Of a DNA stretch of 64,000 bases, positions 1 through 64,000 are shown piece after piece. Position 1 is the first letter of the stretch. Each line of letters begins with the position of its first letter. A program made the position numbers and the translations under genes. A model generated the notes under the pieces. It worked only from the letters and a program-made list of their open reading frames with translations, ran no database searches and was not told the origin of the DNA. The stretch comes from Terriglobales bacterium. Lineage in GTDB: Bacteria > Acidobacteriota > Terriglobia > Terriglobales > SCQP01. The stretch spans positions 68,209-132,208 of the forward strand of contig DATNFK010000009.1 in NCBI GenBank assembly GCA_035606395.1, written 5' to 3'.

Positions 1-1575
1 GTCGTTTGCGCCGGCCGTGTTCCAATATGGCAACTGTTCGCCCACGCTCGGCTTTACGCGCTGCGGCATCACCTCGAAAACATAGTTGCCTGTCTGATCG
101 GTGCTTCCCGTCGTCATCAGCAAGTCCCCGCCGAAACCGCTAAAGCTCGCCGACCAGTTCAGCATCGCTCCTTCCATCCCATCCACATCCTCTCCCATAT
201 CATGCGCCATTCGGCGCGCCAGATCCATGAGTGGCAATTCCCGCAACTCGCCCGGCGCGAGTTCCAGCTGCAGCGGCGGCGTCGTCGGAATTGTTCTCGT
301 TGTGTCCATGGCACCCATGCCATCCATACCGCCCATGCCGAGGTTCATGTTTACGGCCACATCGAGAGAATGGCCCGTAGAATTCCGGAGAAAACCATAC
401 GGCGCGAAGCGCGTTGTCGCTGGGAAGTGGTCGGCCTCCATTGGTTTCGCCAACATCAGCCCGGCGGCAGCGAGCGTTATCGTCGTCGGTCCGGCCGTTA
501 AATTGCCGATTCCGCTATCACCGCCGTCTTCAGCTCCGCCCATTGCCATATGTGCCATTGCGAATTCAATATTGGCAGAAAATCCTTCGGCTTGATTCTC
601 AAGCCAGCCAGCCGCGGTCAATCCGCCACTCGATCCGGGCGCACGCGGGCCGAGCTGCTGCGCCTCAATTCCACCCCCGGCTATCTCGTTGCCGGGCAAT
701 CCGGCGGCCTCATGCTCGATTTCGAATCGCTGCAGCGCATGCGGGCCGAGTTCGATCTCGCGCCATCCAAGCGTCGTGCCTAAGCGCCCGCTCAACCGGT
801 AACGCGCCGTGATCGGCATTGCAGTTGAGTTCCCCATTGTAAAATATCCGCGCACCCCCGCGTCATGTTTCCACCACAACCCGAGCAGCATCGCACTCTC
901 ACCCCCGGCCTCCATCTGACTCAACAAAGCGCTCTTACGCGGCAGGCTATATCGCGCGTTCACCGCCCTCCACTTCCCGAACCCAGACGACGTGGTGCCC
1001 ATGTTCATTGCCGTCGCCGGACCCGCGATCACAAATGGTTGCGAGAACGACAAACTATGCACAATATCCTTCAAATTCATGGACGCCGTAATGTGACCGC
1101 CGCCGTCCCAGAGATAATCAAGCCGAGCGCTCCCCTGGGTCGAAATGTGCCCGGCAAAGCGGCCAGGCGCTTGCGCCAGCGCCTGGTTGAGCTGCAACGT
1201 AATCTCGCCCGACGCCGGCACCTCGACCGGCGCAAGTACCAACGCTGTGCCGTCATCCATGTACAACGTCGGCGTGACCGCGATGGCCACAGTAGTAACC
1301 GCGTTCTTAATGTGAATCTTGGCCACCGTGTCGCCGTCTGTCCTCCAAAGACTGCAGACCAGACTCTGAACCGTCTTCATTGGCATGGTACGCGCGCCGT
1401 GTCTAAGATTTGTTGTCTGCGCCGGCTGCTGCCGTTTCGTTGCTGACGCAGCGTGCCGCACTGGCGAGAGCCACGTCCACGCAACCAGGGGCAGGCTTGT
1501 CAAAGCCAGTACAATTGCGAAACGATAAGCGATTTTCCCGGTCTGTGATCTGGGAACGCGCCGGTCTATTTTCAT
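1..1575 (-). CDS. hypothetical protein with N-terminal hydrophobic anchor/signal; 3' end lies beyond the left window edge
   Basis: Absent from the supplied ORF track because no stop lies inside the window. My reverse-strand reading from the ATG at 1575-1573 (upstream RBS GAAGGAGAATGTT) stays open for 525 codons to position 1. It begins MKIDRRVPRSQTGKIAYRFAIVLALTSLPLVAW and has G/C-rich third positions. The + strand ORFs listed at 101-1446 look like shadow ORFs. It starts 13 nt downstream of the haloperoxidase-like gene on the same strand. Confidence 0.6.
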   Translation of the reverse strand, partial: MKIDRRVPRSQTGKIAYRFAIVLALTSLPLVAWTWLSPVRHAASATKRQQPAQTTNLRHGARTMPMKTVQSLVCSLWRTDGDTVAKIHIKNAVTTVAIAVTPTLYMDDGTALVLAPVEVPASGEITLQLNQALAQAPGRFAGHISTQGSARLDYLWDGGGHITASMNLKDIVHSLSFSQPFVIAGPATAMNMGTTSSGFGKWRAVNARYSLPRKSALLSQMEAGGESAMLLGLWWKHDAGVRGYFTMGNSTAMPITARYRLSGRLGTTLGWREIELGPHALQRFEIEHEAAGLPGNEIAGGGIEAQQLGPRAPGSSGGLTAAGWLENQAEGFSANIEFAMAHMAMGGAEDGGDSGIGNLTAGPTTITLAAAGLMLAKPMEADHFPATTRFAPYGFLRNSTGHSLDVAVNMNLGMGGMDGMGAMDTTRTIPTTPPLQLELAPGELRELPLMDLARRMAHDMGEDVDGMEGAMLNWSASFSGFGGDLLMTTGSTDQTGNYVFEVMPQRVKPSVGEQLPYWNTAGAND

Positions 1576-1588
1576 AACATTCTCCTTC

Positions 1589-3226
1589 TCAAACCGTCAC
1601 CACTCGGCCATCGAACCTGCTAATCTCGAAACCCCTGAACTGTTCCCCGTAAATCTCCCGCTGGTCGGCTAGAATCGTGAGCGCCATTGCCTCGCCAAGC
1701 AGCAGCCCCTGTACGTAGTCCGAACGCCAGTGAACGCCGGCAAAATTCCGCGCCAGCGCGATGTTGCCGCATAACTTCTCGATCTCGCTATTCACTGTCG
1801 CCAGCGAGTCATTTTCACCGCTGTGGCGAACCAAGGAAAGGCCGTCGCTGCTGGATTCCATTAGCCCTCCCGCCAGGGATTCCCAATTCGCCGTTCCGTC
1901 GAACGCCGCTTTTAGAATCGTCGCGCACGCGCCCGCCACTCCTCCATGCGCCTGGGTGTACGACGGGTGCTGCGGGCATCCTTCCGGAAACGCTTGCGGC
2001 AAAAGAAAGCTGCCATGCCGTGCTGCTGTTTCCGCCAGCGCCTGGGAATTCAGCACGCTCGGATCGAGTGGATAGCTCGCCTGTCCTGTCCGGCTCATAT
2101 GCACCAGGCCGCCGTACGCTTCCGGCCGCAAGGCGCGATGCACGAACCATTTCTGAAAAAATACCGCCTTCATCGCCCGAAGCGCCGCCTCCGCCTGCAA
2201 CGTCAAGAAATGCGGCGGGCCGAAAGTTGCGAACCCGGTCTGGCGCGAGAGCCGCAAGTACGGATTGCCAGGATTAGCCGGCGCCCCCAGCGCATACAAC
2301 CGCAATCCGGCGTTGTAGAATGCCTGGCAAACCTGATCGCTATGAACGTACGCCGCCAGATCTCGACCGTTGCGAAAGTACCGCGGCTCGCCATCGAGTT
2401 TCGGCTTGCCAAAGGGACCTTGCCCGTTCTGACAAGCCAACCAGGCACCCGGCTCGATGAGGTAATCAGCCCCAGCGGCAAACGTCGTAATTCGCCCGTC
2501 CATCAAATATTGGCCGTAAGCAAATGGCGTCAAGAACAACTGCGATATATATGGTCCGATTCGGTCGCTGCTGGCAAAACCACGAAACAGGTTGATTCCG
2601 GTAACGCGCCCGCTACCATCGCGTGGGCCACTGAAAGCGGTGAGTCCGCTCAGTTCCTGGGCCGCCGCAGTCACCCTTGCGTCGGTTTCGTAAGCGCTAA
2701 AGTTGACGTCGCGCAGCAGCGCCATCCAATACAACTCGACCATCTCCGCCGCTCGGGTCGCGCTGGCCAGCTCTGGGGATGCAGGGCACGCCAATTTCTG
2801 AATATCAACGCCTTCAAGGTCGAATGCCACCCCGGCCATCGGATTGACAAGCGCCTGATCGCCGCCAAGAGGCACATTTTCAAATGCTTCGGTGCTTTGC
2901 CGCTCGACCGCTTCGAGAAACCGCCGATAGGCACCCGGTTCGACTTCGCCCAAACTATTGTGCGGCAAGCCTTTCGAGTAGCTGCCAATGCGGTCCGAAT
3001 AGCGCGACTCGTCGCCATTCCCGCCCTGTGAGACTGCCGACACCTCGAATTCCTCTTCCGCCGCTGCCACGCGCAGCCGACGCGCCTCTTCAGCTCGGTC
3101 GTTCCACCTAATCGATGCGTGTGCGGATGACTTGAGCGCGAGCGCCGCAGCCCCGCCCTATTGCCCAAGAAACGTTCGCCGCGCCCGGTTATCGCACGAC
3201 TGATTGACTGGCTCCCGGTGGCTCAT
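1589..3226 (-). pseudogene. Tat-signal PAP2/vanadium-haloperoxidase-like protein interrupted by an in-frame TAG inside the signal peptide (track ORF 1589..3070 is the mature part)
   Basis: The track ORF carries PAP2/V-haloperoxidase-type motifs (HRALRP, HPSYTQAHG, ARNFAGVHWRSD). The same frame upstream reads MSHREPVNQSCDNRARRTFLGQ, then TAG (3160-3158), then GGAAALALKSSAHAS. That is a twin-arginine signal split by one amber codon. The ATG is at 3226-3224. Confidence 0.55.
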
Positions 3227-3568
3227 TGCACTTACCCCTATGTCTATATGTGTGATGAGGAGCGCAAAAAGTGTACTTTTTGAATAATAAATATTCCCGA
3301 CCCCACCCGTTTCGGTGGCGCCTCGCCGCCGGCCCAGAAGTCTACGCGGCAGACAAGCAGCGAGAGCCATGCCGCCAAGGTGGGAATGCCGCAATTCTCG
3401 GCGATCCCTCCGGCTTCGGAATGGGGGGGAGCTTACCAGCAGCCGGCTACACGGCGAGCCCTCCGCCGCCAACTGCTGGCGGTCCGGAGTGCCAGTCCCG
3501 CCCAAGCTGGGTCGCCCGGCCAATAGCCAAGCGCGGGTAAATGTAGTAGTCTGAGCTCAAAGCAATTC

Positions 3569-4564
3569 ATGACTAGAACCATCGAGTTCAGTCCCGGCAT
3601 CGAGAGCCTATTCGGCACGCTCGATGAAAACCTTCGCCTCCTCGAAAGCCGCCTGCAGGTTCGCGTGCGCCTCGGGCCCCATGCCATCGAGCTGGAGGGC
3701 CCGGAAGCCGGCGTCAAGCGGGTCGAGGAAATATTCTCCGACTACGCCCAACTCCACGCCGAGGGCATGCAGTTTCCCAACGGCGATCTGCGCAGCCTGG
3801 TGCAGATGGTGGTCGACGATCCGCAGTCGAGCCTGGCCTCGCTCGCCCGCAGCGGCAAACAGCGTTCGTTCGGCAAGAAAGTGGTGCAGCCGAAGACGGT
3901 CAACCAGCGCCGCTATCTTGACGCCATCGAAAACCACGACATGGTCTTCGGCGTTGGCCCAGCCGGCACCGGCAAGACCTACCTCGCGGTGGCGATGGCC
4001 GTGGCCGCGCTCAACTCGAAGCAGGTCAGCCGCATTGTCCTGGCGCGCCCGGCGGTGGAAGCCGGCGAACGTCTGGGCTTCTTGCCCGGCACGCTGCAGG
4101 AAAAAGTTGATCCGTATCTGCGGCCACTGTACGACGCGCTGTACGATCTGGTCGAGCCGGAGAGGGTCGAGCGCCTGCTGGAGCGCAACGCAATTGAGAT
4201 TGCGCCGCTTGCCTTCATGCGCGGGCGAACGCTCAACGACGCGTTCATTATTCTTGACGAGGCGCAGAACTCGACCCAGGAACAAATGAAGATGTTCCTG
4301 ACCCGTATGGGATTTCATTCCAAGGCGGTGATCACCGGCGACCTCACTCAGATTGACCTGCCCCAGGGACGGCGCAGCGGACTCCTGCAAGCCATCGAAA
4401 TCGTCGGCATGGTGGAGGGCATTAGTGTGGTGCAGTTCGACGAGGTGGACGTGGTGCGCCACCAACTGGTGCAGCGCATAGTGCACGCCTACCAGGAACA
4501 CGAGGCGAGTTCCGGTCAGCGCCAGCTCCCGCTCCTTCCGGCCGAGGAAGTCCACAGTGTCTGA
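3569..4564 (+). CDS. phoH: PhoH-like ATPase (PhoH/YbeZ family)
   Basis: 331 aa with Walker [14 protein letters not shown] and IILDEAQN. It sits directly upstream of ybeY, the conserved pairing. Confidence 0.9.
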
Positions 4565-4994
4565 TGCCCATGCGGAGGCGATCGCGCTGCGCCGATTCTG
4601 GCGCGAGGCGCGCAGGGTCACCGGCGCGCCCCGTGACGCCGGCGTGCGCGCCATGAACGATCGGGAAATCCGTCGTCTCAATCAAGTCTACCGGGGCCAC
4701 GACGCGCCCACCGACGTGTTGTCTTTCCCTGGAACCAACGATGTGGCCATCTCCGTCGAGACGGCGCAACGACAGGCGCGTCGCCACCGCCATGCGCTGG
4801 CGGTCGAGGTCCGCATCCTGATGCTGCACGGGCTCCTCCACCTGGCCGGATTCGACCACGAAACCGACAATGGTGAAATGCGCCGGCGCGAGACGAGGCT
4901 TCGCCGTCAACTCGGTCTCCCGGCGAGCCTTACGGAGAGGGAGCGCTCTAGGCCACAAGCCGGAACGGCCCGCGGTGCTGGACCGCGCCCATAA
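4557..4994 (+). CDS. ybeY: rRNA maturation endoribonuclease YbeY
   Basis: Carries TDVLSFP and the zinc motif [12 protein letters not shown]. The GTG start overlaps the phoH stop by 8 nt. The C-terminal tail is unusually long. Confidence 0.85.
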
Positions 4995-5166
4995 CAATGG
5001 GCACGGTGGTAGCCGCGCCAATTGCGAGCAGCGTCCAGCCGGTGCGGCGGCGGCGGTGCCGGTTCATGCGCCCGGCCGCCAGCAGGCCGATCCCCACGCC
5101 CAGCGCCACTCGTGTGGAGATGATAAATGCCAGTTCTGGAATCCGCAACCCGACCTTTCTGGCCAT
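4948..5166 (-). CDS. small membrane protein (2 predicted TM helices)
   Basis: ATG at 5166-5164 is preceded by AAGGGAG at a 7-nt spacing. The product is [53 protein letters not shown], with high GC3. Confidence 0.5.
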   Translation of the reverse strand: MARKVGLRIPELAFIISTRVALGVGIGLLAAGRMNRHRRRRTGWTLLAIGAATTVPIVMGAVQHRGPFRLVA

Positions 5167-5241
5167 AACAAACTCCCTTGCCACCATTCTAGCTCTGGGT
5201 AGGCTAAGCTATTCTCGCTAATTCATCGTTGCAGGAGGATA

Positions 5242-6810
5242 ATGATGGCCCAACGAAATTGGTTTGCGCTTTGTCTCGCCATTCTTCTCGGTATTCCCGC
5301 CGGGCTCGCGGCACAGCAAATCGCCGGCACCTGGAAAGGCGAACAAACGTTGCATCGCGGCACGCAAACCATCAATCTGGAGAGCACCTACATCTTCAAG
5401 GTGGATGGCAATAATTTCACCGGCCTGCTCATCAACAGAAGCGACCGGCGCGATATAGTCGACGGCGTGATCGCCGGCAATGACATCACCTTTTCGACCC
5501 GCAACCCCTTCGTGCCCGATGCCGCGCTGCAAAACTTCAAGGGCACGCTCGACGGCGACAAGCTGACCGTCGTCGTGGTACAGACCATCGCGCCGCCTGG
5601 CTATCCCGACGCCGTCGGGCGCGGCCCGCGGCGTCCGCCTGTGCCGGTGGAACTGCATCGCATCTCGAGTGATACCGTCTATCACGCGCCGCCCGAGCTG
5701 CAGCATTCCCCTCTCGCCCCCTTTGTGACTCTGCCGCCCAATGGGCTGGCGCTGACGCCGCCCATGGGATGGAACAGTTGGAACAAGTTCCGCGCCCTGG
5801 TGGACGACAAGGGCGTGCGCGCGGCCGCCGACGCGATGGTCAGCAGCGGCATGAAGGCGGCCGGCTACGTCTACGTGAATATTGACGACACCTGGGAAGG
5901 CACGCGCGACGCGCAGGGCAACATCCAGGCGAACAGCAAGTTTCCCGACATGAAAGCGCTCGCCGCTTACGTGCACAGCCGCGGATTGAAGCTCGGCATT
6001 TACAGCTCGCCCGGCCCCAAGACCTGTGCCGGCTACGAAGGCAGCTTCGGCCACGAAGAGCAGGATGCGCGCACCTATGCCGCCTGGGGCATCGATTATC
6101 TCAAATACGACTGGTGCTCGGCCGGCCTGGTCTACAGCGCCGACGAGATGAAGCCGGCGTACGAGAAAATGGCGCTGGCATTACGCGCCACCGGACGCCC
6201 GATTGTATTTAGCCTCTGCCAGTACGGCGATCTCGACGTGGGAAGCTGGGGCTTCGCCGCGGGTGGCAACCTCTGGCGCACGACCGGCGACATCAGCGAC
6301 AACTATGCTTCGATGACACGCATTGGCTTCGGTCAGAACGGCCGCGAAGGAGCGGCCGGACCCGGCCATTGGAACGATCCCGACATGCTCGAAGTGGGCA
6401 ATGGTGGCATGAACGACGACGAGTACCGCACCCACTTCAGTCTGTGGTCGCTGCTGGCCGCGCCGCTGTTAGCCGGCAACGATCTCTCCGCCATGAAGCC
6501 GGACATTCGCGACATTCTCACCAACCGCGCCGTGATCGCCGTCGATCAGGACAAACTCGGACGCCAGGGCACCCGCGTCGCCCAGAGCGGCGACACCGAG
6601 ATCTGGCTCCGTCACCTCGCCTCCGGCAACGCGGTGGGGCTATTTAACCGCTCCGAACAACCGCAATCCATGTCGGTGCGCTGGAGCGACATCGGCGTCG
6701 CGCGCCCGCGCCATATTCTCGATCTCTGGAGCAACAAAAGCGTGCCGCCGGCCGATTCAATGACCGTGACGGTTGCGCCGCATGGAGTAGTGTTGGTCCG
6801 CGTAAACTGA
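5242..6810 (+). CDS. secreted alpha-galactosidase (GH27) with ~170-aa N-terminal extra domain
   Basis: RBS AGGAGG lies upstream and a signal peptide is present. GH27 hallmarks are PPMGWNSWN, YVNIDDTW and IDYLKYDWC. Confidence 0.85.
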   Translation: MMAQRNWFALCLAILLGIPAGLAAQQIAGTWKGEQTLHRGTQTINLESTYIFKVDGNNFTGLLINRSDRRDIVDGVIAGNDITFSTRNPFVPDAALQNFKGTLDGDKLTVVVVQTIAPPGYPDAVGRGPRRPPVPVELHRISSDTVYHAPPELQHSPLAPFVTLPPNGLALTPPMGWNSWNKFRALVDDKGVRAAADAMVSSGMKAAGYVYVNIDDTWEGTRDAQGNIQANSKFPDMKALAAYVHSRGLKLGIYSSPGPKTCAGYEGSFGHEEQDARTYAAWGIDYLKYDWCSAGLVYSADEMKPAYEKMALALRATGRPIVFSLCQYGDLDVGSWGFAAGGNLWRTTGDISDNYASMTRIGFGQNGREGAAGPGHWNDPDMLEVGNGGMNDDEYRTHFSLWSLLAAPLLAGNDLSAMKPDIRDILTNRAVIAVDQDKLGRQGTRVAQSGDTEIWLRHLASGNAVGLFNRSEQPQSMSVRWSDIGVARPRHILDLWSNKSVPPADSMTVTVAPHGVVLVRVN

Positions 6811-6813
6811 GGC

Positions 6814-7911
6814 ATGCCGCGGCTGTTTCGGGCCCCCGGGCGGATCAATTTAATAGGCGAGCATACGGACTATAACCAGGGGTGGGTCATGCCCGCCGCG
6901 ATTGATCTTGCGGCCCGGGCGGCGATTGCCCCTCAGACGGGACGCCGGGTCGTGATTCGATCGGCGCAGTATGAGGACGCCGCCGTATTCGATCTGGACG
7001 CGGCGGATCCGCCGATCATGCCTTCCCATTGGTCGAGCGATCTGCGCGGCGTCGCCCGCCTGCTGCAGCGCGCCGGGGTTGAGCTCGAGGGTTGCGAGAT
7101 CATGCTCGACAGCGAAGTGCCAATCGGCGCCGGGCTTAGTTCTTCGGCGGCGGTTGCCGTTGCGGTGGCTTTCGGCCTGCTGGCGTCAAGCTCCGCCTCA
7201 CTCGGGCTTACTGAATTGGCGCTGCTTTGCCAGCGGGCGAGTCATGAATTCAGCGGGACGCGGTGCGGCATCATGGATTTCTATATCGCCTGTCATGGGC
7301 GCCCGGGCGAACTGGCGATGCTCGACACGCGCAGCCTTGAAGCCCGGTGGTTGCCGTGGCCGAGGAACGCGAGCCTGGTGGTCTGCGACACGAAGGTGCG
7401 CCACGACAATGCCAGCGGTGAGTACAACCTGCGCCGCGAGCAGTGCGAACGGGCGGCGCGGCAACTCGGCGTGCCATCGCTGCGCGACGCCGGCGCGGGC
7501 GACATTTCTCGCCTCGAGCCTGTTCTCGCCGCGCGCGCCCGCCACGTGGTGAGCGAGAACCAGCGGGTCGTTGACGCCGCCGCCGCCGTTACGGAAAGCG
7601 ATTTCGCGGCTCTGGGCGAGTTGCTCAATGCCTCGCATCGCAGCTTGCGCGACGATTACGAGGTGAGTTGCGCCGAGCTCGACCGCATGGTCGAGGTCTG
7701 CAATAGGCAGCTTGGCGTTTACGGCGCACGCATGATGGGCGGAGGCTTTGGCGGGTGCGTACTGGCGCTGGTGGCGCCCGAATGCGTGCCCGATGTCCGC
7801 GGCGGTGTCGCGCGCGATTATGCCGAGGCAACCGGCCTCCAGCCGGCGATTTGGGAGTGCCATCCCGCGGGTGGTGTGCGGGAAATGGAGGAGAACGATG
7901 TCGCGCGATAA
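6814..7911 (+). CDS. galK: galactokinase
   Basis: Carries GRINLIGEHTDYNQGWVMPAA and the GHMP kinase motif PIGAGLSSSAA. Confidence 0.9.
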   Translation: MPRLFRAPGRINLIGEHTDYNQGWVMPAAIDLAARAAIAPQTGRRVVIRSAQYEDAAVFDLDAADPPIMPSHWSSDLRGVARLLQRAGVELEGCEIMLDSEVPIGAGLSSSAAVAVAVAFGLLASSSASLGLTELALLCQRASHEFSGTRCGIMDFYIACHGRPGELAMLDTRSLEARWLPWPRNASLVVCDTKVRHDNASGEYNLRREQCERAARQLGVPSLRDAGAGDISRLEPVLAARARHVVSENQRVVDAAAAVTESDFAALGELLNASHRSLRDDYEVSCAELDRMVEVCNRQLGVYGARMMGGGFGGCVLALVAPECVPDVRGGVARDYAEATGLQPAIWECHPAGGVREMEENDVAR

Positions 7912-8944
7912 TGTCGTGCAGCGGCGCTACAACCCTCTCCTCGACGAGTGGGTGTTGGTCTCGCCCGGCCGTCAGCAGCGTCCCTGGCAGGGCGAGGTCT
8001 CGCCTCCCGATGTAACTCCCCGCGCGGTCCACGACCCCGATTGCTATCTCTGCCCCGGTGCCCCCCGGGCGTCAGGCCAACGCAACCCCGACTATCGGGG
8101 CGTGTATGTTTTCGACAACGACTTTCCGGCGCTGACGCTCAATCGGTCGCCGCAACCGCAACCGCACCATCCCCTGCTCCGGGCCGAGCCCGAGGCCGGC
8201 GTCTGTCGCGTAGTTTGTTTCTCGCCTCGCCATGACCTCAGCCTCTCTCGCCTGCCCCAGCCCGCCGTCGAAGCCGTTGTCGCTTCCTGGACCGGCCAAT
8301 ACGCCGCGCTCGGCGCTCTCGACGAAATCAACGCCGTGATGATCTTCGAAAACCGCGGCGCCATGATGGGCTGCAGCAATCCGCATCCCCACGGCCAGAT
8401 TTGGGCGTCGCAGTCGGTGCCCAATTTCGTCGCCCGCGAACGCCATGCGCTCATCCAACACCAGCGCGCCCACGGCGAGTGTATGCTCTGCGCCTACGGA
8501 CGTCTCGAAGCCGAGCGCCGCGAACGCCTGGTCTGCGAAAACGACAGCTTCATCGCCCTTGTGCCCTATTGGGCGGTCTGGCCTTTCGAAACGCTGGTGG
8601 TCAGCCGCCGGCACCGCCCCTCTCTCAGTGCGCTCACCGCCACGGAGGCTTCGCAATTGGCCGACATTCTGCGCCAAGTCACGATCCGCTACGACAACCT
8701 CTTTGGTACCGAGATGCCCTATTCTTTCGGCCTGCACCAAGCGCTAACCGACGGTGCCGACAACGCCGAGGCCCACCTCCACGCCCACTTCCTGCCCCCT
8801 CTCCTGCGCTCGGCTTCGATCCGCAAATTCCTGGTCGGCTACGAATTGCTCGCCACCCCGCAGCGCGACCTAACCGCTGAAACCGCGGCCGAACGGCTGC
8901 GTGCGGTAAGCGACCGGCATTATAGCGAAGAGAATGCCCGGTAA
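7898..8944 (+). CDS. galT: galactose-1-phosphate uridylyltransferase
   Basis: The internal ATG at 7898 gives MSRDNVVQRRYNPLLDEWVLVSPGRQQRPWQG, plus CYLCPG and the HPHGQ active-site motif. It overlaps the galK stop by 14 nt. The track start at 7748 lies inside galK. Confidence 0.9.
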   Translation: MSRDNVVQRRYNPLLDEWVLVSPGRQQRPWQGEVSPPDVTPRAVHDPDCYLCPGAPRASGQRNPDYRGVYVFDNDFPALTLNRSPQPQPHHPLLRAEPEAGVCRVVCFSPRHDLSLSRLPQPAVEAVVASWTGQYAALGALDEINAVMIFENRGAMMGCSNPHPHGQIWASQSVPNFVARERHALIQHQRAHGECMLCAYGRLEAERRERLVCENDSFIALVPYWAVWPFETLVVSRRHRPSLSALTATEASQLADILRQVTIRYDNLFGTEMPYSFGLHQALTDGADNAEAHLHAHFLPPLLRSASIRKFLVGYELLATPQRDLTAETAAERLRAVSDRHYSEENAR

Positions 8945-8988
8945 CGGCCCTGCTTGCGCCGGCCCCTCAGGAAGCGCATGATTAAGCC

Positions 8989-9282
8989 ATGGCCGACGTC
9001 CTTTCGGTGCGCTGTCCCGATTGTGGTTCCCAGATGAAGGTAGATGCTGAGACCGGCATGGTGCTCGATCACAAGGCGCCCCGGGGGAAGACCGTAGATC
9101 TGGACCGTAGCCGCGAGTTGTTGCAAAAGCAGCAGGAGGAGCGCGACCAGCGCTTCCAGCAATCGGTGCGTGCCGAAAAAAACCGGGACGATCTTTTATC
9201 GAAAAAATTCGATCAAAGTCTGCGCCGAGTGCGCGATAATCCGGATGAGCCGCGCCCCTTGCGCGACGTTGATTTGGATTAG
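8989..9282 (+). CDS. small zinc-ribbon protein with charged coiled C-terminus
   Basis: 97 aa containing the CPDCGS motif. It has coding-like codon bias and sits between galT and rho. Confidence 0.5.
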   Translation: MADVLSVRCPDCGSQMKVDAETGMVLDHKAPRGKTVDLDRSRELLQKQQEERDQRFQQSVRAEKNRDDLLSKKFDQSLRRVRDNPDEPRPLRDVDLD

Positions 9283-9394
9283 GGTACCGCTTGTTTTTTT
9301 GTTCCTTGTAGTGCTATGATGGGTCTTATACGGTCGGAGTCGGCCGTATGTCCCCCAATCGTGAGTTTGCCCTGCCGTTCGCGTCCGCAAGTGG

Positions 9395-9440
9395 CTTCCT
9401 TTCGCTTTTTCCTCCCTCCTCTCTCTTCTGAATCCCTCCC
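9395..9440 (+). promoter_or_regulatory. C/U-rich, G-poor leader immediately upstream of rho (candidate rut-like autoregulatory site); possible promoter TTGTTT-18-TGcTATGAT at 9291-9320
   Basis: The 46-nt tract cttcctttcgctttttcctccctcctctctcttctgaatccctccc contains only 2 G. No SD sequence precedes the rho ATG. Confidence 0.35.
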
Positions 9441-10691
<1,251 letters not shown>

Positions 10692-10694
10692 TTT

Positions 10695-12287
10695 ATGACG
10701 ATCGCCGAGCGGGTCGAGAATCTGCGCCGCGAGGAAGCCGCGCTGCGCCTCGGCGGCGGCGCCGGGGCGATTCAACGCCAGCACGATAAGCGCCGGCTGA
10801 CGGCGCGCGAGCGCGTCACCAAGCTCATCGATTCCGGCGCCGAGTTCCTCGAGATCGGCCTGTTTGCCGCCTGGGGGATGTATGAGGAATGGGGCGGCGC
10901 TGTCGCCGCCGGCGTGGTCTGCGGGCTGGGCCGCATCAGCGGACGCTGGACCATGATCATCGCCAACGACGCCACCGTCAAGGCCGGGGCGTTTTTCCCG
11001 ATGACGGCGAAGAAGGTGCTGCGCTGCCAGACGATCGCGCTAGAAAACCGCCTGCCCATTATTTATCTGGTGGATTCGGCGGGCGTGTTCCTGCCGCTGC
11101 AGGACGAGGTCTTTCCCGATATCGACGACTTTGGCCGCGTGTTCCGCCACAACGCTGTCATCTCGGCGGCGGGTATTCCGCAAATCACCGCCATCATGGG
11201 AAGCTGCGTGGCGGGCGGCGCGTACCTGCCGGTCATGTGCGACACGATTCTGATGACCGAAGGCTCCGGCCTTTACCTCGCCGGGCCGGCTCTGGTTCAG
11301 GCGGCGATCGGCCAGGTTGTCGGCAGCGAGGAACTCGGCGGCGCGCGTCTCCACGCCGCGGTAAGCGGCACGGTGGATTTTCGCGAGCCCACGGATGAGA
11401 GCTGCCTCGAGCGCATTCGGCACTTGGTCGGGCGTTTCGGACCCCCTCCGGCCTCGCCCTTCGATCGGATTGCCGCGGTCGCGCCCGTCCGCCAGGATTT
11501 GGCGAGCCTCGTCCCAAGCGATCCGCAACAGCAGTACGACGTCCGCGATTTACTGGCGGCGATACTCGACGGCTCGCCGATGGACGAGTACAGGGCCGAG
11601 TTCGGTCAGACCGTCGTGTGCGCTTACGCGCGCCTCGGCGGGTTTGCCGTCGGCGTTGTCGCCAACCAGAAGAAGGCGGTTAAGCGCGCCGACAAACGCA
11701 TTGAATTCGGCGGCGTGATTTATCCCGAGAGCGCCGACAAAGCCGCGCGCTTCATCATGGACTGCAACCAGGCGCGCATTCCGCTGGTCTTCTTTCACGA
11801 CGTCAACGGCTTCATGGTGGGCAAGGAAGTCGAGGCCCAGGGCATCATCCGCGCCGGCGCAAAGATGGTGAATGCGGTCGCGAACAGCGTGGTTCCCAAA
11901 CTCAGCGTGATCATTGGCGGAAGCTTTGGCGCCGGCCATTACGCCATGTGCGGTCGCGCCTACGATCCCCGGTTTCTGTTCGCCTGGCCGACCGCGCGGT
12001 ACGCGGTGATGGGGGGCGATCAGGCCGCCGGCACGCTGCTCGACATCAAGGTCAAGCAACTCGAAAAGACCGGCCATGCCCTCGCGCCCCAGGAAAAGGA
12101 AGAGCTGCTTGCGTCTATCCGGGCCAGCTACGACGCCCAGTCCGACCCCCGCTATGGCGCCGCCCGCCTCTGGCTCGACGCGATCATCGCCCCGGAAGAC
12201 ACCAGGCAACGCCTGACCGCCGCGCTCGAAGTGGCCGCGCTCAACCCCGACATCCCGCCCTTCCGCACCGGCATCCTGCAAACATAA
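10695..12287 (+). CDS. acyl-CoA carboxylase carboxyltransferase subunit (methylcrotonyl/propionyl-CoA carboxylase beta-like)
   Basis: 530 aa of the carboxyl_transferase family (QRQHDKRRLTARERV, GSCVAGGAYLPVMCD, GGSFGAGHYAMCG). Confidence 0.85.
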   Translation: MTIAERVENLRREEAALRLGGGAGAIQRQHDKRRLTARERVTKLIDSGAEFLEIGLFAAWGMYEEWGGAVAAGVVCGLGRISGRWTMIIANDATVKAGAFFPMTAKKVLRCQTIALENRLPIIYLVDSAGVFLPLQDEVFPDIDDFGRVFRHNAVISAAGIPQITAIMGSCVAGGAYLPVMCDTILMTEGSGLYLAGPALVQAAIGQVVGSEELGGARLHAAVSGTVDFREPTDESCLERIRHLVGRFGPPPASPFDRIAAVAPVRQDLASLVPSDPQQQYDVRDLLAAILDGSPMDEYRAEFGQTVVCAYARLGGFAVGVVANQKKAVKRADKRIEFGGVIYPESADKAARFIMDCNQARIPLVFFHDVNGFMVGKEVEAQGIIRAGAKMVNAVANSVVPKLSVIIGGSFGAGHYAMCGRAYDPRFLFAWPTARYAVMGGDQAAGTLLDIKVKQLEKTGHALAPQEKEELLASIRASYDAQSDPRYGAARLWLDAIIAPEDTRQRLTAALEVAALNPDIPPFRTGILQT

Positions 12288-12310
12288 CGAAGGCCGCACC
12301 GGCCGCACCC

Positions 12311-12353
12311 GAAGCGGCGGCCGCGCGGCGCTCGCCGCGCTTGGGCCCGCGCA
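12311..12353. repeat. REP-like element, copy E (core: hairpin GCGCGGC-gctc-GCCGCGC plus tail TTGGGCCCGCGC)
   Basis: It aligns by eye with the copies at 19341, 19435, 23991 and 47831. It lies in a convergent intergenic gap. Confidence 0.55.
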
Positions 12354-13130
12354 CTAAACCGGGACCGCGACCCGACGGCCAAAGAGGTGGCCGGCGGCAA
12401 TGCCGTTCACGGCCGGCTCAACGTCGCGGCCGCTCTCGGTATGGATGAGGCGATAGCCCAGCGGCTGCAGCAGCTCGGAGATTGCCTCGACGCGCTGCGC
12501 CTTCAGGGCGTGGTTGGCGCCGTGGATCTCGACCATCAAATCGGGACCATAGCGGGCCAGGGTGCCGCGGGCGCCGCGCAGCACGTCCAACTCGAAGCCT
12601 TCGACGTCAATTTTCACAAAATCCGGCGCCGGCAAATCGAGCGGAGCCACCAAATCATCCAGCCGCTCGACCTGGGCTCGGCCCACGCTGCGGCGAAATG
12701 GCGTCTGCGCATCGGCTGCCAGCGAGGCGGTGGTCGACATACCGGGAAGCGCAAACACCTCCCTCACTTCGCGCTCCGCGCCCAGGGCCAGCGGCAGTGC
12801 GCGCACGTTGATTATGTGGTTGAGCGCGAGATTCCGGGCCAGTTTGTCGAAGTTTCCAGGTGCCGGCTCGAATGCCACGACCGAACCTGTCGCCCCGACC
12901 TGACGCGAGAAAAACAGGGCATAGCTGCCGCGGTGGGCGCCAATGTCATAGACCACTTTTCCGGCCAGCGGCAGGGCGCACAGCAGCTTCTCTTCCGGGC
13001 TTTGCAGCAGCGGCAGCCGCAGCCATCCAGGCACCATCCAGTCGCAATTGACGAACCCGCTGGCCATGTCACGGCGAAAAAAACCGGGCCGGTAGCGGCC
13101 CAGCGGTCCCAGCCAGCGCCGTAACCTCAA
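12354..13130 (-). CDS. FkbM-family SAM-dependent methyltransferase
   Basis: Carries VVYDIGAHRGSYALFF, FEP and DFVKIDVEGFELDVLRGA. The TTG start overlaps the upstream gene's stop (TTGA). Confidence 0.75.
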   Translation of the reverse strand: MRLRRWLGPLGRYRPGFFRRDMASGFVNCDWMVPGWLRLPLLQSPEEKLLCALPLAGKVVYDIGAHRGSYALFFSRQVGATGSVVAFEPAPGNFDKLARNLALNHIINVRALPLALGAEREVREVFALPGMSTTASLAADAQTPFRRSVGRAQVERLDDLVAPLDLPAPDFVKIDVEGFELDVLRGARGTLARYGPDLMVEIHGANHALKAQRVEAISELLQPLGYRLIHTESGRDVEPAVNGIAAGHLFGRRVAVPV

Positions 13131-13885
13131 GGACGGCTCCCATTTGAGGCGACCACCTGGGTCACCGGCAGAACCGACGTGAACTGGTAGTGGTCATAGG
13201 TGATGGAAAGCTGCGCCCGTCCGAAAAAGCGTGTGTGCGAACGGCACTCGTTGCTGGCCGGCAGCCAAAAATCGCCAATGTGCTGGCTGCGGTACTGGAA
13301 GGCCGAATCGGTGACCCACCACGAGGGCGAGTGTACCGGCTCGCCATCAACCCGGGTTATGCCATAATCCTGCGCGCTCACCCAAATCCGGCCGCGAAAC
13401 AGGAAGCGGTCGGACCTCCGCGGCTTGGCATCGAGCAAATAGTTGCCGTCGCCGTCGGGCTGCGGAACATCGGCGACCAGCGAAAATTCGTAGTTGGCAG
13501 GCACAATCGCGCTGCCCTCGAGGCTCTCGATCAGGGCCTCCTTGCGCTCCATTTTCAGGAGTGGGTCGAGGACGTGGCGCCGCAACATGGAGGACCCGGA
13601 TTGCGATACAAGCGTAAGTACTTTCGGCCCGGGCGCGACGTACTCCATGCGCACGGTCATGTCGGCGGTATCGTGCGCCAGGCCGTCATAAACCACGTGG
13701 TAGGTTCGGATGGCGGTATAGGCACGCAGCGAACTGGCGCGCGCGGCATTCATTTCTACCATGTGATCTACGATGTCGTTCACCGACATGGCCGCTCGCC
13801 CCGGCGCCGATGTCGTCGCCAGAAGGGCAATGCCAAGCACCAGTAAGCCAATCGCAGACCGCAGCAGAAACTTCATGCCACCCAA
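13127..13885 (-). CDS. secreted LolA-fold / outer-membrane lipoprotein-sorting-like protein
   Basis: It has a signal peptide (MKFLLRSAIGLLVLGIALLATTSA). The family resemblance is by eye only. Confidence 0.5.
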   Translation of the reverse strand: MGGMKFLLRSAIGLLVLGIALLATTSAPGRAAMSVNDIVDHMVEMNAARASSLRAYTAIRTYHVVYDGLAHDTADMTVRMEYVAPGPKVLTLVSQSGSSMLRRHVLDPLLKMERKEALIESLEGSAIVPANYEFSLVADVPQPDGDGNYLLDAKPRRSDRFLFRGRIWVSAQDYGITRVDGEPVHSPSWWVTDSAFQYRSQHIGDFWLPASNECRSHTRFFGRAQLSITYDHYQFTSVLPVTQVVASNGSRP

Positions 13886-14008
13886 TTAGATGCAAGCCAA
13901 GGGCCACCGCCCGGTCCCGGTTTTTTCAGGTGTTCATTGCGGCTGTGCAATTGGTCTTCGGCCAAACGTCGCAGGAGCGCCGTTTGCTCCCGGTATGCCG
14001 AGTGTGCC

Positions 14009-15304
14009 ATGCTGGCGGGCATGAAAACCGCTGTGGGTGTATCTCTCGCTTTTGCGCTGGCCGGCGTTGGGTTCGCCCAGGCGCCCCCGCACACGATGTT
14101 TGTGAAGAGTGGCAGGCTGATCTTCGACACCACGCAGGCGCCGATGGATCGCGGTGAGATCATCATCACCAACGGCACCGTCACCGCCGTGGGCGCCAAC
14201 CTGGCGCAGCCCGCGGGCAGCGAACTGGTAGACCTCTCGGCCGACACCGTCATGCCCTCGCTGCTGGACGCCCATACCCATATCGCGGCGGGCGCTTTCG
14301 GCGCCAGCCCATCCTATGCGCTGGCCGCGCTCATGGGCAGTCGCGACGTCGCCTACGCGCGGGAGTCCGGCGTCGCCGCCATGCGCGTTCTCGGCACCGA
14401 CGGATTTATCGACGTCGCCCTGGGCGACGCCATTGATCAGGGCGCCATTCCCGGGCCGCACATCATCCCCGCCGCGCACGCCATCTCCATTCCCGGCGGC
14501 CATGCCGACTTTCTTACCCTGCCTCCGCAATTTCCCCTCGACGACTATTACAACCCCCTGCATGGATTCATCAATTCCGTCGCCGACGCGGAAAAAGCGG
14601 TGCATCTGCAGGTCAAGTACGGCGCCAAGGTGATCAAGATCATGGCCTCGGGCGGAGTGCTCTCGCCCACCGACCAATTCAGCAGCGAGCAACTCAGCCC
14701 CGCCGAAATGGCGACGATCGTTCAAGTCGCACATGGTGATCACCTCAAGGTCGCCGCCCACGATGAAAACCTGCAAGCGATTCTCGACGCCCTGCACGCC
14801 GGTATTGACTCCTGCGAGCACTGCTCCGACCTTGATCAGGAAGCGCTCGATTACATGAAGGCGCATCACCAGGTGATGGACGCCACCATCTATGTCGTCG
14901 ACAACCTGCTCGCCAACGGCGCTCGCATGCACATGCCCGAATACACGTTGCGCAAAGCACATGAACTCGCCACCAAACATATGGCCAGCTTCCAGCTGGC
15001 ATTGCGTTCGGGCGTCATCATGGATGCGGGCTCCGACCAATCCTACGCTCCCGGCACCGGCACCATTTACAATGAGGTTGTGAGCGAAGTAAACCATGGC
15101 GCCACGCCCCAACAGGCTCTGACCGCCGCGACTAAGAACAACGCCGCGCTGCTGGAACTGGATCAACTCGGCACCTTGGCCGTCGGCAAGGAGGGCGATC
15201 TCGTGGCCATGACGGGCAATCCACTGGCCGACATCAACGCCGTGAGCCATCTCACCACGGTGGTCTACCAAGGCAAGGTGGTGAAGCCAAGTGCAAACCA
15301 GTAG
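14009..15304 (+). CDS. secreted amidohydrolase-family metallohydrolase
   Basis: Carries PSLLDAHTHI and a signal peptide after the ATG at 14009 or 14021. The track start at 13937 (TTG) is probably too early. Confidence 0.8.
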   Translation: MLAGMKTAVGVSLAFALAGVGFAQAPPHTMFVKSGRLIFDTTQAPMDRGEIIITNGTVTAVGANLAQPAGSELVDLSADTVMPSLLDAHTHIAAGAFGASPSYALAALMGSRDVAYARESGVAAMRVLGTDGFIDVALGDAIDQGAIPGPHIIPAAHAISIPGGHADFLTLPPQFPLDDYYNPLHGFINSVADAEKAVHLQVKYGAKVIKIMASGGVLSPTDQFSSEQLSPAEMATIVQVAHGDHLKVAAHDENLQAILDALHAGIDSCEHCSDLDQEALDYMKAHHQVMDATIYVVDNLLANGARMHMPEYTLRKAHELATKHMASFQLALRSGVIMDAGSDQSYAPGTGTIYNEVVSEVNHGATPQQALTAATKNNAALLELDQLGTLAVGKEGDLVAMTGNPLADINAVSHLTTVVYQGKVVKPSANQ

Positions 15305-15330
15305 CATCTAATCCGACCGGGAGTATATCA

Positions 15331-16053
15331 ATGCGGTTATCAGGTGGAATCGGGATGATGGCGCTGGCGGCCGCAACACTCGTTGCGCAAGCGCCGATGG
15401 CCGGCACCAAGGTAAGTGCCGAGCTCAAAACGAAGCTCGAAACCAAGCACGCCCATGTTGGCGACAAGGTCACCGCTGTCACCACCTCTGATGTGAAGCA
15501 GAACGGGATCAAGATTATCCCCAAGGGCACCACGCTCACCGGCCATGTTACGGAGGTGACGGCGGCGGAGAGCAACAAGTCTCCCTCGCATCTTGGCGTG
15601 CTTTTTGATCAGGCCACGACCAAACAGGGCGCCAACATCCCGCTGCGCGCGGCGATCGCCACCGTCATTCCGACGCCCGCGCCGAATATGTACGACAGCG
15701 GCCCCGGCCCGAACCCAATGCCCATGGCGATGCCGAATAACGCACCCGCCAGCGACGATCGCGGGTCGCGGGTCGGCATGGATGGGGTCGGCAACGGCAA
15801 CGCCACGCCGGAGATGCCGACGGTTATCGGGCAGGGCGACATGGCCCGCGTGGTCAATAGCGATGGCAGCGCTGTGTCCAACGCCGGCAGCGGTGCCATC
15901 TCCGCCGCCTCGCGTGCCAGCAGTGGATCGCCCCTCCGCATCCAGGGCAATGAAACGTCCGGCAGCACCATCTCCACCCCCAAGGGGGATTTCAGCCTCG
16001 ACTCCGGCACCCGCGTCGAACTGGTGGTACTGGCGCCAGCCTCCCAGCATTGA
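15331..16053 (+). CDS. secreted hypothetical protein with low-complexity C-terminal half
   Basis: 240 aa with a signal peptide. It lies upstream of and co-directional with ruvB. Confidence 0.5.
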
Positions 16054-16081
16054 TGGGCGCGCGCCCGGTATATTCTTAAGC

Positions 16082-17125
16082 ATGGCCACGGGCACCGACC
16101 GGCGACTGATTCGCGGCGAAGCCGGCGATGACGAGTCGCGCTTCGAGCAGAATCTGCGCCCGCAAACGCTGGACGAATTCATTGGCCAGTTCAAGCTCAA
16201 GAATCAGCTCGCCCTCGCCATCGAGGCCGCGCGCAGCCGCGGCGAGCCGCTCGATCACGTTCTGCTCTACGGCCCGCCGGGGCTGGGGAAGACCACGCTG
16301 GCTTCGATCATCGCGGCGGAAATGGGCGCCGCCTTCCAGCCTACGGCCGGGCCTCTGATCCAGATCAAGGGCGATCTCACCGCCATTCTGACCAACCTCC
16401 AGGCGCGCCAAGTGCTCTTCGTGGACGAGATCCACCGTCTCCAGCCACAGCTTGAGGAGATCCTCTATTCGGCGCTGGAGGACTACCGGCTCGACATCAT
16501 GATCGGCCAGGGGCCGGCGGCGCGCACCCACTCGCTCGAACTTAAGCCCTTCACCTTCGTCGCCGCCACCACCCGCGCCGGATTGGTTTCGGCGCCCTTG
16601 CGTTCGCGTTTCGGCCTCATTCTCCGGCTCGAGTTCTACGAGCCCCGCGACCTCGACGTGATCATCCGCCGCTCGGCGCGCATTCTCAACGTGCCCATTC
16701 AAGCTGAGGGCGCCGCTGTGCTGGCGCGCCGATGCCGGGGCACGCCGCGCATCGCCAACCGGCTGCTGCGCCGGGTGCGCGATTACGCCCAGGTGCGCGC
16801 CCAGGGCGAAATCACCGCCACCGTCGCCGAAGAGGCGCTGGCTCTGCTCGAGGTTGACGCGTATGGCTTCGACGAAGCCGATCGCCGCCTCATGCTGACG
16901 TTAATGCAGAAATACGACGGCGGCCCGGTCGGTGTGAACACGCTGGCCGCCTCCATGGCGGAGGAGCCCGATGCGATTGAGGAAATCTACGAGCCATACC
17001 TGATGCAGATTGGCTTTCTCAACCGTACGCCGCGCGGGCGCGTGGCCACGGCTCTCGCTTACAAGCATTTCCAAATTGCGCCGCCCGAACGCAACGCCGC
17101 CCAGCCGACGTTATTCCAGGAGTGA
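16082..17125 (+). CDS. ruvB: Holliday junction branch migration helicase RuvB
   Basis: The ATG at 16082 gives [36 protein letters not shown], followed by [11 protein letters not shown]. The track ORF start at 15593 is a spurious extension. Confidence 0.95.
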
Positions 17126-17604
17126 CTGTCTATCTTTCGCTGGGCTCGAACCGCGGCGAAAAACGCGCTCATCTCGCGCGCGCTCTCGCCGCGCTGCCCG
17201 CCGCCGGGCTTCAGGTGAGGGCGGTGAGCCGGATCCGCGCCACGCGGCCGCGGTCGGCCACGGGACGCGCGCTTTTTCTAAATTGCGTGGTGAAGGCCGA
17301 AACCCGCTTGCTGCCGCACACGCTCTTGCGCCGTTTACGGCGGATCGAGTCTGCCCTCGGGCGCCACCGGGGACATTCGGCGAGCCGCGGGCCGCGAACA
17401 CCGCGCACGGTTGACATCGATATTGTTGCCTACAGCGGCACCCGTGTGGCAACGCGCGACCTCACCCTGCCCCACCCGCGCTATCGTGAGCGTGAGTTCG
17501 TGCTCACCTCGCTCGCCGAGTTGGGCGCGTGGGAGCTAATGCGCGGCTTGCCGCGCCGCCAATACCGTCCGAGCGTGAGCCTCGAGCGCCTGGGCCTGCG
17601 GTAG
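17122..17604 (+). CDS. folK: 2-amino-4-hydroxy-6-hydroxymethyldihydropteridine pyrophosphokinase
   Basis: Carries [17 protein letters not shown] and [15 protein letters not shown]. It overlaps the ruvB stop as GTGA. Confidence 0.85.
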
Positions 17605-19176
17605 CAAGGTCACCGCTTTCGCGACTTCCGGATCCACTTGCATCAGTGTCTTGCGACCGTCGTTGAGGCCGTAGAGGGTCGAGATGACGCTGAATCGGAT
17701 CTGTTCCTTGAGCCAGGCGGAATTGGCGGCCACATCGGCGGGCTTGAGCACCACGTGCTGGCCAGCCAGGAAGGTGACGAAGTCGCGCACGGTCGAGTCG
17801 TCGGGCATCCAGGTTTGGGGCACGGTATCGCGCTTAGCCAGGTAGTCGTCGGTGAATTCGATGAACGCGGTGCGGTCCAGGATCATCTGCTGGAAGTCGT
17901 TCAAGTGCTCGGCCGGGAGCATGACGTCCGGAGTAATGCCGCCTCCGCCGTACACGGTGCGCCCGGTATCGGTCATCTTGACCTCGCGCTTGCCGGGCGG
18001 CGCCTGGTTCTGATCGTGCACGTAAAAATAATCGTAGAGCGAGAGGCCTTCGTACGGGCGCTGGATCAGTCGTCCGCTGGGGGTGTAGTAGTGGGCGGTG
18101 GTCAGCGCCAGTCCGGTGCCATCCTGCAGACGCATCACCGATTGCACCAAGCCTTTGCCGAAGGTGGTTTGGCCGACGATCAGGCCGCGGTCGTGGTCCT
18201 GCACCGCGCCGGAGACGATCTCGGCCGCGCTCGCGGTCATATTGTCGACCAGGATGACCAGCGGGAAATCGTTGCCGCCGTTGCCGCGGGTGGCGGTCAT
18301 CACCTGCTCGGGTGAATTGCGGCCGTGGTCGCTGACGATGACCTGGTCCTTCGCCAGGAACAAATCGGCGATGCCTTGCGCCTGCGTGAGCACGCCGCCC
18401 GGGTTTCCGCGCAGGTCGAGCACCACGCCTTTGATGGCGCCGTTGTCGAGGGCATGATTGAGAATCGCCGCCATCTCGGAGGTCGACGTATCGGTGAAGC
18501 CGGTGAGGTGGATGTAATAGACGCCGGGTTCGATCGTGTAGGTCGAGTCAATGCTGTTGTGCTGTACGTCGGCCCGCACCAGATTAAAATTCAGCAGGTT
18601 CTCATGGCCCACCCGCTGCACCGAAACTGTCACCGTGCTGCCCTTGGGTCCCTTCAGCATGGTCGCGACCTGATCGGTCGACAACCCGACGGTGGATTTT
18701 CCGTCCACGGCCATGATTAGATCCCAGGGACGAATACCGGCCTTGAAGGCGGGCGTGCCTTCGAACGGCTGCACTACCCGGCTCTGGTTATTGCGCGCGT
18801 CGACCGCGCCGATCAACATCCCGACCCCGGAGTAGCGCCCCTCCTGGTCTTCCATCATTTTCGCGAAACCCTTGGGATCCCAGAAATTCGAGTGAGGATC
18901 GAGTTGCCGCAGCATCCCCGGAATCGCGCCATTGTAAATCGCGGTGCTGGGGTTTACGGGCGCGGCATAGTTGGCTTCGACCAGGCTGTATACGCGGGCG
19001 AATTCGCGCAGATCGTTCTGAATTTCAGCTTCGCTGTTGTCGGCGCCGGTGCCGCTCGCTCCGACCGAGGCGGCGGCCACTGAAGTGGACTCGACCGATG
19101 GTCCAAACCGGGCACCGATCAACGCTCCCGCGCCCATAACCGCCACCACCGTCAGCAACGTCCGAAGCTTTTTCAT
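17536..19176 (-). CDS. carboxyl-terminal processing protease (peptidase S41, PDZ domain)
   Basis: The ATG at 19176 gives MKKLRTLLTVVAVMGAGALIGA. The product has a PDZ domain and an S41 core (DLRGNPGG, TASAAEI). The upstream 96 codons of the track ORF are translated REP repeats. Confidence 0.9.
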   Translation of the reverse strand: MKKLRTLLTVVAVMGAGALIGARFGPSVESTSVAAASVGASGTGADNSEAEIQNDLREFARVYSLVEANYAAPVNPSTAIYNGAIPGMLRQLDPHSNFWDPKGFAKMMEDQEGRYSGVGMLIGAVDARNNQSRVVQPFEGTPAFKAGIRPWDLIMAVDGKSTVGLSTDQVATMLKGPKGSTVTVSVQRVGHENLLNFNLVRADVQHNSIDSTYTIEPGVYYIHLTGFTDTSTSEMAAILNHALDNGAIKGVVLDLRGNPGGVLTQAQGIADLFLAKDQVIVSDHGRNSPEQVMTATRGNGGNDFPLVILVDNMTASAAEIVSGAVQDHDRGLIVGQTTFGKGLVQSVMRLQDGTGLALTTAHYYTPSGRLIQRPYEGLSLYDYFYVHDQNQAPPGKREVKMTDTGRTVYGGGGITPDVMLPAEHLNDFQQMILDRTAFIEFTDDYLAKRDTVPQTWMPDDSTVRDFVTFLAGQHVVLKPADVAANSAWLKEQIRFSVISTLYGLNDGRKTLMQVDPEVAKAVTLLPQAQALEAHARTVLAARQAAH

Positions 19177-19340
19177 GAGGGAAACCCTGGTGCGACCCGC
19201 CGCTCCACTTTTCTGAATTATATCGTATTCGCGTGCCCCCGCGCGGCTGCCGCCGCCCGACAGCTTCGTGCAATCCCGTAGCGCGACGGCGCGCAACGCC
19301 CGCGTGGGCCTTCGGTGTCTCCAAGCGGCGGATAACGCGA

Positions 19341-19517
19341 AGAGCCGGTTGGGGCGAAGGGGCCCCCAAGCCGGCACTGTGCGTAAGCGGGTGCCCGGCG
19401 GCAGCCGGGCGGGGCCCGCGCCAAGCAAGCGCGCAGAGCCGGTTTGGGGCGAAGGGGCCCCCAAACCGGCACTGCGCGCAAGCGGGTGCCCGGCGGCAGC
19501 CGGGCGGGGCCCGCGCC
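19341..19517. repeat. two tandem REP-like double-hairpin elements (copy A 19341-19422, copy B 19435-19517; 94-nt period)
   Basis: The two copies are near-identical. Hairpin 1 is GCCGGTTTGGGG..CCCCAAACCGGC and hairpin 2 is GCCCGGC-ggca-GCCGGGC, followed by the tail GGGGCCCGCGCC. Confidence 0.8.
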
Positions 19518-19533
19518 TATAATGGAGATTGGT

Positions 19534-19803
19534 ATGGAGCTGCTCTTCCTCGCCATGTTGGCGCTACTTGTGTTTGGACCCCGGCGCTTGCCCGAGATCG
19601 CCCGCACCGTGGCCAAAGTGATGGCCGAACTGCGTAAGGCCAGCAACGAGTTTCGCTACTCGCTCGAGGATGAAATTCGCAATCTGGAAATCCACGAGCA
19701 GCAACAGAAGCGTCTCGAGGCTCAGGCCGCCCTGGAGGCCAAGCCCACGCCGGCGGTCGAGGGCACGGTAGCGCGTATTCATGAGTCCAATGGCCCTGCT
19801 TGA
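19534..19803 (+). CDS. tatA: twin-arginine translocase subunit TatA/TatB family
   Basis: The product begins MELLFLAMLALLVFGPRRLPEIARTV. GGAG lies 7 nt upstream of the ATG at 19534. The track start at 19444 lies in REP copy B. Confidence 0.85.
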   Translation: MELLFLAMLALLVFGPRRLPEIARTVAKVMAELRKASNEFRYSLEDEIRNLEIHEQQQKRLEAQAALEAKPTPAVEGTVARIHESNGPA

Positions 19804-20599
19804 CCGGTTTCGTTCGGACGCGCCCCCGCTCGGCTCCAACTCGATTGAAGCCTCGGCCATGTCGTTTCTGCAGCACCTTGAGGAACTGCGGCGCTGCCTT
19901 TTCCGCGCCCTGATCGGAGTCGTGCTCGCCTTCTTCTTCTGCTTCGCCTACGCCGACCGCATTTACGGCTTCATGGAGAAGCCGATTTCGACCATCCTCA
20001 AAGCGCACGGGCTGGACCAGCATCTGGTCTACTTCAATCCCATCGATCCCTTCAATCTGTACGTCAAGCTGGGCCTGATCGCCGGTTTGTTCCTGGCCTC
20101 GCCCTGGGTGCTGTATCAGGTTTGGCGCTTCATCGCGCCCGGTTTGTACCCGCGCGAGCGCCGCTACGTGGTGCCGTTTGTTCTGTTCACCTCGCTGCTC
20201 TTCATCCTGGGAGGGGCATTCGCCTACTTTTACGCTTTCCCCATTGCGCTCAACTTTCTGATCGGCTACGCCCACCGTTTTACCCCGCAGATTAACATTA
20301 ACGAGTACTTCGATCTGTTTGCGACGGTAGTGCTGGGGTTGGGACTCATCTTTGAATTGCCCACCCTTATTTTCTTTCTTTCGCTGCTCGGAATTGTGAG
20401 TGCCCGGTTCCTGATTGCGAACTTTCGCTATGCGGTGCTAGTTATATTCGTGCTGGCCGCGATCATTACTCCGACCGCCGACTTCACGACTATGATTGTT
20501 TTCGCAGCACCGATGATTGGCCTCTATATATTGGGCATCGGAATAGCGTATATTTTCGGCAAGGACCGTCGCGCCCGCAAACGCGCGGCGGCGGCATAA
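19781..20599 (+). CDS. tatC: twin-arginine translocase subunit TatC
   Basis: The product contains FLQHLEELRRCLFRALIGVV and multiple TM helices. An alternative start is the ATG at 19859. Confidence 0.9.
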   Translation: MSPMALLDRFRSDAPPLGSNSIEASAMSFLQHLEELRRCLFRALIGVVLAFFFCFAYADRIYGFMEKPISTILKAHGLDQHLVYFNPIDPFNLYVKLGLIAGLFLASPWVLYQVWRFIAPGLYPRERRYVVPFVLFTSLLFILGGAFAYFYAFPIALNFLIGYAHRFTPQININEYFDLFATVVLGLGLIFELPTLIFFLSLLGIVSARFLIANFRYAVLVIFVLAAIITPTADFTTMIVFAAPMIGLYILGIGIAYIFGKDRRARKRAAAA

Positions 20600-20644
20600 G
20601 CAGCGACTGGTACTCGCCCACAATTGCCGTAGCGTCAGAGAAGC

Positions 20645-21370
20645 ATGAAAGTTCTGCTCGACATAGTGCGCACGCTCGGCGAGCTCGCCAAGACCATGGG
20701 TCTGGTCGGCGTCTTTGCCCTGACTCTCTTCGATGGCTCACTGCTCTGGTTGCTGCCCGGCATCAACGATATTGCGCTGATCAGTTTCATTGTCGCCAAG
20801 CAGACCATCGTCTGGGCGGCGGTGGCGGTGCTGGTGGCCACGGTGGGTTCGGTGCTCGGCGCCCTGGCCAGCTACCGCATCGGGCGGCGCGGCGGCGGCG
20901 AGCTGCTGCGCAAGCGCTTTCCGCCGAAATTGCTGTGCCGGATCGAAACCTGGACGGATAAGCTGGGCGCGATTCCGGTCGGCGTGGCAGCCGTGCTCCC
21001 GCCGCCGTTCCCCTATGCGCCGTTCGTTTTCTCGGCCGGGGTCATGAACGTCCCCATCTCGCGCTTCCGGTTTTCGGTGGCGCTGGGGCGCGGCCTCCGC
21101 TACGCTCTCGACGGCGTCCTCGCGATCTATTTGGGCCGCCATTTGCTGCGTCACATTCAGGGCTACTACTGGGCGGCCCTGGAGCCGGCGCTGATTGTGG
21201 CCGCGGTCGCGCTGCTGGTTTGGGGGATTTTCCGCTTGCAGTTCGCGCAGCGCCCCAGTCGCAGCGATTACGGATGGCGTCAGCCGGAGGACTCGGACAC
21301 GCCTGGCGGACCGCCCGACACCGGCGATCCTTTCATTTCGACGAAATCCACCCCCGCGCCCAAGCGTTGA
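20645..21370 (+). CDS. DedA/YqaA (SNARE-associated) family membrane protein
   Basis: 241 aa and polytopic. The family resemblance is by eye. Confidence 0.6.
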   Translation: MKVLLDIVRTLGELAKTMGLVGVFALTLFDGSLLWLLPGINDIALISFIVAKQTIVWAAVAVLVATVGSVLGALASYRIGRRGGGELLRKRFPPKLLCRIETWTDKLGAIPVGVAAVLPPPFPYAPFVFSAGVMNVPISRFRFSVALGRGLRYALDGVLAIYLGRHLLRHIQGYYWAALEPALIVAAVALLVWGIFRLQFAQRPSRSDYGWRQPEDSDTPGGPPDTGDPFISTKSTPAPKR

Positions 21371-22863
21371 CGCGAGTGGCGCCGCGTCCAGGCGCATGAC
21401 GGCGCCGGGAAGTCCTCGCGAAAGTGCGCTCCCCGGCTTTCGTGCCGCGCGGCCGCCGCTCTCACGACGGCTTGCGCCGTAGTGAGAGCGAGGCTCGAGC
21501 CGGGGGCCGCGAGCCGCTCCAGTTGGCTGGCCGCCGCGGCCAGGCCCGCGCCGTTGCGCACCACGCCCGCACCCTCGCTCATGGCGGTGCGCAGTTCGTC
21601 CATAGGCGTTTCACTTGCCTCAGCCAGGGCGGCGTTCACGCCCGCGCCCGATGACGGCTGGGATCGAGCCGCGCCGGCCATGGCGCGCCCGGCGCGGGCG
21701 CCGAACACCAGACCCTCGAGCAGGGAATTGCTGGCCAGCCGATTGGCGCCGTGGACGCCGGTACAGGCGCACTCGCCGGCGGCATACAATCCCGCCATCG
21801 TGGTGGCGCCATCGAGGCCGGTGGCAATGCCGCCCATGGCGTAATGTGCCGCCGGACGCACCGGAACCACGTCGTCGGCCAGCCGCAACCCGTACTCGCC
21901 GAGTACGCGCGTGATCCGCGGGAAATGCCGTTCTAGTTGTTCCCGCCCCAGGCCGGTCGCGTCCAGGTAGCAGGCGGCGCCGGTGCGCCGGATTTCGCTC
22001 TCGACCGCGCGCGCCACCACATCGCGCGGCGCCAGCTCGGCCGCCGGATGCGCGGCCAGCATGAACCTCTCGCCCTTGGCGTTGCGCAGCACCGCGCCTT
22101 CGCCGCGCAGCGCCTCGGACAGCAAAAATCGCGGCGCCCCGGCGAGCGCCAGCGCGGTGGGATGAAACTGCACGAACTCCATGTCGCGCAACTCGGCGCC
22201 GGCGCGGTAGGCGAGGCCGGGGCCGTCGCCGGTGGCGACGCTCGGGTTGGTGGTGTCGCGATAAAGCTGCCCCAAGCCGCCCGTGGCGACCAGCACCGCC
22301 CGCGCCCGCGCGTGCCGCACCGCGCCCGCGCCGTCGCGGTACAACAAGCCTCCTGCCGCTCCGTCGTCGACCACCAGGGCAAGTGCCTCGCAGTGCGGAC
22401 GCCATTCGAGCCCCCCTAATTTTTCCGCCTGCCGGCTGAGGGTGGCCGCGATTTCGCGTCCGGTCGAGTCGCCGTGGGCGTGCAGGATGCGGCGGCGCGA
22501 GTGCGCCGCCTCCTGGGTGCGGGCCAGCTCGCCCGCGGGCCCGCGGTCAAACTCCGCCCCCCAGGCCAGCAGTTCCTCGAGCGCCCGGCCGCCTGAGCGC
22601 ACCAGCACCTCGACCGCGGGCGCGTGACACAATCCGTCACCGGCGGCGATGGTGTCGGCGGCATGCAGGGCCTCGCTGTCGTCGGCGCTGGTCACCACGG
22701 CAATGCCCCCCTGCGCGTACTCGGTGGCGGATTCGGCGCGCGCATCCTTGGCCAGCATCAAGGTGCGCGCCTCATGGGGAAGCTCGAGCGCCGCCCGCAG
22801 CCCGGCAATGCCGGCGCCGATGATGATGAAATCGAAGTTCTCCGATGGTTCGCGCGAAGGCAT
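21280..22863 (-). CDS. nadB: L-aspartate oxidase
   Basis: The ATG at 22863 gives MPSREPSENFDFIIIGAGIAGLRAAL, followed by a FAD-binding flavoprotein core. The track ORF start at 23283 is a spurious extension. Confidence 0.9.
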   Translation of the reverse strand: MPSREPSENFDFIIIGAGIAGLRAALELPHEARTLMLAKDARAESATEYAQGGIAVVTSADDSEALHAADTIAAGDGLCHAPAVEVLVRSGGRALEELLAWGAEFDRGPAGELARTQEAAHSRRRILHAHGDSTGREIAATLSRQAEKLGGLEWRPHCEALALVVDDGAAGGLLYRDGAGAVRHARARAVLVATGGLGQLYRDTTNPSVATGDGPGLAYRAGAELRDMEFVQFHPTALALAGAPRFLLSEALRGEGAVLRNAKGERFMLAAHPAAELAPRDVVARAVESEIRRTGAACYLDATGLGREQLERHFPRITRVLGEYGLRLADDVVPVRPAAHYAMGGIATGLDGATTMAGLYAAGECACTGVHGANRLASNSLLEGLVFGARAGRAMAGAARSQPSSGAGVNAALAEASETPMDELRTAMSEGAGVVRNGAGLAAAASQLERLAAPGSSLALTTAQAVVRAAAARHESRGAHFREDFPAPSCAWTRRHSRQRLGAGVDFVEMKGSPVSGGPPGVSESSG

Positions 22864-22905
22864 TGAATCCCAGGGCCCAATGTTTAAATTACACTGGAAG
22901 CCACC

Positions 22906-23982
22906 GTGCCGCGCATCAGCCAACCATTGCCAACTCCCCCGCCAGCGACCCTGGTGGCCGTGATCGAGCCCGGGCTGCTGGGGCGCGTCGCCGAGTTCCT
23001 GCCTGCCGGCGGTGCGCTGTTCGTGGTTACAACCGAGCCTGTGCGAAGGCACTGGGGAGCGACGCTCGAACGCGGGCTGGCGGGGCGGGCCGGGGCTCAC
23101 CTCCTCGAACTTCCCGACGGCGAACCGCACAAGCGGCTGGCGTCGGTCGAGTCGCTCGCCAACCAGATGCTCGAGCGCGGCGCCGATCGCGCCGCCACCA
23201 TTGTCGCCTTCGGCGGCGGTGTGGTCGGCGACGTTGCCGCCTTTCTTGCCTCGATCTATATGCGCGGCATTGGCCTCGTGCAAATTCCAACCACGCTGGT
23301 CGCCATGCTCGATTCCGCGCTGGGGGGCAAGACCGGTGTCAATCTGGCCGGCGGCAAGAATCTATTGGGAACATTTCACCATCCCCGGCAAATTTTGGTG
23401 GACCCGCTGCTGCTCAACACTTTGCCCGAGCGCGAGTACCGCTCCGGCCTCGCCGAGGCGATTAAGTACGGCATTATCGGCGACCCGGAACTTTTTCAAT
23501 ACATGGCCGCGAATGTTGCCGCGCTGCGCCAGCGCGAGCCCGGTGTATTGGAGCGCGTCATCGCCGCCGGGCTGCGGCAAAAAGCGACGGTGGTCGCCGC
23601 CGATGAGCGCGAAGGCGACCTGCGGCGCATTCTCAACTTCGGCCACACGCTTGGCCACGCGCTGGAGAGCGCCACCGAGTATCGCCATTTCCTCCACGGC
23701 GAGGCGGTGGCCTGGGGCATGATCGCAGCCACCGGCATCGCGCTCCGCCTCGGGCGCGTGAACGAGGCGGAAGCCGAACGGGTGCGGCGCACGATCCTCG
23801 CCTTGTGCGCTCCGCTGCCCGCGGTTACGATCGCCCCGGAACGCGTTCTGGCCTGCGCCGCGAGCGACAAGAAGGCTCACGCCGGGCGGCTCCATTTCGT
23901 CCTGCCGCGGGCGATTGGGCAGGTCGAGATCACGAGCGAGGTTCCCGTGGAGACGATTCTGGCGGCTCTGGCCGAGCTCTAG
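22906..23982 (+). CDS. aroB: 3-dehydroquinate synthase
   Basis: Carries GGGVVGDVAAFLASIYMRGIGLVQIPTTLVAMLDSALGGKTGVN. The start is GTG. Confidence 0.9.
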   Translation: MPRISQPLPTPPPATLVAVIEPGLLGRVAEFLPAGGALFVVTTEPVRRHWGATLERGLAGRAGAHLLELPDGEPHKRLASVESLANQMLERGADRAATIVAFGGGVVGDVAAFLASIYMRGIGLVQIPTTLVAMLDSALGGKTGVNLAGGKNLLGTFHHPRQILVDPLLLNTLPEREYRSGLAEAIKYGIIGDPELFQYMAANVAALRQREPGVLERVIAAGLRQKATVVAADEREGDLRRILNFGHTLGHALESATEYRHFLHGEAVAWGMIAATGIALRLGRVNEAEAERVRRTILALCAPLPAVTIAPERVLACAASDKKAHAGRLHFVLPRAIGQVEITSEVPVETILAALAEL

Positions 23983-23990
23983 TTCTCGAG

Positions 23991-24070
23991 GCCGGATTGG
24001 GCTCAGGGTCCCCCTTCCTGCGCCGCGCCTAAGCGGGTCGCGCGGCGACAGCCGCGCCGCGGCCCGCGCC
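23991..24070. repeat. REP-like element, copy D (hairpin 2 GCGCGGC-gaca-GCCGCGC; hairpin 1 degenerate)
   Basis: CTAAGCGGGTCGCGCGGCGACAGCCGCGCCGCGGCCCGCGCC aligns with copy C. It overlaps the 3' end of the 24029..25561 ORF. Confidence 0.65.
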
Positions 24071-25561
24071 CGTCAATCTATACACGATCTGGATGCCGTG
24101 GCGCCAGTCTTCGTTAATGCCAATGCGCGTCCACTCGATCTCGGGCCCGAGCCAGGCGGTGACCGTCTCCGTGTGCGGGTGCCAGCGCAGCGCCGGGGCG
24201 ACCATCCACAATCGGGGCGGCAGCGCGCTCAGCTCGACCCCGGGAAAGTAGCCCAGGCGCTCGAAGTCGCCCGCGAGTTGATGGCGCCGGACTAGGAGCC
24301 AGTAATCAAGCGCTTGCAGCGGAAAGCCCAGATCCTCGTCCGCCTTCAATTCCACCACCGTGAGCCGGCCGTCATGGTCGACCAGTAGCAAGTCCATCAC
24401 GTCGCGCTCCTGCGGGCGGCACGCCGGCACCTGGCGATAGACCCAGCGCCGGTCGATAGTGGCCGCCAGTACCGTGGGGTCGCTGTGGATGAGGTGCTCC
24501 ATCCACGCTTCGGGCTGAATGCGGAACAGCCAGTCGCCGCGCCTGCCGCCGGCCACGCGCTGCGCGGCCAACTCGGCGAGCAACGCCAGAAATTGCGGCC
24601 GGGTTGACTCCAACAGCGGCGTTTGCTCGCGTCCGTAGCCAAAACTGTGGCGGGCGATCAGGCCCTCGGCGGGGCTCGTCTCGCGCGCGATCTCGAGTCC
24701 GTAGACGCGGTACAGGCGGCGTCCGTCGAGGCCGCGTTCCACCGTCGCCTGGGGACAGCGTTCGCGAATTTCGCGGAGTAGTTCGTCCTCAGCCTCGGCG
24801 GCGGGAGCCGGCCACGGTGCCGGCGCCCGCCGCAAGCGGGCCTCGAGGTTGCCCTTGTTCTCGCCCCCCCATTCGGCGCGGTTGAGTTGCCCGGCCGAAC
24901 GATCCAGCCAGAAACACTCGATGGCCGGCGCGTCGCCGGGCGGCGCCAGCCCCGCGCGCTGCTGCGCCACCAAACGCTCGGCGCCGGGCGGCAGCACCAG
25001 GCGCAGCTCGGCCACATGGCCGCGCGGCCAGCGCTGGCGCGCCTGCTCGGCCAGCACCAGCGCTTGCGCCAGGATGCCGGCCGCCGTTCCCTCGTCGATC
25101 GCTACGCAGACGACGAGCGCGTGTTGTTTGCGCAGCACCAGGCGCAGCCAGGGCGAAGCCGCCTGCGGGGTGCGCGGCATGGGGACGAGTTGCCAGCCCG
25201 GCCAATCGCGCCCGATGGCCGCAAGCAGCGCCTGGCGGAACTCGGCCCGGGCCCCGCTGGAGGGGTCGCCCGCCGCGCACAGAACCAGGGCCTGAGGCTG
25301 GCGCTGGCCCATGCGCAAACACTCGAGCCGCAGGCGGTTGCCGCTTTGGGCTTTCCAGCCCACAATGCGGCGCACGAGATTGGCGTGGGGCGACCAGAAG
25401 TGGCAGACCAGTTGGGCGCCGAGGGTGATCGAGTATCCCGAGGTCTCCGCCTCCAGGCGTGCCACGCGCGCGCCCGCTTCCCACAGCTCAACCGCCGGCT
25501 GGCTGCCGAGGAAGGCGCGCACCGCCGCCGCCGCCGCGGAGGCATCAAATTCGGCAGGCAT
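24029..25561 (-). CDS. uncharacterised protein with C-terminal NucS/RecB-type PD-(D/E)xK nuclease core and ~380-aa unassigned N-terminal region
   Basis: 510 aa. The motif DLLLVDHDGRLTVVELK-x9-QALDY (D-x13-ExK then Q-x3-Y) lies at about 24300-24394. I recognised no other family signature. Confidence 0.6.
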   Translation of the reverse strand: MPAEFDASAAAAAVRAFLGSQPAVELWEAGARVARLEAETSGYSITLGAQLVCHFWSPHANLVRRIVGWKAQSGNRLRLECLRMGQRQPQALVLCAAGDPSSGARAEFRQALLAAIGRDWPGWQLVPMPRTPQAASPWLRLVLRKQHALVVCVAIDEGTAAGILAQALVLAEQARQRWPRGHVAELRLVLPPGAERLVAQQRAGLAPPGDAPAIECFWLDRSAGQLNRAEWGGENKGNLEARLRRAPAPWPAPAAEAEDELLREIRERCPQATVERGLDGRRLYRVYGLEIARETSPAEGLIARHSFGYGREQTPLLESTRPQFLALLAELAAQRVAGGRRGDWLFRIQPEAWMEHLIHSDPTVLAATIDRRWVYRQVPACRPQERDVMDLLLVDHDGRLTVVELKADEDLGFPLQALDYWLLVRRHQLAGDFERLGYFPGVELSALPPRLWMVAPALRWHPHTETVTAWLGPEIEWTRIGINEDWRHGIQIVYRLTGAGRGAAVAARPA

Positions 25562-25603
25562 CGCTTCAGCCTACCTGCGACCCGGTGGGAGACGCATCCC
25601 CCC

Positions 25604-25627
25604 AAACGCGGGTTAAAACGCGGGTTA
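25604..25627. repeat. perfect tandem 12-mer AAACGCGGGTTA x2 in a divergent promoter region
   Basis: Read directly from the sequence. It lies 43-66 nt upstream of the nuclease-gene ATG (minus strand) and 59-82 nt upstream of the small ORF at 25686. Confidence 0.7.
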
Positions 25628-25685
25628 AAAAATCGATGCAACTAACGCCCGGAAGGCCGCATCGAATCGGACGGGGAGAAGCGCA

Positions 25686-25925
25686 ATGCCGTTTTCCATT
25701 TGGGGCTGCCCACACTCGCATCTCAGTTTTCCCATCGTGACCCACGATCAGGTGACCGAGCCCAAGCTGACGAAGGAGCAGAGCCACGGCGAGCGCCGCC
25801 CCCGGCCCCACGTAACCTGCCTCGACTGCGGACGCGAATTCTGGTACGACTGGGTCCGCATGCGCCGGCTCGATGAGCGCCCCCAGACCGCTATCCCCGC
25901 CGTTTCTCCCCGCCGCGCCGCTTGA
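25686..25925 (+). CDS. small hypothetical protein, possible zinc ribbon (CPHSH ... CLDCG)
   Basis: 79 aa. A strong RBS (GGGGAGAAG) lies 4-5 nt before the ATG, and third positions are G/C-rich. Confidence 0.5.
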   Translation: MPFSIWGCPHSHLSFPIVTHDQVTEPKLTKEQSHGERRPRPHVTCLDCGREFWYDWVRMRRLDERPQTAIPAVSPRRAA

Positions 25926-26126
25926 GGAGAGTGCCACAGGCGAGCCTCTGCGCCCCTGCGAACGACGCTCGATCAAAAGCACTAGTAGCCGCGAGATAAG
26001 CACCATAGGAAGCGGTGCTGGTGGCTGCATGGTCCTACCTGTTGGGCCGTTGACGGGGCTCAAGAGGTCGTCCTAAGCTAGGCTTGCAGGCGAATAAAAA
26101 GCGAAATGTGAGTGCCTGCTTCGGCC

Positions 26127-26819
26127 ATGAAATCAGCTCTGGAAAATCTGCTTGCATCGCGCGGTTTTGGCCCCACGCTGGCTGCCTGGCAGGCCGCGCC
26201 GGAGGCGCCGTCGGAGATGGCATCGCAGCTTCGGCCCGGCACGGTGAGTGAATTGGTGCCTGATCGGGAAGCCGAGGCGGCCGGCGGTGGCGTGACCAGC
26301 CGCGCGCTGCAACTGGCGGCTGCGGCGCCAGGGCCAGTGGCATGGCTCGATCCCCAGGACAGCTTCGACCCCGCTTCCGCCGCCCGCGCCGGGGTGGCGC
26401 TCGAGCGGCTGCTCTGGGTGCGGGGTGGCCAGGCGCCGGCGGCGCTCGAGGCCGCGCAGCTCATCCTCCATGCCGGTCGTTTCGCGCTGGTGGTGGTGGA
26501 TTTTCTCGATCTGCCTTCGGCCGCGCTGCGGATTCCGCGGGCCGCCTGGTTCCGGCTGCTGCGCACGCTGGAGCGCGAACGCCGGGCCTCGCTACTGGTG
26601 CTGGCGCCGCGGCCGCTGGCCGGCTCCTGCGCCGATCAGGTGATCGCTTGCTCCTACCAGTCGGTCGAGTGGCGGGGCTCGTCGTACGCGCTGTTCGATC
26701 GCGCCCGGCTGGGTTTCCGGCTGGTCACCAGCCGGCGCGCGCCGTCCTCTGTCGCTCAGGCGCCGGGCAAGCGGCCGGTGGACGCGGTGGGGCCGGTGGA
26801 TCGGGAGTTCGTCGCGTGA
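26127..26819 (+). CDS. imuA: ImuA (RecA/SulA-like component of the ImuA-ImuB-DnaE2 mutasome)
   Basis: Carries VSELV, GGGVTSRALQLAAAA, VAWLDPQDSFDPASAARAGVALERLLWVRG and GRFALVVVDF, and has the typical position before imuB. The start is the ATG at 26127 or the GTG at 26112. Confidence 0.75.
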   Translation: MKSALENLLASRGFGPTLAAWQAAPEAPSEMASQLRPGTVSELVPDREAEAAGGGVTSRALQLAAAAPGPVAWLDPQDSFDPASAARAGVALERLLWVRGGQAPAALEAAQLILHAGRFALVVVDFLDLPSAALRIPRAAWFRLLRTLERERRASLLVLAPRPLAGSCADQVIACSYQSVEWRGSSYALFDRARLGFRLVTSRRAPSSVAQAPGKRPVDAVGPVDREFVA

Positions 26820-28405
26820 GCCACTTTATTGCCGCATGGCTGCCGGTGTTTTCACTGCAAGCCGCCGCTGGGAGTTTGCCCCTGTCACCCACAGTTGTGA
26901 GCGAGCGCGACGGTCCGCTGGATCTGGTGGTCGCCGCCAACAGCGCCGCGCGCCGGGCGGAAATTCATCCGGCGATGTCGGTGTCGCAAGCCCTGGGGCG
27001 GTGTGCGACACTCCTCGTTCTCGTGCGCAATACCGAGGCCGAGGCGCAACTCGCCGCGCGGCTGCTGGCCGAGGCCGATCATATTTCGCCGCGCCTTCAG
27101 GCCGTGGGTCCCGATCTGGTACTGTTGGATTTCGCCGGGCTCGAGCGTCTGCACGGTTCGGCCGCGGCGGCCGCCGCGCGGCTCGCGCGCGCGCTGGGCG
27201 GAACGCAGGCAGCCACCGAGTCCTCCAGCGGAGGAGATCAAGGTCAACCGTCGCGGAATGCTGAAGAGTGGCTTGCTGCCGGGAAACAAATTCCGCCTAG
27301 CCTCTTTACGCTGCAGACCGGGATTGCCGCGCACCCCGCCATGGCCCTCATTGCCGCCAAGTGCGGGTTGGGTCTAGTCGCCGCGGGCGGCGAGGCGGCG
27401 GCGCTCGATCGCCTGCCGGTGGACCTGCTCGCCGATCTCAACGAACTCACCCGCGCTTTTATGGATGCGGGGCAGGTTGCCGAAGTGCTGGCGCTGCTGC
27501 ATCGCTGGGGCATCCAAACCATGGGCGCGCTGGCACGATTGCCGCGGGCGCAGCTCGCGGCCCGCCTGGGTTCGACCGGCGTGCAACTGCAAGCCATCGC
27601 GCGCGGCGAAGCGCTGGGAATTTTGCAGGCCGCCGGCGTGGCCGAGTCTTGCCTGGAGCGCACAATCGCCTTCGACCCTCCCAGCAGCGATCTCGAAATC
27701 ATCAAGCTAGCCGTTACCCAGGCAGCCGGATCGCTTGCGCCCGAGCTGGAAAAGCACGACCGCGTTATAGACCGGTGCCAAATCGGGCTCAGTTTGGAGA
27801 ACGACCCGCAACCGCGGCTCTATGTCCGCGCCTTTGCCCTGCCCACGCGCGATGCCGCCATGATCGCCGCCCAACTTCAGCTCGCGCTCGAACATCAACC
27901 GCCGTCACGCCCGGTGCACTCGCTGGCGCTGCGCTGCAACGTGGTGCATCCGCGACGGGTGCAGGCGCCGCTTTTCGCCGCCGCCCGGCCCGACCCGGGG
28001 AAGCTGCCAAAGCTGCTGGCGCGTCTGGGCGAAATGTTTGGTCCGGAATGGGTCGGCTCGCCCCGGCTGGTGGATTCGCATCGCCCGGGAGCTTTTGCGC
28101 CGCAGCCGTTCACCCTGCCCGATGAGCTGGAAGCGCCCGCCGTCGCGCCGCCGGTGGCGAGGCTGGCGCTCCGCGCCTTCCGTCCGCCGCGGGTGATGGA
28201 GGGCTCCGAGCTTCGTCTGTTGCGCCGGGCCGGACCATGGCGCAGCCAGGGCGGATGGTGGCGGGAGAAGGGCGACGCGCAGCGCTGGGCCGAGGATGAA
28301 TGGGATGCGGAGATTTGTTTGGATGGCGAATCGCGCCCCGCCTGGTACCGCCTGGCGCGCGATCTCACCACCCAGCGGTACTATCTGCTTGGCCGGTACG
28401 ATTGA
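26816..28405 (+). CDS. imuB: ImuB (catalytically inactive Y-family polymerase-like)
   Basis: The GTG at 26816 overlaps the imuA stop (GTGA). The product begins VSHFIAAWLPVFSLQAA and has Y-family-like N-terminal architecture. The track ORF start at 26342 lies inside imuA. Confidence 0.8.
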   Translation: MSHFIAAWLPVFSLQAAAGSLPLSPTVVSERDGPLDLVVAANSAARRAEIHPAMSVSQALGRCATLLVLVRNTEAEAQLAARLLAEADHISPRLQAVGPDLVLLDFAGLERLHGSAAAAAARLARALGGTQAATESSSGGDQGQPSRNAEEWLAAGKQIPPSLFTLQTGIAAHPAMALIAAKCGLGLVAAGGEAAALDRLPVDLLADLNELTRAFMDAGQVAEVLALLHRWGIQTMGALARLPRAQLAARLGSTGVQLQAIARGEALGILQAAGVAESCLERTIAFDPPSSDLEIIKLAVTQAAGSLAPELEKHDRVIDRCQIGLSLENDPQPRLYVRAFALPTRDAAMIAAQLQLALEHQPPSRPVHSLALRCNVVHPRRVQAPLFAAARPDPGKLPKLLARLGEMFGPEWVGSPRLVDSHRPGAFAPQPFTLPDELEAPAVAPPVARLALRAFRPPRVMEGSELRLLRRAGPWRSQGGWWREKGDAQRWAEDEWDAEICLDGESRPAWYRLARDLTTQRYYLLGRYD

Positions 28406-28420
28406 CGTAAGGACAGCATT

Positions 28421-29086
28421 ATGTGCGGACGCTTTACACTCACCAAACCTCCCGACATCATCACACAGCACTTTGGCCTGGCGGGCCACGGCGGTATGGA
28501 CGCGCTGTGCATGCCGCGCTACAACATTGCGCCCACGCAGACCATCTTCGCGCTGCGCCACATCGAGGGCCGCCGCGAGTTGATTCCGGCGCGCTGGGGA
28601 TTGATTCCAGCCTGGGCGAAGAACGCAAACGCGCCTCTCATCAACGCGCGCGCCGACACGCTGGCGCTGAAGCCGTCGTTCCGTGAGGCGTTTCGCCAGC
28701 GGCGCTGCCTTATTCCCGCCGATGGATTTTATGAATGGCAGCCGGCGGGGAAGCGCAAGCAGCCGTGGTTTATTTCGCTGGTCAACCAGGAGGTGTTCGC
28801 GTTTGCCGGGCTGTGGGAAGCGTGGCGCGCACCGGATGGAACGCTTACGCCCACCTGCGCCATCATCACCACCACACCCAATGAACGCCTGGCCTCGATT
28901 CACGATCGCATGCCGGCGATTATTCCTCCCGCCGCCTACGACGAGTGGCTCGTGGGCGACAATCCGGCGGCGCTGCTTGCGCCCTATCCGGCCGAAGCGT
29001 TTCAGTTGCATCCGGTGGCGGCCACGGTTTCCAGTCCGCGTAACGATTCCCCCGAGTGCAATCAAGCCGTTGCATTAACGCCGTAG
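28421..29086 (+). CDS. SOS-response-associated peptidase (SRAP/YedK/HMCES family, abasic-site sensor)
   Basis: The product begins MCGRF (catalytic Cys2) and carries YNIAPTQ, ARWGLIPAW and ADGFYEW. The RBS AAGGA is present. Confidence 0.9.
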   Translation: MCGRFTLTKPPDIITQHFGLAGHGGMDALCMPRYNIAPTQTIFALRHIEGRRELIPARWGLIPAWAKNANAPLINARADTLALKPSFREAFRQRRCLIPADGFYEWQPAGKRKQPWFISLVNQEVFAFAGLWEAWRAPDGTLTPTCAIITTTPNERLASIHDRMPAIIPPAAYDEWLVGDNPAALLAPYPAEAFQLHPVAATVSSPRNDSPECNQAVALTP

Positions 29087-29093
29087 TTGTTTC

Positions 29094-32000
29094 ATGTACG
29101 CTGAACTCCGAGCCCGGAGCGCTTTTAGTTTTCTCGAAGGCGCGAGCCTGCCTGAAACACTGGCCGAGACGGCGGCCGAGCTGGGGATCCCCGCCGTGGC
29201 GCTGAGCGATGGCGCCGGGGTGTACGGCGCCCCGCGCTTCCATAAGGCAATGCGCCAGCAGGGCCTGCAGCCGATCATTGGCGCCGAGATTCCGCTCCAT
29301 GACGGCGCGCGCTTGCCGCTGCTGGTCGAGACGCGCGAGGGTTACCGCAATCTTTGCAGGCTGCTGAGCCGCATGCATTTGCGCGCGCCGAAGGGCGAGG
29401 GACGCTGCCGCCTCGAGGAACTCGCCGAGTTTGCGCCTGGCCTGGTTGCGCTCACCGGGGGCGAGAGCGGGCCGCTGCCGGCCGCGCTGAGCCGGGGTGA
29501 GGCGCGCCGCCTTCTTGACGGCTTACTGGGCGCGTTTGGCCGCGAAAATGTTTTTATCGAGATCTCGCGTCACCACCGCCAGGAACAGGAGAGGTTCAAC
29601 CTTGCCTCGATTGAATTGGCCGACGCGCTGCGCCTGCCGCTCCTCGCGACCAACGCCGTCACCTATGCCACCGCCGAAGCGCGGCCGGTGGCTGACGTGT
29701 TCGCATGCCTGCGGCATCACGTCCGTCTCGACGCCGCCGGACGCAAGCTCGAGGCCAACGCCGAACGGCGCTTGAAGTCGCCGGCGGCCATGGCGCAACT
29801 GTTTCGTGATCGTCCCGACGCCATCGCTCACAGCGGTGAACTCGCGGCGCGGCTGAAGTTCCAGCTCGACGCGCTGGGCTATGCGTTTCCGCGTCCGCCA
29901 GTGCCCGAGGGGGAGACGCCGGCGAGTATGCTGCGCCGTCTGACCGAAGCCGGCGCGGCGCGGCGGTACGGCTTCACCAGTCCCTTGGCGCGGCGCGCGC
30001 GGCGGCAAATCGAACGTGAGTTGGGGCTGATTGAAAAGCTTGGGCTCGAGGGCTATTTCCTCATCGTGCGCGATATTGTCGAATTTTGCCGCGAGGAGGG
30101 CATTCTCGCCCAGGGGCGCGGCTCGGCCGCCAACAGCGCCGTCTGCTACAGCCTCCATATCACCGCCGTGGACCCGGTGGGTATGGAGCTGCTCTTCGAG
30201 CGTTTTCTCTCCGAGCAGCGCGGTGAGTGGCCCGACATTGACATTGATTTGCCCAGCGGCGACCGCCGCGAGCGCGTCATTCAGCATCTGTACCAGCGCT
30301 ACGGCAAGCATGGCGCCGCCATGACCGCCAATGTCATCACCTACCGCGGCCGGAGCGCGGCGCGCGAAGTGGGAAAGGTGCTGGATTTCCCCGACGCCAT
30401 GATCGGGCGGCTGATCCAGGCGATCGCCGCCGCGCGGCCGCCGGAGCCACAGGACGTGGTCGAACATGGCGGCGCTCCCCCGGGTTGGGATCCCGCTCCC
30501 GCCGAGCGGCCCACCCTGCATGAATCCCTGCGGCGCGCCGGCTTCGACGCCGCCCATCCCCGGCTGCGGCATTTTCTCCATCTGTGCCGCGCCCTGCAGG
30601 ATTTGCCCCGGCACCTGGGGCAGCACTCCGGCGGTATGGTGCTTTCCGATGAGCCGCTCGACGGCGTGGTGCCGCTTGAGAACGCCTCGATGCCGGGACG
30701 CGTGGTCGTGCAGTGGGACAAGGACGACTGCGCGCAGCTCGGCATTATCAAGGTTGATCTGCTCGGCCTGGGCATGATGGCCGTGCTGCAAGACTCCCTG
30801 CGCATGCTGCATCCCCATGTCGCCGAGAACGCGCCCGAGGCGCTCGACCTGGCCCAGTTTCCACCCGACGACCCGAAGGTCTATCGCATGCTGTGCGAGG
30901 CCGACACGATCGGCGTTTTTCAGGTCGAGAGCCGCGCCCAGATGGCGACGTTGCCGCGGCTGCGTCCGCAACGATTTTATGACTTGGTGGTCGAGGTGGG
31001 GCTGATTCGCCCCGGGCCGGTGGCGGGCAACATGGTCAATCCGTATCTGGAGCGCCGCGCCGGGCGCCAGCCCATCACCTATCCGCACCCCGCGCTCGAG
31101 CCCATTCTCAAACGCACCCTGGGCGTGCCCCTGTTTCAGGAGCAGCTGTTGCGCATGGCCATGGTGGCGGCCGGCTTCACCGGCGGCGAGGCCGAGGAAC
31201 TGCGCCGCGCCTTCGGGTTCAAGCGCGCCGAAGCCAAGATGAGCGTGGTCGAGACCAAGCTCCGCGCCGGCATGGCGCAGCGCGGGATTACAGGCGAGGC
31301 GGCCGAAGCCATCATCGGGTTCGTTACCTCGTTTGCGCTTTATGGATTTCCCGAATCGCACGCCGCGAGTTTTGCGCTGCTGGTTTATGCATCGGCGTAC
31401 CTAAAGGCGCATTATTCAGCCGAGTTCTACGCTGCGCTGCTGAACAACCAGCCGATGGGCTTTTACTCCCCTTCCACCCTGGTGCAGGATGCGGTGCGGC
31501 ATCACGTGACGGTTTTGCCGATCGCCGTTGCGGAATCGGATTGGGATTGCACGCTCCCCCAGCCGCGGCCCGCGCTGCCGGCGTTTCGTTTGGGGCTGCG
31601 CATGGTTTCAGGCTTGCCGCAAGCGGTCGCCCAGGAGATTGTCGCGGCGCGACGGCTCGCGCCTTTCGTTTCGCTCGACGACCTGCGCCGCCGCACCGGG
31701 CTGGGAAAAAGCGATGCCCGGCTGCTGGCCTCGCTGGGGGCGCTGCCGTTTCATCCCTCGCGCCGCGATGCGCTGTGGCAGGTCGAGCGTGCCTGGCGGC
31801 CGCCCGGGAGTTTATATGAAGAGGACACGCCTGAGCCCGCCCGCACGGGGCCGCTGCCGGAGATGACGCCGGAAGAAAAAATGCTGGCCGATTTTCGAGG
31901 CTCGTCGCTCACCCTGGGCCCGCATCCGTTTGCCCTGCGCCGCCAGGAACTCGAGCGTCAGGGTGTGCGCACGGCGGCTGAAATCCGCCGCCTGCCATCC

Positions 32001-32276
32001 GGCCGGCGCGTGCGCGTGGCAGGCATGGTGCTGGCGCGGCAGCGGCCCGGCACCGCCAAGGGGATTGTTTTCATCAGCCTCGAGGACGAAAGCGGGATCG
32101 TCAACATCATCGTCCCCAGCGCCACCTTTGAAGCGCAGCGCCTGGTGATCGTCTCCGAGCCGGCGCTGTTCATCGAGGGCACGCTGCAGAATCGTGATGG
32201 CATTGTCCACGTCAAGGGCGAGAATTTTCTGCCGCTCGCCTCGGCCCTGCTCATCCCCTCCTACGACTTCCATTAG
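29094..32276 (+). CDS. dnaE2: error-prone DNA polymerase III alpha-like DnaE2 (ImuC)
   Basis: 1060 aa starting MYAELRARSAFSFLEGAS (PHP domain), with a pol III alpha core and an OB fold. It follows imuA-imuB. Confidence 0.95.
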   Translation: MYAELRARSAFSFLEGASLPETLAETAAELGIPAVALSDGAGVYGAPRFHKAMRQQGLQPIIGAEIPLHDGARLPLLVETREGYRNLCRLLSRMHLRAPKGEGRCRLEELAEFAPGLVALTGGESGPLPAALSRGEARRLLDGLLGAFGRENVFIEISRHHRQEQERFNLASIELADALRLPLLATNAVTYATAEARPVADVFACLRHHVRLDAAGRKLEANAERRLKSPAAMAQLFRDRPDAIAHSGELAARLKFQLDALGYAFPRPPVPEGETPASMLRRLTEAGAARRYGFTSPLARRARRQIERELGLIEKLGLEGYFLIVRDIVEFCREEGILAQGRGSAANSAVCYSLHITAVDPVGMELLFERFLSEQRGEWPDIDIDLPSGDRRERVIQHLYQRYGKHGAAMTANVITYRGRSAAREVGKVLDFPDAMIGRLIQAIAAARPPEPQDVVEHGGAPPGWDPAPAERPTLHESLRRAGFDAAHPRLRHFLHLCRALQDLPRHLGQHSGGMVLSDEPLDGVVPLENASMPGRVVVQWDKDDCAQLGIIKVDLLGLGMMAVLQDSLRMLHPHVAENAPEALDLAQFPPDDPKVYRMLCEADTIGVFQVESRAQMATLPRLRPQRFYDLVVEVGLIRPGPVAGNMVNPYLERRAGRQPITYPHPALEPILKRTLGVPLFQEQLLRMAMVAAGFTGGEAEELRRAFGFKRAEAKMSVVETKLRAGMAQRGITGEAAEAIIGFVTSFALYGFPESHAASFALLVYASAYLKAHYSAEFYAALLNNQPMGFYSPSTLVQDAVRHHVTVLPIAVAESDWDCTLPQPRPALPAFRLGLRMVSGLPQAVAQEIVAARRLAPFVSLDDLRRRTGLGKSDARLLASLGALPFHPSRRDALWQVERAWRPPGSLYEEDTPEPARTGPLPEMTPEEKMLADFRGSSLTLGPHPFALRRQELERQGVRTAAEIRRLPSGRRVRVAGMVLARQRPGTAKGIVFISLEDESGIVNIIVPSATFEAQRLVIVSEPALFIEGTLQNRDGIVHVKGENFLPLASALLIPSYDFH

Positions 32277-32319
32277 GGGAGTCCGGCCTATCAATGCCGC
32301 ACTACACTAGACTCTTACC

Positions 32320-33237
32320 ATGCGGATTCGGGCCAGCCGGCGGCGCGCGGTGGTGTTCCTGGTGCTTGGCATCTGCCTCGTCGCGCTCGCTGCCGCCTTC
32401 AACGTGGGCTGGATTGTGCTCAACTGGCGCGAGGGCGCGCTGCTCGGTCTGGGGTTGCTGTTCTTCCCCCTGATCGTCGCCGGCCTGGTGCTCAATACCA
32501 TCTTTTTGGTGCGTGAAATCCGCCGCAATGAACAACACAACGCTTTCATCAACGCCGTCACCCATGAATTGAAAACGCCGGTGGCCTCCATTCGTCTGTA
32601 TCTCGAAACGCTGCAGTCGCGCGCCGTCGAACCCGCCAAGCAGCAGGAGTTCTACCGCATCATGCTCGCCGACAGCGAGCGCTTGCTTTCGACCGTCGAA
32701 CAGATTTTGCGCGCCGGACGCGCCGGCCACGCCCAGCGCGCCATTGAACAACACCGGCTACCGTTGCCCGATCTGGTGCGCGAGTCGGCCGCCATTGTCA
32801 CCTCGCGCTATGACCTCGCGCCCGGAGCCATCACCTGCGCCGTCGCGCCCGAAGCCGAGCGCGCCGTGGTGGCCGGCGATGCCGGGGAGATGCGCGCGGC
32901 CATTGTCAATCTATTCGACAACGCCGTGAAATACTCCGCCCCCGGCGTGGTCTCCGTCCAGGCCGCGCTCAGCGGCAGCGATCCCTTCTACTGGACGTTG
33001 CGCATTACCGATCAGGGGCGCGGCATCGAGCGCGGCCAACTCAAGGCCATCTTCAAGCGCTTCTACCGCGTGCCGATTCTTCATGCCAACCCGTCGGCCC
33101 AGGTCACCGGGACTGGACTCGGTTTGTTCATCGTGCGCTCGGTCGTCAGGCGTCACGGCGGCCGGGTGTTTGCCTCGAGCCAGGGCCCCGGCCTCGGCGC
33201 CACCTTCACCGTGCAGCTCCCCCGCCCCACCGCCTAA
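32320..33237 (+). CDS. sensor histidine kinase (2 TM, HisKA + HATPase_c)
   Basis: The H-box is FINAVTHELKTPVASI and the G-box is GTGLGLFIV. Confidence 0.9.
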   Translation: MRIRASRRRAVVFLVLGICLVALAAAFNVGWIVLNWREGALLGLGLLFFPLIVAGLVLNTIFLVREIRRNEQHNAFINAVTHELKTPVASIRLYLETLQSRAVEPAKQQEFYRIMLADSERLLSTVEQILRAGRAGHAQRAIEQHRLPLPDLVRESAAIVTSRYDLAPGAITCAVAPEAERAVVAGDAGEMRAAIVNLFDNAVKYSAPGVVSVQAALSGSDPFYWTLRITDQGRGIERGQLKAIFKRFYRVPILHANPSAQVTGTGLGLFIVRSVVRRHGGRVFASSQGPGLGATFTVQLPRPTA

Positions 33238-33241
33238 CCGC

Positions 33242-33946
33242 ATGCCTCACATTCTCATCGTCGAGGACGAACGCCATCTGGCCGAGGGCCTTCGTTTCAA
33301 CCTTGAAGCCGAGGGCTTCACCGTCACGCTAGCCGAAACCGGCGAAGCCGCCCTGGAATTGCTTTCGCGTGAGAACGACGTGGATCTGATCGTGCTCGAC
33401 GTCATGCTGCCCGGCAAGAGCGGCTTCGAGGTCGCGGCCGAGCTCCGCCACGCGAAAAACTATCTGCCCATCCTCATGCTGACCGCGCGCGCCTTGGCCG
33501 AGGATGTCCTCGCCGGCTTCGCCGCCGGGGCCGACGACTACCTGCCCAAGCCATTCGATCTGGCGATTCTGGTGGCCCGCATCCACGGACTCTTGCGCCG
33601 CCGCAAGTGGTTGGCGCCCGCCGCCGATGCTCCTCCCGACGTCTACGCTTTCCAGCGGCGCGTGGTTGACTTCGCCCGTCTCGAAATCCAATACGGCGAG
33701 CGGCGTTATCCGCTCACGCTCATGGAGGCGAATCTGCTACGCTACCTGGTCCAGCGCGAAGGCAGGCCCGTGTCGCGCAAAGTCATGCTGGCTGAGGTCT
33801 GGGATCTGCGCGAGGAAACCGACACGCGCGCCATTGACAATTTTATTGTCCGCCTCCGCAAGTATCTCGAAGACGAGCCGGCCCACCCCCGCCATCTGCT
33901 CACCGTGCGGGGGGTCGGCTATCAGTTCGTCGCTAATCCACGGTAA
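33242..33946 (+). CDS. OmpR/PhoB-family response regulator
   Basis: The ATG at 33242 gives MPHILIVEDERHLAEGL, followed by DLIVLDVMLPG and a winged-helix C-terminus (TVRGVGYQF). Confidence 0.9.
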   Translation: MPHILIVEDERHLAEGLRFNLEAEGFTVTLAETGEAALELLSRENDVDLIVLDVMLPGKSGFEVAAELRHAKNYLPILMLTARALAEDVLAGFAAGADDYLPKPFDLAILVARIHGLLRRRKWLAPAADAPPDVYAFQRRVVDFARLEIQYGERRYPLTLMEANLLRYLVQREGRPVSRKVMLAEVWDLREETDTRAIDNFIVRLRKYLEDEPAHPRHLLTVRGVGYQFVANPR

Positions 33947-36900
33947 GCGTCACGGTTTGGCTTGCGGTCACAGCGCCCGATGTGCCGGTGATGGTAATCG
34001 TCGCGGTCACTGGCGTCGGAGTGGTCCCGCCACCGCCACCACCACTGCTGCCGCCGCCACCGCAACCGACCGCGGCCAAGGCCGCGAAGGCAATCGTGGC
34101 CGTTAACACGCGCCGCCGTCCTCGCTGACTTGCGAGCGACATCCCAAGCAGCCCCAAAAGCCCGCTCAGCAACGCAATAAGTGGCCAACCACTCGTCGGC
34201 CCGCGTGGTGCGAACGGCGCCGCTGCCAACTTGCTGGTTGTCACCGTCAGGGTCGAAGTCCCGCTCGTCGTCCCCGAGAGTGCGACCGATGCGGGCGCGA
34301 ACGAACAGGCTTCTCCCGATGGCGCGCCGGAACAGGTCAGGGCGACCGTTCCGGTGAATCCATTGTTCGGGCTCAGCGTTACCGGGAACGTCGCGCTGGT
34401 GCCGCCGGTCACTGTTTGTGGCGTATTGCCCACTGAAATGGTGAAGCCGCCACCGGTCGCCCCCACCGTTATTACCACTGCGGTCGAGGTTGACGCGGCA
34501 TAGTTGGGGTCGCCCGAATACATGGCCGTGATGCTGTCCTGGCCGGCGGGCGCGGTGACTGTCGCCGTGACCTTGCCGATGGCCGCGCCAGTAATCGGGT
34601 CGGTCGAAGGCGTGACTGTCACCGCCGACCCAAGCTGGGTGGAGCCCGAGACAAACGTCACAGTGCCGGTAGGGGCATTGCCAAAGCTTTGGCTCGTGAT
34701 CAAGACGTTAAGCGTCACCGCCGTACCCGCCACTGTGTTGCTCGTGATGGCGGTCGTGGCGGACGCCTTTGTGATCGTGAACGCCGCCGCCGCCGAGGTG
34801 CTGGCCTTGAAACTGGCCGCCCCGTTGGGGTCGGTTGCAGAGGGCGTATACGCTCCCACCAGGCTGTAGCTGCCCACCGGCAGCGTGGTGACCCCGTTGG
34901 GATAGCTGGCCTCGGCTTCGCTGTTGAGGGCGAGCGTATTCGTCGATTGGCCGGGGATACTGAGCGCAGCGCCGTTGTTGGTGAAGGTCACCGTTCCCAC
35001 CGGCACTCCGTCGTTCACAAACGTATTGCTCTTGGCCGCCGCCTGCCCTTGCACGGAACCGCTCACGAAAAGCTGGGTGCCGTAAGGGACCGAAGTAACC
35101 GCTACCTCCTGACCCAAACTATTGAAACCGAGCGCGGCCACTGTTGTCACCGATGCCTCCGGTGCCACCGTGACGCTGATCGTATTGGACAGACTGGGCG
35201 CAAAACTGGCGTCGCCGGCATAGCGGGCGACCACGTTGTAGGTGCCGCCAGGCAGCCCTTGTTCGAAGAACGCCGGGCATGACGTGCTCGTCTGGCACGC
35301 CGGCCCCTGGGAACTGATCGTAAATCCATCGACGGAAACGCCGTTGCCCACGCCGCCCGTGGTCTGTGCCAGGAGCGCCACGTCACCCGTGGGGCCCACG
35401 GCACCGCTCTGCTGCGTAACCACCATCGTGACGCTGGCCGCCTGCCCATGGGTTAGTGTTGTCGGGCTCAAACTCAAGGCCGTCTTGCTGGCGATTAAGC
35501 CCGCATCCGCCGCCGCCCAGCCGTTCACAAGATTGGCGACGTTGATCGATCCCAGGCCCGTCGCCAGGTCATAGCCCGCGGTGGCGCTAAATCCCATGGT
35601 CCCCGGCGTGCCCGAGGTGGTGGATGAGCAGTTCGGAGACGCACCCGCGCACGGCACCTTGTTGTCGCCCACGGTCGTGTCCAGGAACACACAATTAGCC
35701 GCGGGGGAACTGGCCGAGTTGCACGCCGAGTAGGTTTCCGCTTTGGCCATGTGGTACAACGTGAAATTGGCCTGGCCCTGAATCGCGCCCACTTTCTGAT
35801 CGACCAACGCCATCACCCCGGCAAACGAGGGCGCCGCGGCGGACGTGCCGCCGAAGACGTCGAAGCTGAAGCCGCCCGAACTGTTCACTGTGCATGGGCT
35901 CGCGCTGTCACAAACGACGTAGCCGTCGTGCCCTGCCGCCGCAAACGACACATCGGGCACATCGCGGAAACCGTCGTTGGGCATGCCGGTGATTGAGGTC
36001 GACTGCCAAACCGGCTTCGTGTAGACAATGCTCTTCCCACCGCCGCTGGCTGAAAAAGGCCCGCCGGTATTACTGGGCGTGGTGGTCAGGCTTTCGTTCC
36101 ACACCGTCTCCGGAATGGGGCCCAGCACGGAGTGAAAATCGGTGGAATTGTTGGAGGTGCTCCAGAATGCGGCGCTGTTGTTGCCCTCGTTGAATTGAGT
36201 TCCGCCCACCGCCACGTTGAACTGGGTTGCGGCCAAGCCGCTCACCGCGAGGCCCTGCGTCGCCGCCTGCTCCGAACCGTCATTGGGATCGCACGCCGCC
36301 GCCCCGCTGTCGCCGGAACTGTCAATTACGGTGATACCCTGCGCCGCCGCCTGTTCGTACAAGCCGCTGATGAATTGGTTCTCGCTCGACCCCAACCCGG
36401 CCTCGCAGGCGCCGAAGCTGGTGCTCATGATCGGCGCCAAATTGTTGGTCACGATGTATTCCGCCGATAAATCGACGCCGTCGGTGGTCTCGGTGGTGGC
36501 TGAAACCACAAAGTCAATTTTGGCGCTGGGCGCCACCGCGCCCGACCACTCCAAATCGAGATCGGCCTCATCCTCGTCGCCGTCCCTGGTCTGGCCTGGG
36601 TCCGGACCATTTAATATCGTCGTCGGAAGATTGCCCGCCTGCGCCGGCACGAACAGGTTCCTGAAGTTGGCGATGTCGGTGGGATCCACGTCGCTGCGGC
36701 CGACAATGGCGATGGTCTCGTTGGCGCCGGTGATACCGGCGGCGTAAACCGGCGCCACGTTATAAAGGATGGAGAAATCACCGGGCACAATGGCGTGCTG
36801 CGTATTGTTCTGGCCGAACGTCAGCGCCGGGCTGGCCTCACCGTTCACCGGCTTGACTCCATGCCCTCCGCCAACTGCCGGTCCCGGCGGCTTGACGAAA

Positions 36901-37508
36901 TTATTCAGCGAAACCACTCCCGCCACCACCGGGGCCAGCGCCGCTGGAATCGCCGGATCATTGGCGTTGGACCAGTGTTCTTGGCCGTTGACCTCGTAAC
37001 GGTGGATCTCGGTGTGCAGCGCGTTGGCCACGGTTCCGGCTGTACCGCTGAATTCAATGATGCTTCCGCCAGGGGCGAGGCCATTGACGGTGAAACCCTC
37101 GGAGCTGAGCCAGGCGGTCACCGTCTGCACATCGGCGGGGGAGGGACCAAATTGCTCGCCGAACTGCTGCGGCGTTAACCAACGATGAAAGTTCGGCGAC
37201 CCCTGGGTGTGCTGGTCGCTGATCAATTGCTCTAGCGCCTGTTCCTGTTCCGGCGATCGCTTGAGCAACAGCAGCATGCGGTGCAACATCATTTCAGGCG
37301 CTGCCGCACCCCGGTCCAATCCGCCGCGCGCCCGCAGCGGAACGTTGCCACCGAGGCGCACAAATTGGCTATTGTCGATCGCTTGGGTAATGCGAGCTGG
37401 CCGTGGCGTGGCTTGACTTTGAGCGGCAAGCCCGCTGGCCAGGCCGGCCGCCATTGCCAACGTGACCAGAACGCTTGCCGTTCCGAAAGTCCGGTGGAGA
37501 GTTTGCAT
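33933..37508 (-). CDS. secreted sedolisin-type (S53) serine protease with multiple Ig-like repeats and unusual C-terminal hydrophobic/lipobox segment
   Basis: 1191 aa with a signal peptide and a pro-kumamolisin-like propeptide. It carries SGDSGAA and GGTSAAAPSFAGVMAL (Ser nucleophile), followed by long Thr/Ser/Ala-rich Ig-like repeats. Confidence 0.8.
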   Translation of the reverse strand: MQTLHRTFGTASVLVTLAMAAGLASGLAAQSQATPRPARITQAIDNSQFVRLGGNVPLRARGGLDRGAAAPEMMLHRMLLLLKRSPEQEQALEQLISDQHTQGSPNFHRWLTPQQFGEQFGPSPADVQTVTAWLSSEGFTVNGLAPGGSIIEFSGTAGTVANALHTEIHRYEVNGQEHWSNANDPAIPAALAPVVAGVVSLNNFVKPPGPAVGGGHGVKPVNGEASPALTFGQNNTQHAIVPGDFSILYNVAPVYAAGITGANETIAIVGRSDVDPTDIANFRNLFVPAQAGNLPTTILNGPDPGQTRDGDEDEADLDLEWSGAVAPSAKIDFVVSATTETTDGVDLSAEYIVTNNLAPIMSTSFGACEAGLGSSENQFISGLYEQAAAQGITVIDSSGDSGAAACDPNDGSEQAATQGLAVSGLAATQFNVAVGGTQFNEGNNSAAFWSTSNNSTDFHSVLGPIPETVWNESLTTTPSNTGGPFSASGGGKSIVYTKPVWQSTSITGMPNDGFRDVPDVSFAAAGHDGYVVCDSASPCTVNSSGGFSFDVFGGTSAAAPSFAGVMALVDQKVGAIQGQANFTLYHMAKAETYSACNSASSPAANCVFLDTTVGDNKVPCAGASPNCSSTTSGTPGTMGFSATAGYDLATGLGSINVANLVNGWAAADAGLIASKTALSLSPTTLTHGQAASVTMVVTQQSGAVGPTGDVALLAQTTGGVGNGVSVDGFTISSQGPACQTSTSCPAFFEQGLPGGTYNVVARYAGDASFAPSLSNTISVTVAPEASVTTVAALGFNSLGQEVAVTSVPYGTQLFVSGSVQGQAAAKSNTFVNDGVPVGTVTFTNNGAALSIPGQSTNTLALNSEAEASYPNGVTTLPVGSYSLVGAYTPSATDPNGAASFKASTSAAAAFTITKASATTAITSNTVAGTAVTLNVLITSQSFGNAPTGTVTFVSGSTQLGSAVTVTPSTDPITGAAIGKVTATVTAPAGQDSITAMYSGDPNYAASTSTAVVITVGATGGGFTISVGNTPQTVTGGTSATFPVTLSPNNGFTGTVALTCSGAPSGEACSFAPASVALSGTTSGTSTLTVTTSKLAAAPFAPRGPTSGWPLIALLSGLLGLLGMSLASQRGRRRVLTATIAFAALAAVGCGGGGSSGGGGGGTTPTPVTATITITGTSGAVTASQTVTLTVD

Positions 37509-37729
37509 AGTGCTATCCGTAATCCTTCAACCCTGAATTGCCCCGCCAGTTGCGTCCGGCTGTTCAGTTCAGACGTTCAGGCGAGCTACTTGGGTTCAAC
37601 ATTCCTTGTTTGGCCCTCTGCAACCGCGCGGGACAATATTCCGTCTCCTTGCTGTAAGGCAAGCTCTGTCGCCCATGTTCATGATTCTCCGACGATTCGC
37701 GGGCTTTTGTGTGGCACTTTGTGCGGGTC

Positions 37730-37984
37730 CTAGCGCGTCTCTTGGTGCGGCCCTTTGGGTTTGGCCGGGTCTTTTCGCGCCGCCGGCGCAGCCGCCTTGG
37801 CCCTCACCAGCGCGTGCAACTCCGATGCTAGATAGCGCCCGGGCCACGCGCAATGCGGGCATACCACGCGGTAAATACTGAAGTGCTCCAACTTCCGGCA
37901 ATCCTCGGTGGCGAAGATCAAACTGCAACGCCCGCACTTGATCGAAAATTGCTCTCGCGCCGTTGCTCCCGCGCTCTTCGCCAT
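37730..37984 (-). CDS. small zinc-ribbon protein (CGRC ... CPHC)
   Basis: 84 aa with an ATG start and two CxxC pairs. It is divergent from bamA. Confidence 0.5.
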   Translation of the reverse strand: MAKSAGATAREQFSIKCGRCSLIFATEDCRKLEHFSIYRVVCPHCAWPGRYLASELHALVRAKAAAPAARKDPAKPKGPHQETR

Positions 37985-38140
37985 ACTGGTTTAGATGTGC
38001 TCCGGTATCGGGAGAGCCCGCCAAAACGAACGTTGCTTTGCTCCGCATCCCAGTTCGGGACGCCCGCTCCCGGCTGCCAAATAAACACTTCCCCCTCCCA
38101 ACTTGGACCAAGGGCCAGTATAATAGCGAGGAAGTTTCGC

Positions 38141-41092
38141 TTGCCCCGTCCAAGTGCGGGGACAGTAGCGGGAGATAATACCCCTCTGATTTCATCCTCG
38201 CCGACCCCTGTGCACGCGCTTCGCCGCACCCTTGCCCGGCTTCTGCCGGTGGCCGCAGTGGCCTGCTTTTTGCTACTGCTGCCTGCAATACGCCTTTCGG
38301 CGCAGGCCACCCCGGCGGCACCGGCGCGGCCTTCCACCTCGACCCCTGACATCATTGCGGCGGTCGAATGTCATGGTAACCATCGCATTCCCTGCGCCAC
38401 CATCAGGACCCGCATCCTCTCCAAGGTCGGCTCAGTTTACGACCCGGCCCAGATTAACCGCGACTTTAACGCGCTGCTCAACTTCAACGCCTTTGACGAC
38501 GTGCTGTTTTCCACCGAACGCACGCCCCAGGGAATCATCCTGCACGTCACCGTCACCGAAAAGCCGCTCATCCGCGATATCAAGTACAACGGGCTCAAAT
38601 CCATCACAGAGAGCGATATTCAGGACCGGTACAAGGCCCGCAGCGTCCATCTCGAGCGCGATAGCCCTTTTGACCCCACCATCGAAAAGAAGGCCGAAGT
38701 CGCCATTAAAGAGCTGCTGGGCGAGCACGGACGCCAATATGCCACCGTCAAGCCGGTGCTTAACGTGCTGCCTCCCAGTTCCGTCAATATCGTCTTTAAT
38801 GTTGATGAGGGCCCCAAAGTCCAGGTCGGCAACCTGGACTTTACCGGCAACAAAGTCCTCAGTTCCTCAACCCTGCGCGGCGCCATGAAGGAACTGCATC
38901 CGATCGGCATTCCGGATTCGCTGATTTTCGAGAATCTCTTCCACAAGACTTACGACGCCGCCAAGCTATCGCAAGACCTGGAAAGTGTCCACCAGGCCTA
39001 TCAGAATCGCGGCTATTTCGAAGCCCTGGTCGAGGATCCGAGCATCAAGCAGCGCACCACCAAGAGCCGCCGCATCCTTTTCTTCGGAGGCGGTGAGGGA
39101 CGCAGTGTCGATATCACCACACCCATTGTGGAGGGGCAAAAGTACCGAGTCGGCAAGATCACCTTCATCAACAACAGCTTCATCACCGATCCCCGCATCC
39201 TCAGTCAAATCCTCGGCCTCAAGACCGGAGACGTAATGGACGTCTCGAAACTGCGCAAGGGCCTCGAAAATCTGCACAAGTTTTACGGCCAGTACGGCTA
39301 CATCAACTTTGTCGCCAGCCCCGACCCCAAGCCCGATCCGAAACGCCTCGTGGTCGACATCACCATGGATATGCAGGAGGGCAAGCCCTTCTACGTGCGT
39401 CGCATCGAGTTCAGCGGCAACACCACCACCCGCGACAAGGTCATCCGCCGTGAATTGCTGCTCGAGGAAGGCGCGCGGTTCAACAGCGTCAATTGGGATA
39501 ACTCCATTCTTCGCCTCAATCAGTTGGGCTACTTTGCGACCATCGCGCCTGAGGATGCCACCATCGTTCAGGACACCAACGGCCCAGAAGGACACGTTGA
39601 TATCAATCTTCACCTCAAGGAAAAGGGGAAGAATTCGATTGGCCTCACCGGTGGCGTCAGCGGCATTGCCGGCAGCTTCCTCGGCCTCAACTACTCGACC
39701 AACAATTTTCTGGGCCTGGGCGAAACCCTCTCGGTCTCAACCCAGTACGGCGCGCTGACCCGCAACGTGACGTTCGGCTTTACCGAGCCTTACTTGCGCG
39801 ACAAGCCGATCCAACTTTCCTTTACCGCCTACCTCAACGACTTCCATTACGACCAGGCCAAGCAGGCCTCGATCCTGGCCGGCCAAAACCTCGACGCCTA
39901 CTTCGCGGCGCTCGGCTCCAGCAATTTGCTCAATTACGCGCAGAACCAGCGCGGCTTTACCTTCGGCGCCAGCTTCCCGAAGAAGCGCTCATTTACGCGC
40001 TACGGATTGACCTATCGCTGGGACAATTCGACCATTGTGCCCTTCACCAGCGCGGCCACGCTGCTGTTCAACTCCACCAGTTTCAACGGCGTCTCCGGCC
40101 CTAATAGTCTGCACGGTATTATTACCAGCGAGATCATTCCTTCGTTCACGATTGACACCGTCGACAATCCAACTTTCCCCACCCACGGCAAACAGATCAG
40201 CATCTCCAGCGGATTTGCCGGCGTTGGCGGCAATGTCAAACTGGTGCAGCCCAGCGTTCAGCTCGAGTACTTCCATCCCGCTCCGATCAAAAAAGACGTG
40301 CTGGCGTTCCGTTTCCTCGGCAGTTACGTGCGCGGCTACGGCGGCGGCATTCCGCCCAGCTTTGACCGGTTCTACACCGGCGGCGAGGACACGATTCGTG
40401 GCTTCGACATCATGGCCGTGACCCCGATCGCGCTCATTCCGACCGTCACCACGACGGTGCTTCAGGATCCAAACAACCCCGGTCAACCGCTGACCAAGAT
40501 CATTCCCAACCCGACGCCCGGAAATCCCGGTGGCACGATCAGTCAGACGTTCAATATTCCGATTCCTACGTATCAGTTCTCGACGCCGGGCGGCGATACC
40601 GAAGGTATTGGCAATTTCGAGTACCGCATCCCGATCTCCCAGGGCGCGATCCCGGTCTCGGTCTCGTTCTTCACCGATGCCGGCTTCGATGCCATTACCC
40701 AGTTCAACCAATTGCGCGTCAACAATCAGGTGCTGGGCCAATTGCAAACCCAATTTGGTCGTGTCTTCCCGTCGAAGATTCCCTTGGCACTCGGTACCAA
40801 CCGCCAGCTCAGGCTCTCGACCGGCATTGAAATCGAGGCAACGCTGCCGGTGATCCACGCTCCGGTGCGCGTCTATTACGCCGTCAACCCAGGGCGGGTT
40901 GACACCCTTATTCGTCCGCCCCAGATCTTCACCCAGGCCGACTTCGAGAAGGGCATTCCCGCCGCCTTCCTCTCCGACGCCGACGTGCAGCAGGCGGTGC
41001 AGTTCACCATGAAACAACTGCAATTTTCTCCCGGCACCCCGTTCCGGGAAGCTCCCCACGTTCTGCGGTTCACAATCGGCAGAACTTTTTAA
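38141..41092 (+). CDS. bamA: outer membrane protein assembly factor BamA (POTRA repeats + beta-barrel)
   Basis: POTRA-type sequence (VTVTEKPLIRDIKYNGLKS, RRIEFSGNTTTRDKVIRREL) is followed by an Omp85 barrel. The start is uncertain: TTG at 38141 with RBS GAGGAAG at a 6-nt spacing, or GTG at 38210. The track start at 37853 is implausible. Confidence 0.85.
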   Translation: MPRPSAGTVAGDNTPLISSSPTPVHALRRTLARLLPVAAVACFLLLLPAIRLSAQATPAAPARPSTSTPDIIAAVECHGNHRIPCATIRTRILSKVGSVYDPAQINRDFNALLNFNAFDDVLFSTERTPQGIILHVTVTEKPLIRDIKYNGLKSITESDIQDRYKARSVHLERDSPFDPTIEKKAEVAIKELLGEHGRQYATVKPVLNVLPPSSVNIVFNVDEGPKVQVGNLDFTGNKVLSSSTLRGAMKELHPIGIPDSLIFENLFHKTYDAAKLSQDLESVHQAYQNRGYFEALVEDPSIKQRTTKSRRILFFGGGEGRSVDITTPIVEGQKYRVGKITFINNSFITDPRILSQILGLKTGDVMDVSKLRKGLENLHKFYGQYGYINFVASPDPKPDPKRLVVDITMDMQEGKPFYVRRIEFSGNTTTRDKVIRRELLLEEGARFNSVNWDNSILRLNQLGYFATIAPEDATIVQDTNGPEGHVDINLHLKEKGKNSIGLTGGVSGIAGSFLGLNYSTNNFLGLGETLSVSTQYGALTRNVTFGFTEPYLRDKPIQLSFTAYLNDFHYDQAKQASILAGQNLDAYFAALGSSNLLNYAQNQRGFTFGASFPKKRSFTRYGLTYRWDNSTIVPFTSAATLLFNSTSFNGVSGPNSLHGIITSEIIPSFTIDTVDNPTFPTHGKQISISSGFAGVGGNVKLVQPSVQLEYFHPAPIKKDVLAFRFLGSYVRGYGGGIPPSFDRFYTGGEDTIRGFDIMAVTPIALIPTVTTTVLQDPNNPGQPLTKIIPNPTPGNPGGTISQTFNIPIPTYQFSTPGGDTEGIGNFEYRIPISQGAIPVSVSFFTDAGFDAITQFNQLRVNNQVLGQLQTQFGRVFPSKIPLALGTNRQLRLSTGIEIEATLPVIHAPVRVYYAVNPGRVDTLIRPPQIFTQADFEKGIPAAFLSDADVQQAVQFTMKQLQFSPGTPFREAPHVLRFTIGRTF

Positions 41093-41124
41093 TCTATACT
41101 TTTGTGATTCGAGGACTGTTTAAC

Positions 41125-41730
41125 ATGAAGCATTTGTTTCGCCACTCCTGTGTTTGCCTTTCCATACTGGCTTGCGCCGCTTTCGCGCAAACGACGCCCG
41201 CGCCTGCCACGGCGCCGCCCGCCACTTCGCCCACCGTCACCGGTCCCTCCAAGGTGGGCATCCTGAACATTCAAGAGGCGATCGAAACCACCGGCGAGGG
41301 CAAGAAGCTCGAGGCCGCCCTCAGTGCTCGGTTCGCGCCCAAGTCCGCCGAAATCGCGGCCGCCCAGAAAGAAATCGCGACCCTGCAGAACCAACTCAAT
41401 AGCGGCAGCAACACCATGTCGGACGCGACCAAGGCTGACCTGCAACGCCAGATTCAAACCAAGCAGCGCGACGCCCAGCAGGTTGCCGACAACGCCCAGA
41501 CTGATTACCAAGCCGCACAGGCGGACATTATGAACACCGTCGGCGCAAAGATGATGGAGATTCTGAAAAAGTACGCCGAGGAACACGGCTATACCGCCAT
41601 CATTGACGTCAGCCTGCCCTGGCCGCAGAGCCCGGTGCTGTACTTCAACCCCGGCACCGTGGTCACCAGCGACATCGTCAAGCTCTACGACGCCGCCCAC
41701 CCGGTCGCCGCCACGACTGCCAAGCCGTAA
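41125..41730 (+). CDS. skp: periplasmic chaperone Skp/OmpH
   Basis: The ATG at 41125 follows GAGGA. The product has a signal peptide and a coiled, Q/A-rich OmpH-like sequence. It lies directly after bamA. Confidence 0.8.
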   Translation: MKHLFRHSCVCLSILACAAFAQTTPAPATAPPATSPTVTGPSKVGILNIQEAIETTGEGKKLEAALSARFAPKSAEIAAAQKEIATLQNQLNSGSNTMSDATKADLQRQIQTKQRDAQQVADNAQTDYQAAQADIMNTVGAKMMEILKKYAEEHGYTAIIDVSLPWPQSPVLYFNPGTVVTSDIVKLYDAAHPVAATTAKP

Positions 41731-41732
41731 GC

Positions 41733-43589
41733 ATGCGCCAGGCGGTCGTCATCGCGTTGGCGCTGGCTTCCGCGGTGCAAGCGGCATGGGCGCAGAGCGG
41801 CACGCTGAAGCTCTTCTTTCAGCGGGTGCCGGTCGGTGAGGAAACCTACGTCATCGAAGGCAATCGTCTTCAGGCGCATTTTGCCTACACCGAGCGCGCC
41901 TCGACCATCAAGCTCGAAGCCGAGCTGCGCTGGGCGCCGGATCTAACCCCCACCTACTTCGATATACACGGTCACAGCTATCGTCCGTTCAGCGTCAACG
42001 CCACCGTGACGCCGGCGCCCGGCCAGGCGCGCCCCTTTTTCACCGTCGCCGGCTATACCCCGCTCTCGGTGCAAATGATGATGATGCGCTACTGGCTCAG
42101 CCACGGCAGGCCGGTGCATATCAAGCAATTACCCACTGGCGACGACATAGAAATTCGCGCCACCGGCAGTGATCGCGCTTCCCATGGCGTCAGCCTTCGG
42201 CGTTACGCCGTGAGCAACATCGTTTGGGGCAATGAAGCCCTCTGGCTCGATCCCAATAACGATCTGGCCGCCGCCGTCACCTACGCCGGCAATCTTCCCC
42301 TCGAAGCCACGCGCCCGGAATACGCCGCCGATCTAAGCCATCTCATTGCGAGCGCGGTCCACGACCGGCTCGACGACCTGCGCGCCATCGCCGCCGCGAT
42401 TCCGCCCGAGCGTGACGGCGCCTACGCGATCGTTCATGCGTTCATGATTGACGGCAATGGCGGCCCGCCTATCGCCGATGCCACCGTGGTCGTGCGCCAT
42501 GGCCGCATTGCCGCCGCCGGTCCCGCCGCCGACATCACCGTACCCGCCAATCTTTCACGCCTCGACGCGCACGGCCAAACCCTGCTTCCGGGTCTGTGGG
42601 AAATGCACGCGCATTTCGCTCAGGTTGAGTACGGCCCCGCCTATCTGGCCGCCGGCGTTACCACTGCCCGCGACTGCGGCGGCGAGTTTGGATTCCTGAC
42701 CGCGATAGGCGATTTGCTCAATCGCCACGGCGGCTTGGGGCCGCATCTTTTGAGGGCCGGTTTGATTGACGGAAGCACGCCCACGCCGTTCACCACCAAC
42801 TGGGCCGACACGCCCGAGCAGGGCGTCGCCATGGTGGCGAAGTACAACGCCGCCGGTTTTAACCAGATCAAGATTTATGACCAGATTCAGCCGCCGGTGC
42901 TGCGTGCCATCACCGCCGAAGCCCACCGCCGCGGCATGACCGTCACCGGACACATTCCCCACGGCATGACCGCCTTCCAAGGTGTTGAAGACGGCATGGA
43001 TCAGATCAACCATCTCGGCTACGTCACGCAGGAGGTCCGCGCTGTCGGCCTCGACGCCGCGGTTGCCTTCTTCAAGCAACACGGAACGGTGATCGACCCG
43101 ACCCTGGCCTGGGGCGAGCTACTCGCCCACCCCGCCGACGTGCCCATCGCGAGCTTCGAGCCCGGATTCGCGCGCGCCCCCCTGACCCTGCAAACCATGA
43201 TCGGCAGCGCCACCGGACGCGGCTCGCGCCTCGACAGTTCCTTCGCCACCGTCCGCGCTCTCTACAAGGCGGGCGTGCCCTTGGTGGCGGGAACCGACAA
43301 ATCCGTGCCGGCGGTCAGCCTGCACCGCGAGCTCGAGCTCTACGTCCGGGCTGGCCTCACGCCGATGGAGGTCATTGATCTCGCGACCTCGGGGAGCGCC
43401 AAAGTGATGGGCATGCAGACTGAAGTCGGTACCATTACCGCGGGCAAGCGCGCCGACATGATCCTGGTGGACGGCAACCCGCTTGAAAATTTCGCCGCCC
43501 TGCGCCAGGTGCGCCAGGTCATTACCAATGGGCGGCTCTACTCCACCGGTCCGCTGTGGCGCAGCGTCGGCTTTAAGCCTCTGCCGTGA
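41733..43589 (+). CDS. secreted amidohydrolase-family protein with N-terminal extra domain
   Basis: 618 aa with a signal peptide and the metal-binding motif LLPGLWEMHAHF. Confidence 0.75.
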   Translation: MRQAVVIALALASAVQAAWAQSGTLKLFFQRVPVGEETYVIEGNRLQAHFAYTERASTIKLEAELRWAPDLTPTYFDIHGHSYRPFSVNATVTPAPGQARPFFTVAGYTPLSVQMMMMRYWLSHGRPVHIKQLPTGDDIEIRATGSDRASHGVSLRRYAVSNIVWGNEALWLDPNNDLAAAVTYAGNLPLEATRPEYAADLSHLIASAVHDRLDDLRAIAAAIPPERDGAYAIVHAFMIDGNGGPPIADATVVVRHGRIAAAGPAADITVPANLSRLDAHGQTLLPGLWEMHAHFAQVEYGPAYLAAGVTTARDCGGEFGFLTAIGDLLNRHGGLGPHLLRAGLIDGSTPTPFTTNWADTPEQGVAMVAKYNAAGFNQIKIYDQIQPPVLRAITAEAHRRGMTVTGHIPHGMTAFQGVEDGMDQINHLGYVTQEVRAVGLDAAVAFFKQHGTVIDPTLAWGELLAHPADVPIASFEPGFARAPLTLQTMIGSATGRGSRLDSSFATVRALYKAGVPLVAGTDKSVPAVSLHRELELYVRAGLTPMEVIDLATSGSAKVMGMQTEVGTITAGKRADMILVDGNPLENFAALRQVRQVITNGRLYSTGPLWRSVGFKPLP

Positions 43590-44410
43590 ATGCCATATTT
43601 CAGTGACAGATATTTTCGCAGCGCCGGGGGCAGCGTGAGCGCCAATTCCTGCCAGGTCAGCAGTTTGCAGCGCGTCTTCAATTCGGTATCGCGCGCGCAC
43701 GCGAAGAGTTCTCCCGCCATCTCGATTAGGTCGGGTCGCCGCTCGTCAACCATCACGCAAAACGCCGCGCCGGCGGCATGCGCGGCGAGCACGTTTCTAA
43801 TTAATTGATAGGCGGCGAATTTGCCGTCAAGCCGCGGCAAGCCCTCCACATCGAAGACCGAAGCCAGGTCACGGTAGCGCAAGACCAGGTCGGCGCGCTG
43901 GGTTTGAAAGTCGCTTTCGGTGAGCTTGGCCTCGACCAGCAGATCACCCAGCCGCATGTCAATCTCGGTGCGGTCGAACAAATTCCGAGCGAGCGGAACC
44001 CGCGCCTTGAAACCGAATTCGGGTACCGATCCCGGCGCAACCCCGAGCATGCCCGTCACCGCGGCGCGGCCGCACACCCCCGGATAACAGAAAATATTCA
44101 TCAGCAGCGCGTCGGAACTCATGCACGAGTCGAGTTCGCGCCAGGCGCCGCCCTCGGGATGTGGCGGCAATCCTCGCCGTTTGGCGGTATGGATTTTTCC
44201 CAGACGGGCGGCCCAGTCGGGGCGTTTCAAGATCGCGCGATAACTTGCAGGGATGAAATTGCCGTGGTCTTTCCCTTCTGGCGACGCGAAAAAAAGCGAT
44301 ACGCCGCCCAAGGTTTCCAGGCGCCGCACACCCGCGCTCGCGGCCATCGCGGCGTTGCGTTCAGCGAGCTCGAGCCGTAGACGGAGCGAAAATTGAGCCC
44401 GCGCTCTCAC
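43538..44410 (-). CDS. hypothetical protein with PD-(D/E)xK restriction-endonuclease-like motif
   Basis: Carries EIDMRLGDLLVEAKLTESDF (D-x(n)-E-x-K). The start is the GTG at 44410, directly after the PQQ-dehydrogenase stop, or the ATG at 44347. Confidence 0.45.
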   Translation of the reverse strand: MRARAQFSLRLRLELAERNAAMAASAGVRRLETLGGVSLFFASPEGKDHGNFIPASYRAILKRPDWAARLGKIHTAKRRGLPPHPEGGAWRELDSCMSSDALLMNIFCYPGVCGRAAVTGMLGVAPGSVPEFGFKARVPLARNLFDRTEIDMRLGDLLVEAKLTESDFQTQRADLVLRYRDLASVFDVEGLPRLDGKFAAYQLIRNVLAAHAAGAAFCVMVDERRPDLIEMAGELFACARDTELKTRCKLLTWQELALTLPPALRKYLSLKYGIHGRGLKPTLRHSGPVE

Positions 44411-44411
44411 C

Positions 44412-46304
44412 TCACGGCAGCGTGTACGCCACCGCCGAATCGCCCAGCTTGGTGCCGAGCTTGCCGTGCCCCCCGGCGCAGATCACGACGAACTGCCTGC
44501 CGTTGATCTCGTAGGTCATGGGCGTGGCCTGCCCGCCCGCGGGTAGCGCGACTTCCCACGCCAGCTTGCCGGTGGCGGAGTCGAAGGCGCGGAATTTTCC
44601 GTCCATGGCCGCGGCGGTGAAAACCAGGCCGCCGGCGGTTGCTATGGGCCCGCCGAGGTTGGGCGTCCCGGTGTGTTGGCCCGCGATGAAAGTGCCGAGC
44701 GGCACGCTCCATGCGATCTTGCCGCTGAATACATCGAGTGCCACCACCGAGCCCCAGGGCGGCTGGTTGCAGGGCAGGTGAGCCGCCGCATCGGGCGCCA
44801 TGAGAAACGTACGGTAGAGGCCATAAGGCGTCTGCGCCTGGGGAGCGAATTCGCCCGAAGTGCGGTTGGGCACGTTGTCTCCCGGCGCCGCCGCGCGCTC
44901 CTGGGCGAAATCGGCTCTGGGAATCAGCCGGGCGTAGGGCAGAAGATTATTCACGTCGGCTATGAACAGGTGCCGCGTCGGGTCGTACGCGGCGCTGCCC
45001 CAGTTCACGCCGCCGATGTTCCCAGGTACCGTAATGGATCCGCGCAAGCTGGGCGGTGTGTAGATCCCCTCGCTGCGGGCGGAACGAATCTGCGCCGTGC
45101 ACCAGGCGCGATCGGCGGCGGTGGCACCGAACACAGCCTCGGGATTGGGCGCCACTTGCGGAACGAGCGATGGCAGCGCCGAAAACGGCTGCGTGGCGGA
45201 GGTTTGTTCGCCCGGCACATCCGACTGCGGCACGGCGCGTTCGGTCACCGCGACCAACGGTTTGCCGGTGAGCCGATTGAGCACAAAGACATTTCCGGTC
45301 TTATTTGTGACGGCGATGGCGGGCGTGCCGTCCTTCCAGGTGAAGAGCACCGGCTCGGCGGCAACGTCGTAATCCCATAGATCATGATGGGTAAGCTGAA
45401 AGGCCCAGACCTTGTGGCCATCCGAGGCGCGCAGCGCGACCACCGAATCGGCGTCGGCGTCGTTGCCCGGCCGCTCGCCGCCGTAATAATCGGGGCTGGC
45501 GCTTCCGGTCGGCACATAAACCATGTCATGCTCCGCGTCGGCCGCGATGGTGGACCAGGCATTGGCCGCCCCGGTGCGGGTTTTCTGGTGTTCTGCCCAA
45601 GGAATCGGATCCCACGTCCACGCCAGCTTGCCGGTCCGAACGTCATAGGCGCGGACGACGCCTTGTTCCAGGCTGACGGCGCGATTGTCGCCGATCGAAG
45701 AGCCGACAACCACCCGGTCGCCAATCACCGTCGGCGCCGATGTGATTTGGTAATTTCCGGGGTCGCGCAAACCCACGCCTTGGGTTAGGTCCACCTCGCC
45801 GTTGTGGCCGAACCCTGCGCACGGTTTGCCGGTGGCCGCATCGAGCGCGATGAGGCGGGCGTCGAGCGTACCCACAAGCACACGCTGCGAGCAGGCGACA
45901 CTCGGCCGGGGCGCGCCCCACAACGCCACGCCGCGCGATGAAATCTCAGAATAGTCCAACACGCCGAGGTGGGGGCTGAATCTCCAGCGTTCGGCGCCGG
46001 TCGCGGCATCGAGCGCGAACACTTCATCGATCGGGTCGGTGAGATACAGCGTACCGTGATCGAGCACCGGCGTGGCCTCGAAGGCGGCCTTCTGCTTGAC
46101 CGCGTTCACGACGCCGGTTGGCAGGCGCTCCCACATGCCGGTGTGAAACGTCCAGGCAACTTTGAGTTGGCCAACGTTGGAGGCGGTAATCTGCCGCGCG
46201 CTCGAAAAGCGGGCGCCGGCGTTGGTGCCGCCGTAGGCGGGCCAGCCCGCGGACTGCGCGGCAAGCGCCGTAGCGGCAAAGGCAATGAAAAATGCAAGTC
46301 TCAT
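44412..46304 (-). CDS. secreted PQQ-dependent dehydrogenase (quinoprotein glucose/sugar dehydrogenase-like beta-propeller)
   Basis: 630 aa with a signal peptide. It carries WPAYGGTNAGARFSSARQITASNVGQLKVAWTF, typical of PQQ propellers. Confidence 0.8.
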   Translation of the reverse strand: MRLAFFIAFAATALAAQSAGWPAYGGTNAGARFSSARQITASNVGQLKVAWTFHTGMWERLPTGVVNAVKQKAAFEATPVLDHGTLYLTDPIDEVFALDAATGAERWRFSPHLGVLDYSEISSRGVALWGAPRPSVACSQRVLVGTLDARLIALDAATGKPCAGFGHNGEVDLTQGVGLRDPGNYQITSAPTVIGDRVVVGSSIGDNRAVSLEQGVVRAYDVRTGKLAWTWDPIPWAEHQKTRTGAANAWSTIAADAEHDMVYVPTGSASPDYYGGERPGNDADADSVVALRASDGHKVWAFQLTHHDLWDYDVAAEPVLFTWKDGTPAIAVTNKTGNVFVLNRLTGKPLVAVTERAVPQSDVPGEQTSATQPFSALPSLVPQVAPNPEAVFGATAADRAWCTAQIRSARSEGIYTPPSLRGSITVPGNIGGVNWGSAAYDPTRHLFIADVNNLLPYARLIPRADFAQERAAAPGDNVPNRTSGEFAPQAQTPYGLYRTFLMAPDAAAHLPCNQPPWGSVVALDVFSGKIAWSVPLGTFIAGQHTGTPNLGGPIATAGGLVFTAAAMDGKFRAFDSATGKLAWEVALPAGGQATPMTYEINGRQFVVICAGGHGKLGTKLGDSAVAYTLP

Positions 46305-46311
46305 AAAAGTG

Positions 46312-46385
<74 letters not shown>

Positions 46386-46470
46386 GTATAGCTGCTATTT
46401 CATTGTATGGCAGCCACTTGGCCGGGCGCAGCCCTTCGCGATACTCTGGATCGAAACCTGGATCAAGACA

Positions 46471-47247
46471 ATGAAACACGGGCCTCTCGCCATTGCCATG
46501 CTAACCGCCTTGACTGCGTGGGCCGGGGCGCAGACCTCTCCCGCGCTGGTGCCCGCGCTGGATGCCGCAACCATTAAGCCAAATAACAGCGGTTCGGGCA
46601 GCAGTCACACGAACGGCGATCCTGGCCGCATCACTTTTGAAAACGTCACCCTGCTGTCGCTGATCCAGACCGCGTATGGCCTGACGCGCTACCAGATTGC
46701 CGGCCCCGATTGGATGAACGATGTGCGTTTCGACGCGGTCGTGACTTTTACCGGTATTCCCAAAGACGCAACCGGCGCCCAGCGCCGCGCCGCCGAGCAG
46801 AAGTTGCTTGAGCCCTGGCTCGCGAACGAGTTCCATATGACGACCCATCGCGAGACGAGGCCGCTGCCAGGCTACGAGTTGCGGGTTGCGAAACGCGGCC
46901 CCAAGTTGAAGCCCACCGACAAGCCTTGCTGCTCCACCAGCACCAACAGTAATGGGACCCTGGTGACGTTTTCCGGCGAAACCACAATGGGAGTTTTCGC
47001 CCAACAATTGAGTTCGCAACTGGACCGCCCCGTGGTGATCGACAAGACTGGCATGGCAGGCACCTACGAGATCAAATTCGAATTTGTTCCCAACCGGCTT
47101 TCCAGTGCCGCTCCCGCGGACCTGGTTGCCGGCCCTTCGATCTACGACGCGCTCGAGCACGATCTCGGCCTCATGCTCAAAGCCGCGACAGTGCCGGTCG
47201 ATGTGCTCGTCATTGACCACGCCGAGCGCACCCCCGCCGCTAACTGA
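46471..47247 (+). CDS. TIGR03435-family soil-associated periplasmic protein
   Basis: The ATG at 46471 is followed by a signal peptide. The product carries ATIKPN, LLSLIQTAYGL, QIAGPDWMNDVRFD and VDVLVIDHAERTPAAN, typical of this family. The track start at 46378 lies inside the tRNA. Confidence 0.75.
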   Translation: MKHGPLAIAMLTALTAWAGAQTSPALVPALDAATIKPNNSGSGSSHTNGDPGRITFENVTLLSLIQTAYGLTRYQIAGPDWMNDVRFDAVVTFTGIPKDATGAQRRAAEQKLLEPWLANEFHMTTHRETRPLPGYELRVAKRGPKLKPTDKPCCSTSTNSNGTLVTFSGETTMGVFAQQLSSQLDRPVVIDKTGMAGTYEIKFEFVPNRLSSAAPADLVAGPSIYDALEHDLGLMLKAATVPVDVLVIDHAERTPAAN

Positions 47248-47283
47248 CCCCGATTGCAGGATCGTTACTGATAAAATTCGAGC

Positions 47284-47784
47284 ATGTTGCACAAGCCCGT
47301 TCTGTTGCTGTCCACCTTCGCTTTAGTGTTGCTCGCGGCTTCCCCCGCGCGCCAACAGACGGCGGTTGCGAAGTCAGGAGCGTCTGTGAAAAATGACCGC
47401 GGCCGAATCCTGGGGATTGGTGGCATATTCTTCAAATCCCCGAATCAACAACAAACGCGTGAATGGTATGCCAAGCATCTTGGTCTTGCGGACACAGGTG
47501 GCGGCGCCATGCTGCCGTGGCGGGAAAAAGACAACCCTGCGCATGAACACATGACCGTCTGGAGTGTATTTCCCGACAGCACCAAGTACTTCGCGCCCAA
47601 CCAGGCCTTCATGGTCAACTACATCGTGGACGACCTCGATGCCCTGCTCGATCGCTTGCAAAAGGAGGGCGTCAAGATCGATCCCAAACGCCAGGACGCG
47701 GACTACGGCCGGTTTGCATGGATCTTCGATCCCGACGGCAACAAAATCGAATTGTGGCAGCCGACGCCGCCCAAGGGCGAATAG
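47284..47784 (+). CDS. secreted VOC/glyoxalase-family protein
   Basis: Carries ILGIGGIFFKS and GRFAWIFDPDGNKIELWQP. Confidence 0.75.
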   Translation: MLHKPVLLLSTFALVLLAASPARQQTAVAKSGASVKNDRGRILGIGGIFFKSPNQQQTREWYAKHLGLADTGGGAMLPWREKDNPAHEHMTVWSVFPDSTKYFAPNQAFMVNYIVDDLDALLDRLQKEGVKIDPKRQDADYGRFAWIFDPDGNKIELWQPTPPKGE

Positions 47785-47830
47785 CTGCAACCGATTAAAG
47801 TTTGAATCACTAGTTTCAATCCGACCCGTA

Positions 47831-47904
47831 CGCCGGGGTGGGGTCCCCACCCCGGCGTTGCGCCTAAGCGGGGCGCGCGGCGGTAGCCGCGCGGGGCCCG
47901 CGCC
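47831..47904. repeat. REP-like element, copy C (hairpin 1 CGCCGGGGTGGGG-t-CCCCACCCCGGCG; hairpin 2 GCGCGGC-ggta-GCCGCGC)
   Basis: Read directly from the sequence. It has the same layout and conserved linker/tail as copies A and B. Confidence 0.8.
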
Positions 47905-48087
47905 GATCATTGATCCCCAAGCCTGGGTCGCCGCCAGCCTTCCGGCGCCGTAGCCACAACAATGATGAAAAGCGCAGCTATGGCGCCGCCGTCATAAATG
48001 TATAAAATATATTGCATTTTCAAAGTCGCCTTGCTCTACTCTGTCTGGCAGGCAATCGAACTACGATTGCAACTTCGGGCGCTTTAT

Positions 48088-51000
48088 ATGACACTTCAAA
48101 ATTGTCGCTTCCTCCGTTTCAGTGTGGTAACACTTGCTCTCCTGCTCTGCGCCATGGTCGGCATGGCCCAGACCAACACCACCGGCGCGATCAGCGGCAC
48201 CATTACGGATGCCAGCGGTGCCTCCATCCCCGGCGCGGTCATCACCGCCACCAGCGTGCAAAACGGCACCGTCTTTCACGCTGACACGCAGGCCAACGGC
48301 GGCTATATCATCCCGCTGCTGCATCCCGGAACCTACAATATCGTCGTCACCCACACCGGCTTCCAATCCGCCAAGCAGGGCCCGGTGACCGTCACGGTCG
48401 CCGGCAACGCGTCCCTCAATTTCAAGCTGTCACCCGGCCAGACCAGCCAGGTCGTCGAAGTTACCGGACAGGCGCCGTTGCTCGAGCCTGAGAATCCCAA
48501 CACCACCACCACGCTCGACGCCAAGGCGATTGATAGTCTGCCTGATCCCGGCAACGATTTGACCTTCCTTGCGCAAGTCGCCCCCGGCGCCGTCATCACC
48601 AAGGGCGCGACCTCGCCGTCGTACATCGCCGCCGACTACAACGGCCTTCCCGGGACCGGCGTCAACTTCACCATTGATGGCGCCAGCTTAACGATCCCTT
48701 CCTGGGCATCAACGAAACCGGTCCCACGAATCTCTCGCTGGGCGCGAATTCCATTCAGGAAGTCTGCGTCAATACCAATGCGTTCTCAGTCGATCAAGGC
48801 CGCTCTGAGGCCGGGCAAATCAACTATGTCAGCAAGCACGGTACCAACCAGGTGCACGGCAATCTGCAGTATCAGTGGAACGGGCGCGTGCTCAACGCCT
48901 ACGACACATTCGTGAAAATGCAGCCGGTCACGCCGACCAGCCCGCTGCCCTCCAAGCCCTTCGACAATGTCAATAACTATTCAGGCAGCATCGGCGGGCC
49001 GGTCATGCACAATAAGCTGTTTTTCTTTGTGGATGACGAAGGCGCCCGCATTGACTTGCCCGAAGTCATTACCAATGTTTCGCAGCCGACACCAGCCTAC
49101 ATCAAATACGCCGCCACCCAGTTGGCCCAGGGCGGGTGCGAAACCAGCCTCAACTATTTCGTGCCCAGCAGCGGCCCGGCCACCGGCAATTGCGCGGCCA
49201 GCAAGGCTACCCAGCCCGGCGTCGGCAACGGCAACTATCTTTATCTGCCGCCCGCCACCGGACCCAATGCGCCTGCCGGCGTCAATGAGGCGCCGTTTCA
49301 ACAACACGAGCTCTCACTTTACAAGAACGTCACCGGCGGAAGCGGCCTGCAGTTGACGCCAGTGCCCCAACTCGGCTGCAACCTGCTGGCTGACGGCACT
49401 GTGGATCCGGCATTCAATCCTCAACTCGCCGCCGGACAGAAAAAGGGCGACGCCAACCTGCTGCCCGACGACACTGGATGCACCACCAGCGGCACCTTTA
49501 CTGGCACCAACCTGACCTGGGAAAACAAGCTCGTGACCCGCGCCGATTTCAATCCCAACGCGGCCAACTCCTTCTGGTTTAACTACACCAACGATCGCGG
49601 CCTTCAGGCAACCGGCTTGAGCCCGATCAACCCCGTGTTCAACGAAGATTCATTCCAGCCGGAATGGTCCACCAGCGCCGATTGGACGCGGGTGCTCAGC
49701 CCGGCGCTGGTTAACGATCTGACCCTGAGCGCCGGGTGGTACAGGGCGCCGTTTGTCTACGCCAACGAGGCCGCCGAGCAAGCCGCGGCGCCGGTGGCTT
49801 ACAGCACACCTTGGAATTCTCTGGGTTCCACCAGCACGCCCCAAGGCCGCGATGTCACCAATTGGGCGATCATTGACACCCTCAATTGGACGCATGGAGC
49901 GCACCAATTTAAATTGGGCGAAAACTTCAACCGTGAAGACGTCACCGACTATGACTTTGAGGGCTCCGCGGTGACGCCCTCTGTTTCCTCCGGCAGTCTT
50001 GCCGAGTTCGATTATGGTGTTGCGACGTCCGGCGGCTTGGCCTTCCCGCTCAGCACTGATCAACCGGTGCGCATTTTCAGCATCGACGCGTTTGCTGGCG
50101 ACACCTGGCAAGTCAGCCGAAAATTCACCTTCATCTACGGCGTCCGCACCACCTACAATTCAAACCCCAAGGATCCTCAAGGCGTATTGGGCAACCCGCA
50201 AGATTTCGAATTGATGAATCATTCTTTGACGGTATCGCCCGCGTCGCAGATCGCCGGTAGCTCGCAACTGTGGAATTCAGTTACCGGGATGCAGTGGCAG
50301 CCGCGCGTCGCATTTTCCTACCAGCCCTTCGAGAACACGATCGTTCGCGGTGGCTACGGATTGTTTGCCCAGGTACCGGTCGCTTCGGCGCTCGATAGCA
50401 TGGCGCGCAACCAGCCCTTTGATCCATCCTTCACCGCCGGATACGGTTCCGGCAACTTGGGTGCCGTCGCGCCCAACCAGGGTAGCAACGGCTGCCCGTT
50501 CGCCATTGTGAATAGCGGTTCGCCTCTCTGCGGCGCCTATGCCGATCCCAGCCAGCCGTTTAGCACCGTGGTCGCAACTCGGACGGCTGACCAGGGCTAC
50601 CAATCAGCGTTCGCCAAGCAGGCACTCTCCTGCGCCGCGTTCTCCACCCCCCAACCCAGCGGCACCTGCATTCCCGTCAGTAGCTTGACCATCCAGCCGG
50701 CGAAGGGATTGAATGCTCCTTACGCCGAGGAGTGGAGTTTTGGCCTCGAGCATCAAATCGGTCGCAACATGGCGGTCAACGCGAAATACGTCGGAAACCG
50801 CAGCCTGCATAACGGCTTCAGCGTTGATCCGAACGCCTATGAGACGGCTTGCCCCGGCTGCTTCGCTCCTTTCACCTACTCGGCAAAGGGTGTCGCCGGT
50901 AGCCCCGATCCGCGTTTTACCTCCATTAGCCAGGCGCGCTACGACGGCTACACCACCTACAACGCGCTGCAATCCGGCTTCAACGTTCGCAGTTTCCATG

Positions 51001-51791
51001 GCTTGACATTGGGACTGAATTACGCATGGGCCCACGGTCTTTCCACCGGCACGCCCTTTGGCGACACCAGCCCTCTCGCCTATACTTATCGCGACACCAC
51101 CGGTTTGCCAATGCAAACTCTGAGCGCCAACTACACCTATTCGCTACCCTGGCACTTCGGTAATCGCTTACTCGGCGAGGCCGTCAACGGCTGGCAAATT
51201 TCCGGCGCCACCTTCTCGCAAAGCGGCGACCCGATCTTCATCACTGGCGCGAGTGTTTCTTCAGTATTGTTCCAATCGAGCGGACCCACCACCACGGCTT
51301 ACATTCTCCCGGGCGTTTCGCCCTACTCGAAGAATGTGCCCGCCGCGAAGATGACCACCGGCCATTACCAATGGCTGAACCCGAATGCCTTTGCTTCCGC
51401 TTTTGACAGCCAAACGAAGAAGTGTACTGATCCTTCGACCATGACGACCGACGTTGCGGTGAATACGGCGGCTGCCTGTCAGTTCCCGGCCACCGAGGCT
51501 GCGACGTTCTGGGGCCCTGGCTTCCAGTGGACGAACTTCTTCCTTACCAAGACGTTTAATGTCACCGAACGAACCCAGTTCCGGTTTGACGTACAAGCCT
51601 ACAATCTCTTCAACCATCCCAATTACGCGCAGCCGAGCTCGACCGCGCCCACGCCCAGCCAGCTCTCGACCTTCACGAATGCGGGCGCCATCAGCCGTCT
51701 GGCAAGCCCGGCTGACGGTTTGCTGGGCAATGGACTGGGCGGCGACTCCGCACCTCGCATGATCGCCTTCGAAGGCAAGATTATCTTTTAG
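48088..51791 (+). pseudogene. CarboxypepD_reg / TonB-dependent-receptor-like outer membrane protein, split by a 1-nt frameshift near 48688-48690
   Basis: Frame A (48088 onward) gives a signal peptide, then GAISGTITDASGASIPGAVITATS and NFTIDGAS. The sequence continues in the frame of track ORF 48852..51791 as NDPFLGINETGPTNLSLGANSIQEV...GTNQVHGNLQYQWNGRVLNAYDTF. That frame opens only at a TGA at 48675-48677. Confidence 0.7.
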
Positions 51792-51947
51792 CTGGCTGTC
51801 AATCGTGATGGTAAAACTGCTCCGATCCAGTTCGACCACCGCCCTCGGAGCCAAGCTGAGCCAGGAGCTGCCGTGCTGACCGGCGGCACCGGTGCTGGTG
51901 GTTCACCCCTCGACGGGACCGGATTGCGGCCGTTGAAAACTAAATTT

Positions 51948-53573
51948 ATGTCGCACCTTCATCGCCTTTACTTTGGCTGCTTTGTCCTGGCATTGGCCGC
52001 TACCGCCGCGGCCGCACAATCCACACCCCCTACGTTGCCCGTCACCAGCAACCCGGCGGTCGCGCACGATGTTTCGCTGCCGCTTTCCGCCTTGATCGCC
52101 CAGGCCCCGGCGCCAACGCCGCCGCGCCCGCGCGTTGTTCCCACCGGCGCGCGCCGCACGCCTCCGCCGCCGCCCGCCCCCGTGGTGCCGCCTCCGGTTG
52201 ATCCCGCCGCCGCGGCGATCGAACAGACCACCGTCGGAACCCGTCCCGCCGCCGCCCTGGTCGCCAGCTTTGATGGATTGACCGGCCGCAATCCCAGCGA
52301 CAACAGCCTGGCCATCGGCCCCGACGCCATTCTCCAAACTGTCAACTCCAACCTGGCGATCTATTCCAAGACCGGCGACCTACGCTATGGCCCCATCATC
52401 AGCCGCACCGTCTTCAACGGTTTCAAGGGCGAGTGCGGCGAGGTCGGCTTCGGCGATGTCGTCGTGCGTTACGATCAACTCGCCAAGCGCTGGGTTTTCG
52501 TCATGCCGATTTTTCGCAAGCCGACCGGCAGTACCGACACCACTCCCTACGGTATGTGCTACGCCGTCAGCGCGACCAGCGATTTACTCGGCCGCTATTA
52601 CCGTTACGATTTTGCCCGCACTCTTTTCCCCGACTATCCCCGGCTCGGCGTCTGGCCCGACGGATACTATCTCGGCACCTCGACCGGCGATACCGTGATT
52701 CAAAAACACGCCTGCGTCGCCGATCGTACCGCCATGCTCAAAGGGCGTGACGCCCGCGAACAGTGCGCCATCGCCGACGGCATCAACTTTTTGAACCCCG
52801 CCGACATTGAAGGACGCGCCACCCCGCCCTCAGGCGCTCCGAATCTAATGTTCGCCGGCGGCGGCACCCAGCTCCACAACGATTTTGAAAGCAGCTCGAT
52901 CTTCTACTACAAATTTCACGTTGACTGGAAGCAGCCCTCGCGCTCCACCTTCCAGGGGCCGTACTCGATCGCGGTCGCGCCCTACCATTACCTTTGCAAC
53001 GGCCAGCTCACCAGTTGCGTCCCGCAGCCCGGGACCGAAAACCGTCTTGACGCCCAGGGTGACAAGCTAATGCAGCGCCTGGTCTATCGCAAGATCGGCA
53101 AGCGCGAACTGCTCCTGGTCGAGCACTCGGTCAACACCGCCGATGGCGGAGGAGGCGTGCGCTGGTACGAACTCCAGCTCGACCCACAGCGCAATCCGGT
53201 TTTAGTGCAGCAGGGAACGTACGCTCCCAAAGATTCGGGCGAAAGCAGTTTCCGCTGGATGGCCAGCCTGGGCCTCGACCATGCCGGCAACATTGCCGCC
53301 GGCTACTCCTTCGGCGACGCCAAAACGTTCGCTGGCCAACGCTTCTCCGGGCGACTGGCGAGTGATCCTCCCGGCAAATTCACCCTGGCCGAAACCGTCT
53401 TGGCCGAAGGTGGCGCGGCCCAGACCAATACCGTTCGCTGGGAAGACTACACCACCATGGACGTCGACCCCAGCGACGATTGCACCTTCTGGTACGTCGG
53501 CGATTACCTCAAGCCCAACGCCACGAGCTACACCACCCGCATCGGCGCCATCCGCCTCCCCGGCTGCCATTAA
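51948..53573 (+). CDS. secreted hypothetical protein (Pro-rich linker then ~430-aa globular region)
   Basis: The ATG at 51948 gives MSHLHRLYFGCFVLALAATAAAAQ. I recognised no family. Confidence 0.6.
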   Translation: MSHLHRLYFGCFVLALAATAAAAQSTPPTLPVTSNPAVAHDVSLPLSALIAQAPAPTPPRPRVVPTGARRTPPPPPAPVVPPPVDPAAAAIEQTTVGTRPAAALVASFDGLTGRNPSDNSLAIGPDAILQTVNSNLAIYSKTGDLRYGPIISRTVFNGFKGECGEVGFGDVVVRYDQLAKRWVFVMPIFRKPTGSTDTTPYGMCYAVSATSDLLGRYYRYDFARTLFPDYPRLGVWPDGYYLGTSTGDTVIQKHACVADRTAMLKGRDAREQCAIADGINFLNPADIEGRATPPSGAPNLMFAGGGTQLHNDFESSSIFYYKFHVDWKQPSRSTFQGPYSIAVAPYHYLCNGQLTSCVPQPGTENRLDAQGDKLMQRLVYRKIGKRELLLVEHSVNTADGGGGVRWYELQLDPQRNPVLVQQGTYAPKDSGESSFRWMASLGLDHAGNIAAGYSFGDAKTFAGQRFSGRLASDPPGKFTLAETVLAEGGAAQTNTVRWEDYTTMDVDPSDDCTFWYVGDYLKPNATSYTTRIGAIRLPGCH

Positions 53574-53613
53574 CGAGCAAGATTCGGCGGGCTTATTTCG
53601 GGTACAATCCCGT

Positions 53614-56256
53614 ATGCTTGCCCCCGGCACCCGCCTCGGTCCGTACGTGATTGCCGGCCCCTTGGGGGCGGGCGGCATGGGCGAAGTTTACCGCGCACAC
53701 GACTCCCGGTTGCAGCGCGAGGTTGCGATCAAAGTTTTACCCGCCGCGCTCGCCCACGATCCCGAAGCGCTGCGCCGGCTGGAGCAGGAGGCGCGCGCCG
53801 TTGCCGCGCTCAACCATCCCAACCTGCTCACCGTTCACGATGTCGGCACGACGCCTGAAGGGTCCCCCTTTCTGGTTTGCGAATTGCTTGAGGGCGAGAC
53901 GCTGCGCGAGGCCTTGGCGTCAGGGCCGGTGGCCCAGCGCCGCGCCGTGGACTATGCCGTCCAGATTGCCCGGGGCCTCGCCGCCGCCCACGAAAAAGGA
54001 ATCGTTCACCGCGACCTCAAGCCTGCCAACATCTTCATCACCAAGGATGGCAGGATTAAAATCCTCGACTTCGGCCTGGCCAAGTTGATCGAGCGCGCCG
54101 CCTCGGATGAGCGTACTGTTGCCGTCGGCCTGGCTGTGGGCGACACCGCTCCCGGCATGGTGCTCGGCACCGCCGCCTACATGTCGCCCGAGCAGGCGCG
54201 CGGACAGGCCGCCGATCAACGCAGCGACATCTTCAGCTTCGGTGCTGTGTTCTACGAAATGCTGTCGGGCCAGCGCGCCTTCCGCGGCGATACCGCCGCC
54301 GATATCATTAGCAGTATTCTGCGCGAGGAGCCGCCGGAGCTTGCGACCACAAAGACCGCGGGTTCGGCAATTACTTCGCCGGCGTTGGAACGCGCCCTCG
54401 ACCGAATCATCCGCCACTGTCTCGAGAAATCTCCCCAGCTTCGCTTCCAATCGGCGGGTGACATTGCCTTCAGCCTGGCCGACCTCAGCCAGGCGACCAC
54501 CGGCTCGGAATGGGCGCAGACCGGCCCCGACGCCGTTTCGTTCTTCACCCCCCGGCGCATCGGCTTCTCTGCCGTCGGTCTCTCCGGCCTCCTCCTGGCG
54601 GTCGTCGCCACCTGGATGCTGGCGGCCAACCGCGCGCCGTCCGCCCCGGCATTCCGCCGCCTAACCTACGAACAGGGCATCATCAACCGCGCCCGCTTTG
54701 CCGGCGATAGCCAGGACGTGATGGGCTCCGGGCGCTGGAACGAAGCGGCGGCGAACACGTTGTTTTCTGTCCGTGCCGATCTCACCGGTTTGCAGGAGCT
54801 GCCCGTCCGGCCGGCTCAGATTTTGGCCATGGGCCACGAGCAGGTTGCTGTGCTCTATGATCTTCATGGCCTGGGCGGCTATTCACTGTATGGCACTTTG
54901 GCGGTGATGCCGCCGAGCGGCGGTCAGCCGCGCCCGATGCTCGATTCAGTCCAATTCGCTGACTTTGCGCCGGCCGGTGATTTGGCTATTACCCGTTTTC
55001 ATCCCGACAGCAGCACGTTCACTCTCGAATATCCAGTTGGGACAGTGTTGTACCGCAATGGTGGTTGGATTGGCGATCCCCGTTTTTCACGTGATGGCAA
55101 AAGCATCGCCTTTATTGACCATCCCAATCTCGGCGATGACTTGGGGCGCATCGCGGTCGTCGCGCTGGCCAGCCGGAAGAAACTGGATCTGACCCCTCTC
55201 TACGCCACCGCCCAGGGGTTGGCCTGGTCGCCGTCAGGCCGGGAAATCTGGTTCACCGCTTCGAATACCATTGATCGCACGCTCCGCGCCGTCACCCTCT
55301 CCGGTAAGGTGCGGTCGCTGTATGAGAGCGCCGGGAATCTCACCATCCAGGACACTCTCGCCGATGGCCGGGTTCTGCTCACGGCTACCAGCCAACGGCA
55401 GTACCTGAAAGTGGTGACCGCGCAACAGCCGCGGCCCCATGAAATGTCGGTGCTCGACTGGCCTCAAACCGCGGCCATTTCCGGCGACGGACGTCAGTTG
55501 CTGGTCGGCGATGAAGACGCGGGCACTCATTACTCCACCTATCTCCGTCCGATCGGCGCCCCCGCCGGCAGTGATGCCCCGATTCGTTTGGGCGACGGTG
55601 ACCCAATTGCGCTTTCGCCCGACGGCAAATGGGCGGTGAGTGTCGTGCCGTCCACGCCGGCGCAGCTCTTACTGTTGCCGACCGGCACGGGGAATCCGAT
55701 GCCTGTAGTCTCGAACATAGATTTCTCCAATAGTCAATTCGGCGCATGGCTTCCCGACAGCAGCGCCTTTCTTGCCTCCGGCAACGAACCCGGTCACCCG
55801 CTGCGCACCTTCCGAGTCGGCGTTAATGGCGCCGTCGCCCCGTTGACAAGCGAAGGCGTCATTGCCATTCTTTACACGCCCGACGGCAAGGCACTGGTGG
55901 AAAGGAAACTTGGCGTTCCCGGTTATTTCATCGCACCCATCGTCGGCGGTCCGCCGCAAGCCATTGTCGGCTTACAAGCCCGTGAGATCCCGATTCGTTT
56001 TAGTGCCGACGGCAAGTCGCTGTTCGTCAGTCGCGCACCGGCGACGGAAACTCAGGACATGGTTGACCTCACATCGCAGCTCTGGCGCATTACACTCGCT
56101 TCCGGCCAGCGCACGCTCCTCGCCTCCGCCACGCCGGATGGCGTTGCCGGCTCGAATGCGGCGCGCATTCTCTCCGTCTCCGGCGACGGAACCGTCTTCG
56201 CCTACCTCTACGGCCAATCCCTCTCCACCCTCTACCTCGTCACCGGCCTGCGCTAA
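53614..56256 (+). CDS. Ser/Thr protein kinase with one TM helix and C-terminal TolB-like beta-propeller repeats
   Basis: The ATG at 53614 gives MLAPGTRLGPYVIAGPLGAGGMGEVYRA, followed by HRDLKPANI and DFGLAK. Propeller repeats include SRDGKSIAF, SPDGKWAV and SADGKSLF. Confidence 0.9.
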   Translation: MLAPGTRLGPYVIAGPLGAGGMGEVYRAHDSRLQREVAIKVLPAALAHDPEALRRLEQEARAVAALNHPNLLTVHDVGTTPEGSPFLVCELLEGETLREALASGPVAQRRAVDYAVQIARGLAAAHEKGIVHRDLKPANIFITKDGRIKILDFGLAKLIERAASDERTVAVGLAVGDTAPGMVLGTAAYMSPEQARGQAADQRSDIFSFGAVFYEMLSGQRAFRGDTAADIISSILREEPPELATTKTAGSAITSPALERALDRIIRHCLEKSPQLRFQSAGDIAFSLADLSQATTGSEWAQTGPDAVSFFTPRRIGFSAVGLSGLLLAVVATWMLAANRAPSAPAFRRLTYEQGIINRARFAGDSQDVMGSGRWNEAAANTLFSVRADLTGLQELPVRPAQILAMGHEQVAVLYDLHGLGGYSLYGTLAVMPPSGGQPRPMLDSVQFADFAPAGDLAITRFHPDSSTFTLEYPVGTVLYRNGGWIGDPRFSRDGKSIAFIDHPNLGDDLGRIAVVALASRKKLDLTPLYATAQGLAWSPSGREIWFTASNTIDRTLRAVTLSGKVRSLYESAGNLTIQDTLADGRVLLTATSQRQYLKVVTAQQPRPHEMSVLDWPQTAAISGDGRQLLVGDEDAGTHYSTYLRPIGAPAGSDAPIRLGDGDPIALSPDGKWAVSVVPSTPAQLLLLPTGTGNPMPVVSNIDFSNSQFGAWLPDSSAFLASGNEPGHPLRTFRVGVNGAVAPLTSEGVIAILYTPDGKALVERKLGVPGYFIAPIVGGPPQAIVGLQAREIPIRFSADGKSLFVSRAPATETQDMVDLTSQLWRITLASGQRTLLASATPDGVAGSNAARILSVSGDGTVFAYLYGQSLSTLYLVTGLR

Positions 56257-57700
56257 TCGCCGGCCTTATAGCACCCCCGCTATCGGCAATCGCGGCGTGG
56301 TGCTTGGCGCCGGAGCCGGTCACGCGCGCGAGCACGGCCTCGAGCAGCGGGGTCATGCGGCGCAGTTGGCGAGCTCGGATCACCACATTCCAAAGCGCCT
56401 CGAAGCGCTTCCATCCCGCCGCGTAAAAGAAATGCTTGGCTTGGTGTTTGACGGAACCATGCGCCAGCGAGGCGCGGGCGATGGCGCCCCAGGTATAAAA
56501 ATCGCGGTAGGCGCGATCGTAGCCCGCTTCGAGCCTCGGCGCGGTCAACTTCGCCGGGCGGTAAACGGCATGGCGCGTATCATACAAATCCCAGTCGCGC
56601 GTGACAATGCGCCCCTCCCGCTCCATCTGCTGCCAGAGCCGCGTTCCTGGATAAGGGGTCTGTATGTGAAAGGTTGCGGTGGTGATGCCTTGGGCGATGG
56701 CCCACTCGACGGTGCGTTGGAATACGTCTTCGTCGTCATCGTCCATGCCGAAGACGAAGCTGCCGTTGATCATGATGCCCAAACTATGCAGGCGATCGCA
56801 CACCGCCTTGTAATCGCGGCCCAGGTTCTGGCGTTTGTTGCTGCCGGTGAGGTTGGCCGGCGACAGTGTCTCGAAGCCGACGAAGAGGCTGCGCAGCCCC
56901 GCCTCGGCGGCGCGTTCGACCAGATCGCCGCGCAGCACAGCGTCCACGGTGGCCGCGCCCTGAAAAAGCCGGCCCATGCCCCGCATGCCATCGAACAGCG
57001 CGCGCGCAAAGCGTATGTCGCCGAGCAGGTGGTCGTCGAGGAAGTATAAATGGCGCCCCGGTAGCCGCGCGATCTCGGCCAGCGCCGCATCCACCCGCTG
57101 CGTGTAGAATCCGCGGCCTCCGCTGAAAAACGCGTCCTTGTAACAGAAGTCGCAGTGCTGCGGGCAGCCGCGCGTTACGACGATTGAATTGGGCACCAGA
57201 TAATTGCGGCGCCGGATCAAATCGCGCCGCACCGGCGGCACCGCCTCCAGGCTGCGTCCCGAGGTTGAACGGTAACGTGGCGCGTAGCCCGCCCGCGCCT
57301 GAAATTCCTTCAGGAATTCCGGAAACGTCTGCTCCCCCGGCCCCAGGAAAATTACGTCCGCATGCGGCGCGGCTTCCTCGGGGAGTGACGTTACGTGAAG
57401 TCCGCCCAGCGCCACGCAGGCGCCGCGGCCGCGGTAAAGGTCGGCCAGACGGTAGGCGCGATAAGCGTTGGTGATGTAGACCTGGATGACCACGAGATCG
57501 AAGTCCCCCTCGACCTCGCGCCGCAGCTCCAGCGGCGCCACGTGCTCGTCCTCAAGTACGGCTTCGTCGTCGCCATTCAAATATCCGGCAAGCGTCGCCA
57601 GGCCGAGCGGTGGAAACAGCGAATACTTCACCGGGCGAAAATACGGGCTGGTCGCCTCGGTCAGCGCCGGCAAGATGAACTTCACCCGCAGCCGCCTCAT
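56240..57700 (-). CDS. class B (B12-binding domain) radical SAM enzyme with DUF4070-like C-terminus
   Basis: The ATG at 57700 overlaps the uppS stop (ATGA). The product has an N-terminal B12-binding-like domain and the CPQHCDFC (CxxxCxxC) cluster motif. Confidence 0.8.
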   Translation of the reverse strand: MRRLRVKFILPALTEATSPYFRPVKYSLFPPLGLATLAGYLNGDDEAVLEDEHVAPLELRREVEGDFDLVVIQVYITNAYRAYRLADLYRGRGACVALGGLHVTSLPEEAAPHADVIFLGPGEQTFPEFLKEFQARAGYAPRYRSTSGRSLEAVPPVRRDLIRRRNYLVPNSIVVTRGCPQHCDFCYKDAFFSGGRGFYTQRVDAALAEIARLPGRHLYFLDDHLLGDIRFARALFDGMRGMGRLFQGAATVDAVLRGDLVERAAEAGLRSLFVGFETLSPANLTGSNKRQNLGRDYKAVCDRLHSLGIMINGSFVFGMDDDDEDVFQRTVEWAIAQGITTATFHIQTPYPGTRLWQQMEREGRIVTRDWDLYDTRHAVYRPAKLTAPRLEAGYDRAYRDFYTWGAIARASLAHGSVKHQAKHFFYAAGWKRFEALWNVVIRARQLRRMTPLLEAVLARVTGSGAKHHAAIADSGGAIRPAISAGR

Positions 57701-58356
57701 CGCCGCCCCAGGCCGGCGACGCTCGCCATCGGAAGGCCGCCAAAGCGCCGCTGGCGGTGCGCGAAGCGGGCGAGCGCCCGGCGCAAATGCCTGCCGGAGA
57801 ACTCCGGCCACGGCACTTTGGTAAAGATCAATTCCGCGTACGCCGATTCCCAGAGGAGGAAATCCGAAAGACGCTGCTCGCCGCCTGTGCGGAGCAGCAA
57901 GTCAACCGGCGGCGCGCCCGCCACCACGGCTGCGCCGGCGCGCTCGATTTCGGCGCGCGACGAATAATCAATGGCCAACCGTAGCCACAGGCGCCGGCCG
58001 CCGGCGGTCGCGCTCTCCGTTGCCGCCATGGCCTCGACTAAGGTGCGGGGCAGACGATCGCGCCGGCCTATGAAGCCGCATCGCACCCCGGCGGCGGCGA
58101 GCCCATCTGTTTCCTGGCGCAAATAGAATTGAAGCAGGCCCAGGATGCCCGCCACTTCGGCAGCCGGGCGGCGCCAATTGTCGCTGGAGAAGGCGTAGAT
58201 CGTCAGCACGCCCACGCCACAGCGGGGCGCCGCCTTGACCACCCGCCGCACCGCCGAGACGCCGGCCTGGTGCCCAGCGCCGCGCGGCCATCCCCGGGCT
58301 TCGGCCCAGCGCCCGTTGCCGTCCATGATGATCGCCATGTGTAAAGAACTTTGCAT
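57697..58356 (-). CDS. uppS: cis-prenyltransferase (undecaprenyl-diphosphate synthase family)
   Basis: Carries AIIMDGNGRWA, FSSDNWRRP and RTGGEQRLSDFLLWESAYAEL. The ATG at 58356 is preceded by GGAGGG. Confidence 0.9.
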   Translation of the reverse strand: MQSSLHMAIIMDGNGRWAEARGWPRGAGHQAGVSAVRRVVKAAPRCGVGVLTIYAFSSDNWRRPAAEVAGILGLLQFYLRQETDGLAAAGVRCGFIGRRDRLPRTLVEAMAATESATAGGRRLWLRLAIDYSSRAEIERAGAAVVAGAPPVDLLLRTGGEQRLSDFLLWESAYAELIFTKVPWPEFSGRHLRRALARFAHRQRRFGGLPMASVAGLGRR

Positions 58357-58380
58357 TGTAAAGTATCCCTCCAAAAAAAT

Positions 58381-58740
58381 TTAGCCCGCGCCCTCGACCG
58401 CCAATTTGCCGAGGCCATGAGGAACGCGAGCGGCGGCCGCATCGGCCACCACGTGCTGGAGCTGGTCGAGATAAACGACGAATCGCGCCCGGCCGCTGCG
58501 CGTCAGCTTGCAGCGCGTCTCCGGGCGCTTCCGCCGGAAGCTCTTCTCGATCGCCACCATGCCGGCGGTCTCGAGCACCGCCAAATGCCGGCTCAGGTTG
58601 CCGTCGGTGAGGCCGCACAACTGCTTGAGGTCATTAAAACGAAGGCCTTGCGGATGCGACGCCAGCGAGGTCACGATTCCCAGCCGCGCGCGCTCGTGGA
58701 TCACCCGGTCTAAGCCGGCGTACTCAAATCGTGCCGCCAT
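58381..58740 (-). CDS. winged-helix transcriptional regulator (HTH_34/ArsR-like)
   Basis: The ATG at 58740 gives MAARFEYAGLDRVIHERARLGIVTSL..LTDGNLSRHLAVLETAGMV. The track ORF start at 58998 is a spurious extension. Confidence 0.75.
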   Translation of the reverse strand: MAARFEYAGLDRVIHERARLGIVTSLASHPQGLRFNDLKQLCGLTDGNLSRHLAVLETAGMVAIEKSFRRKRPETRCKLTRSGRARFVVYLDQLQHVVADAAAARVPHGLGKLAVEGAG

Positions 58741-59353
58741 CGTTCGCCTCCTGTCTCGAAAAGCGCCACAGCACCAGCGCCGCCAATGATTGTCCGGCGG
58801 CGAATGGCGCCGCCATCCGCCATGGCGCCAGCGCGGCGCCGTCGCCGCTGGCCAGGATCGATGCCAGGCCCGCCGCCAGGTACCATCCCGCCACGGCGAG
58901 TGTGGCCCGGGGGAGGAAGCGGCAACTGGCAAACACTCCCAGCGCAAAAAGGATCTGCCACAACCCCGGCAGCAGCGCCGCATCCGCCGGGCGCGCACGC
59001 ACCAATGCCATCGTCAGTAGCAGACCCGCCGCCGCGGCCGGCAAAAATTTTTCGAGCGCGCCGCGGATCATCTCTGGCGCCAACCCTTGGTGCAGGCGCC
59101 GCGTGCGCGCCACTCCCTCAATGGCGATCAGTGCCGCCGCCGCGGCGGCAACCACGCTCCAAAAATAGGCATAGGCGCCCGGCGCCACCATCGGTTTCGG
59201 CACCCATGCCTTCTGCACTGCGCCCGCCAGCACAGCAAGAGCCGCGGTGCCGCCCAGCGCCAGCGGTCCATAGCCGCGGAACTGCTCTGCCCGCGCCACC
59301 TGACCGCGAATGGCGGCGATATCATCCAAGGCCTGGCGCAATTCGTTCACCAT
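58724..59353 (-). CDS. polytopic membrane protein, unknown function
   Basis: The ATG is at 59353 and about 5 TM helices are predicted by eye. Its end overlaps the regulator start by 17 nt. Confidence 0.55.
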   Translation of the reverse strand: MVNELRQALDDIAAIRGQVARAEQFRGYGPLALGGTAALAVLAGAVQKAWVPKPMVAPGAYAYFWSVVAAAAAALIAIEGVARTRRLHQGLAPEMIRGALEKFLPAAAAGLLLTMALVRARPADAALLPGLWQILFALGVFASCRFLPRATLAVAGWYLAAGLASILASGDGAALAPWRMAAPFAAGQSLAALVLWRFSRQEANDGGTI

Positions 59354-59399
59354 TACTTTGTACTGCAAAGCACGGCGGCTGTCAAGTCTGCGCGCCCCG

Positions 59400-62030
59400 T
59401 CAATCCTGCCGGAGGGCGCGCACGGGATCCACCGCGGCGGCTCTCCTGGCCGGAATGAAGCTGGCGATGCCGGCAGCGGCAAGCATGGACGCGGTAACCG
59501 CGGCCAATGTGATCGGATCCAATGCCGACACTCCGTACAGAAGGGACGATACTGAGCGGGAGGCTACCACGGTAAGTGCCAGACCGATGGCAAGACCGGC
59601 CGCGCTGAATGCCAAACCCTGGCGCACCACCATTGCGATCACATCACGTCGGGCCGCGCCGAGTGCGATGCGCACTCCGATTTCGGCGGTGCGCTGCCGA
59701 ACTGTGTAGGCGAGCAACCCATACAAGCCAATCAGCGCAAGCAGGACAGCAATCGCGGCGAAACCGGCCAGGATCACGGTCTGAAAGCGGCGCCGGGCTT
59801 CGGATTCGCTGCTTCGCTCTGCCATGGTCCGGATGTCGGCGAGCGTCAGAGTCGGGTCAAGTCCCCGCAATACCTGCCGAATCGCTGGAATCAAGGTCGC
59901 GGGAGGGAGCGATGTTGCGATGGCCAGATTACCAGATGCTCGGGACGGAATGTAAATGGTTGGCAGAGGCACTGACTCAAGGTCGTTGCGTCGTACATCT
60001 GCCGCGACCCCAACTATGGTCAACCACTGTTGACTAAAGAGACAGCAGTGCAGATGGCCTCCTAGAGCGTGGCCGTGGGGAAAATAGCGCTTCGCGAAGG
60101 CGGCGCTGACAATCACCGGCGGCGCGGCATTGCTGCCGCCTGTCGGCATGTCATTCCAATTCAACGGGCGCCCTTGCAGCAGCGGCGTCGCCATCGCTTG
60201 CAGGAAATCTCCGGATACCTGCTGCCAATCCGCCTGCTGATCATCTTGATTGGCATAACCTTCGACAGAGAAAGTGGAGGTGCCAAGCCCGGCTGTTAGC
60301 GGCAGGTGATTGGTGCTCCCGACTGCGGCAACTCCCGGCAGTGTCGCAATACGCTCCTGCACCTGGCGAAAAAGGGAAGCCGCTTGCTGTTGCGAGTGCT
60401 GACTCTGGTCCAAGGCGACGCGCACGGTGAGGGTGGTAGGCGAGAATCCCTTGGCTTCGCGTTGGATATGAACATAACTTTTGATCAAAAGTCCGGCGCC
60501 GACCAAAAGGAGAACCGCCATCGCTACATTGCCGACAATCAGCAACTGCCGCATGCGCGCGTGCCCGCCGGCAACGCGACTACCGCCGACGCGAAGCCAT
60601 TCGCTGATGCGAGTGCGCGAGGCCGCCAGCGCCGGCAGAACGCCAAACAATACGCCTGTGCCGAGCGTTAGAGCGCAGGCGACGGCAAGTACCCGGCCAT
60701 CAACCGTCGCCTGCTCGATGCGGGGCAGGTTGGCGGGATGGATAGCTGCCAGGGCCTTCGTTGCCAACACCGCGAGCGCCGTACCCAGGATACCCCCGCC
60801 CACGGCGAGGAGCAGCGATTCAGTAAGCAGTTGTCTGACCAGGCGCGCGCGCGGCGCTCCCAGAGCGATTCGAATTCCCATTTCATGACTGCGATCCACG
60901 GCGCGCGCCAGAAGGAGGTTGGCCGCATTGCCGCACGCTACCAGCAACACCAGACCTACGGCCAGCGACAGCAATTCGAGCAGGGTGCGCGATGGGCCCA
61001 CCAGGGAATCCACCATACTCACCAAATAGGATTGTGTTCCTCGCATTTCCGGTACGTTCCGCGGGTCGAGTTGGGCGGCGATCTTCGACATTTCCGTCTG
61101 CGCTTGGCCGAGCGAAACGGTTGGCCGCAAACGGCCCAACACCGCCGACGCGAGCAGCATGCGGTTCGCTTGTTGTTGCGGCGTGAGCGCAACCGGTACC
61201 CAGATGCCCGTGCCACCGGCGGACATCTCCCCATGTCCTGGAAAATCGGAAGCGTGAGGATAGTTGAAACCAGGCGGCATAACCCCTACGATCTGACGCT
61301 GCGTTCGTCCAATCTTGACTCTGTGCCCGATAATGTCGGGGTTCTGACCGAACTGCCGGCGCCAGACATCATAGGAAATCACCGCAACCGGGTTGGCGGC
61401 CGGGCTGTCGTCACTGTCGGTAATGCCCCTTCCCAGGAGCGGCTTAACTTCCAACGTGGCCAGAAAATTTCCCTGCACAAAGGCGCCATCCTCGCGCACC
61501 GGATCCGCCGCGGTATAAAGCGTCAACGGAGATTGCTGAAAGGCTGTGATCGCCGAGAAGGAGTGGCTCATTGTTTGCCAGGCATTGACGTCCGCGAACG
61601 ACGGACCCATCTCTCGTGGCAGCGAGCTGTAGCGCGGTAGCGGGCTCCACATGTAGACCAGGCGCCCCGCGTCCCCGTAGGGTAGCGAACGCAATAACAC
61701 TGCGTTGACAATGCTGAAGACGCTGACGCTGGCGCCCACGCCCAGTGCCAACGCCAACAGCACGGCCGCCACGAAGCCGGGCGCGCGAGCGAATAAACGC
61801 AGGCTGTGGCGCAGGTCGCGATTCAGAATGCTTGCGTGTTCGCGCGGCGCGCTGCGCAGCGTATCGATCAATAGGCCTCGCCGCGCGCCGGCGCTCCGGG
61901 CATTGCGCAAACGATCGGCGATCACGCTCTCCATCTGGTCGCCGTACTCCTGGCGGAACTCGGCGGGATACAGGTGTAAAAGGGCGCGGTAGCGGAGTGG
62001 GAGCTTAGAAGCGGTGTGGCGTAAGTCCAT
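59400..62030 (-). CDS. ADOP-family duplicated ABC permease (two MacB-like periplasmic + FtsX domains)
   Basis: The ATG at 62030 gives MDLRHTASKLPLRYRALLHLYPAEFRQEYGDQMESV, the typical N-terminus of the PadR-associated acidobacterial permeases. FtsX-type TM bundles occur twice. Confidence 0.85.
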   Translation of the reverse strand: MDLRHTASKLPLRYRALLHLYPAEFRQEYGDQMESVIADRLRNARSAGARRGLLIDTLRSAPREHASILNRDLRHSLRLFARAPGFVAAVLLALALGVGASVSVFSIVNAVLLRSLPYGDAGRLVYMWSPLPRYSSLPREMGPSFADVNAWQTMSHSFSAITAFQQSPLTLYTAADPVREDGAFVQGNFLATLEVKPLLGRGITDSDDSPAANPVAVISYDVWRRQFGQNPDIIGHRVKIGRTQRQIVGVMPPGFNYPHASDFPGHGEMSAGGTGIWVPVALTPQQQANRMLLASAVLGRLRPTVSLGQAQTEMSKIAAQLDPRNVPEMRGTQSYLVSMVDSLVGPSRTLLELLSLAVGLVLLVACGNAANLLLARAVDRSHEMGIRIALGAPRARLVRQLLTESLLLAVGGGILGTALAVLATKALAAIHPANLPRIEQATVDGRVLAVACALTLGTGVLFGVLPALAASRTRISEWLRVGGSRVAGGHARMRQLLIVGNVAMAVLLLVGAGLLIKSYVHIQREAKGFSPTTLTVRVALDQSQHSQQQAASLFRQVQERIATLPGVAAVGSTNHLPLTAGLGTSTFSVEGYANQDDQQADWQQVSGDFLQAMATPLLQGRPLNWNDMPTGGSNAAPPVIVSAAFAKRYFPHGHALGGHLHCCLFSQQWLTIVGVAADVRRNDLESVPLPTIYIPSRASGNLAIATSLPPATLIPAIRQVLRGLDPTLTLADIRTMAERSSESEARRRFQTVILAGFAAIAVLLALIGLYGLLAYTVRQRTAEIGVRIALGAARRDVIAMVVRQGLAFSAAGLAIGLALTVVASRSVSSLLYGVSALDPITLAAVTASMLAAAGIASFIPARRAAAVDPVRALRQD

Positions 62031-62376
62031 ATTGCCTCGCATGAGCCAGTGATGCTTCCAGGCGCGCCGCCTCCGCCCGCGCCACTCGCCGGCCGAGAGG
62101 GGTGAGGCGGTAGTAGCGGCGGCGCGCATCGTCGTCGGCCGGCCGTTCCTTCCGGCGTAGCTCGGAGATCAAGCCCTGTTCCAGCATGCGCTTGACAGTG
62201 CCATACATACTGCCGGGATTGAGCTGCAGTTTGCCGCCTGTGCGGGCGGCCACTTCCTGCATGATGGCGTATCCGTGCTGTTCGCCGCCGGCGAGGGCGA
62301 CGAGAATGTGGAACGCCTGCGGCGAGAGCGGCAGCAGGGATTCCGGCGCGTTGTCGGGCGTGATTACCATGCGCAC
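62005..62376 (-). CDS. PadR-family transcriptional regulator
   Basis: Carries ALAGGEQHGYAIMQEV, LNPGSMYGTVKRMLEQGLI and RRRYYRLTPLG. The start is the GTG at 62376 or the ATG at 62370. Its end overlaps the permease start by 26 nt. Confidence 0.9.
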   Translation of the reverse strand: MRMVITPDNAPESLLPLSPQAFHILVALAGGEQHGYAIMQEVAARTGGKLQLNPGSMYGTVKRMLEQGLISELRRKERPADDDARRRYYRLTPLGRRVARAEAARLEASLAHARQYGLTPHRF

Positions 62377-62407
62377 AACTATATACTACAAAACTATAAT
62401 TGTGCAA
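62373..62407 (-). promoter_or_regulatory. 11-bp imperfect inverted repeat (GCACAACTATA-n11-TATAATTGTGC) overlapping a -35 TTGCAC / -10 TATATA promoter for the PadR operon
   Basis: Read directly from the sequence. On the minus strand it is TTGCAC(62407-62402)-16 nt-TATATA(62385-62380), with 9 nt to the ATG at 62370. Confidence 0.5.
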
Positions 62408-62489
62408 ATGATAGTGGGGCCGCTATGGCGCGGATCCCCGGAGCGTGCCGGCCGGCTGCGCCTCGCGCCCGCCGCACGCGGCCCCTGGG

Positions 62490-63389
62490 TCAGGGCCGCG
62501 GTGTTGCCGCTCCGCCTGGCGCTGATGGAATCCGCTTGGTCCCGTTAAGTTCGGCCGCCATGTCGGCAAGGTTGGGCCCGATGAAATGACTGTAGCCCGT
62601 CCATCCCGCATACTTCGCCGCCAGCGCCGCCGGCGTGGTTTGATGGCGCAGGTCCTCGATATAACCCCGGAACTCATCAACATCGGCGGCCGTACCCACC
62701 TCGCCATGGCCGGGAATAAACGCGGTGCCGGCGGGCGCGTCGGCGGCCAGGGTGCGCAGCGTCGCAACCAGAGGCCCGGTCGAGGCGTCAATCAGGTTGG
62801 GCAGCGAGTGCCGCCAGAACAGATCGCCGGTGAAAATCGCGCCCTCTGTTCGCACCACCGAGTCGCCGCCGGTGTGACCGGGGCGAACCTCGACCACCAC
62901 CCGGCGCCGGCCCAAATCGATCTCGACCCCGTCGTCGTAAACCAAATCCGGCGCGCGCAATCCAGCCACCGTGGCCTGCGCGGCCGCGGTCGGGTGTGGG
63001 CCAAAAAACTTAAGGTTCTCGGTGTGAATCCAGGCCCTGACGTTGCGCTGCGCCATGATGGTCGCGCCCGCGTCGGCAAACACCCGGTTTCCGGTAACGT
63101 GATCGAGATGGTAATGGGTGTTCACGACGAAGCGCACCGGCAGCGCCGTCTTTTCACGAATGGCCGCCAGCAGCGCCTGCGCCGCTTCGACCTTTTGAAA
63201 GGTATCGACCACCAGCACGGAATTGTCGCCGATGATGAACCCGGCATTGCTGCCCGCTCCACTTCCCGGCGTTCCTATGGCAGCAAACACACCCGGCGCA
63301 ACTTCATGCAGCGCGAAATATGGTTTTTGGGCCACCGCCATGGCCGTGAGCAAGGCCAGTGCCAGGGCCCAGCGCAGGCTAGTTCCCAC
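62490..63389 (-). CDS. secreted MBL-fold metallo-hydrolase
   Basis: Carries NTHYHLDHVTGN (HxHxDH). The preferred start is the GTG at 63389, with GAGGGGG upstream, giving the signal peptide MGTSLRWALALALLTAMAVAQ. The track start is 63455. Confidence 0.8.
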   Translation of the reverse strand: MGTSLRWALALALLTAMAVAQKPYFALHEVAPGVFAAIGTPGSGAGSNAGFIIGDNSVLVVDTFQKVEAAQALLAAIREKTALPVRFVVNTHYHLDHVTGNRVFADAGATIMAQRNVRAWIHTENLKFFGPHPTAAAQATVAGLRAPDLVYDDGVEIDLGRRRVVVEVRPGHTGGDSVVRTEGAIFTGDLFWRHSLPNLIDASTGPLVATLRTLAADAPAGTAFIPGHGEVGTAADVDEFRGYIEDLRHQTTPAALAAKYAGWTGYSHFIGPNLADMAAELNGTKRIPSAPGGAATPRP

Positions 63390-64000
63390 CCCGGCCCCCT
63401 CGCCCGCCGCGGCCACCCTGAGCGTCGGGCGGCGCTGTCGTTGTGGCCGGCGCACCCGGCACCGGAATGGACGTTAAGCTGGCCGGCGCGGAAAAGCTCG
63501 ACGGCGCCGAAGCGGCCGGCGAGTCATAGATGGCGTTGAACATGAACTTGTAGGTGCCGTGCGACTGCGCGCGCCATTGTGGCTTAAACCCGAACAGGTA
63601 AACCCGGCCCTTCCCGTACGCCACTTCGAGCGCCGCCGCCTTGCCCTCGAGGTAATTCGCCCCCAACAAATACCCGCTGGCCAGCGCCGAGACATGGTCG
63701 GGATAAGTCGCCAGAATTGCTCCGCGAAACCCCGCTTCAGTGGCGAACGCGGGGCCATTTTCAAACATAACGTGCGGCTGCTCCGGCAGCCCGGCCGTGT
63801 CCCGTCGCAGCGGCGCGTTCAAGTCAATCGTAAGCAGCGACCCGGAGCAATAAAACTCCTCCGGCTTCAGCTTGGCCAGCACGTTCACCACCGGCAGCCC
63901 GAACTGATCGATGGCAAACTGCGACGCGTTATTGAACGCGATCAGCGTACCGCCGGCGGCGACAAACGCTCGCAGCGACTGCACTCCCAACTCGCCAATG
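63379..64000 (-). CDS. C-terminal part of a larger hypothetical protein (5' end beyond right window edge) with disordered tail ending GGRGGRGGRGGN
   Basis: The frame stays open to the window end (IGELGVQSLRAFVAAGGTLIAFNN...). The track start at 63990 is only the first in-window start codon. Confidence 0.6.
   Translation of the reverse strand, partial: IGELGVQSLRAFVAAGGTLIAFNNASQFAIDQFGLPVVNVLAKLKPEEFYCSGSLLTIDLNAPLRRDTAGLPEQPHVMFENGPAFATEAGFRGAILATYPDHVSALASGYLLGANYLEGKAAALEVAYGKGRVYLFGFKPQWRAQSHGTYKFMFNAIYDSPAASAPSSFSAPASLTSIPVPGAPATTTAPPDAQGGRGGRGGRGGN

What the first reader, a model, noticed from the sequence alone, without database searches (positions are those of the whole stretch)
19225..19523. 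Family of ~80-nt double-hairpin REP/BIME-like elements with compensatory stem substitutions (5-6 copies in 64 kb)
There are five clear copies. A (19341-19422) and B (19435-19517) are tandem with a 94-nt period, between the S41 protease gene and tatA. C is at 47831-47904, D at 23991-24070, and the core of E at 12311-12353. A possible degenerate inverted fragment lies near 19233-19262. All share one layout: hairpin 1, a conserved linker (GCGC.TAAGCGGG), hairpin 2 (7 bp plus a 4-nt loop), and a conserved tail GGGGCCCGCGCC. Hairpin 2 arms are GCCCGGC/GCCGGGC in A and B but GCGCGGC/GCCGCGC in C, D and E. That is a paired C:G to G:C swap, and the loops vary freely (GGCA, GGTA, GACA, GCTC). Hairpin 1 arms are entirely different in B (GCCGGTTTGGGG/CCCCAAACCGGC) and C (CGCCGGGGTGGGG/CCCCACCCCGGCG), yet both are perfectly self-complementary. 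The secondary structure is therefore conserved rather than the sequence. This fits a structured REP/MITE-like element or a small RNA/terminator module. Three copies sit just past gene 3' ends (C, D, E). The tandem pair sits in a divergent promoter region and ends directly on a TATAAT hexamer 11 nt before the tatA ATG. When translated, the copies create spurious N- or C-terminal ORF extensions (GAGPARLPPGTRL-type peptides).
Basis: seen in the sequence. Interest (0 to 1): 0.62.

Follow-up and report, generated by a model that had tools for sequence, protein, structure and literature searches.

The report
Mobile hairpin repeats between acidobacterial genes
The finding is real: it is a ~95-base, very GC-rich double-hairpin repeat that has spread between the genes of one group of uncultured soil Acidobacteria (Terriglobales) and comes and goes between close relatives, so it behaves like the selfish REP/BOX-type repeats known from other bacteria rather than like a regulator of the neighbouring genes.

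Summary
The repeat family is real. A covariance model finds four solid copies in the window: A 19336-19429, B 19430-19517, C 47827-47911 and D 23988-24077. There are also two decayed copies (E, F) and a solo end fragment.

The same family occurs only in uncultured Terriglobales: about 66 anchored copies in 7 MAGs, and more than 119 metagenome contigs. Tandem arrays reach at least 7 units with a 93-98 nt period. No copy was found in viral contigs or plasmids, and no Rfam family matches.

Both hairpins keep pairing through compensatory changes. Of all pair cells, 95% are paired, and 23 of 31 pairs show changes on both sides.

Copies lie in either orientation relative to flanking genes. They are present or absent at orthologous sites in close relatives. 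One clean filled/empty pair shows a 270-nt element inserted precisely after a stop codon, with no target duplication.

The TATAAT next to copy B is native DNA, not part of the element. Copy D rewrites the C-terminus of a conserved protein.

Best reading: a new, lineage-specific, non-autonomous mobile mosaic repeat of the REP/BIME/BOX kind. It is not a terminator, riboswitch or sRNA. The mobilising enzyme was not found; a HUH-Y1 transposase is only an inference.

The parts
19336..19429 (+). Copy A: a full unit. It has hairpin 1 (basal ACGCG/TGCGT plus GCCGGTTGGGG/CCCCAAGCCGGC), TAA, hairpin 2 (outer GCGGG/CCCGC, inner GCCCGGC-GGCA-GCCGGGC), the tail GGGGCCCGCGCC and AAGCAAG.
   Evidence: CM 48.7 bits, E 2e-6. 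96% identical to B. Fold.
19430..19517 (+). Copy B: a full unit in tandem with A (95-nt period). It ends at GCGCC, directly before the native TATAATGG.
   Evidence: CM 59.3 bits, E 3e-8. The orthologous copy in L087 3642-3735 has an identical hairpin 2 and tail but a hairpin 1 with compensatory differences.
19228..19300 (-). Copy F: a decayed copy in inverted orientation, next to the S41 protease start. It retains a hairpin-2-like core and the tail GGGGGCACGCGAA.
   Evidence: Inverted repeats I8/I9, 30 nt, 80% complementary to A and B. Alignment. Not recovered by the CM.
47827..47911 (+). Copy C: a full unit with a short-loop hairpin 1 (CGCCGGGGTGGGG/CCCCACCCCGGCG) and the GCGCGGC/GCCGCGC version of hairpin 2. 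It lies 42 nt after a glyoxalase-family gene.
   Evidence: CM 44.6 bits, E 9e-6. Pfam.
23988..24077 (+). Copy D: hairpin 1 is decayed; the linker, hairpin 2 and tail are intact (24019-24077). It lies 6 nt after the aroB stop. Its antisense strand encodes the last 15 codons and the stop (CTA of CTAAGCGGG, 24029-24031) of the convergent conserved orf510.
   Evidence: CM 36.2 bits, E 2e-4. Absent from the orthologous aroB/orf509 junction in L087. C-termini compared.
12312..12353 (+). Copy E: a truncated copy with hairpin 2 (GCGCGGC-GCTC-GCCGCGC) and the tail TTGGGCCCGCGCA only. The stop codon of the convergent FkbM methyltransferase gene (12354-12356) abuts it.
   Evidence: CM local hit 12.6 bits, E=2, weak. 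Alignment. Pattern hit. Pfam.
16054..16075 (-). Solo end fragment (CGGGCGCGCGCC-CATCAAT). It sits where the relative L087 carries a full copy (L087 162-252, minus strand), and it contains the TGA stop of the upstream gene.

Best explanation
These are copies of a lineage-specific, non-autonomous mobile repeat of uncultured Terriglobales (Acidobacteriota).

**Anatomy.** The basic unit is about 95 nt. It consists of a long variable hairpin 1, an unpaired (T/C)AA, and hairpin 2 (a 7-8 bp stem inside a conserved GCGGG/CCCGC outer stem with internal loops). It ends with a conserved tail GGGGCCCGCGCC followed by an A/T-containing box (AAGCAAT, TATCAAT and similar). In several genomes a leader of about 110-170 nt made of further hairpins precedes one to at least seven tandem units, an A-Bn-type mosaic.

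**Shown.**
- The element sits in intergenic DNA in either orientation.
- It is inserted or excised as a discrete block, without target-site duplication or long terminal inverted repeats.
- It differs in presence and copy number between close relatives.
- It keeps its hairpins through compensatory changes.

**Inferred.**
- The hairpins are kept because folding of one strand, most plausibly single-stranded DNA, is what a trans-acting enzyme recognises. I judge a HUH-Y1 transposase of the RAYT/TIRYT/class-3 kind to be that enzyme at about 0.35 likelihood.
- Arrays grow and shrink by slippage or unequal recombination between the near-identical units and end motifs.

**Local side effects in this window.**
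- The sequence upstream of tatA is replaced by A/B/F.
- D gives the conserved orf510 protein a new 15-residue C-terminal tail and its stop codon.
- C, D and E place very stable GC-rich hairpins just after genes, where they may protect or end transcripts. This last point is untested.
For: **Family membership and specificity.**
- A CM built from other genomes hits A-D at E 3e-8 to 2e-4 and nothing else in the window.
- It gives 92 hits at E<0.01 in the acidobacterial loci and none in the 20 loci from other phyla that match the anchor by chance.

**Distribution.**
- Seven Terriglobales/Acidobacteria MAGs carry 1 to about 20 anchored copies each.
- None were found in viral contigs or plasmids.
- No Rfam match, even at E<=1.

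**Structure.**
- 95.3% of pair cells are standard pairs, against 84.1% in shuffles (0 of 500 reach the observed value) and 38-50% when partners are slid.
- 23 of 31 pairs show changes on both sides, in 198 cells.
- With the hairpin left unconstrained by the search pattern, 54 of 66 copies have a perfect 7-8 bp stem, against 0 of 20 chance matches. There are at least four stem versions: GCGCGGC, GCCCCGCC, GCCCGGC and GCGGGGC.
- The orthologous copies B (window) and L087 3642-3735 differ by two full compensatory pairs in hairpin 1.

**Mobility and turnover.**
- L061 3496-3765 is a 270-nt element lying between gtcTAG and GCCCGCCACC. The orthologous L012 site reads gtcTAG|GCCCGCCACC, with flanks 96-97% identical, no duplication and no microhomology.
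- L087 and L090 are 97-98% identical in their flanks, yet the S41-tatA spacer is 304 nt with three copies in one and 105 nt with none in the other.
- D is absent from L087.
- An L087 copy upstream of ruvB is reduced to a solo end in the window.
- Array copy number differs between L122 and L129 at an orthologous site.

**Orientation.** It is random relative to genes: 75:64 upstream and 77:73 downstream, over 199 events.

**Precedent.** Acidobacteria carry Y1 transposases associated with high-copy hairpin repeats (PMC6006769; PMC3733652).
Against: **No mobilising gene was found.**
- E. coli RayT, six acidobacterial TIRYT sequences and class-3 motif searches found nothing in about 1.6 Mb of element-bearing DNA.
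- No transposase recurs next to copies.
- TIRYT genes sampled elsewhere have no copy within 2.5 kb.
- However, only about 185 element-bearing stretches were sampled, against an estimated few hundred copies per genome, and a transposase locus could be single-copy. The absence is therefore weak evidence.

**Missing hallmarks of HUH-Y1 elements.**
- There is no conserved GT[AG]G or CnGA foot.
- No conserved target motif could be defined.
- There is no significant link between orientation and local GC skew (38:50).

**Limits of the insertion evidence.**
- Only one perfectly clean filled/empty pair was found. The other polymorphic sites are rearranged or too diverged to place the boundaries.

**Limits of the covariation evidence.**
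- It was counted on a model-fitted alignment of related repeat copies. Few independent events may underlie many cells.
- Arm-to-arm templated repair in DNA palindromes can create 'compensatory' pairs without selection.

**Untested.** Nothing here tests transcription.
Confidence: 0.8

Rival explanations
1. The elements are host cis-acting RNA modules kept at each site by selection. They would act as factor-independent terminators or 3'-end stabilisers after genes (C, D, E), and as a 5'-UTR regulator of tatA (A/B).
For: - C, D and E lie 6-42 nt after same-strand genes.
- The hairpins are very stable (-48 to -59 kcal/mol), and pairing is conserved by covariation.
- In 34 of 73 convergent cases, the neighbouring gene's stop lies 2-16 nt from the element end.
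- REPs in E. coli are known to stabilise upstream mRNA (established knowledge).
Against: - Orientation relative to the upstream gene is 75 same to 64 opposite, and to the downstream gene 77:73.
- There is no U-tract and no terminator-like site.
- Copies are absent from the same junctions in close relatives.
- Copy number varies from 0 to at least 7 at a site.
- Truncated and solo remnants are common.
- An incidental effect on transcripts is not excluded.
Confidence: 0.1
2. They are classical REPs, or REPIN-type doublets, mobilised by a RAYT encoded elsewhere in the genome.
For: - They are high-copy, extragenic palindromic units with conserved unpaired flanks.
- Insertion leaves no TSD.
- Y1 transposases are widespread in Acidobacteria (PMC3733652; PMC6006769).
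Against: - There is no GT[AG]G tetranucleotide at either end of either hairpin (alignments).
- Units are arranged head-to-tail, not as inverted doublets.
- No RAYT/TIRYT was found in 1.6 Mb around copies.
- The common acidobacterial TIRYT group also occurs in genera that lack the element (Acidobacterium, Terriglobus) and has no copy nearby.
Confidence: 0.2
3. They are MITEs: internally deleted derivatives of a conventional DDE insertion sequence, moved by its transposase through terminal inverted repeats.
For: - The size (95-270 nt), intergenic location and discrete insertion fit.
- The end motif GGGGSCCGCGCC occurs at both ends of the long form and is quasi-palindromic.
Against: - The clean filled/empty pair shows no target-site duplication.
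- The two ends are direct rather than inverted repeats of a 12-nt motif, with only about 8 of 11 matches when read as a TIR (my comparison of the sequences).
- No transposase gene of any kind recurs near copies.
Confidence: 0.05
4. They are a multi-copy family of small RNA genes.
For: The two-hairpin structure is conserved, and orientation is independent of neighbouring genes, as expected for stand-alone genes.
Against: - There is no conserved promoter-like sequence upstream and no terminator.
- Estimated copies are about 1 per 11-20 kb.
- The family includes tandem arrays, truncated copies and copies overlapping coding ends.
- There is no Rfam match.
Confidence: 0.03

Closest known systems
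REP / BIME elements of Enterobacteria and Pseudomonas (REPINs, mobilised by RAYT Y1 transposases)
   Same: - High-copy, GC-rich, extragenic hairpin-forming units with conserved unpaired flanks.
- Often right after stop codons.
- Several stem subfamilies within one genome.
- Clustered into mosaics.
- No target duplication.
- Present or absent between close relatives.
   Different: - No GT[AG]G foot.
- The unit is about 95 nt with two different hairpins, rather than a 20-40 nt palindrome.
- Units are arranged head-to-tail in arrays rather than as inverted doublets.
- No RAYT found nearby.
BOX elements of Streptococcus pneumoniae (boxA-boxB(n)-boxC)
   Same: - Modular architecture in which a terminal module occurs once and an internal hairpin-forming module is tandemly repeated a variable number of times. 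Here that is a leader plus 1 to at least 7 units.
- Intergenic location.
- Mobilising enzyme unknown.
   Different: - A different phylum and base composition.
- I did not test for sequence relationship; I know of none.
- Here a precise insertion without TSD is documented.
Hairpin repeats associated with class-3 TnpA(Y1) and TIRYT genes in Acidobacteria (about 600 copies in Solibacter usitatus, PMC6006769; Koribacter TIR family, PMC3733652)
   Same: - The same phylum.
- High-copy 'atypical' secondary structures.
- REPtron-like logic is proposed for them.
   Different: - The published 5' foot CnGA and the motif GGGGWSAS are not seen in this element.
- No Y1 gene was found next to any copy.
IS200/IS605-derived PATEs
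   Same: - Subterminal hairpins.
- No TIR and no TSD.
- Insertion as a precise block.
   Different: - No conserved 4-5 nt target next to one end could be defined.
- No orientation bias with local GC skew.
Bacterial MITEs (Correia/NEMIS, ERIC, RUP)
   Same: - Size.
- Intergenic spread.
- Ability to alter gene ends and transcripts.
   Different: MITEs have TIRs and TSDs; neither is seen here.

Membership tests
REP/REPIN (RAYT-associated) | Conserved GT[AG]G tetranucleotide at the 5' foot of the palindrome | tested here: not met
   Alignments of 69 and 92 copies. The unpaired flanks are (T/C)AA-GCGGG-AC and CTGGGG...GCGCC-AAGCAAT. There is no GTAG/GTGG on either strand at a hairpin foot.
REP/REPIN (RAYT-associated) | High copy number, mostly extragenic | tested here: met
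   There are 4-6 copies in 64 kb, 92 CM hits in the MAG loci and more than 119 metagenome contigs. About 85% lie outside my gene calls.
REP/REPIN (RAYT-associated) | A RAYT (Y1 HUH transposase) gene flanked by the repeats | tested here: inconclusive
   phmmer with E. coli RayT and six acidobacterial TIRYTs against six-frame translations of about 1.6 Mb found no hit. Whole genomes could not be scanned.
REP/REPIN (RAYT-associated) | Units organised as inverted doublets | tested here: not met
   Arrays are head-to-tail with a 93-98 nt period. Only occasional inverted neighbours occur.
CGTC-tagged REPs (Di Nocera 2013) | CGTC tag, an 8-9 bp stem starting with A-T pairs, a 4-5 nt loop and a CCA tail | tested here: not met
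   The GAC before hairpin 2 gives CGTC on the other strand in many MAG copies, but not in window copies (GGGT, GGGGC, GGGTC). Stems are pure G/C, and there is no CCA tail.
MITE | Terminal inverted repeats and target-site duplication | tested here: not met
   The filled/empty pair L061/L012 reads TAG|element|GCCCGCC against TAG|GCCCGCC, with no duplication. The end motifs are direct repeats.
IS200/IS605-type (HUH-Y1) non-autonomous element | No TIR or TSD, with subterminal hairpins | tested here: met
IS200/IS605-type (HUH-Y1) non-autonomous element | Insertion next to a fixed 4-5 nt target; strand bias linked to replication | tested here: inconclusive
   Left flanks are not conserved. Right flanks often begin with G or GG. 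Orientation against local GC skew is 38:50, not significant.
Class-3 TnpAY1-associated hairpins (Quentin 2018) | 5' foot CnGA and a flanking class-3 gene (NHVH ... YVxxEQ) | tested here: not met
   There is no CnGA at the hairpin feet (alignments). The motif search was empty. The regex used on the metagenome loci was narrow; the phmmer searches cover that gap only for the RayT/TIRYT classes.
Intrinsic terminator | GC-rich hairpin followed by a U-tract, on the sense strand after genes | tested here: not met
   No terminator-like site at 19000-19700. The tail is GGGGCCCGCGCCAAGCAAT. Orientation is random.
Any Rfam family | Match to a curated covariance model | tested here: not met
   At the gathering threshold the window yields only a tRNA. 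At E<=1, three loci with full copies yield nothing at the elements.
BOX-like modular repeat | A terminal module present once plus an internal module repeated a variable number of times | tested here: met
   L169, L139 and L129 show the leader once, then 3-7 units. The window copies are units without a leader. This is a resemblance of architecture only.

The most novel reading that the evidence does not exclude
The element is the non-autonomous partner of a mobilisation system not yet described. It is a TSD-less, TIR-less 'leader + n hairpin units' element whose spread depends on an enzyme other than the known RAYT/TIRYT/IS200 transposases, or on a new class of them. It would insert preferentially at the very ends of genes, right at stop codons, in uncultured Terriglobales. 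The wobble asymmetry (99 G-U against 50 A-C) combined with random orientation relative to genes would mean that one DNA strand, not the mRNA, is the folded substrate.
Probability: 0.15. Interest if true: 0.6.

Novelty: new member of a known kind. Interest (0 to 1): 0.35.

Why it matters
**Annotation.** In these MAGs the repeats create false N- and C-terminal ORF extensions. One example is the 119-aa TTG form of TatA. They can also genuinely change protein ends, as with the orf510 tail, and they are likely break points for short-read assemblies.

**Biology.** They add a well-resolved repeat family, with clean insertion boundaries and rich covariation, from a phylum where such elements are barely described. 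They also offer a concrete bait for finding the enzyme that moves TSD-less hairpin repeats. The mobilising enzyme is still unknown for BOX, ERIC-like and CGTC-type repeats as well.

**Strain typing.** Copy-number variation at fixed sites (0 to at least 7 units) could serve as a strain marker for uncultured soil Terriglobales.

It is not a new principle.

Tried and rejected
1. **Fold energy as evidence.** Z-scores of -1 to -2.8 are weak against this GC-rich background, so I relied on covariation instead.
2. **RNAalifold on a MAFFT alignment.** It failed because hairpin-1 loops were out of register. I replaced it with a hand-specified structure and a CM re-alignment.
3. **Tail motif GGGGCCCGCGCC as a dispersed stand-alone repeat.** At up to 2 mismatches it is no more frequent than chance in the window (52 found, 53 expected). 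Only the 16054-16075 solo, which also carries the CATCAAT box, is credible.
4. **Leader modules in the window.** None were found beyond chance.
5. **Search for a Y1 transposase.**
   - Regexes.
   - phmmer with E. coli RayT.
   - phmmer with acidobacterial TIRYTs rebuilt from a paper's supplement.
   - Genes lying between inverted copies.
   - Clustering of all neighbouring proteins.
   - Flanks of TIRYT homologues.
   All were negative.
6. **Replication-strand bias from local GC skew.** Not significant.
7. **The window's own genome.** It was not found: exact look-ups of TatA and TatC failed, and no metagenome locus is syntenic.
8. **Viral contigs and plasmids.** No copies.
9. **My home-made gene caller.** It mis-called the aroB region, which Pfam corrected. 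The orientation statistics are therefore approximate, although such errors should be orientation-neutral.
10. **Target-site motif.** The three 'empty' sites in relatives of the window were too diverged or rearranged to define one.
Full report

Yes. The sequence at 19225-19523 contains two head-to-tail units. They share 74 nt at 96% identity, with a start-to-start spacing of 95 nt. Related units lie at 47.8 kb and 24.0 kb and are 80% identical to each other over 59 nt. A core-only copy lies at 12.3 kb, and a decayed inverted copy lies next to the tandem pair.

I built a covariance model from 20 copies taken from other genomes, not from the window. Run on the whole window without filters, it gave these scores:

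| Copy | Bits | E-value |
|---|---|---|
| B | 59.3 | 3e-8 |
| A | 48.7 | 2e-6 |
| C | 44.6 | 9e-6 |
| D | 36.2 | 2e-4 |
| E | 12.6 | 2 |

F is not reported and nothing else stands out. So there are four solid copies and two degenerate ones.

Fold energies alone are not impressive against the GC-rich background (z -1.1 to -2.8). The window is 60-69% GC, whereas the elements are 77-82% GC.

**2. Anatomy**

The GCGCG of the 'linker' pairs with CGCG upstream, giving up to 19 bp around a 9-11 nt loop that itself contains GGGG...CCCC.
- After an unpaired (T/C)AA comes hairpin 2. It has an outer GCGGG/CCCGC stem, small internal loops, and an inner 7-8 bp stem with a 3-4 nt loop.
- The tail GGGGCCCGCGCC follows, then an A/T-containing box such as AAGCAAT, TATCAAT or CATCAAT.

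**3. Gene context in the window (Pfam)**

- A, B and F lie between an S41 protease gene (minus strand) and tatA-tatC.
- C lies 42 nt after a glyoxalase-family gene.
- D lies 6 nt after aroB and is convergent with a conserved 510-aa ORF.
- E lies after a carboxyltransferase gene and abuts the stop of a convergent FkbM methyltransferase gene.

**4. Where else does it occur?**

*Genome scan.* I searched GTDB representative genomes with a pattern anchored only on the linker and tail, leaving both hairpins free. It returned 86 stretches. About 66 come from seven Acidobacteria/Terriglobales MAGs and carry the full element. The other 20, from actinobacteria, proteobacteria and others, are chance matches without hairpins.

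*Model search of those loci.* The model found 92 copies at E<0.01 in the acidobacterial loci and none in the chance loci.

These include tandem arrays of 3 to at least 7 nearly identical units with a 93-98 nt period.

*Leader.* In many copies, a leader of further hairpins (about 110-170 nt, starting CGCGGGGGCCGCGCC) precedes the unit or the array, and it occurs only once. The architecture is therefore leader + unit × n. The window copies are units without a leader.

*Negative searches.* No copy was found in viral contigs or plasmids. No Rfam family matches, even at E<=1.

*Host.* TatC homologues place the window in uncultured Terriglobales. Its own genome is not in the collections.

**5. Is the structure conserved beyond sequence?**

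On the 92-copy alignment:

| Measure | Observed | Control |
|---|---|---|
| Pair cells that are standard pairs | 95.3% | 84.1% in shuffles (0 of 500 reach the observed value); 38-50% when partners are slid |
| Pairs with changes on both sides | 23 of 31 (198 cells) | not given |

That alignment was fitted to the model. As an independent check, I used the anchor-only matches, in which the hairpin was not part of the search. A perfect 7-8 bp stem lies between the anchors in 54 of 66 family copies and in 0 of 20 chance matches. The stem versions are:

| Stem (5' arm) | Copies |
|---|---|
| GCGCGGC | 26 |
| GCCCCGCC | 21 |
| GCCCGGC | 4 |
| GCGGGGC | 1 |

The orthologous copies next to tatA in the window and in L087 have an identical hairpin 2 and tail. 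Their hairpin 1 differs at seven positions, including C-G to G-C and T-A to C-G swaps.

Caveats:
- Copies are related, so few independent events may underlie many cells.
- In DNA palindromes, arm-to-arm templated repair can produce paired changes without selection (established knowledge).
- G-U type pairs outnumber A-C type mismatches 99 to 50. This is a weak hint that the strand shown is the one that folds.

**6. Regulator or mobile repeat?**

Several results point to a mobile repeat.

*(a) Orientation.* Over 199 independent events (arrays collapsed), the upstream gene is on the same strand 75 times and on the opposite strand 64 times. For the downstream gene the split is 77:73. My gene caller is imperfect, as one search showed for aroB, but its errors should not favour an orientation.

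*(b) Turnover at orthologous sites.*
- L087 and L090 encode the same TatC protein and are 97-98% identical in the flanks. In one, the S41-tatA spacer is 304 nt with three copies. In the other, it is 105 nt of unrelated sequence with none.
- The window is 83% identical to L087 and has F+A+B at that spacer.
- D is absent from the aroB/orf509 junction of L087, where the spacer is 18 nt.
- L087 has a copy upstream of ruvB where the window keeps only a 22-nt solo end, 16054-16075.
- Array length differs between L122 and L129.

*(c) A clean filled/empty pair.* L061 3496-3765 (270 nt, from TCGCGGGGGCC to GCGCCAAGCAAT) lies between gtcTAG and GCCCGCCACC. In L012 the two flanks are contiguous. There is no duplication and no microhomology, and the flanks are 96-97% identical.

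*(d) Other points.*
- No sigma-70-like promoter and no terminator-like site is predicted around A/B.
- The TATAATGG that B abuts is present at the element-free site, so it is native. It is followed directly by GGAG, which looks like the tatA ribosome-binding site.

**7. Side effects seen in the window**

- The conserved part of orf510 ends at ...VYR in both the window and L087. The window then continues with 15 residues (LTGAGRGAAVAARPA) read from the antisense of D and stops at the CTA of CTAAGCGGG. L087 has six different residues.
- More generally, 34 of 73 convergent neighbours end 2-16 nt beyond GCGCC. Their stop often lies inside the TCAAT/TTAAT box. So the elements sit right at gene ends and can supply stop codons.

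**8. How is it moved?**

This is unresolved. The features shown are precise block insertion, no TSD, no long TIR, subterminal hairpins and a conserved single-stranded end. Among known mechanisms these fit single-strand HUH-Y1 transposition best (IS200/IS605, REP/RAYT).

Acidobacteria are known to carry Y1 genes linked to high-copy hairpins:
- class 3, with about 600 structures in Solibacter usitatus (PMC6006769);
- TIRYTs (PMC3733652).

Against that:
- There is no GT[AG]G or CnGA foot.
- No fixed target motif could be defined.
- There is no skew-linked orientation bias.
- No Y1 homologue appears in about 1.6 Mb around copies.
- No transposase recurs nearby.
- The common acidobacterial TIRYT group is present in genera without the element and has no copy near it.

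I therefore rate the HUH-Y1 link at about 0.35 and mark it as inference. Array expansion and solo ends are readily explained by slippage or recombination between near-identical units and between the direct end motifs (inference). Supporting examples are the 10-nt loop triplication in L056 and the 19-nt tail repeats in L039.

**9. Comparison with known families**

It behaves like REP/BIME and BOX elements. It fails the membership tests for RAYT-type REPs, CGTC REPs, MITEs, class-3-associated hairpins, intrinsic terminators and all Rfam families (see the membership table). I found no description of this family in the searchable literature. That is not proof that none exists.

**10. Verdict**

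The element is a new, lineage-specific member of the known kind 'intergenic hairpin/mosaic repeats'. Its practical value is for annotating and typing uncultured Terriglobales, and its mobilising enzyme remains an open, testable question. Interest is moderate to low.

Noticed in passing
window 24029-24077 (minus strand): The conserved 510-aa ORF (49% identical homologue in L024; orthologue in L087) takes its last 15 codons and its stop codon from the antisense of element D. The relative without D has a different 6-residue tail.
   Followed up: yes
window 16054-16075: A solo 'tail + CATCAAT' fragment on the minus strand contains the TGA stop of the upstream gene. The relative L087 has a full element at the same place (162-252). 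This looks like a deletion remnant or a preferred landing site.
   Followed up: partly
window 19178-19533 versus L087 3382-3744 and L090 609-772: The whole S41-tatA spacer is hypervariable. Genomes 97-98% identical in their flanks share no alignable spacer sequence except the TATAAT-like boxes at its two edges.
   Followed up: partly
held loci, 3' side of elements: In 34 of 73 cases with a convergent neighbour, that gene's stop codon lies 2-16 nt beyond ...GCGCC, often inside the TCAAT/TTAAT box. This suggests insertion exactly at gene ends, or selection for it.
   Followed up: partly
L056 4742-4847; L039 620-680: There are micro-expansions inside elements. The 10-nt loop motif GGGCTGGGGC is present three times in L056. 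A 19-nt 'tail + flank' unit (GCCCGCGCCAATAAACGCA) is repeated three times after an element in L039.
   Followed up: no
window 46312-46385 (minus strand): A tRNA gene (75 bits). It is the only Rfam match in the window.
   Followed up: no
window 19444-19803: The longest ORF over tatA starts at a TTG inside copy B (119 aa). The Pfam-supported TatA starts at ATG 19534 (89 aa). Public gene calls in relatives vary between 89, 93 and 97 aa. This is an annotation artefact caused by the stop-free GC-rich repeat.
   Followed up: partly
L217-L226 (about 1285-2500 in L218): A widely conserved acidobacterial Y1 (TIRYT-type) transposase gene sits at one fixed, syntenic locus across many samples. About 1.2 kb without called genes lies upstream of it. 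It has no copy of this element.
   Followed up: no
L110 and 17 other loci: The protein family that recurs most often in element-bearing loci looks like the large FtsX/MacB-type 'duplicated orphan permeases' typical of Acidobacteria. This is probably just a large paralogous family, not an association.
   Followed up: no

Follow-up and report, generated by a model that had tools for sequence, protein, structure and literature searches.

An unannotated four-domain protein family of Terriglobia with a nuclease domain related to NucS/EndoMS

The mismatch-specific endonuclease NucS/EndoMS (PF21003 and PF01939; 2VLD, 5GKE, and 5GKJ) has a two-domain protomer of ~230 to 260 aa, a barrel followed by a nuclease domain; its dimer makes a symmetric double-strand cut, and it needs a sliding-clamp tether, being activated through a C-terminal clamp-binding motif. 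Reports of NucS are limited to Archaea, Actinobacteria, and Deinococcus-Thermus, with none in other Bacteria, and it is found alongside MutS/MutL in Deinococcus and haloarchaea (PMC5290159). Cultured Acidobacteria carry MutS and MutL and have been scored as lacking NucS. The SOS-regulated PD-(D/E)xK nuclease MmcB of Caulobacter is a precedent for a nuclease that acts with translesion synthesis (TLS) polymerases (PMC9578287); MmcB-like proteins (PF06319) are single-domain proteins of ~150 to 180 aa. Shedu SduA (PF14082; 8PS4/8PS5) is a larger, single-gene defense protein with a variable N terminus and a C-terminal nuclease, patchily distributed in defense islands, while Card1/Can2 (6WXW and 8Q3Y) join a CARF sensor to a nuclease in CRISPR or cyclic-oligoadenylate contexts. 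Asymmetric pairs of live and dead nuclease copies are known from XPF-ERCC1, Mus81-Eme1, the tandem-repeat archaeal tRNA-splicing endonuclease, and RecC, which has a dead nuclease domain.

The gene described here (the target gene) lies in a 64,000-nucleotide stretch of Terriglobales DNA (the window), and its features are collected in Table 1. The initial annotation, made from the sequence alone, had proposed a 510-aa open reading frame (ORF) with a complete PD-(D/E)xK signature, and both proposals held. The ORF is real, and the signature segment DLLLVDHDGRLTVVELKADEDLGFPLQALDY corresponds to aa 390 to 420, with the spacing exactly D390-x13-E404-x-K406 followed by Q416-x3-Y420. Residues E351, D390, E404, K406, Q416, and Y420 are each conserved in 97 to 99% of 257 homologues, so the signature is not a chance match. 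The lead-in helix (QPEAWMEHLIHSDPTVL, aa 349 to 365, with WVYRQVP at aa 373 to 379) had been likened to DUF91/DUF4263-type nucleases; it does align with the NucS lead-in, as had been guessed. No DUF4263 model matches the protein. A full-length AlphaFold2 (AF2) model (pLDDT 88.5, pTM 0.84) seats the catalytic residues on an alpha-beta-beta-beta-alpha-beta nuclease core. The protein thus has the core fold, the D...(D/E)xK motif, and the upstream acidic residue by which the PD-(D/E)xK superfamily is recognized.

TABLE 1 Features of the target gene and its surroundings, in window coordinates
Feature	Position	Strand	Basis or remark
aroB	22906-23982	plus	Convergent with target gene
Target ORF, 510 codons	24029..25561	minus	Complete; ATG 25561-25559, stop 24031-24029
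Domain 4, aa 341-500, active-type PD-(D/E)xK nuclease	24062..24541	minus	HHalign, PDB profile search, Foldseek
Catalytic motif D390-x13-E404-x-K406...Q416-x3-Y420	24302..24394	minus	Translation and conservation
Upstream acidic E351 of catalytic set	codon 24509-24511	minus	Translation and conservation
Domain 3, aa 251-340, two short helices, five strands, long helix	24542..24811	minus	AF2, conservation
Domain 2, aa 121-235, restriction-endonuclease-like alpha/beta fold	24857..25201	minus	Foldseek, conservation
Domain 1, aa 1-120, helix, seven-stranded beta-barrel, long helix	25202..25561	minus	AF2, Foldseek
Divergent intergenic region, 124 nt, between target gene and 79-aa ORF	25562-25685	.	No LexA-type box
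79-aa Cys/His ORF (zn79)	25686-25925	plus	Divergent from target gene

The relationship of domain 4 to NucS was seen by both sequence and structure methods. HHalign of domain 4 against a 109-sequence NucS profile gave 93.4% (P value of 2.5e-7; reversed control, 0.1%), and the only PDB sequences matched by the family profile were NucS 2vld and Card1 6wxw, both on the catalytic motif. Foldseek searches of the PDB with the full-length model returned NucS/EndoMS (7.8e-6), Card1 (1.7e-4), and SduA (2.4e-3), and several PD-(D/E)xK nucleases were matched in the PDB and in a viral fold library. The motif order E...D-x13-ExK...QxxxY...(L/I)-V/A-A-P is common to the family and NucS/EndoMS. These data show that domain 4 is a NucS_C-type PD-(D/E)xK nuclease with all catalytic residues intact and conserved, and they bear out the suggestion of a C-terminal NucS/RecB-type nuclease, which extends over ~160 aa, as well as the fold that AF2 and Foldseek had been proposed to check. 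Pfam searches of the target protein gave no matches at an E value of ≤10, NucS_C (PF01939) included, so that the proposed HMM searches reached neither PF01939 nor PF14082; among 40 family members, 4 had below-threshold Pfam NucS_C matches (best E value, 0.019). On sequence criteria, the family is a relative of NucS/EndoMS and not a member of it: profile-profile homology stands at 93%, and the PF01939 threshold is not reached. No cysteine is found among the conserved positions of the family alignment, unlike in Cas4/AddB-type RecB nucleases, in which four conserved cysteines hold an Fe-S cluster around the nuclease core.

Because Card1 (6wxw, 6xl1) and Can2 are among the fold matches, and Card1 accounts for one of the two PDB sequence matches, we considered a ligand- or signal-activated or RNA-directed nuclease of the Card1/Can2 type, in which the ligand of the N-terminal domains would be RNA or a small molecule instead of DNA. 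The similarity in profile and fold is confined to the nuclease: the matches vanish once that domain is removed and thus map to domain 4 only. Unlike Card1/Can2, the target protein lacks a CARF or Rossmann-like domain; no genes for a cyclase, CRISPR, CBASS, or cyclic-oligoadenylate signaling lie nearby; and the conserved N-terminal residues are Arg and Trp, typical of nucleic acid binding. This is the least probable of the explanations considered, and we regard it as highly improbable.

The N-terminal half gave a different picture in sequence and structure searches. The initial annotation had found nothing recognizable in the first ~380 aa. For sequence methods this stood, as Pfam, NCBIfam, and PHROGs searches with the window protein gave zero matches and a phmmer search of PDB sequences returned no meaningful match; the predicted structure, by contrast, contains a NucS-shaped module. 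In an N-terminal-only model (pLDDT 86), aa 1 to 235 were collinear with full-length NucS (Foldseek E value of 4.1e-5, probability of 1.00; alignment over 230 of 229 columns), and NucS was the best fold match for the N-terminal 340 aa alone, as it was for the whole protein. The TM-scores of this match were low (0.29 to 0.31) because domain orientations differ between the model and NucS, and the N-terminal-only model also matched other restriction-endonuclease-like folds. Domain 1, in which G30, W56, R64, and R105 are conserved, is predicted to resemble either the barrel at the N terminus of NucS or one of the PH/PTB type; weaker Foldseek matches of the N-terminal-only model were to PTB/RanBD barrels. 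NucS_N (PF21003) gave no sequence signal in the family, and the similar barrel is hinted at by the Foldseek match of aa 1 to 235 to full-length NucS.

Over the domain 2 region, Foldseek matched NucS (E value of 4.1e-5), ASFV RPB5 (probability of 0.99), and PaqCI. Conservation analysis of 257 sequences found no D/E/K catalytic triad in this domain; its conserved positions are R140, position 170 (W in 96%), R175, P191, and position 201 (R in 88%). Domain 2 is presumed to be a catalytically dead nuclease fold that binds nucleic acid. Taken together, the models predict that aa 1 to 235 adopt the fold of an entire NucS protomer, with a beta-barrel followed, as in NucS, by a nuclease fold, and that in this copy the catalytic triad has been lost and invariant Arg and Trp residues have been kept. 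Behind a low-confidence linker (aa 233 to 250 in the AF2 model), domain 3 carries the conserved residues G288-L289-E290, G308, and R335; it had no significant hhalign match and may be a connector or a second small barrel.

Profile-profile comparison of domains 1 to 3 with bona fide NucS gave no sequence signal, with scores at or below those of reversed controls, and scores for domains 1 to 3 against domains 3 and 4 were likewise no better than reversed controls. An internal duplication is unproven, since hhalign comparisons of the N- and C-terminal halves, of domain 2 with domain 4, and of domain 1 with domain 3, run with both 40- and 257-sequence alignments, were not significant (probability of <1%). 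By analogy with XPF-ERCC1 and similar pairs, the family may keep a dead fold copy as the substrate recognition partner of one live copy, although those pairs belong to different families, whereas here the copies would share one chain and their duplication is not demonstrable by sequence. In one form of this idea, an ancient duplication of the barrel-plus-nuclease unit would have produced an asymmetric NucS pseudo-dimer, covalently fused, with one dead, DNA-recognizing copy and one live copy. Such a protein would be a clamp-independent, strand-specific (nicking), lesion- or structure-specific endonuclease of an unrecognized lineage-core genome maintenance pathway parallel to MutS/MutL. We put this forward tentatively and consider it doubtful, though clearly more probable than any of the rival functions discussed here.

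The protein could instead be a true functional equivalent of NucS/EndoMS, a mismatch-specific endonuclease carrying out noncanonical mismatch repair in Terriglobia. In favor of this are the homology of the C-terminal domain to NucS_C, the predicted NucS-like shape of the N-terminal module, and the occurrence of NucS together with MutS/MutL in other organisms (PMC5290159). However, the target family belongs to Terriglobia, which already have MutS/MutL, and cultured Acidobacteria were scored as lacking NucS. Bona fide NucS sequences, gathered by tblastn on plasmids and by a full-length query search, carry both Pfam domains in 120 of 120 cases, whereas neither NucS_N nor NucS_C reaches its threshold in the family. 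A PIP-like or QxSLF-like clamp-binding motif was found in 1 of 257 family termini, versus 2 of 6 NucS sequences (both from Deinococcus), and the C-terminal tail extends a median of 7 aa past the last conserved Arg. The target protein, with ~510 aa in four domains, is twice as long as the NucS protomer, its NucS-shaped N-terminal copy is predicted to be catalytically dead and has no detectable sequence similarity to NucS, and it has one live active site, so that the symmetric double-strand cut of a NucS dimer is not expected from a monomer. We therefore find functional equivalence to NucS quite unlikely.

The target ORF is the founding copy, in the window, of an unannotated Terriglobia-wide family. 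Relatives occur in >600 species-representative genomes among the matches listed, nearly all of them Terriglobia, which rank with the most abundant bacteria in soil, and an exhaustive search returned 742 cluster representatives at an E value of ≤1e-30. Members are 470 to 600 aa long, and throughout the family the architecture is conserved over its full ~500 aa. The protein had been called uncharacterized, and it is: every source lists it as "hypothetical," it is matched by no model in Pfam, NCBIfam, or PHROGs, and we found no literature on NucS-like proteins in Acidobacteria or on this four-domain architecture.

This distribution bears on the proposal that the gene encodes a single-gene antiphage nuclease, Shedu-like or a PADLOC candidate, in which invading DNA would be degraded by a C-terminal nuclease under the control of an N-terminal sensor. 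A large N-terminal region in front of a C-terminal PD-(D/E)xK domain of the same NucS-like subgroup, encoded by a monocistronic gene, recalls Shedu, and the nuclease domain matched Escherichia coli SduA (8ps5) over 146 columns (Foldseek E value of 2.4e-3). Yet Shedu/DUF4263 models of Pfam and PADLOC gave no match even at an E value of ≤10. In PADLOC, the target protein had just weak matches to PDC-S11 and PDC-S18, confined to aa 348 to 424 (best E value, 1.6e-5, to PDC-S11); these cover the generic catalytic motif, which is N terminal in those profiles, so the architecture differs. Nor is the N terminus the variable, sensor-like region that had been supposed, as it is conserved family-wide, unlike that of Shedu. 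Whereas Shedu is patchy and occupies defense islands, the family is lineage-wide and in housekeeping synteny; viral proteins included no full-length relatives, and the viral fold library gave domain-level nuclease matches only. We thus consider a defense function unlikely.

The reported arrangement of the locus was confirmed. The gene is monocistronic, converging on aroB and sharing the 124-nt intergenic region with the divergent zn79 ORF, beyond which lie imuA-like, imuB (IMS), SRAP, and dnaE2 genes. A scan of positions 23800 to 26200 for sigma-70 promoters and intrinsic terminators found nothing. The neighboring genes had suggested a mutasome-associated damage nuclease that processes lesions (e.g., cross-links) into substrates for TLS by ImuA-ImuB-DnaE2, as proposed for Caulobacter MmcB. 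The zn79-imuA-imuB-SRAP-dnaE2 genes adjoin the target gene in the window and in an 87%-identical relative, 5 of 40 family members had below-threshold Pfam MmcB-like matches (best E value, 0.0053), and MmcB-family folds were matched in the viral library (probability of 0.96 to 0.98). However, imuA, imuB, SRAP, and dnaE2 were absent within ±8 to 10 kb at all 84 other family loci, so that the proposed check of neighborhood conservation found the adjacency, outside the window, in the 87%-identical relative only. In relatives at 46 to 47% identity, an ECF sigma/anti-sigma operon and recG occupy the same position, which indicates that the imu cassette is a recent local insertion. Regulation points the same way: imuA possesses a conserved promoter of its own, together with a LexA-like direct repeat at 26050 to 26106, and the target upstream region has neither. 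Four LexA boxes (GTTC-N7-GTTC, GAAC-N7-GAAC, GAAC-N4-GTTC, and CTGT-N8-ACAG) were found in none of 82 family upstream regions and not in the window's intergenic region. Small, single-domain, SOS-regulated MmcB also differs from the 510-aa target protein, and the Pfam matches to it stay under threshold. The absence of conserved linkage largely refutes a mutasome role, which we judge very unlikely. On this evidence, the gene lies beside genes for error-prone polymerases by local accident and a functional link is not supported, and function should not be read from the adjoining imuA-imuB-dnaE2 genes when the protein is annotated.

Across the family, the neighbors are housekeeping genes (aroB, nadB, tatC, TldD/PmbA, and DinB_2), with no fixed operon partner, and synteny on the aroB-nadB side persists in relatives with as little as 46% identity, which fits vertical descent. 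The family is probably a housekeeping structure-specific DNA endonuclease. To the fuller statement, that it is a vertically inherited housekeeping DNA endonuclease characteristic of Terriglobia and a new four-domain family related to NucS/EndoMS, we give about an even chance, above every other explanation. In such an enzyme, recognition and positioning of a DNA structure or lesion would fall to the dead NucS-like module together with the small connector domain, and the single live domain would then cleave in an Mg2+-dependent manner. One polypeptide would play the role of an asymmetric NucS-like dimer, probably cutting one strand per protomer. It would act without the sliding-clamp tether that NucS needs, would work beside canonical MutS/MutL rather than replace them, and would be independent of the imuA-imuB-dnaE2 cassette.

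A ~500-aa protein has thus been kept in hundreds of Terriglobia species without a name, a Pfam or NCBIfam model, or literature. It shows that a nuclease related to NucS_C, which may carry a dead NucS-shaped module as well, is lineage-wide in Acidobacteriota and coexists with MutS/MutL. If the pseudo-dimer is true, NucS-type repair enzymes would also occur in a major soil phylum for which their absence had been reported. If the live/dead tandem is real, it would be a compact bacterial counterpart of asymmetric pairs such as XPF-ERCC1 and a concrete candidate for an uncharacterized DNA repair or recombination activity.

A UvrC-related gene lies within 6 kb at 21 of 85 loci, and recG or ruvB is nearby in the window's clade; these neighbors give a weak hint of a role in DNA metabolism. 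The UvrC-like neighbor is convergent, which makes cotranscription impossible, and its presence may merely reflect synteny. At positions 25606 to 25629, the intergenic region of the window carries a 12-bp tandem duplication (two copies of ACGCGGGTTAAA), which the 87%-identical relative has not kept.

The gene under study, an ORF of 510 codons with an ATG start, occupies positions 24029 to 25561 on the minus strand of the window. Its motif spacing is exact, D390-x13-E404-x-K406 and then Q416-x3-Y420, and the lead-in helix QPEAWMEHLIHSDPTVL spans aa 349 to 365 (residue numbers count Met1; alignment A1 and the full-length model, which omit Met1, are numbered one lower). The window sequence bore out the ORF, spacing, helix, and neighbors as the initial annotation had described them, the peptide it quoted being aa 390 to 420. 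A 79-aa Cys/His-containing ORF (zn79), which has no Pfam match, is followed by genes for a RecA-like ImuA, an IMS-domain ImuB, SRAP, and a dnaE2-type polymerase. Feature positions are collected in the table below.

Positions of features in the window, the protein, and the comparison loci (L numbers; mostly family genes with flanks)
Feature	Position or loci	Strand	Remark
aroB	22906-23982	+	Convergent with the nuclease gene
zn79	25686-25925	+	Divergent from the nuclease gene across a 124-nt gap
TTGACG, promoter-like	26050-26055	+	Upstream of imuA; kept in close relative
TAAGCT, promoter-like	26074-26079	+	N18 after TTGACG
Direct repeat GAAT-N7-GAAA	26092-26106	+	GAAC-N7-GAAA in the 87%-identical relative (L085)
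imuA	26112/26127-26819	+	Downstream of its own control region, 26050-26106
imuA-imuB-SRAP-dnaE2	26112-32276	+	Identical order in L086, L087
zn79 homologs	L001 8719-8931; L005 4430-4648; L021 6739-6918; L088 8687-8926	-	
PIN module	L001 11568-12460; L090 11564-12462; L091 9666-10564		Not in window
UvrC-related gene, downstream	L020, L022, L036, L038, L043, L046, L047, L050, L056, L062, L064, L066, L074, L078		
UvrC-related gene, upstream	L042, L045, L053, L059, L072, L079, L084		
Domain 1	aa 1-120		AF2: helix, seven strands, long helix
Domain 2	aa 121-235		AF2: beta-beta-beta-alpha-beta-alpha-beta unit
Linker	aa 233-250		AF2: low confidence
Domain 3	aa 251-340		AF2: two helices, five strands, long helix

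Searches of Pfam, NCBIfam, and PHROGs with the window protein returned no matches, permissive thresholds included, and phmmer against PDB sequences gave no relevant match. A word-indexed search recovered 148 clusters of full-length homologs (about 470 to 580 aa), every one named "hypothetical protein," and an exhaustive search yielded 2,646 cluster representatives at E values of ≤1e-3 (742 at ≤1e-30). The family is present in at least 600 species-representative genomes, nearly all from Terriglobia among the matches listed (Terriglobales, Acidobacteriaceae, Korobacteraceae, Bryobacteraceae, and Solibacter); a protein from a Terriglobales MAG is identical to the window copy. It is thus a large and coherent family, though undetected by curated models, and is conserved lineage-wide in a major soil phylum.

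The C-terminal domain (domain 4, aa 341 to 500) carries the active site, and E351, D390, E404, K406, Q416, and Y420 are 97 to 99% conserved among 257 family sequences. An AF2 model of the full-length protein, built from a 40-sequence alignment, was confident (pLDDT 88.5, pTM 0.84). Foldseek against the PDB ranked EndoMS/NucS first (5gkj_B, 7.8e-6; also 2vld and 5gke), followed by Card1 (1.7e-4) and E. coli Shedu SduA (2.4e-3). Against all PDB sequences, the family HMM found only NucS (2vld) and Card1, both sub-significant and both aligned on the motif E...Y..VP...D...D.G.L.V.ELK. When all 40 members of the alignment were run against Pfam, the only matches were clan-level and below threshold (MmcB-like, PDDEXK_2, NucS_C, and PDDEXK_1). 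A profile of bona fide NucS was assembled from annotated nucS genes (Deinococcus and haloarchaeal plasmids) and 103 Deinococcus-type NucS proteins; those listed all contain PF01939 and, except for two shorter ones, PF21003. HHalign matched domain 4 to this profile with 93.4% probability (P value of 2.5e-7; reversed control, 0.1%), and a relaxed alignment extended through QxxxY and the LVAPAL/ILAAPSIT strand. Because of this score and the sub-threshold Pfam matches, domain 4 is, judged by profile comparison, homologous to NucS_C yet outside the curated family, in keeping with the NucS/RecB-type core first proposed. The family belongs to no curated family and is new within the NucS-related branch of PD-(D/E)xK nucleases. 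A Cas4/AddB-type Fe-S nuclease was excluded, since the family has no conserved cysteines.

In a survey by Castaneda-Garcia et al., the only Bacteria with NucS or a NucS-like protein were Actinobacteria and Deinococcus-Thermus (PMC5290159). Since Koribacter, Solibacter, A. capsulatum, Terriglobus, and Granulicella were scored there as "noNucS, MutS+MutL identified," HMM surveys missed the present family, which exists alongside canonical mismatch repair. A C-terminal clamp-binding motif is missing from the family (seen in 1 of 257 termini; median tail, 7 aa), whereas Deinococcus NucS has QPSLFD at its end. A true mismatch repair equivalent of NucS, to which the domain 4 homology would point, is quite improbable. 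These findings describe a real, conserved, unstudied enzyme and extend NucS-like proteins to Acidobacteriota. On a haloarchaeal megaplasmid (L095; Natrinema thermotolerans CP031304.1), for example, NucS and MutS are encoded as neighbors, nucS (DUF91) and mutS converging with about 400 bp between them.

Modeled without the nuclease domain, aa 1 to 340 (pLDDT 85.6) matched full-length NucS in Foldseek (5gkj_B, E value of 4.1e-5, prob 1.00, 230 columns of 229; 2vld A/B, 1.8e-4). Other matches were restriction-endonuclease-like (ASFV RPB5, prob 0.99; PaqCI, 0.82) or PH/PTB-like barrels. The statement that the N terminus matches nothing held for Pfam, NCBIfam, PHROGs, and PDB sequences but not for predicted structure. 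The simplest reading of the models is that aa 1 to 235 would be collinear with a NucS protomer, a barrel and then a nuclease fold. TM-scores of this match were low (0.29 to 0.31) because domain orientations differ. HHalign of domains 1 to 3 against NucS and against domains 3 and 4 gave nothing above reversed controls. Given the HHalign result and the low TM-scores, the NucS shape of the N terminus and any internal duplication are structural predictions rather than demonstrated homology. In the 257 sequences, no D/E/K triad is conserved in domain 2; the conserved positions are W56 and R64 in domain 1 and, running on through domain 2, R105, R118, R140, position 170 (W, 96%), R175, P191, and position 201 (R, 88%). 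Such Arg/Trp conservation without a triad would suit a nucleic-acid-binding, catalytically dead module. The four-domain architecture is family-wide and unusual, possibly a live/dead tandem; the putative pseudo-dimer, its most striking feature, comes from a single structural method.

The Card1 and SduA matches were lost once the nuclease domain was removed. A Shedu-like defense nuclease, an option raised in the initial annotation, or another defense nuclease would accommodate the SduA match and weak PADLOC matches to candidate systems PDC-S11/S18; these are limited to the catalytic motif (aa 348 to 424), which sits N-terminally in the PDC profiles, and we consider this identity unlikely. A Card1-like or RNA-directed nuclease, to which the Card1 matches would point, is highly improbable. 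The best-supported reading, to which we give an even chance, is a housekeeping DNA endonuclease of Terriglobia, passed on by vertical descent and specific for a structure or lesion, in which the dead NucS-like N-terminal module would serve as the recognition part and the single live C-terminal nuclease would cut, independently of the clamp and of the imu cassette. We infer a DNA substrate, single-strand cutting, and a role in repair or recombination.

The initial annotation also suggested a nuclease linked to the mutasome, its gene sharing a control region with zn79, which heads toward the imu genes. However, tblastn with the window's ImuA, ImuB, SRAP, and DnaE2 found none of them in 84 of 84 family loci with flanks of ±8 to 10 kb; the cassette adjoins the family gene only in the 87%-identical relative. 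No LexA-like box was found in the 124 nt upstream of the nuclease gene or in 82 family upstream regions, and imuA has a control region to itself, so the shared-region idea fails and an accessory role is very unlikely. The Alphaproteobacteria-type LexA box is GTTC-N7-GTTC, which the repeat upstream of imuA resembles, so the cassette appears to come with an SOS operator of its own. Such a box is attributed to Acidobacterium capsulatum by a 2006 paper of Mazon et al., judged by its title as listed in PMC3323433. The SRAP gene (YedK-like abasic-site crosslinking peptidase) sits between imuB and dnaE2.

Relatives at 46 to 47% identity keep the downstream order aroB-nadB-tatC-S41 protease-HPPK-ruvB and, on the divergent side, encode an ECF sigma factor, a zf-HC2 anti-sigma factor, the zn79 homolog, and then recG. 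There zn79 is the last gene of the sigma/anti-sigma operon; the window has neither the sigma nor the anti-sigma gene, and zn79 is followed there by the imu cassette instead. These relatives do not have the cassette at that position, so it appears to have been inserted, or to have replaced other genes, recently. The same relatives carry, between the nuclease gene and aroB, genes for a 157- to 159-aa protein and a PIN-domain protein, likely a toxin-antitoxin pair. Among Acidobacteriaceae, a TldD/PmbA pair takes the divergent side (59 of 85 loci), and in some cases a DinB_2 gene lies immediately upstream. A UvrC-related gene (UVR motif; ~420 aa; UvrC_M detected in the L003 protein) occurs no more than 6 kb away in 21 of 85 loci, convergent and directly downstream in about 14 of them, often with a DnaC/IstB-like AAA+ loader after it. 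The gene recurs in two distinct arrangements; its presence mildly hints at DNA metabolism but may reflect plain synteny instead of a functional association.

The element nATTATC(A/C)CA(C/T)A, absent upstream of the window's own gene, occurs in 47 of 82 family upstream regions (L006-L043 and others), about 65 to 105 nt 5′ of the start codon, and may mark the -10/transcription start region. In one Acidobacteriaceae subclade the palindrome CACAG-N3-CTGTG immediately follows it, and another has TCACAGAC at about -27. The window's divergent intergenic region contains a perfect 12-bp tandem duplication (ACGCGGGTTAAA twice, 25606 to 25629), probably recent slippage rather than a conserved operator because L085 lacks it. 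G+C content is 0.67 to 0.70 across positions 22001 to 30000, against about 0.58 to 0.66 in the remainder of the window; the raised stretch spans aroB, the nuclease gene, and imuA/imuB, beyond the imu cassette alone.

What the first reader, a model, noticed from the sequence alone, without database searches (positions are those of the whole stretch)
56240..58356. cis-prenyltransferase (uppS-type) translationally coupled to a B12-binding radical SAM enzyme, outside the canonical uppS neighbourhood
The uppS-family gene has its motifs intact (DGNGRW, RTGGEQRLSDFLLW). Its stop overlaps the start of a class-B radical SAM gene as ATGA. The radical SAM product has a B12-binding-like N-domain, CPQHCDFC and a DUF4070-like tail. 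In many bacteria uppS sits with frr/cdsA/rseP/bamA/skp. Here bamA-skp (38141-41730) lacks those partners, and the prenyltransferase lies 17 kb away with the radical SAM gene. Class-B radical SAM enzymes methylate or C-C couple unactivated lipid carbons. Established examples are hopanoid methylases, archaeal tetraether synthase and bacterial membrane-spanning-lipid synthase. The pairing therefore suggests modification (methylation or coupling) of a polyprenyl or other lipid product. This is relevant to the unusual branched or membrane-spanning lipids reported from Acidobacteria. It is a hypothesis only.
Basis: partly seen in the sequence, partly recalled or inferred. Interest (0 to 1): 0.55.

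Follow-up and report, generated by a model that had tools for sequence, protein, structure and literature searches.

The report
Regulated prenyltransferase–radical SAM envelope operon
The prenyltransferase–radical SAM gene pair is real and is the tail of a four-gene operon belonging to a previously undescribed, operator-controlled set of cell-envelope genes found in several bacterial phyla, whose very highly conserved radical SAM enzyme has no known function.

Summary
An uppS-type gene (57697-58356, -) overlaps a class-B radical SAM gene (56240-57700, -) by ATGA.

The pair is the distal half of an operon: membrane protein, HTH_34 winged-helix regulator, uppS, rSAM. A 19-bp palindrome (TACTTTGCAATGCAAAGTA) occurs twice in the window, once abutting the first gene and once containing the uppS start codon.

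The uppS belongs to a separate clade (NCBIfam NF011412-like). Its members follow the membrane-protein/regulator pair and never show the frr-uppS-cdsA-dxr arrangement. Terriglobales also carry a canonical cdsA-linked uppS.

The rSAM belongs to an uncharacterised orthologue group that is 75-80% identical across Acidobacteriota and Alphaproteobacteria and 65% in a Bacteroidota. It fits no curated family (HpnR, HpnJ, BchE).

The rSAM follows this uppS in 31 of 82 public loci. Elsewhere it is solitary or faces a small phosphoglycosyl transferase, and often carries the same palindrome upstream. CreD and DUF4153 are alternative cargo.

Best reading: an envelope regulon in which the rSAM acts on a polyprenyl-phosphate-linked substrate. 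The regulon is well supported; the substrate is inferred.

The specific link to acidobacterial branched or membrane-spanning lipids is not supported.

The parts
59380..59385 (-). Candidate -35 hexamer TTGACA of the operon promoter. It lies in the 46-nt gap after the upstream permease gene.
   Evidence: Read directly. A TTGACA box at comparable spacing precedes the palindrome in most Terriglobales loci. The consensus promoter scan did not call it, so this is an inference.
59354..59372 (.). Operator 1: a 19-bp palindrome (minus strand TGCTTTGCAGTACAAAGTA) that abuts the ATG of the membrane-protein gene.
   Evidence: PWM score 23.7. The pattern matches only twice in the 64-kb window against 0.06 expected by chance. 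The same palindrome lies upstream of the homologous gene in 42 loci.
58724..59353 (-). Membrane protein of 209 aa: an N-terminal amphipathic helix plus about 5 hydrophobic segments. It matches no Pfam or NCBIfam family. It is the presumed partner or sensor of the regulator.
   Evidence: ORF; no family hits. Homologues sit in the same position in 55 loci, with few conserved polar residues. Its stop overlaps the next gene's start by 17 nt.
58381..58740 (-). Winged-helix (HTH_34, ArsR-like) transcription regulator of 119 aa. It is the presumed binder of the palindrome.
   Evidence: PF13601 E=8.5e-21. It is encoded next to the palindrome in nearly all loci of the clade. A 33%-identical homologue with the same palindrome occurs in a Bacteroidota plasmid.
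58347..58365 (.). Operator 2: the palindrome (minus strand TACTTTACAATGCAAAGTT) containing the uppS start codon. ATG-CAA-AGT encodes the conserved Met-Gln-Ser N-terminus.
   Evidence: PWM score 27.2, an exact pattern match, and sequence read. Forty such sites lie just upstream of or over uppS starts in other loci. The MQS N-termini are visible.
57697..58356 (-). cis-Prenyltransferase (UppS family, NF011412-like clade) of 219 aa. This is the short form, lacking a 28-residue variable segment.
   Evidence: PF01255 and TIGR00055 hits. NF011412 scores 303 bits, below the cutoff of 334, while orthologues score 353-377. Catalytic motifs are conserved. Short 211-220 aa forms are common in the clade.
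56240..57700 (-). Class-B-type (B12-binding-domain) radical SAM enzyme of 486 aa. It belongs to a very highly conserved, uncharacterised orthologue group and is translationally coupled to uppS by an ATGA overlap.
   Evidence: Domains; no curated family reached. More than 8000 homologues, with the top 120 at 75-100% identity. The group forms a single 50%-identity cluster. The model has pLDDT 90.8 and its closest structure is AprD4, followed by cobalamin-dependent enzymes.

Best explanation
The pair is the distal half of a four-gene operon: membrane protein, HTH_34 winged-helix regulator, dedicated cis-prenyltransferase, class-B radical SAM enzyme. Two copies of a 19-bp palindrome control it. 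One overlaps the promoter of the first gene and the other covers the uppS start codon.

The regulator, its membrane partner and this operator define a regulon found in several phyla. Its cargo genes are all inner-membrane or envelope functions:
- a special UppS paralogue;
- this rSAM;
- CreD;
- a small phosphoglycosyl transferase;
- DUF4153.

Proposed working:
1. The regulator, probably a repressor whose activity is set by the membrane protein, releases the operators in response to a membrane or envelope signal.
2. The extra UppS then makes polyprenyl diphosphate.
3. The rSAM, acting at the membrane, carries out a radical C-H functionalisation on a polyprenyl-(di)phosphate-linked molecule. That molecule is either the isoprenoid chain or a sugar head group installed by the phosphoglycosyl transferase. 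The reaction would be methylation if cobalamin is really bound.

Shown: operon anatomy, clade separation, cross-phylum conservation, shared operator.
Inferred: repressor role, the signal, the substrate and the chemistry.
For: - Operon anatomy: the membrane-protein and regulator genes overlap by 17 nt, the gap between regulator and uppS is 24 nt, and uppS and rSAM overlap by 4 nt.
- Adjacency: uppS lies directly upstream of the rSAM in 31 of 82 non-redundant genome loci (Terriglobales, Stellaceae), with the membrane protein and regulator ahead of it wherever the contig extends far enough. The 4-nt overlap is available in 20 of 23.
- The uppS is a separate clade. Orthologues pass NF011412. Thirty-four metagenome loci of the clade have the regulator upstream and none has cdsA, frr or dxr. 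Twenty-eight lower-identity uppS loci have cdsA directly downstream.
- A canonical cdsA-linked uppS exists in Terriglobales.
- Operator: 115 PWM sites in 1.74 Mb. Of these, 109 lie within -30 to +260 nt upstream of the membrane-protein gene (42), uppS (40) or rSAM (27). There are 0 sites in 43 canonical uppS loci covering 298 kb. The window has 2 sites against 0.06 expected.
- rSAM genes not adjacent to uppS still carry the site: 7 of 12 PGT-linked and 18 of 36 solitary.
- Independent polyprenyl-phosphate link: a ~190-aa Bac_transf PGT faces the rSAM in 13 loci.
- Envelope cargo: CreD with its own operator sits between regulator and uppS in 4 Terriglobales loci. A cultured Bacteroidota has membrane protein, regulator, creD, rSAM.
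- A non-orthologous B12-rSAM (24% identity, BchE-like) occupies the same slot in Methylobacterium terrae.
Against: - No direct evidence for substrate or chemistry.
- The association is facultative. Only 1 of 34 uppS-clade metagenome loci has this rSAM downstream. About half of the rSAM loci show no neighbouring uppS, PGT or operator at my threshold.
- The closest structure, AprD4, has a B12-like domain that, to my knowledge, does not bind cobalamin, and it acts on a sugar. So methylation and a lipid-chain target are both uncertain.
- The membrane protein has no conserved catalytic-type residues and no known family.
- That both uppS types occur in one genome was not shown.
- Binding of the palindrome by this regulator is inferred from co-location only.
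Confidence: 0.45

Rival explanations
1. The genes are co-regulated but chemically independent. The regulon is an envelope-stress or remodelling set, and the extra UppS merely raises lipid-carrier supply. The rSAM modifies something else, such as a hopanoid, a fatty-acyl or lipid A component, a cofactor, or a protein or RNA.
For: - The cargo of the regulon is heterogeneous: CreD, DUF4153, PGT, and an ECF sigma cluster nearby.
- The rSAM often stands alone or follows the regulator pair without uppS.
- The uppS clade mostly lacks the rSAM downstream.
- The very high conservation of the rSAM relative to uppS (75-80% against 55-63%) suggests constraints unrelated to the UppS partner.
Against: - Translational coupling to uppS is conserved in two phyla.
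- An independent recurrent pairing with a polyprenyl-phosphate-using PGT exists.
- A second, non-orthologous B12-rSAM was recruited to the same slot behind this uppS clade.
- No alternative substrate pathway genes recur nearby.
Confidence: 0.3
2. The operon is a small terpenoid natural-product cassette. The cis-prenyltransferase paralogue makes a short or irregular Z-prenyl diphosphate, and the rSAM tailors it by methylation or cyclisation into a signalling or defensive metabolite.
For: - From my own knowledge, cis-prenyltransferase paralogues are used this way elsewhere, for example Z-farnesyl and lavandulyl-type synthases. Short-chain enzymes are among the PDB relatives.
- A dedicated regulator is typical of such cassettes.
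Against: - All IPP and allylic binding motifs are of the canonical UppS type.
- There is no cyclase, P450 or exporter, and no other tailoring gene recurs.
- The regulon partners are envelope proteins: CreD and a PGT.
- Sequence conservation is far higher than is usual for natural-product enzymes.
Confidence: 0.1
3. The rSAM makes or methylates the branched or membrane-spanning lipids (iso-diabolic acid, brGDGT) of Acidobacteria.
For: - The family occurs in Terriglobales, Solibacteraceae and Vicinamibacterales.
- The enzyme that makes iso-diabolic acid in Acidobacteria is unknown, because no Mss homologues were found there (PMC13159169).
Against: - The same orthologue group (72-77% identity) is in Sphingomonas, Stellaceae, Parvularculaceae, Dormibacterota and Tepidisphaeraceae, and at 65% in a Bacteroidota. 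To my knowledge none of these makes such lipids.
- The solved tetraether synthase does not appear in the sequence or fold searches of the PDB.
- An operator-controlled gene coupled to uppS is an odd setting for a bulk core-lipid synthase.
- No fatty-acid or ether-lipid genes recur nearby.
Confidence: 0.05
4. The adjacency is fortuitous: a housekeeping uppS that happens to sit next to an unrelated rSAM.
For: The window contains only one uppS and no canonical partners. Whether the genome has a second uppS could not be checked.
Against: - The gene order, the 4-nt overlap and a shared operator are conserved across phyla.
- The uppS clade is distinct from cdsA-linked uppS.
- Terriglobales possess the cdsA-linked type.
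Confidence: 0.03

Closest known systems
Hopanoid methylases HpnP and HpnR, and HpnJ (class-B radical SAM enzymes acting on isoprenoid lipids)
   Same: They share the B12-binding-domain plus radical SAM architecture. HpnR and HpnJ are the best NCBIfam matches. They are precedents for radical modification of unactivated isoprenoid carbons at the membrane.
   Different: The scores are generic: HpnR 83 against 650, HpnJ 78 against 578. No HpnP hit at E<=0.01 appears. No hopanoid genes are nearby. The family also occurs in loci with a PGT rather than any triterpenoid gene.
AprD4 (radical SAM 1,2-diol dehydratase, PDB 6fd2)
   Same: It is the closest solved structure by sequence (E=2e-6) and by fold (TM 0.67-0.72). 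It has the same three-part layout.
   Different: Identity is only 20-22%. AprD4 works on a soluble aminoglycoside in an antibiotic cluster and, to my knowledge, does not use cobalamin. The genomic context here is envelope or polyprenyl.
Cobalamin-dependent rSAM methylases with structures (TokK, CysS, TsrM, MgmA, OxsB)
   Same: Fold matches with E between 1e-12 and 1e-16. The GG and H residues of the Rossmann domain (G99, G100, H102) are invariant across the wider family.
   Different: Identity is 13-17%. Their substrates are carbapenams, peptides, tryptophan or nucleosides. None is linked to polyprenyl metabolism.
BchE (anaerobic Mg-protoporphyrin IX monomethyl ester cyclase)
   Same: A BchE-type B12-rSAM (515 bits against a cutoff of 481) sits in exactly the same slot behind membrane protein, regulator and uppS in Methylobacterium terrae.
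   Different: The window's enzyme is only 24% identical to it and scores 61 bits against BchE. The two are analogous occupants of the slot, not orthologues.
Housekeeping undecaprenyl diphosphate synthase (E. coli UppS; the frr-uppS-cdsA-dxr arrangement)
   Same: It has the same fold family and all catalytic motifs, and passes the TIGR00055 cutoff.
   Different: The clade is different (NF011412-like). It is always preceded by the membrane-protein/HTH_34 pair and an operator, and never by frr or followed by cdsA. The window's copy lacks a 28-residue variable segment.
ArsR/SmtB-type autoregulated operons with palindromic operators
   Same: A small winged-helix regulator is encoded in the operon it appears to control, through an inverted repeat overlapping the promoter.
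   Different: Only weak similarity to metalloregulator models (32.5 bits against 55). The regulator is paired with a translationally coupled multi-pass membrane protein. The effector is unknown.
Lipid-carrier homeostasis and envelope-stress regulons (for example B. subtilis SigM, PMC11081497; the CreBC-CreD regulon)
   Same: Both are regulated sets of inner-membrane genes touching undecaprenyl-phosphate supply and envelope integrity. CreD is a cargo gene here.
   Different: The regulator type and operator are different. The presence of a radical SAM enzyme has no counterpart in those systems. The comparison is functional only and rests partly on my own knowledge.

Membership tests
Class-B (B12-binding domain) radical SAM enzymes | N-terminal Rossmann-type B12-binding domain | tested here: met
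   PF02310 E=3.1e-11, 43.6 bits against a gathering score of 32.1, residues 28-129. The model shows a beta-alpha domain that superposes on TokK, TsrM and OxsB.
Class-B (B12-binding domain) radical SAM enzymes | Radical SAM core with a CxxxCxxC cluster motif | tested here: met
   PF04055 E=3.9e-10. C179, C183 and C186 are invariant in 20 close and 57 distant homologues.
Class-B (B12-binding domain) radical SAM enzymes | Actual binding and use of cobalamin | not testable with these tools
   The closest structure is AprD4, which to my knowledge lacks cobalamin, so binding cannot be assumed. Spectroscopy or cofactor analysis of purified protein is needed.
Hopanoid C-3 methylase HpnR (TIGR04367) | Score at or above the curated equivalog cutoff (650 bits) | tested here: not met
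   83.2 bits.
HpnJ (TIGR03471) | Score at or above the cutoff (577.6 bits) | tested here: not met
   77.7 bits.
BchE (TIGR02026) | Score at or above the cutoff (481.35 bits) | tested here: not met
   60.9 bits. By contrast, the Methylobacterium slot-mate scores 514.9.
Archaeal tetraether synthase (Tes / GDGT-MAS) | Sequence or fold similarity to the solved enzyme | tested here: not met
   It is not among the PDB sequence hits at E<=0.001 and not among the top 50 Foldseek hits.
Bacterial membrane-spanning-lipid synthase (Mss) | Homology to the confirmed Thermotoga or Thermoanaerobacter enzymes | not tested
   No Mss sequence was available here. The original paper reports no mss homologues in acidobacterial genomes at its thresholds (PMC13159169).
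UppS / cis-prenyltransferase (PF01255, TIGR00055) | Family model above cutoff, with catalytic Asp (DGNGRW), the SxxNWxRP motif and RTGGExRxSxFLLW | tested here: met
   PF01255 218 bits; TIGR00055 203.6 against 109.55. The motifs align to E. coli UPPS and are invariant in the clade.
UppS / cis-prenyltransferase (PF01255, TIGR00055) | Product chain length (C55) and head-to-tail condensation | not testable with these tools
   Requires an enzyme assay.
NCBIfam NF011412 (PRK14839) uppS subgroup | Score at or above 334 bits | tested here: not met
   The window protein scores 303.1, lowered by its missing 28-residue segment. Orthologues from Stellaceae, Acidobacteriota and Methylobacterium score 353-377. 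The window protein is therefore a short-form member of the same clade by context and alignment.
Canonical uppS neighbourhood (frr-uppS-cdsA-dxr) | cdsA immediately downstream, or frr upstream | tested here: not met
   No cdsA, frr or dxr signature anywhere in the window. Twenty-eight lower-identity uppS loci do show cdsA directly downstream.
The membrane-protein/HTH_34/operator regulon described here | Regulator pair upstream, plus the 19-bp palindrome at promoter or start sites | tested here: met
   Both genes are present. Two palindromes at 59354-59372 and 58347-58365 against 0.06 expected.

The most novel reading that the evidence does not exclude
Soil bacteria of several phyla may possess an inducible system that chemically edits the universal glycan-carrier lipid. 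A dedicated UppS paralogue would supply polyprenyl diphosphate. The very highly conserved B12-type radical SAM enzyme would methylate or otherwise modify the polyprenyl chain or its first sugar. The result would be an altered carrier lipid, for example one that escapes antibiotics binding C55-P, C55-PP or lipid-linked precursors, or one that marks a separate carrier pool. The whole system would be under a membrane-sensing winged-helix repressor.
Probability: 0.15. Interest if true: 0.85.

Novelty: new variant of a known kind. Interest (0 to 1): 0.6.

Why it matters
Undecaprenyl phosphate is the bottleneck lipid for building peptidoglycan, O-antigen, capsules and teichoic acids, and it is a target of several antibiotics. 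I found no description of a radical SAM enzyme acting on bacterial carrier lipids or their first sugar, nor of a dedicated, operator-controlled second UppS.

The analysis gives a concrete, testable system:
- a defined operator sequence;
- a regulator and its membrane partner;
- a set of cargo genes;
- cultured hosts carrying the system: Granulicella mallensis, Acidicapsa dinghuensis, Methylobacterium terrae, Chondrinema litorale and Sphingomonas species.

It also assigns a biological setting to an abundant rSAM orthologue group (more than 8000 sequences in public data) that has no annotation beyond 'radical SAM protein'. If the rSAM turns out to act elsewhere, the regulon still describes a new envelope-response circuit in Acidobacteriota, a dominant but poorly studied soil phylum.

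Tried and rejected
1. Curated family assignment of the rSAM. NCBIfam and Pfam give only generic class-B similarity. Its 35-48% relatives also reach no curated cutoff.
2. Sequence search of the PDB gives only AprD4 at E=2e-6.
3. The first AlphaFold run, on 20 close homologues, was poor (pLDDT 61.5). It was repeated with 57 diverse sequences (pLDDT 90.8).
4. Looking up the window's own contig by exact protein failed.
5. All-against-all clustering of ORFs within 5 kb of the rSAM in 83 loci found no further widely conserved neighbour beyond the membrane protein, regulator and uppS. The PGT was picked up by tblastn.
6. The consensus promoter and terminator scan of 55900-59700 gave nothing above the shuffle level.
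7. The idea that the window's short uppS carries a damaging deletion was rejected. Forms of 211-220 aa lacking the same variable segment are common in the clade.
8. Contexts of the 48% and 41% rSAM relatives show no regulator, uppS or palindrome. The association is therefore specific to the tight orthologue group.
9. Literature searches found nothing describing this system. They covered radical SAM with cis-prenyltransferase, undecaprenyl, phosphoglycosyl transferase and iso-diabolic acid, as well as the palindrome sequence and HTH_34.

Full report
**1. Observation**

On the minus strand an uppS-type ORF (57697-58374) most likely starts at the ATG at 58356, behind a GGAGGG Shine-Dalgarno. It ends in a TGA that overlaps the ATG of a 486-aa radical SAM gene (56240-57700) as ATGA.

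The uppS product hits PF01255 (E=1.4e-64) and passes the TIGR00055 uppS cutoff (203.6 against 109.55 bits). Its DGNGRW, SSDNWRRP and RTGGEQRLSDFLLWE motifs align with E. coli UPPS.

The rSAM has a B12-binding domain (PF02310, E=3.1e-11), a radical SAM core (PF04055) and CPQHCDFC. The 'DUF4070-like tail' is only a sub-threshold resemblance (E=0.016, 15.7 against 22 bits).

BamA (37853-41092) and Skp (41104-41730) are present without uppS partners. The window has no cdsA, frr or dxr signature and only one uppS.

**2. The pair is half of an operon**

Immediately upstream on the same strand lie two more genes:
- a winged-helix regulator (58381-58740; HTH_34, E=8.5e-21);
- a 209-aa multi-pass membrane protein with no family (58724-59353).

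The membrane protein's stop overlaps the regulator's start by 17 nt. The regulator stops 24 nt before the uppS ATG.

A PadR/MacB-like permease pair ends 46 nt upstream. A Ser/Thr kinase gene converges on the rSAM 3' end.

**3. The radical SAM enzyme**

More than 8000 database proteins match (the scoring cap). The best 120 are 75-100% identical. They are named from Terriglobales, Acidoferrales, Vicinamibacterales and the alphaproteobacterial family Stellaceae.

In an alignment of 20 members, mean column identity is 72%.

In a library clustered at 50% identity the group collapses into one full-length representative (79%). The next full-length relatives are 48% and 41% identical.

The protein reaches no curated family. 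HpnR scores 83 against 650, HpnJ 78 against 578 and BchE 61 against 481. The more distant relatives reach none either.

A model built on 57 diverse homologues has pLDDT 90.8. Its closest solved structure is the diol dehydratase AprD4 (TM 0.67-0.72). The cobalamin-dependent MgmA, CysS, TsrM, OxsB and TokK follow.

The class-B architecture is therefore confirmed. Cobalamin use and the chemistry are not. The solved tetraether synthase does not appear in either PDB search. The paper that defined Mss reports no homologues in Acidobacteria (PMC13159169).

**4. Conservation of the pairing, seen from the rSAM side**

A scan of one genome per species found at least 581 loci, of which the best 80 were fetched. 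With loci from exact-protein look-ups, this gives 82 non-redundant public loci.

| Arrangement | Loci | Taxa or examples |
|---|---|---|
| uppS directly upstream of the rSAM | 31 | Terriglobales incl. Granulicella mallensis and Acidicapsa dinghuensis; Stellaceae |
| ~190-aa Bac_transf phosphoglycosyl transferase divergent from the rSAM | 13 | mostly Vicinamibacterales; a Stellaceae locus has both arrangements |
| membrane protein, regulator, rSAM, with no uppS | a few | L042, L076, L085, L090 |
| solitary | the rest | - |

In the first group the membrane protein and regulator precede uppS wherever the contig extends far enough upstream. The 4-nt stop/start overlap with uppS is available in 20 of 23 loci examined. 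No other neighbour is widely conserved.

**5. The uppS is a distinct clade, not a displaced housekeeping gene**

Orthologues from Stellaceae, Acidobacteriota and Methylobacterium pass the NCBIfam equivalog NF011412 (353-377 against 334 bits). The window's copy scores 303.

The lower score reflects a 28-residue variable segment missing from the window's protein. That segment is absent from many natural 211-220 aa members, so this is not damage.

A metagenome scan returned uppS genes spanning 41-62% identity. They split cleanly:
- Thirty-four loci, nearly all those above about 50% identity, have the regulator (and the membrane protein where sequence allows) directly upstream. None of them has cdsA, frr or dxr.
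- Twenty-eight lower-identity loci have cdsA directly downstream, often with dxr and frr.

A cdsA-linked uppS from that set has an 85%-identical relative named from a Terriglobales bacterium. The order therefore has both types. I could not show both in one genome.

**6. The gene after this uppS is variable**

In the 34 clade loci only one (L099) has the tight rSAM downstream. Other occupants of the slot are:
- DUF4153 (L092, L095, L101, L108);
- a 236-aa membrane protein followed by an ECF sigma/anti-sigma set (L102, L105, L107, L114);
- nothing.

In the complete genome of Methylobacterium terrae the slot holds a different B12-rSAM. It is 24% identical to the window's enzyme and passes the BchE model. 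The membrane protein, regulator and uppS form the stable core, and the rSAM is one of several cargo genes.

**7. A shared operator ties the parts together**

Aligning the DNA upstream of the membrane-protein gene revealed a 19-bp palindrome, TACTTTGCAATGCAAAGTA, in 48 of 55 loci.
- In Terriglobales it lies 17-20 nt after a TTGACA box, where it overlaps the -10 region.
- In other lineages it abuts the -35 box.

A weight matrix from these sites found 115 sites in 1.74 Mb of fetched loci. Of these, 109 lie within -30 to +260 nt upstream of the membrane-protein gene (42), uppS (40) or the rSAM (27). None lies in the 43 canonical uppS loci, which cover 298 kb.

Most telling, rSAM genes that are not next to uppS carry the site just upstream. 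This holds for 7 of 12 PGT-linked and 18 of 36 solitary genes.

The window has exactly two sites against 0.06 expected by chance:
- One (59354-59372) abuts the membrane-protein ATG. A TTGACA sits at 59380-59385.
- The other (58347-58365) contains the uppS start codon. Its right half, ATG-CAA-AGT, encodes the Met-Gln-Ser N-terminus conserved in this clade.

The 41-48% rSAM relatives have no such site and no such neighbours.

**8. Further cargo points to the envelope**

In four Terriglobales loci, including Acidicapsa dinghuensis, a CreD gene (PF06123, E=1e-117 to 1e-122) sits between regulator and uppS. It is preceded by its own palindrome.

A cultured Bacteroidota, Chondrinema litorale, carries on a 524-kb plasmid the order membrane protein, regulator (33% identical, E=7e-18), creD, rSAM (65% identical). 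Palindromes precede the first gene and creD.

**9. Interpretation**

Shown:
- a four-gene operon in the window;
- a distinct uppS clade;
- a very highly conserved, uncharacterised class-B-type rSAM;
- a common palindrome linking the membrane protein and regulator, uppS, rSAM, CreD and a divergent PGT across Acidobacteriota, Alphaproteobacteria and Bacteroidota.

Inferred:
- The HTH_34 protein binds the palindrome, probably as a repressor because the site overlaps promoter elements or the start codon.
- The membrane protein relays a membrane or envelope signal.
- The rSAM acts on a polyprenyl-(di)phosphate-linked molecule.

The last inference rests on three independent associations. These are translational coupling to the special UppS, recurrent pairing with a polyprenyl-phosphate-using PGT, and recruitment of a second, non-orthologous B12-rSAM to the same slot. 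Whether the isoprenoid chain or a sugar head group is modified is open. AprD4 as the nearest structure and the PGT pairing keep the head-group option alive.

**10. Rivals**

- Co-regulation without shared chemistry is the main rival (0.3). The linkage is facultative and the cargo is heterogeneous.
- A terpenoid natural-product cassette is less likely (0.1). There are no other tailoring genes, the uppS motifs are canonical and the partners are envelope proteins.
The same orthologue group occurs in lineages that, to my knowledge, do not make them, and there is no relation to Tes.
- Chance adjacency is effectively excluded.

**11. Novelty and score**

The parts are known kinds: UppS, a class-B rSAM, an ArsR-like regulator, CreD and a PGT. 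I found no description of this pairing, the operator or the regulon in the searchable literature.

I rate it a new variant of a known kind, with interest 0.6. The function of an abundant, extremely conserved enzyme remains unknown. It now has a defined regulatory and genomic setting and cultured hosts in which it can be tested.

Noticed in passing
window 58347-58365: The second palindrome contains the uppS start codon. Its right half (ATG CAA AGT) dictates the Met-Gln-Ser N-terminus seen in most members of this uppS clade, so a regulatory DNA element constrains a protein N-terminus.
   Followed up: partly
L027 5791-7167, L061 5645-7054, L054, L074; L173 5411-6784: A CreD (cell envelope integrity) gene with its own palindrome is inserted between the regulator and uppS in four Terriglobales loci. 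CreD also precedes the rSAM on a Chondrinema litorale (Bacteroidota) plasmid, behind the same type of regulator pair.
   Followed up: yes
L091 7708-9222 (Methylobacterium terrae CP029553): A B12-rSAM that passes the BchE equivalog cutoff (515 against 481 bits) follows membrane protein, regulator and uppS. It is only 24% identical to the window's rSAM. It is probably a BchE-like paralogue with a non-photosynthetic role.
   Followed up: partly
L092 7633-9141, L095, L101, L108 1252-2715: DUF4153, a large multi-pass membrane protein, is translationally coupled to the same uppS clade in place of the rSAM.
   Followed up: partly
L102, L105, L107 6721-10534, L114: In another set of loci the uppS is followed by a 236-aa membrane protein, an ECF sigma factor, a probable anti-sigma factor with a CxxC motif, and a 549-aa secreted protein.
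   Followed up: no
window 57697-58356: The window's UppS lacks a 28-residue segment, corresponding to about E. coli UPPS residues 153-185, that is present in all 22 rSAM-linked orthologues aligned. Forms of 211-220 aa without it are common elsewhere in the clade, for example in Gemmatimonadota.
   Followed up: yes
window 59400-62376: A PadR-type regulator ORF and a 909-aa MacB/FtsX-type permease end 46 nt upstream of the operon on the same strand. Similar permeases recur near the rSAM in 13 loci in either orientation, probably because this pair is very abundant in Acidobacteriota.
   Followed up: partly
window 53281-56256: A long ORF encoding a Ser/Thr protein kinase domain, followed by what looks (by eye, not scanned against any family library) like a TolB/PD40-type beta-propeller region, converges on the rSAM gene. 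The two ORFs overlap by 17 nt at their 3' ends.
   Followed up: no
window 43538-46304: A REase-ARP family nuclease gene (PF22558) lies next to a PQQ-dependent dehydrogenase (PF01011, 703 bits).
   Followed up: no
L176 8490-13004: A 41%-identical relative of the rSAM lies near fatty-acid-handling genes: a Dak2/DegV fatty-acid-kinase-like protein, a 4HBT thioesterase and PlsY. It has no palindrome and no uppS nearby, which hints that the wider family may be lipid-related.
   Followed up: no
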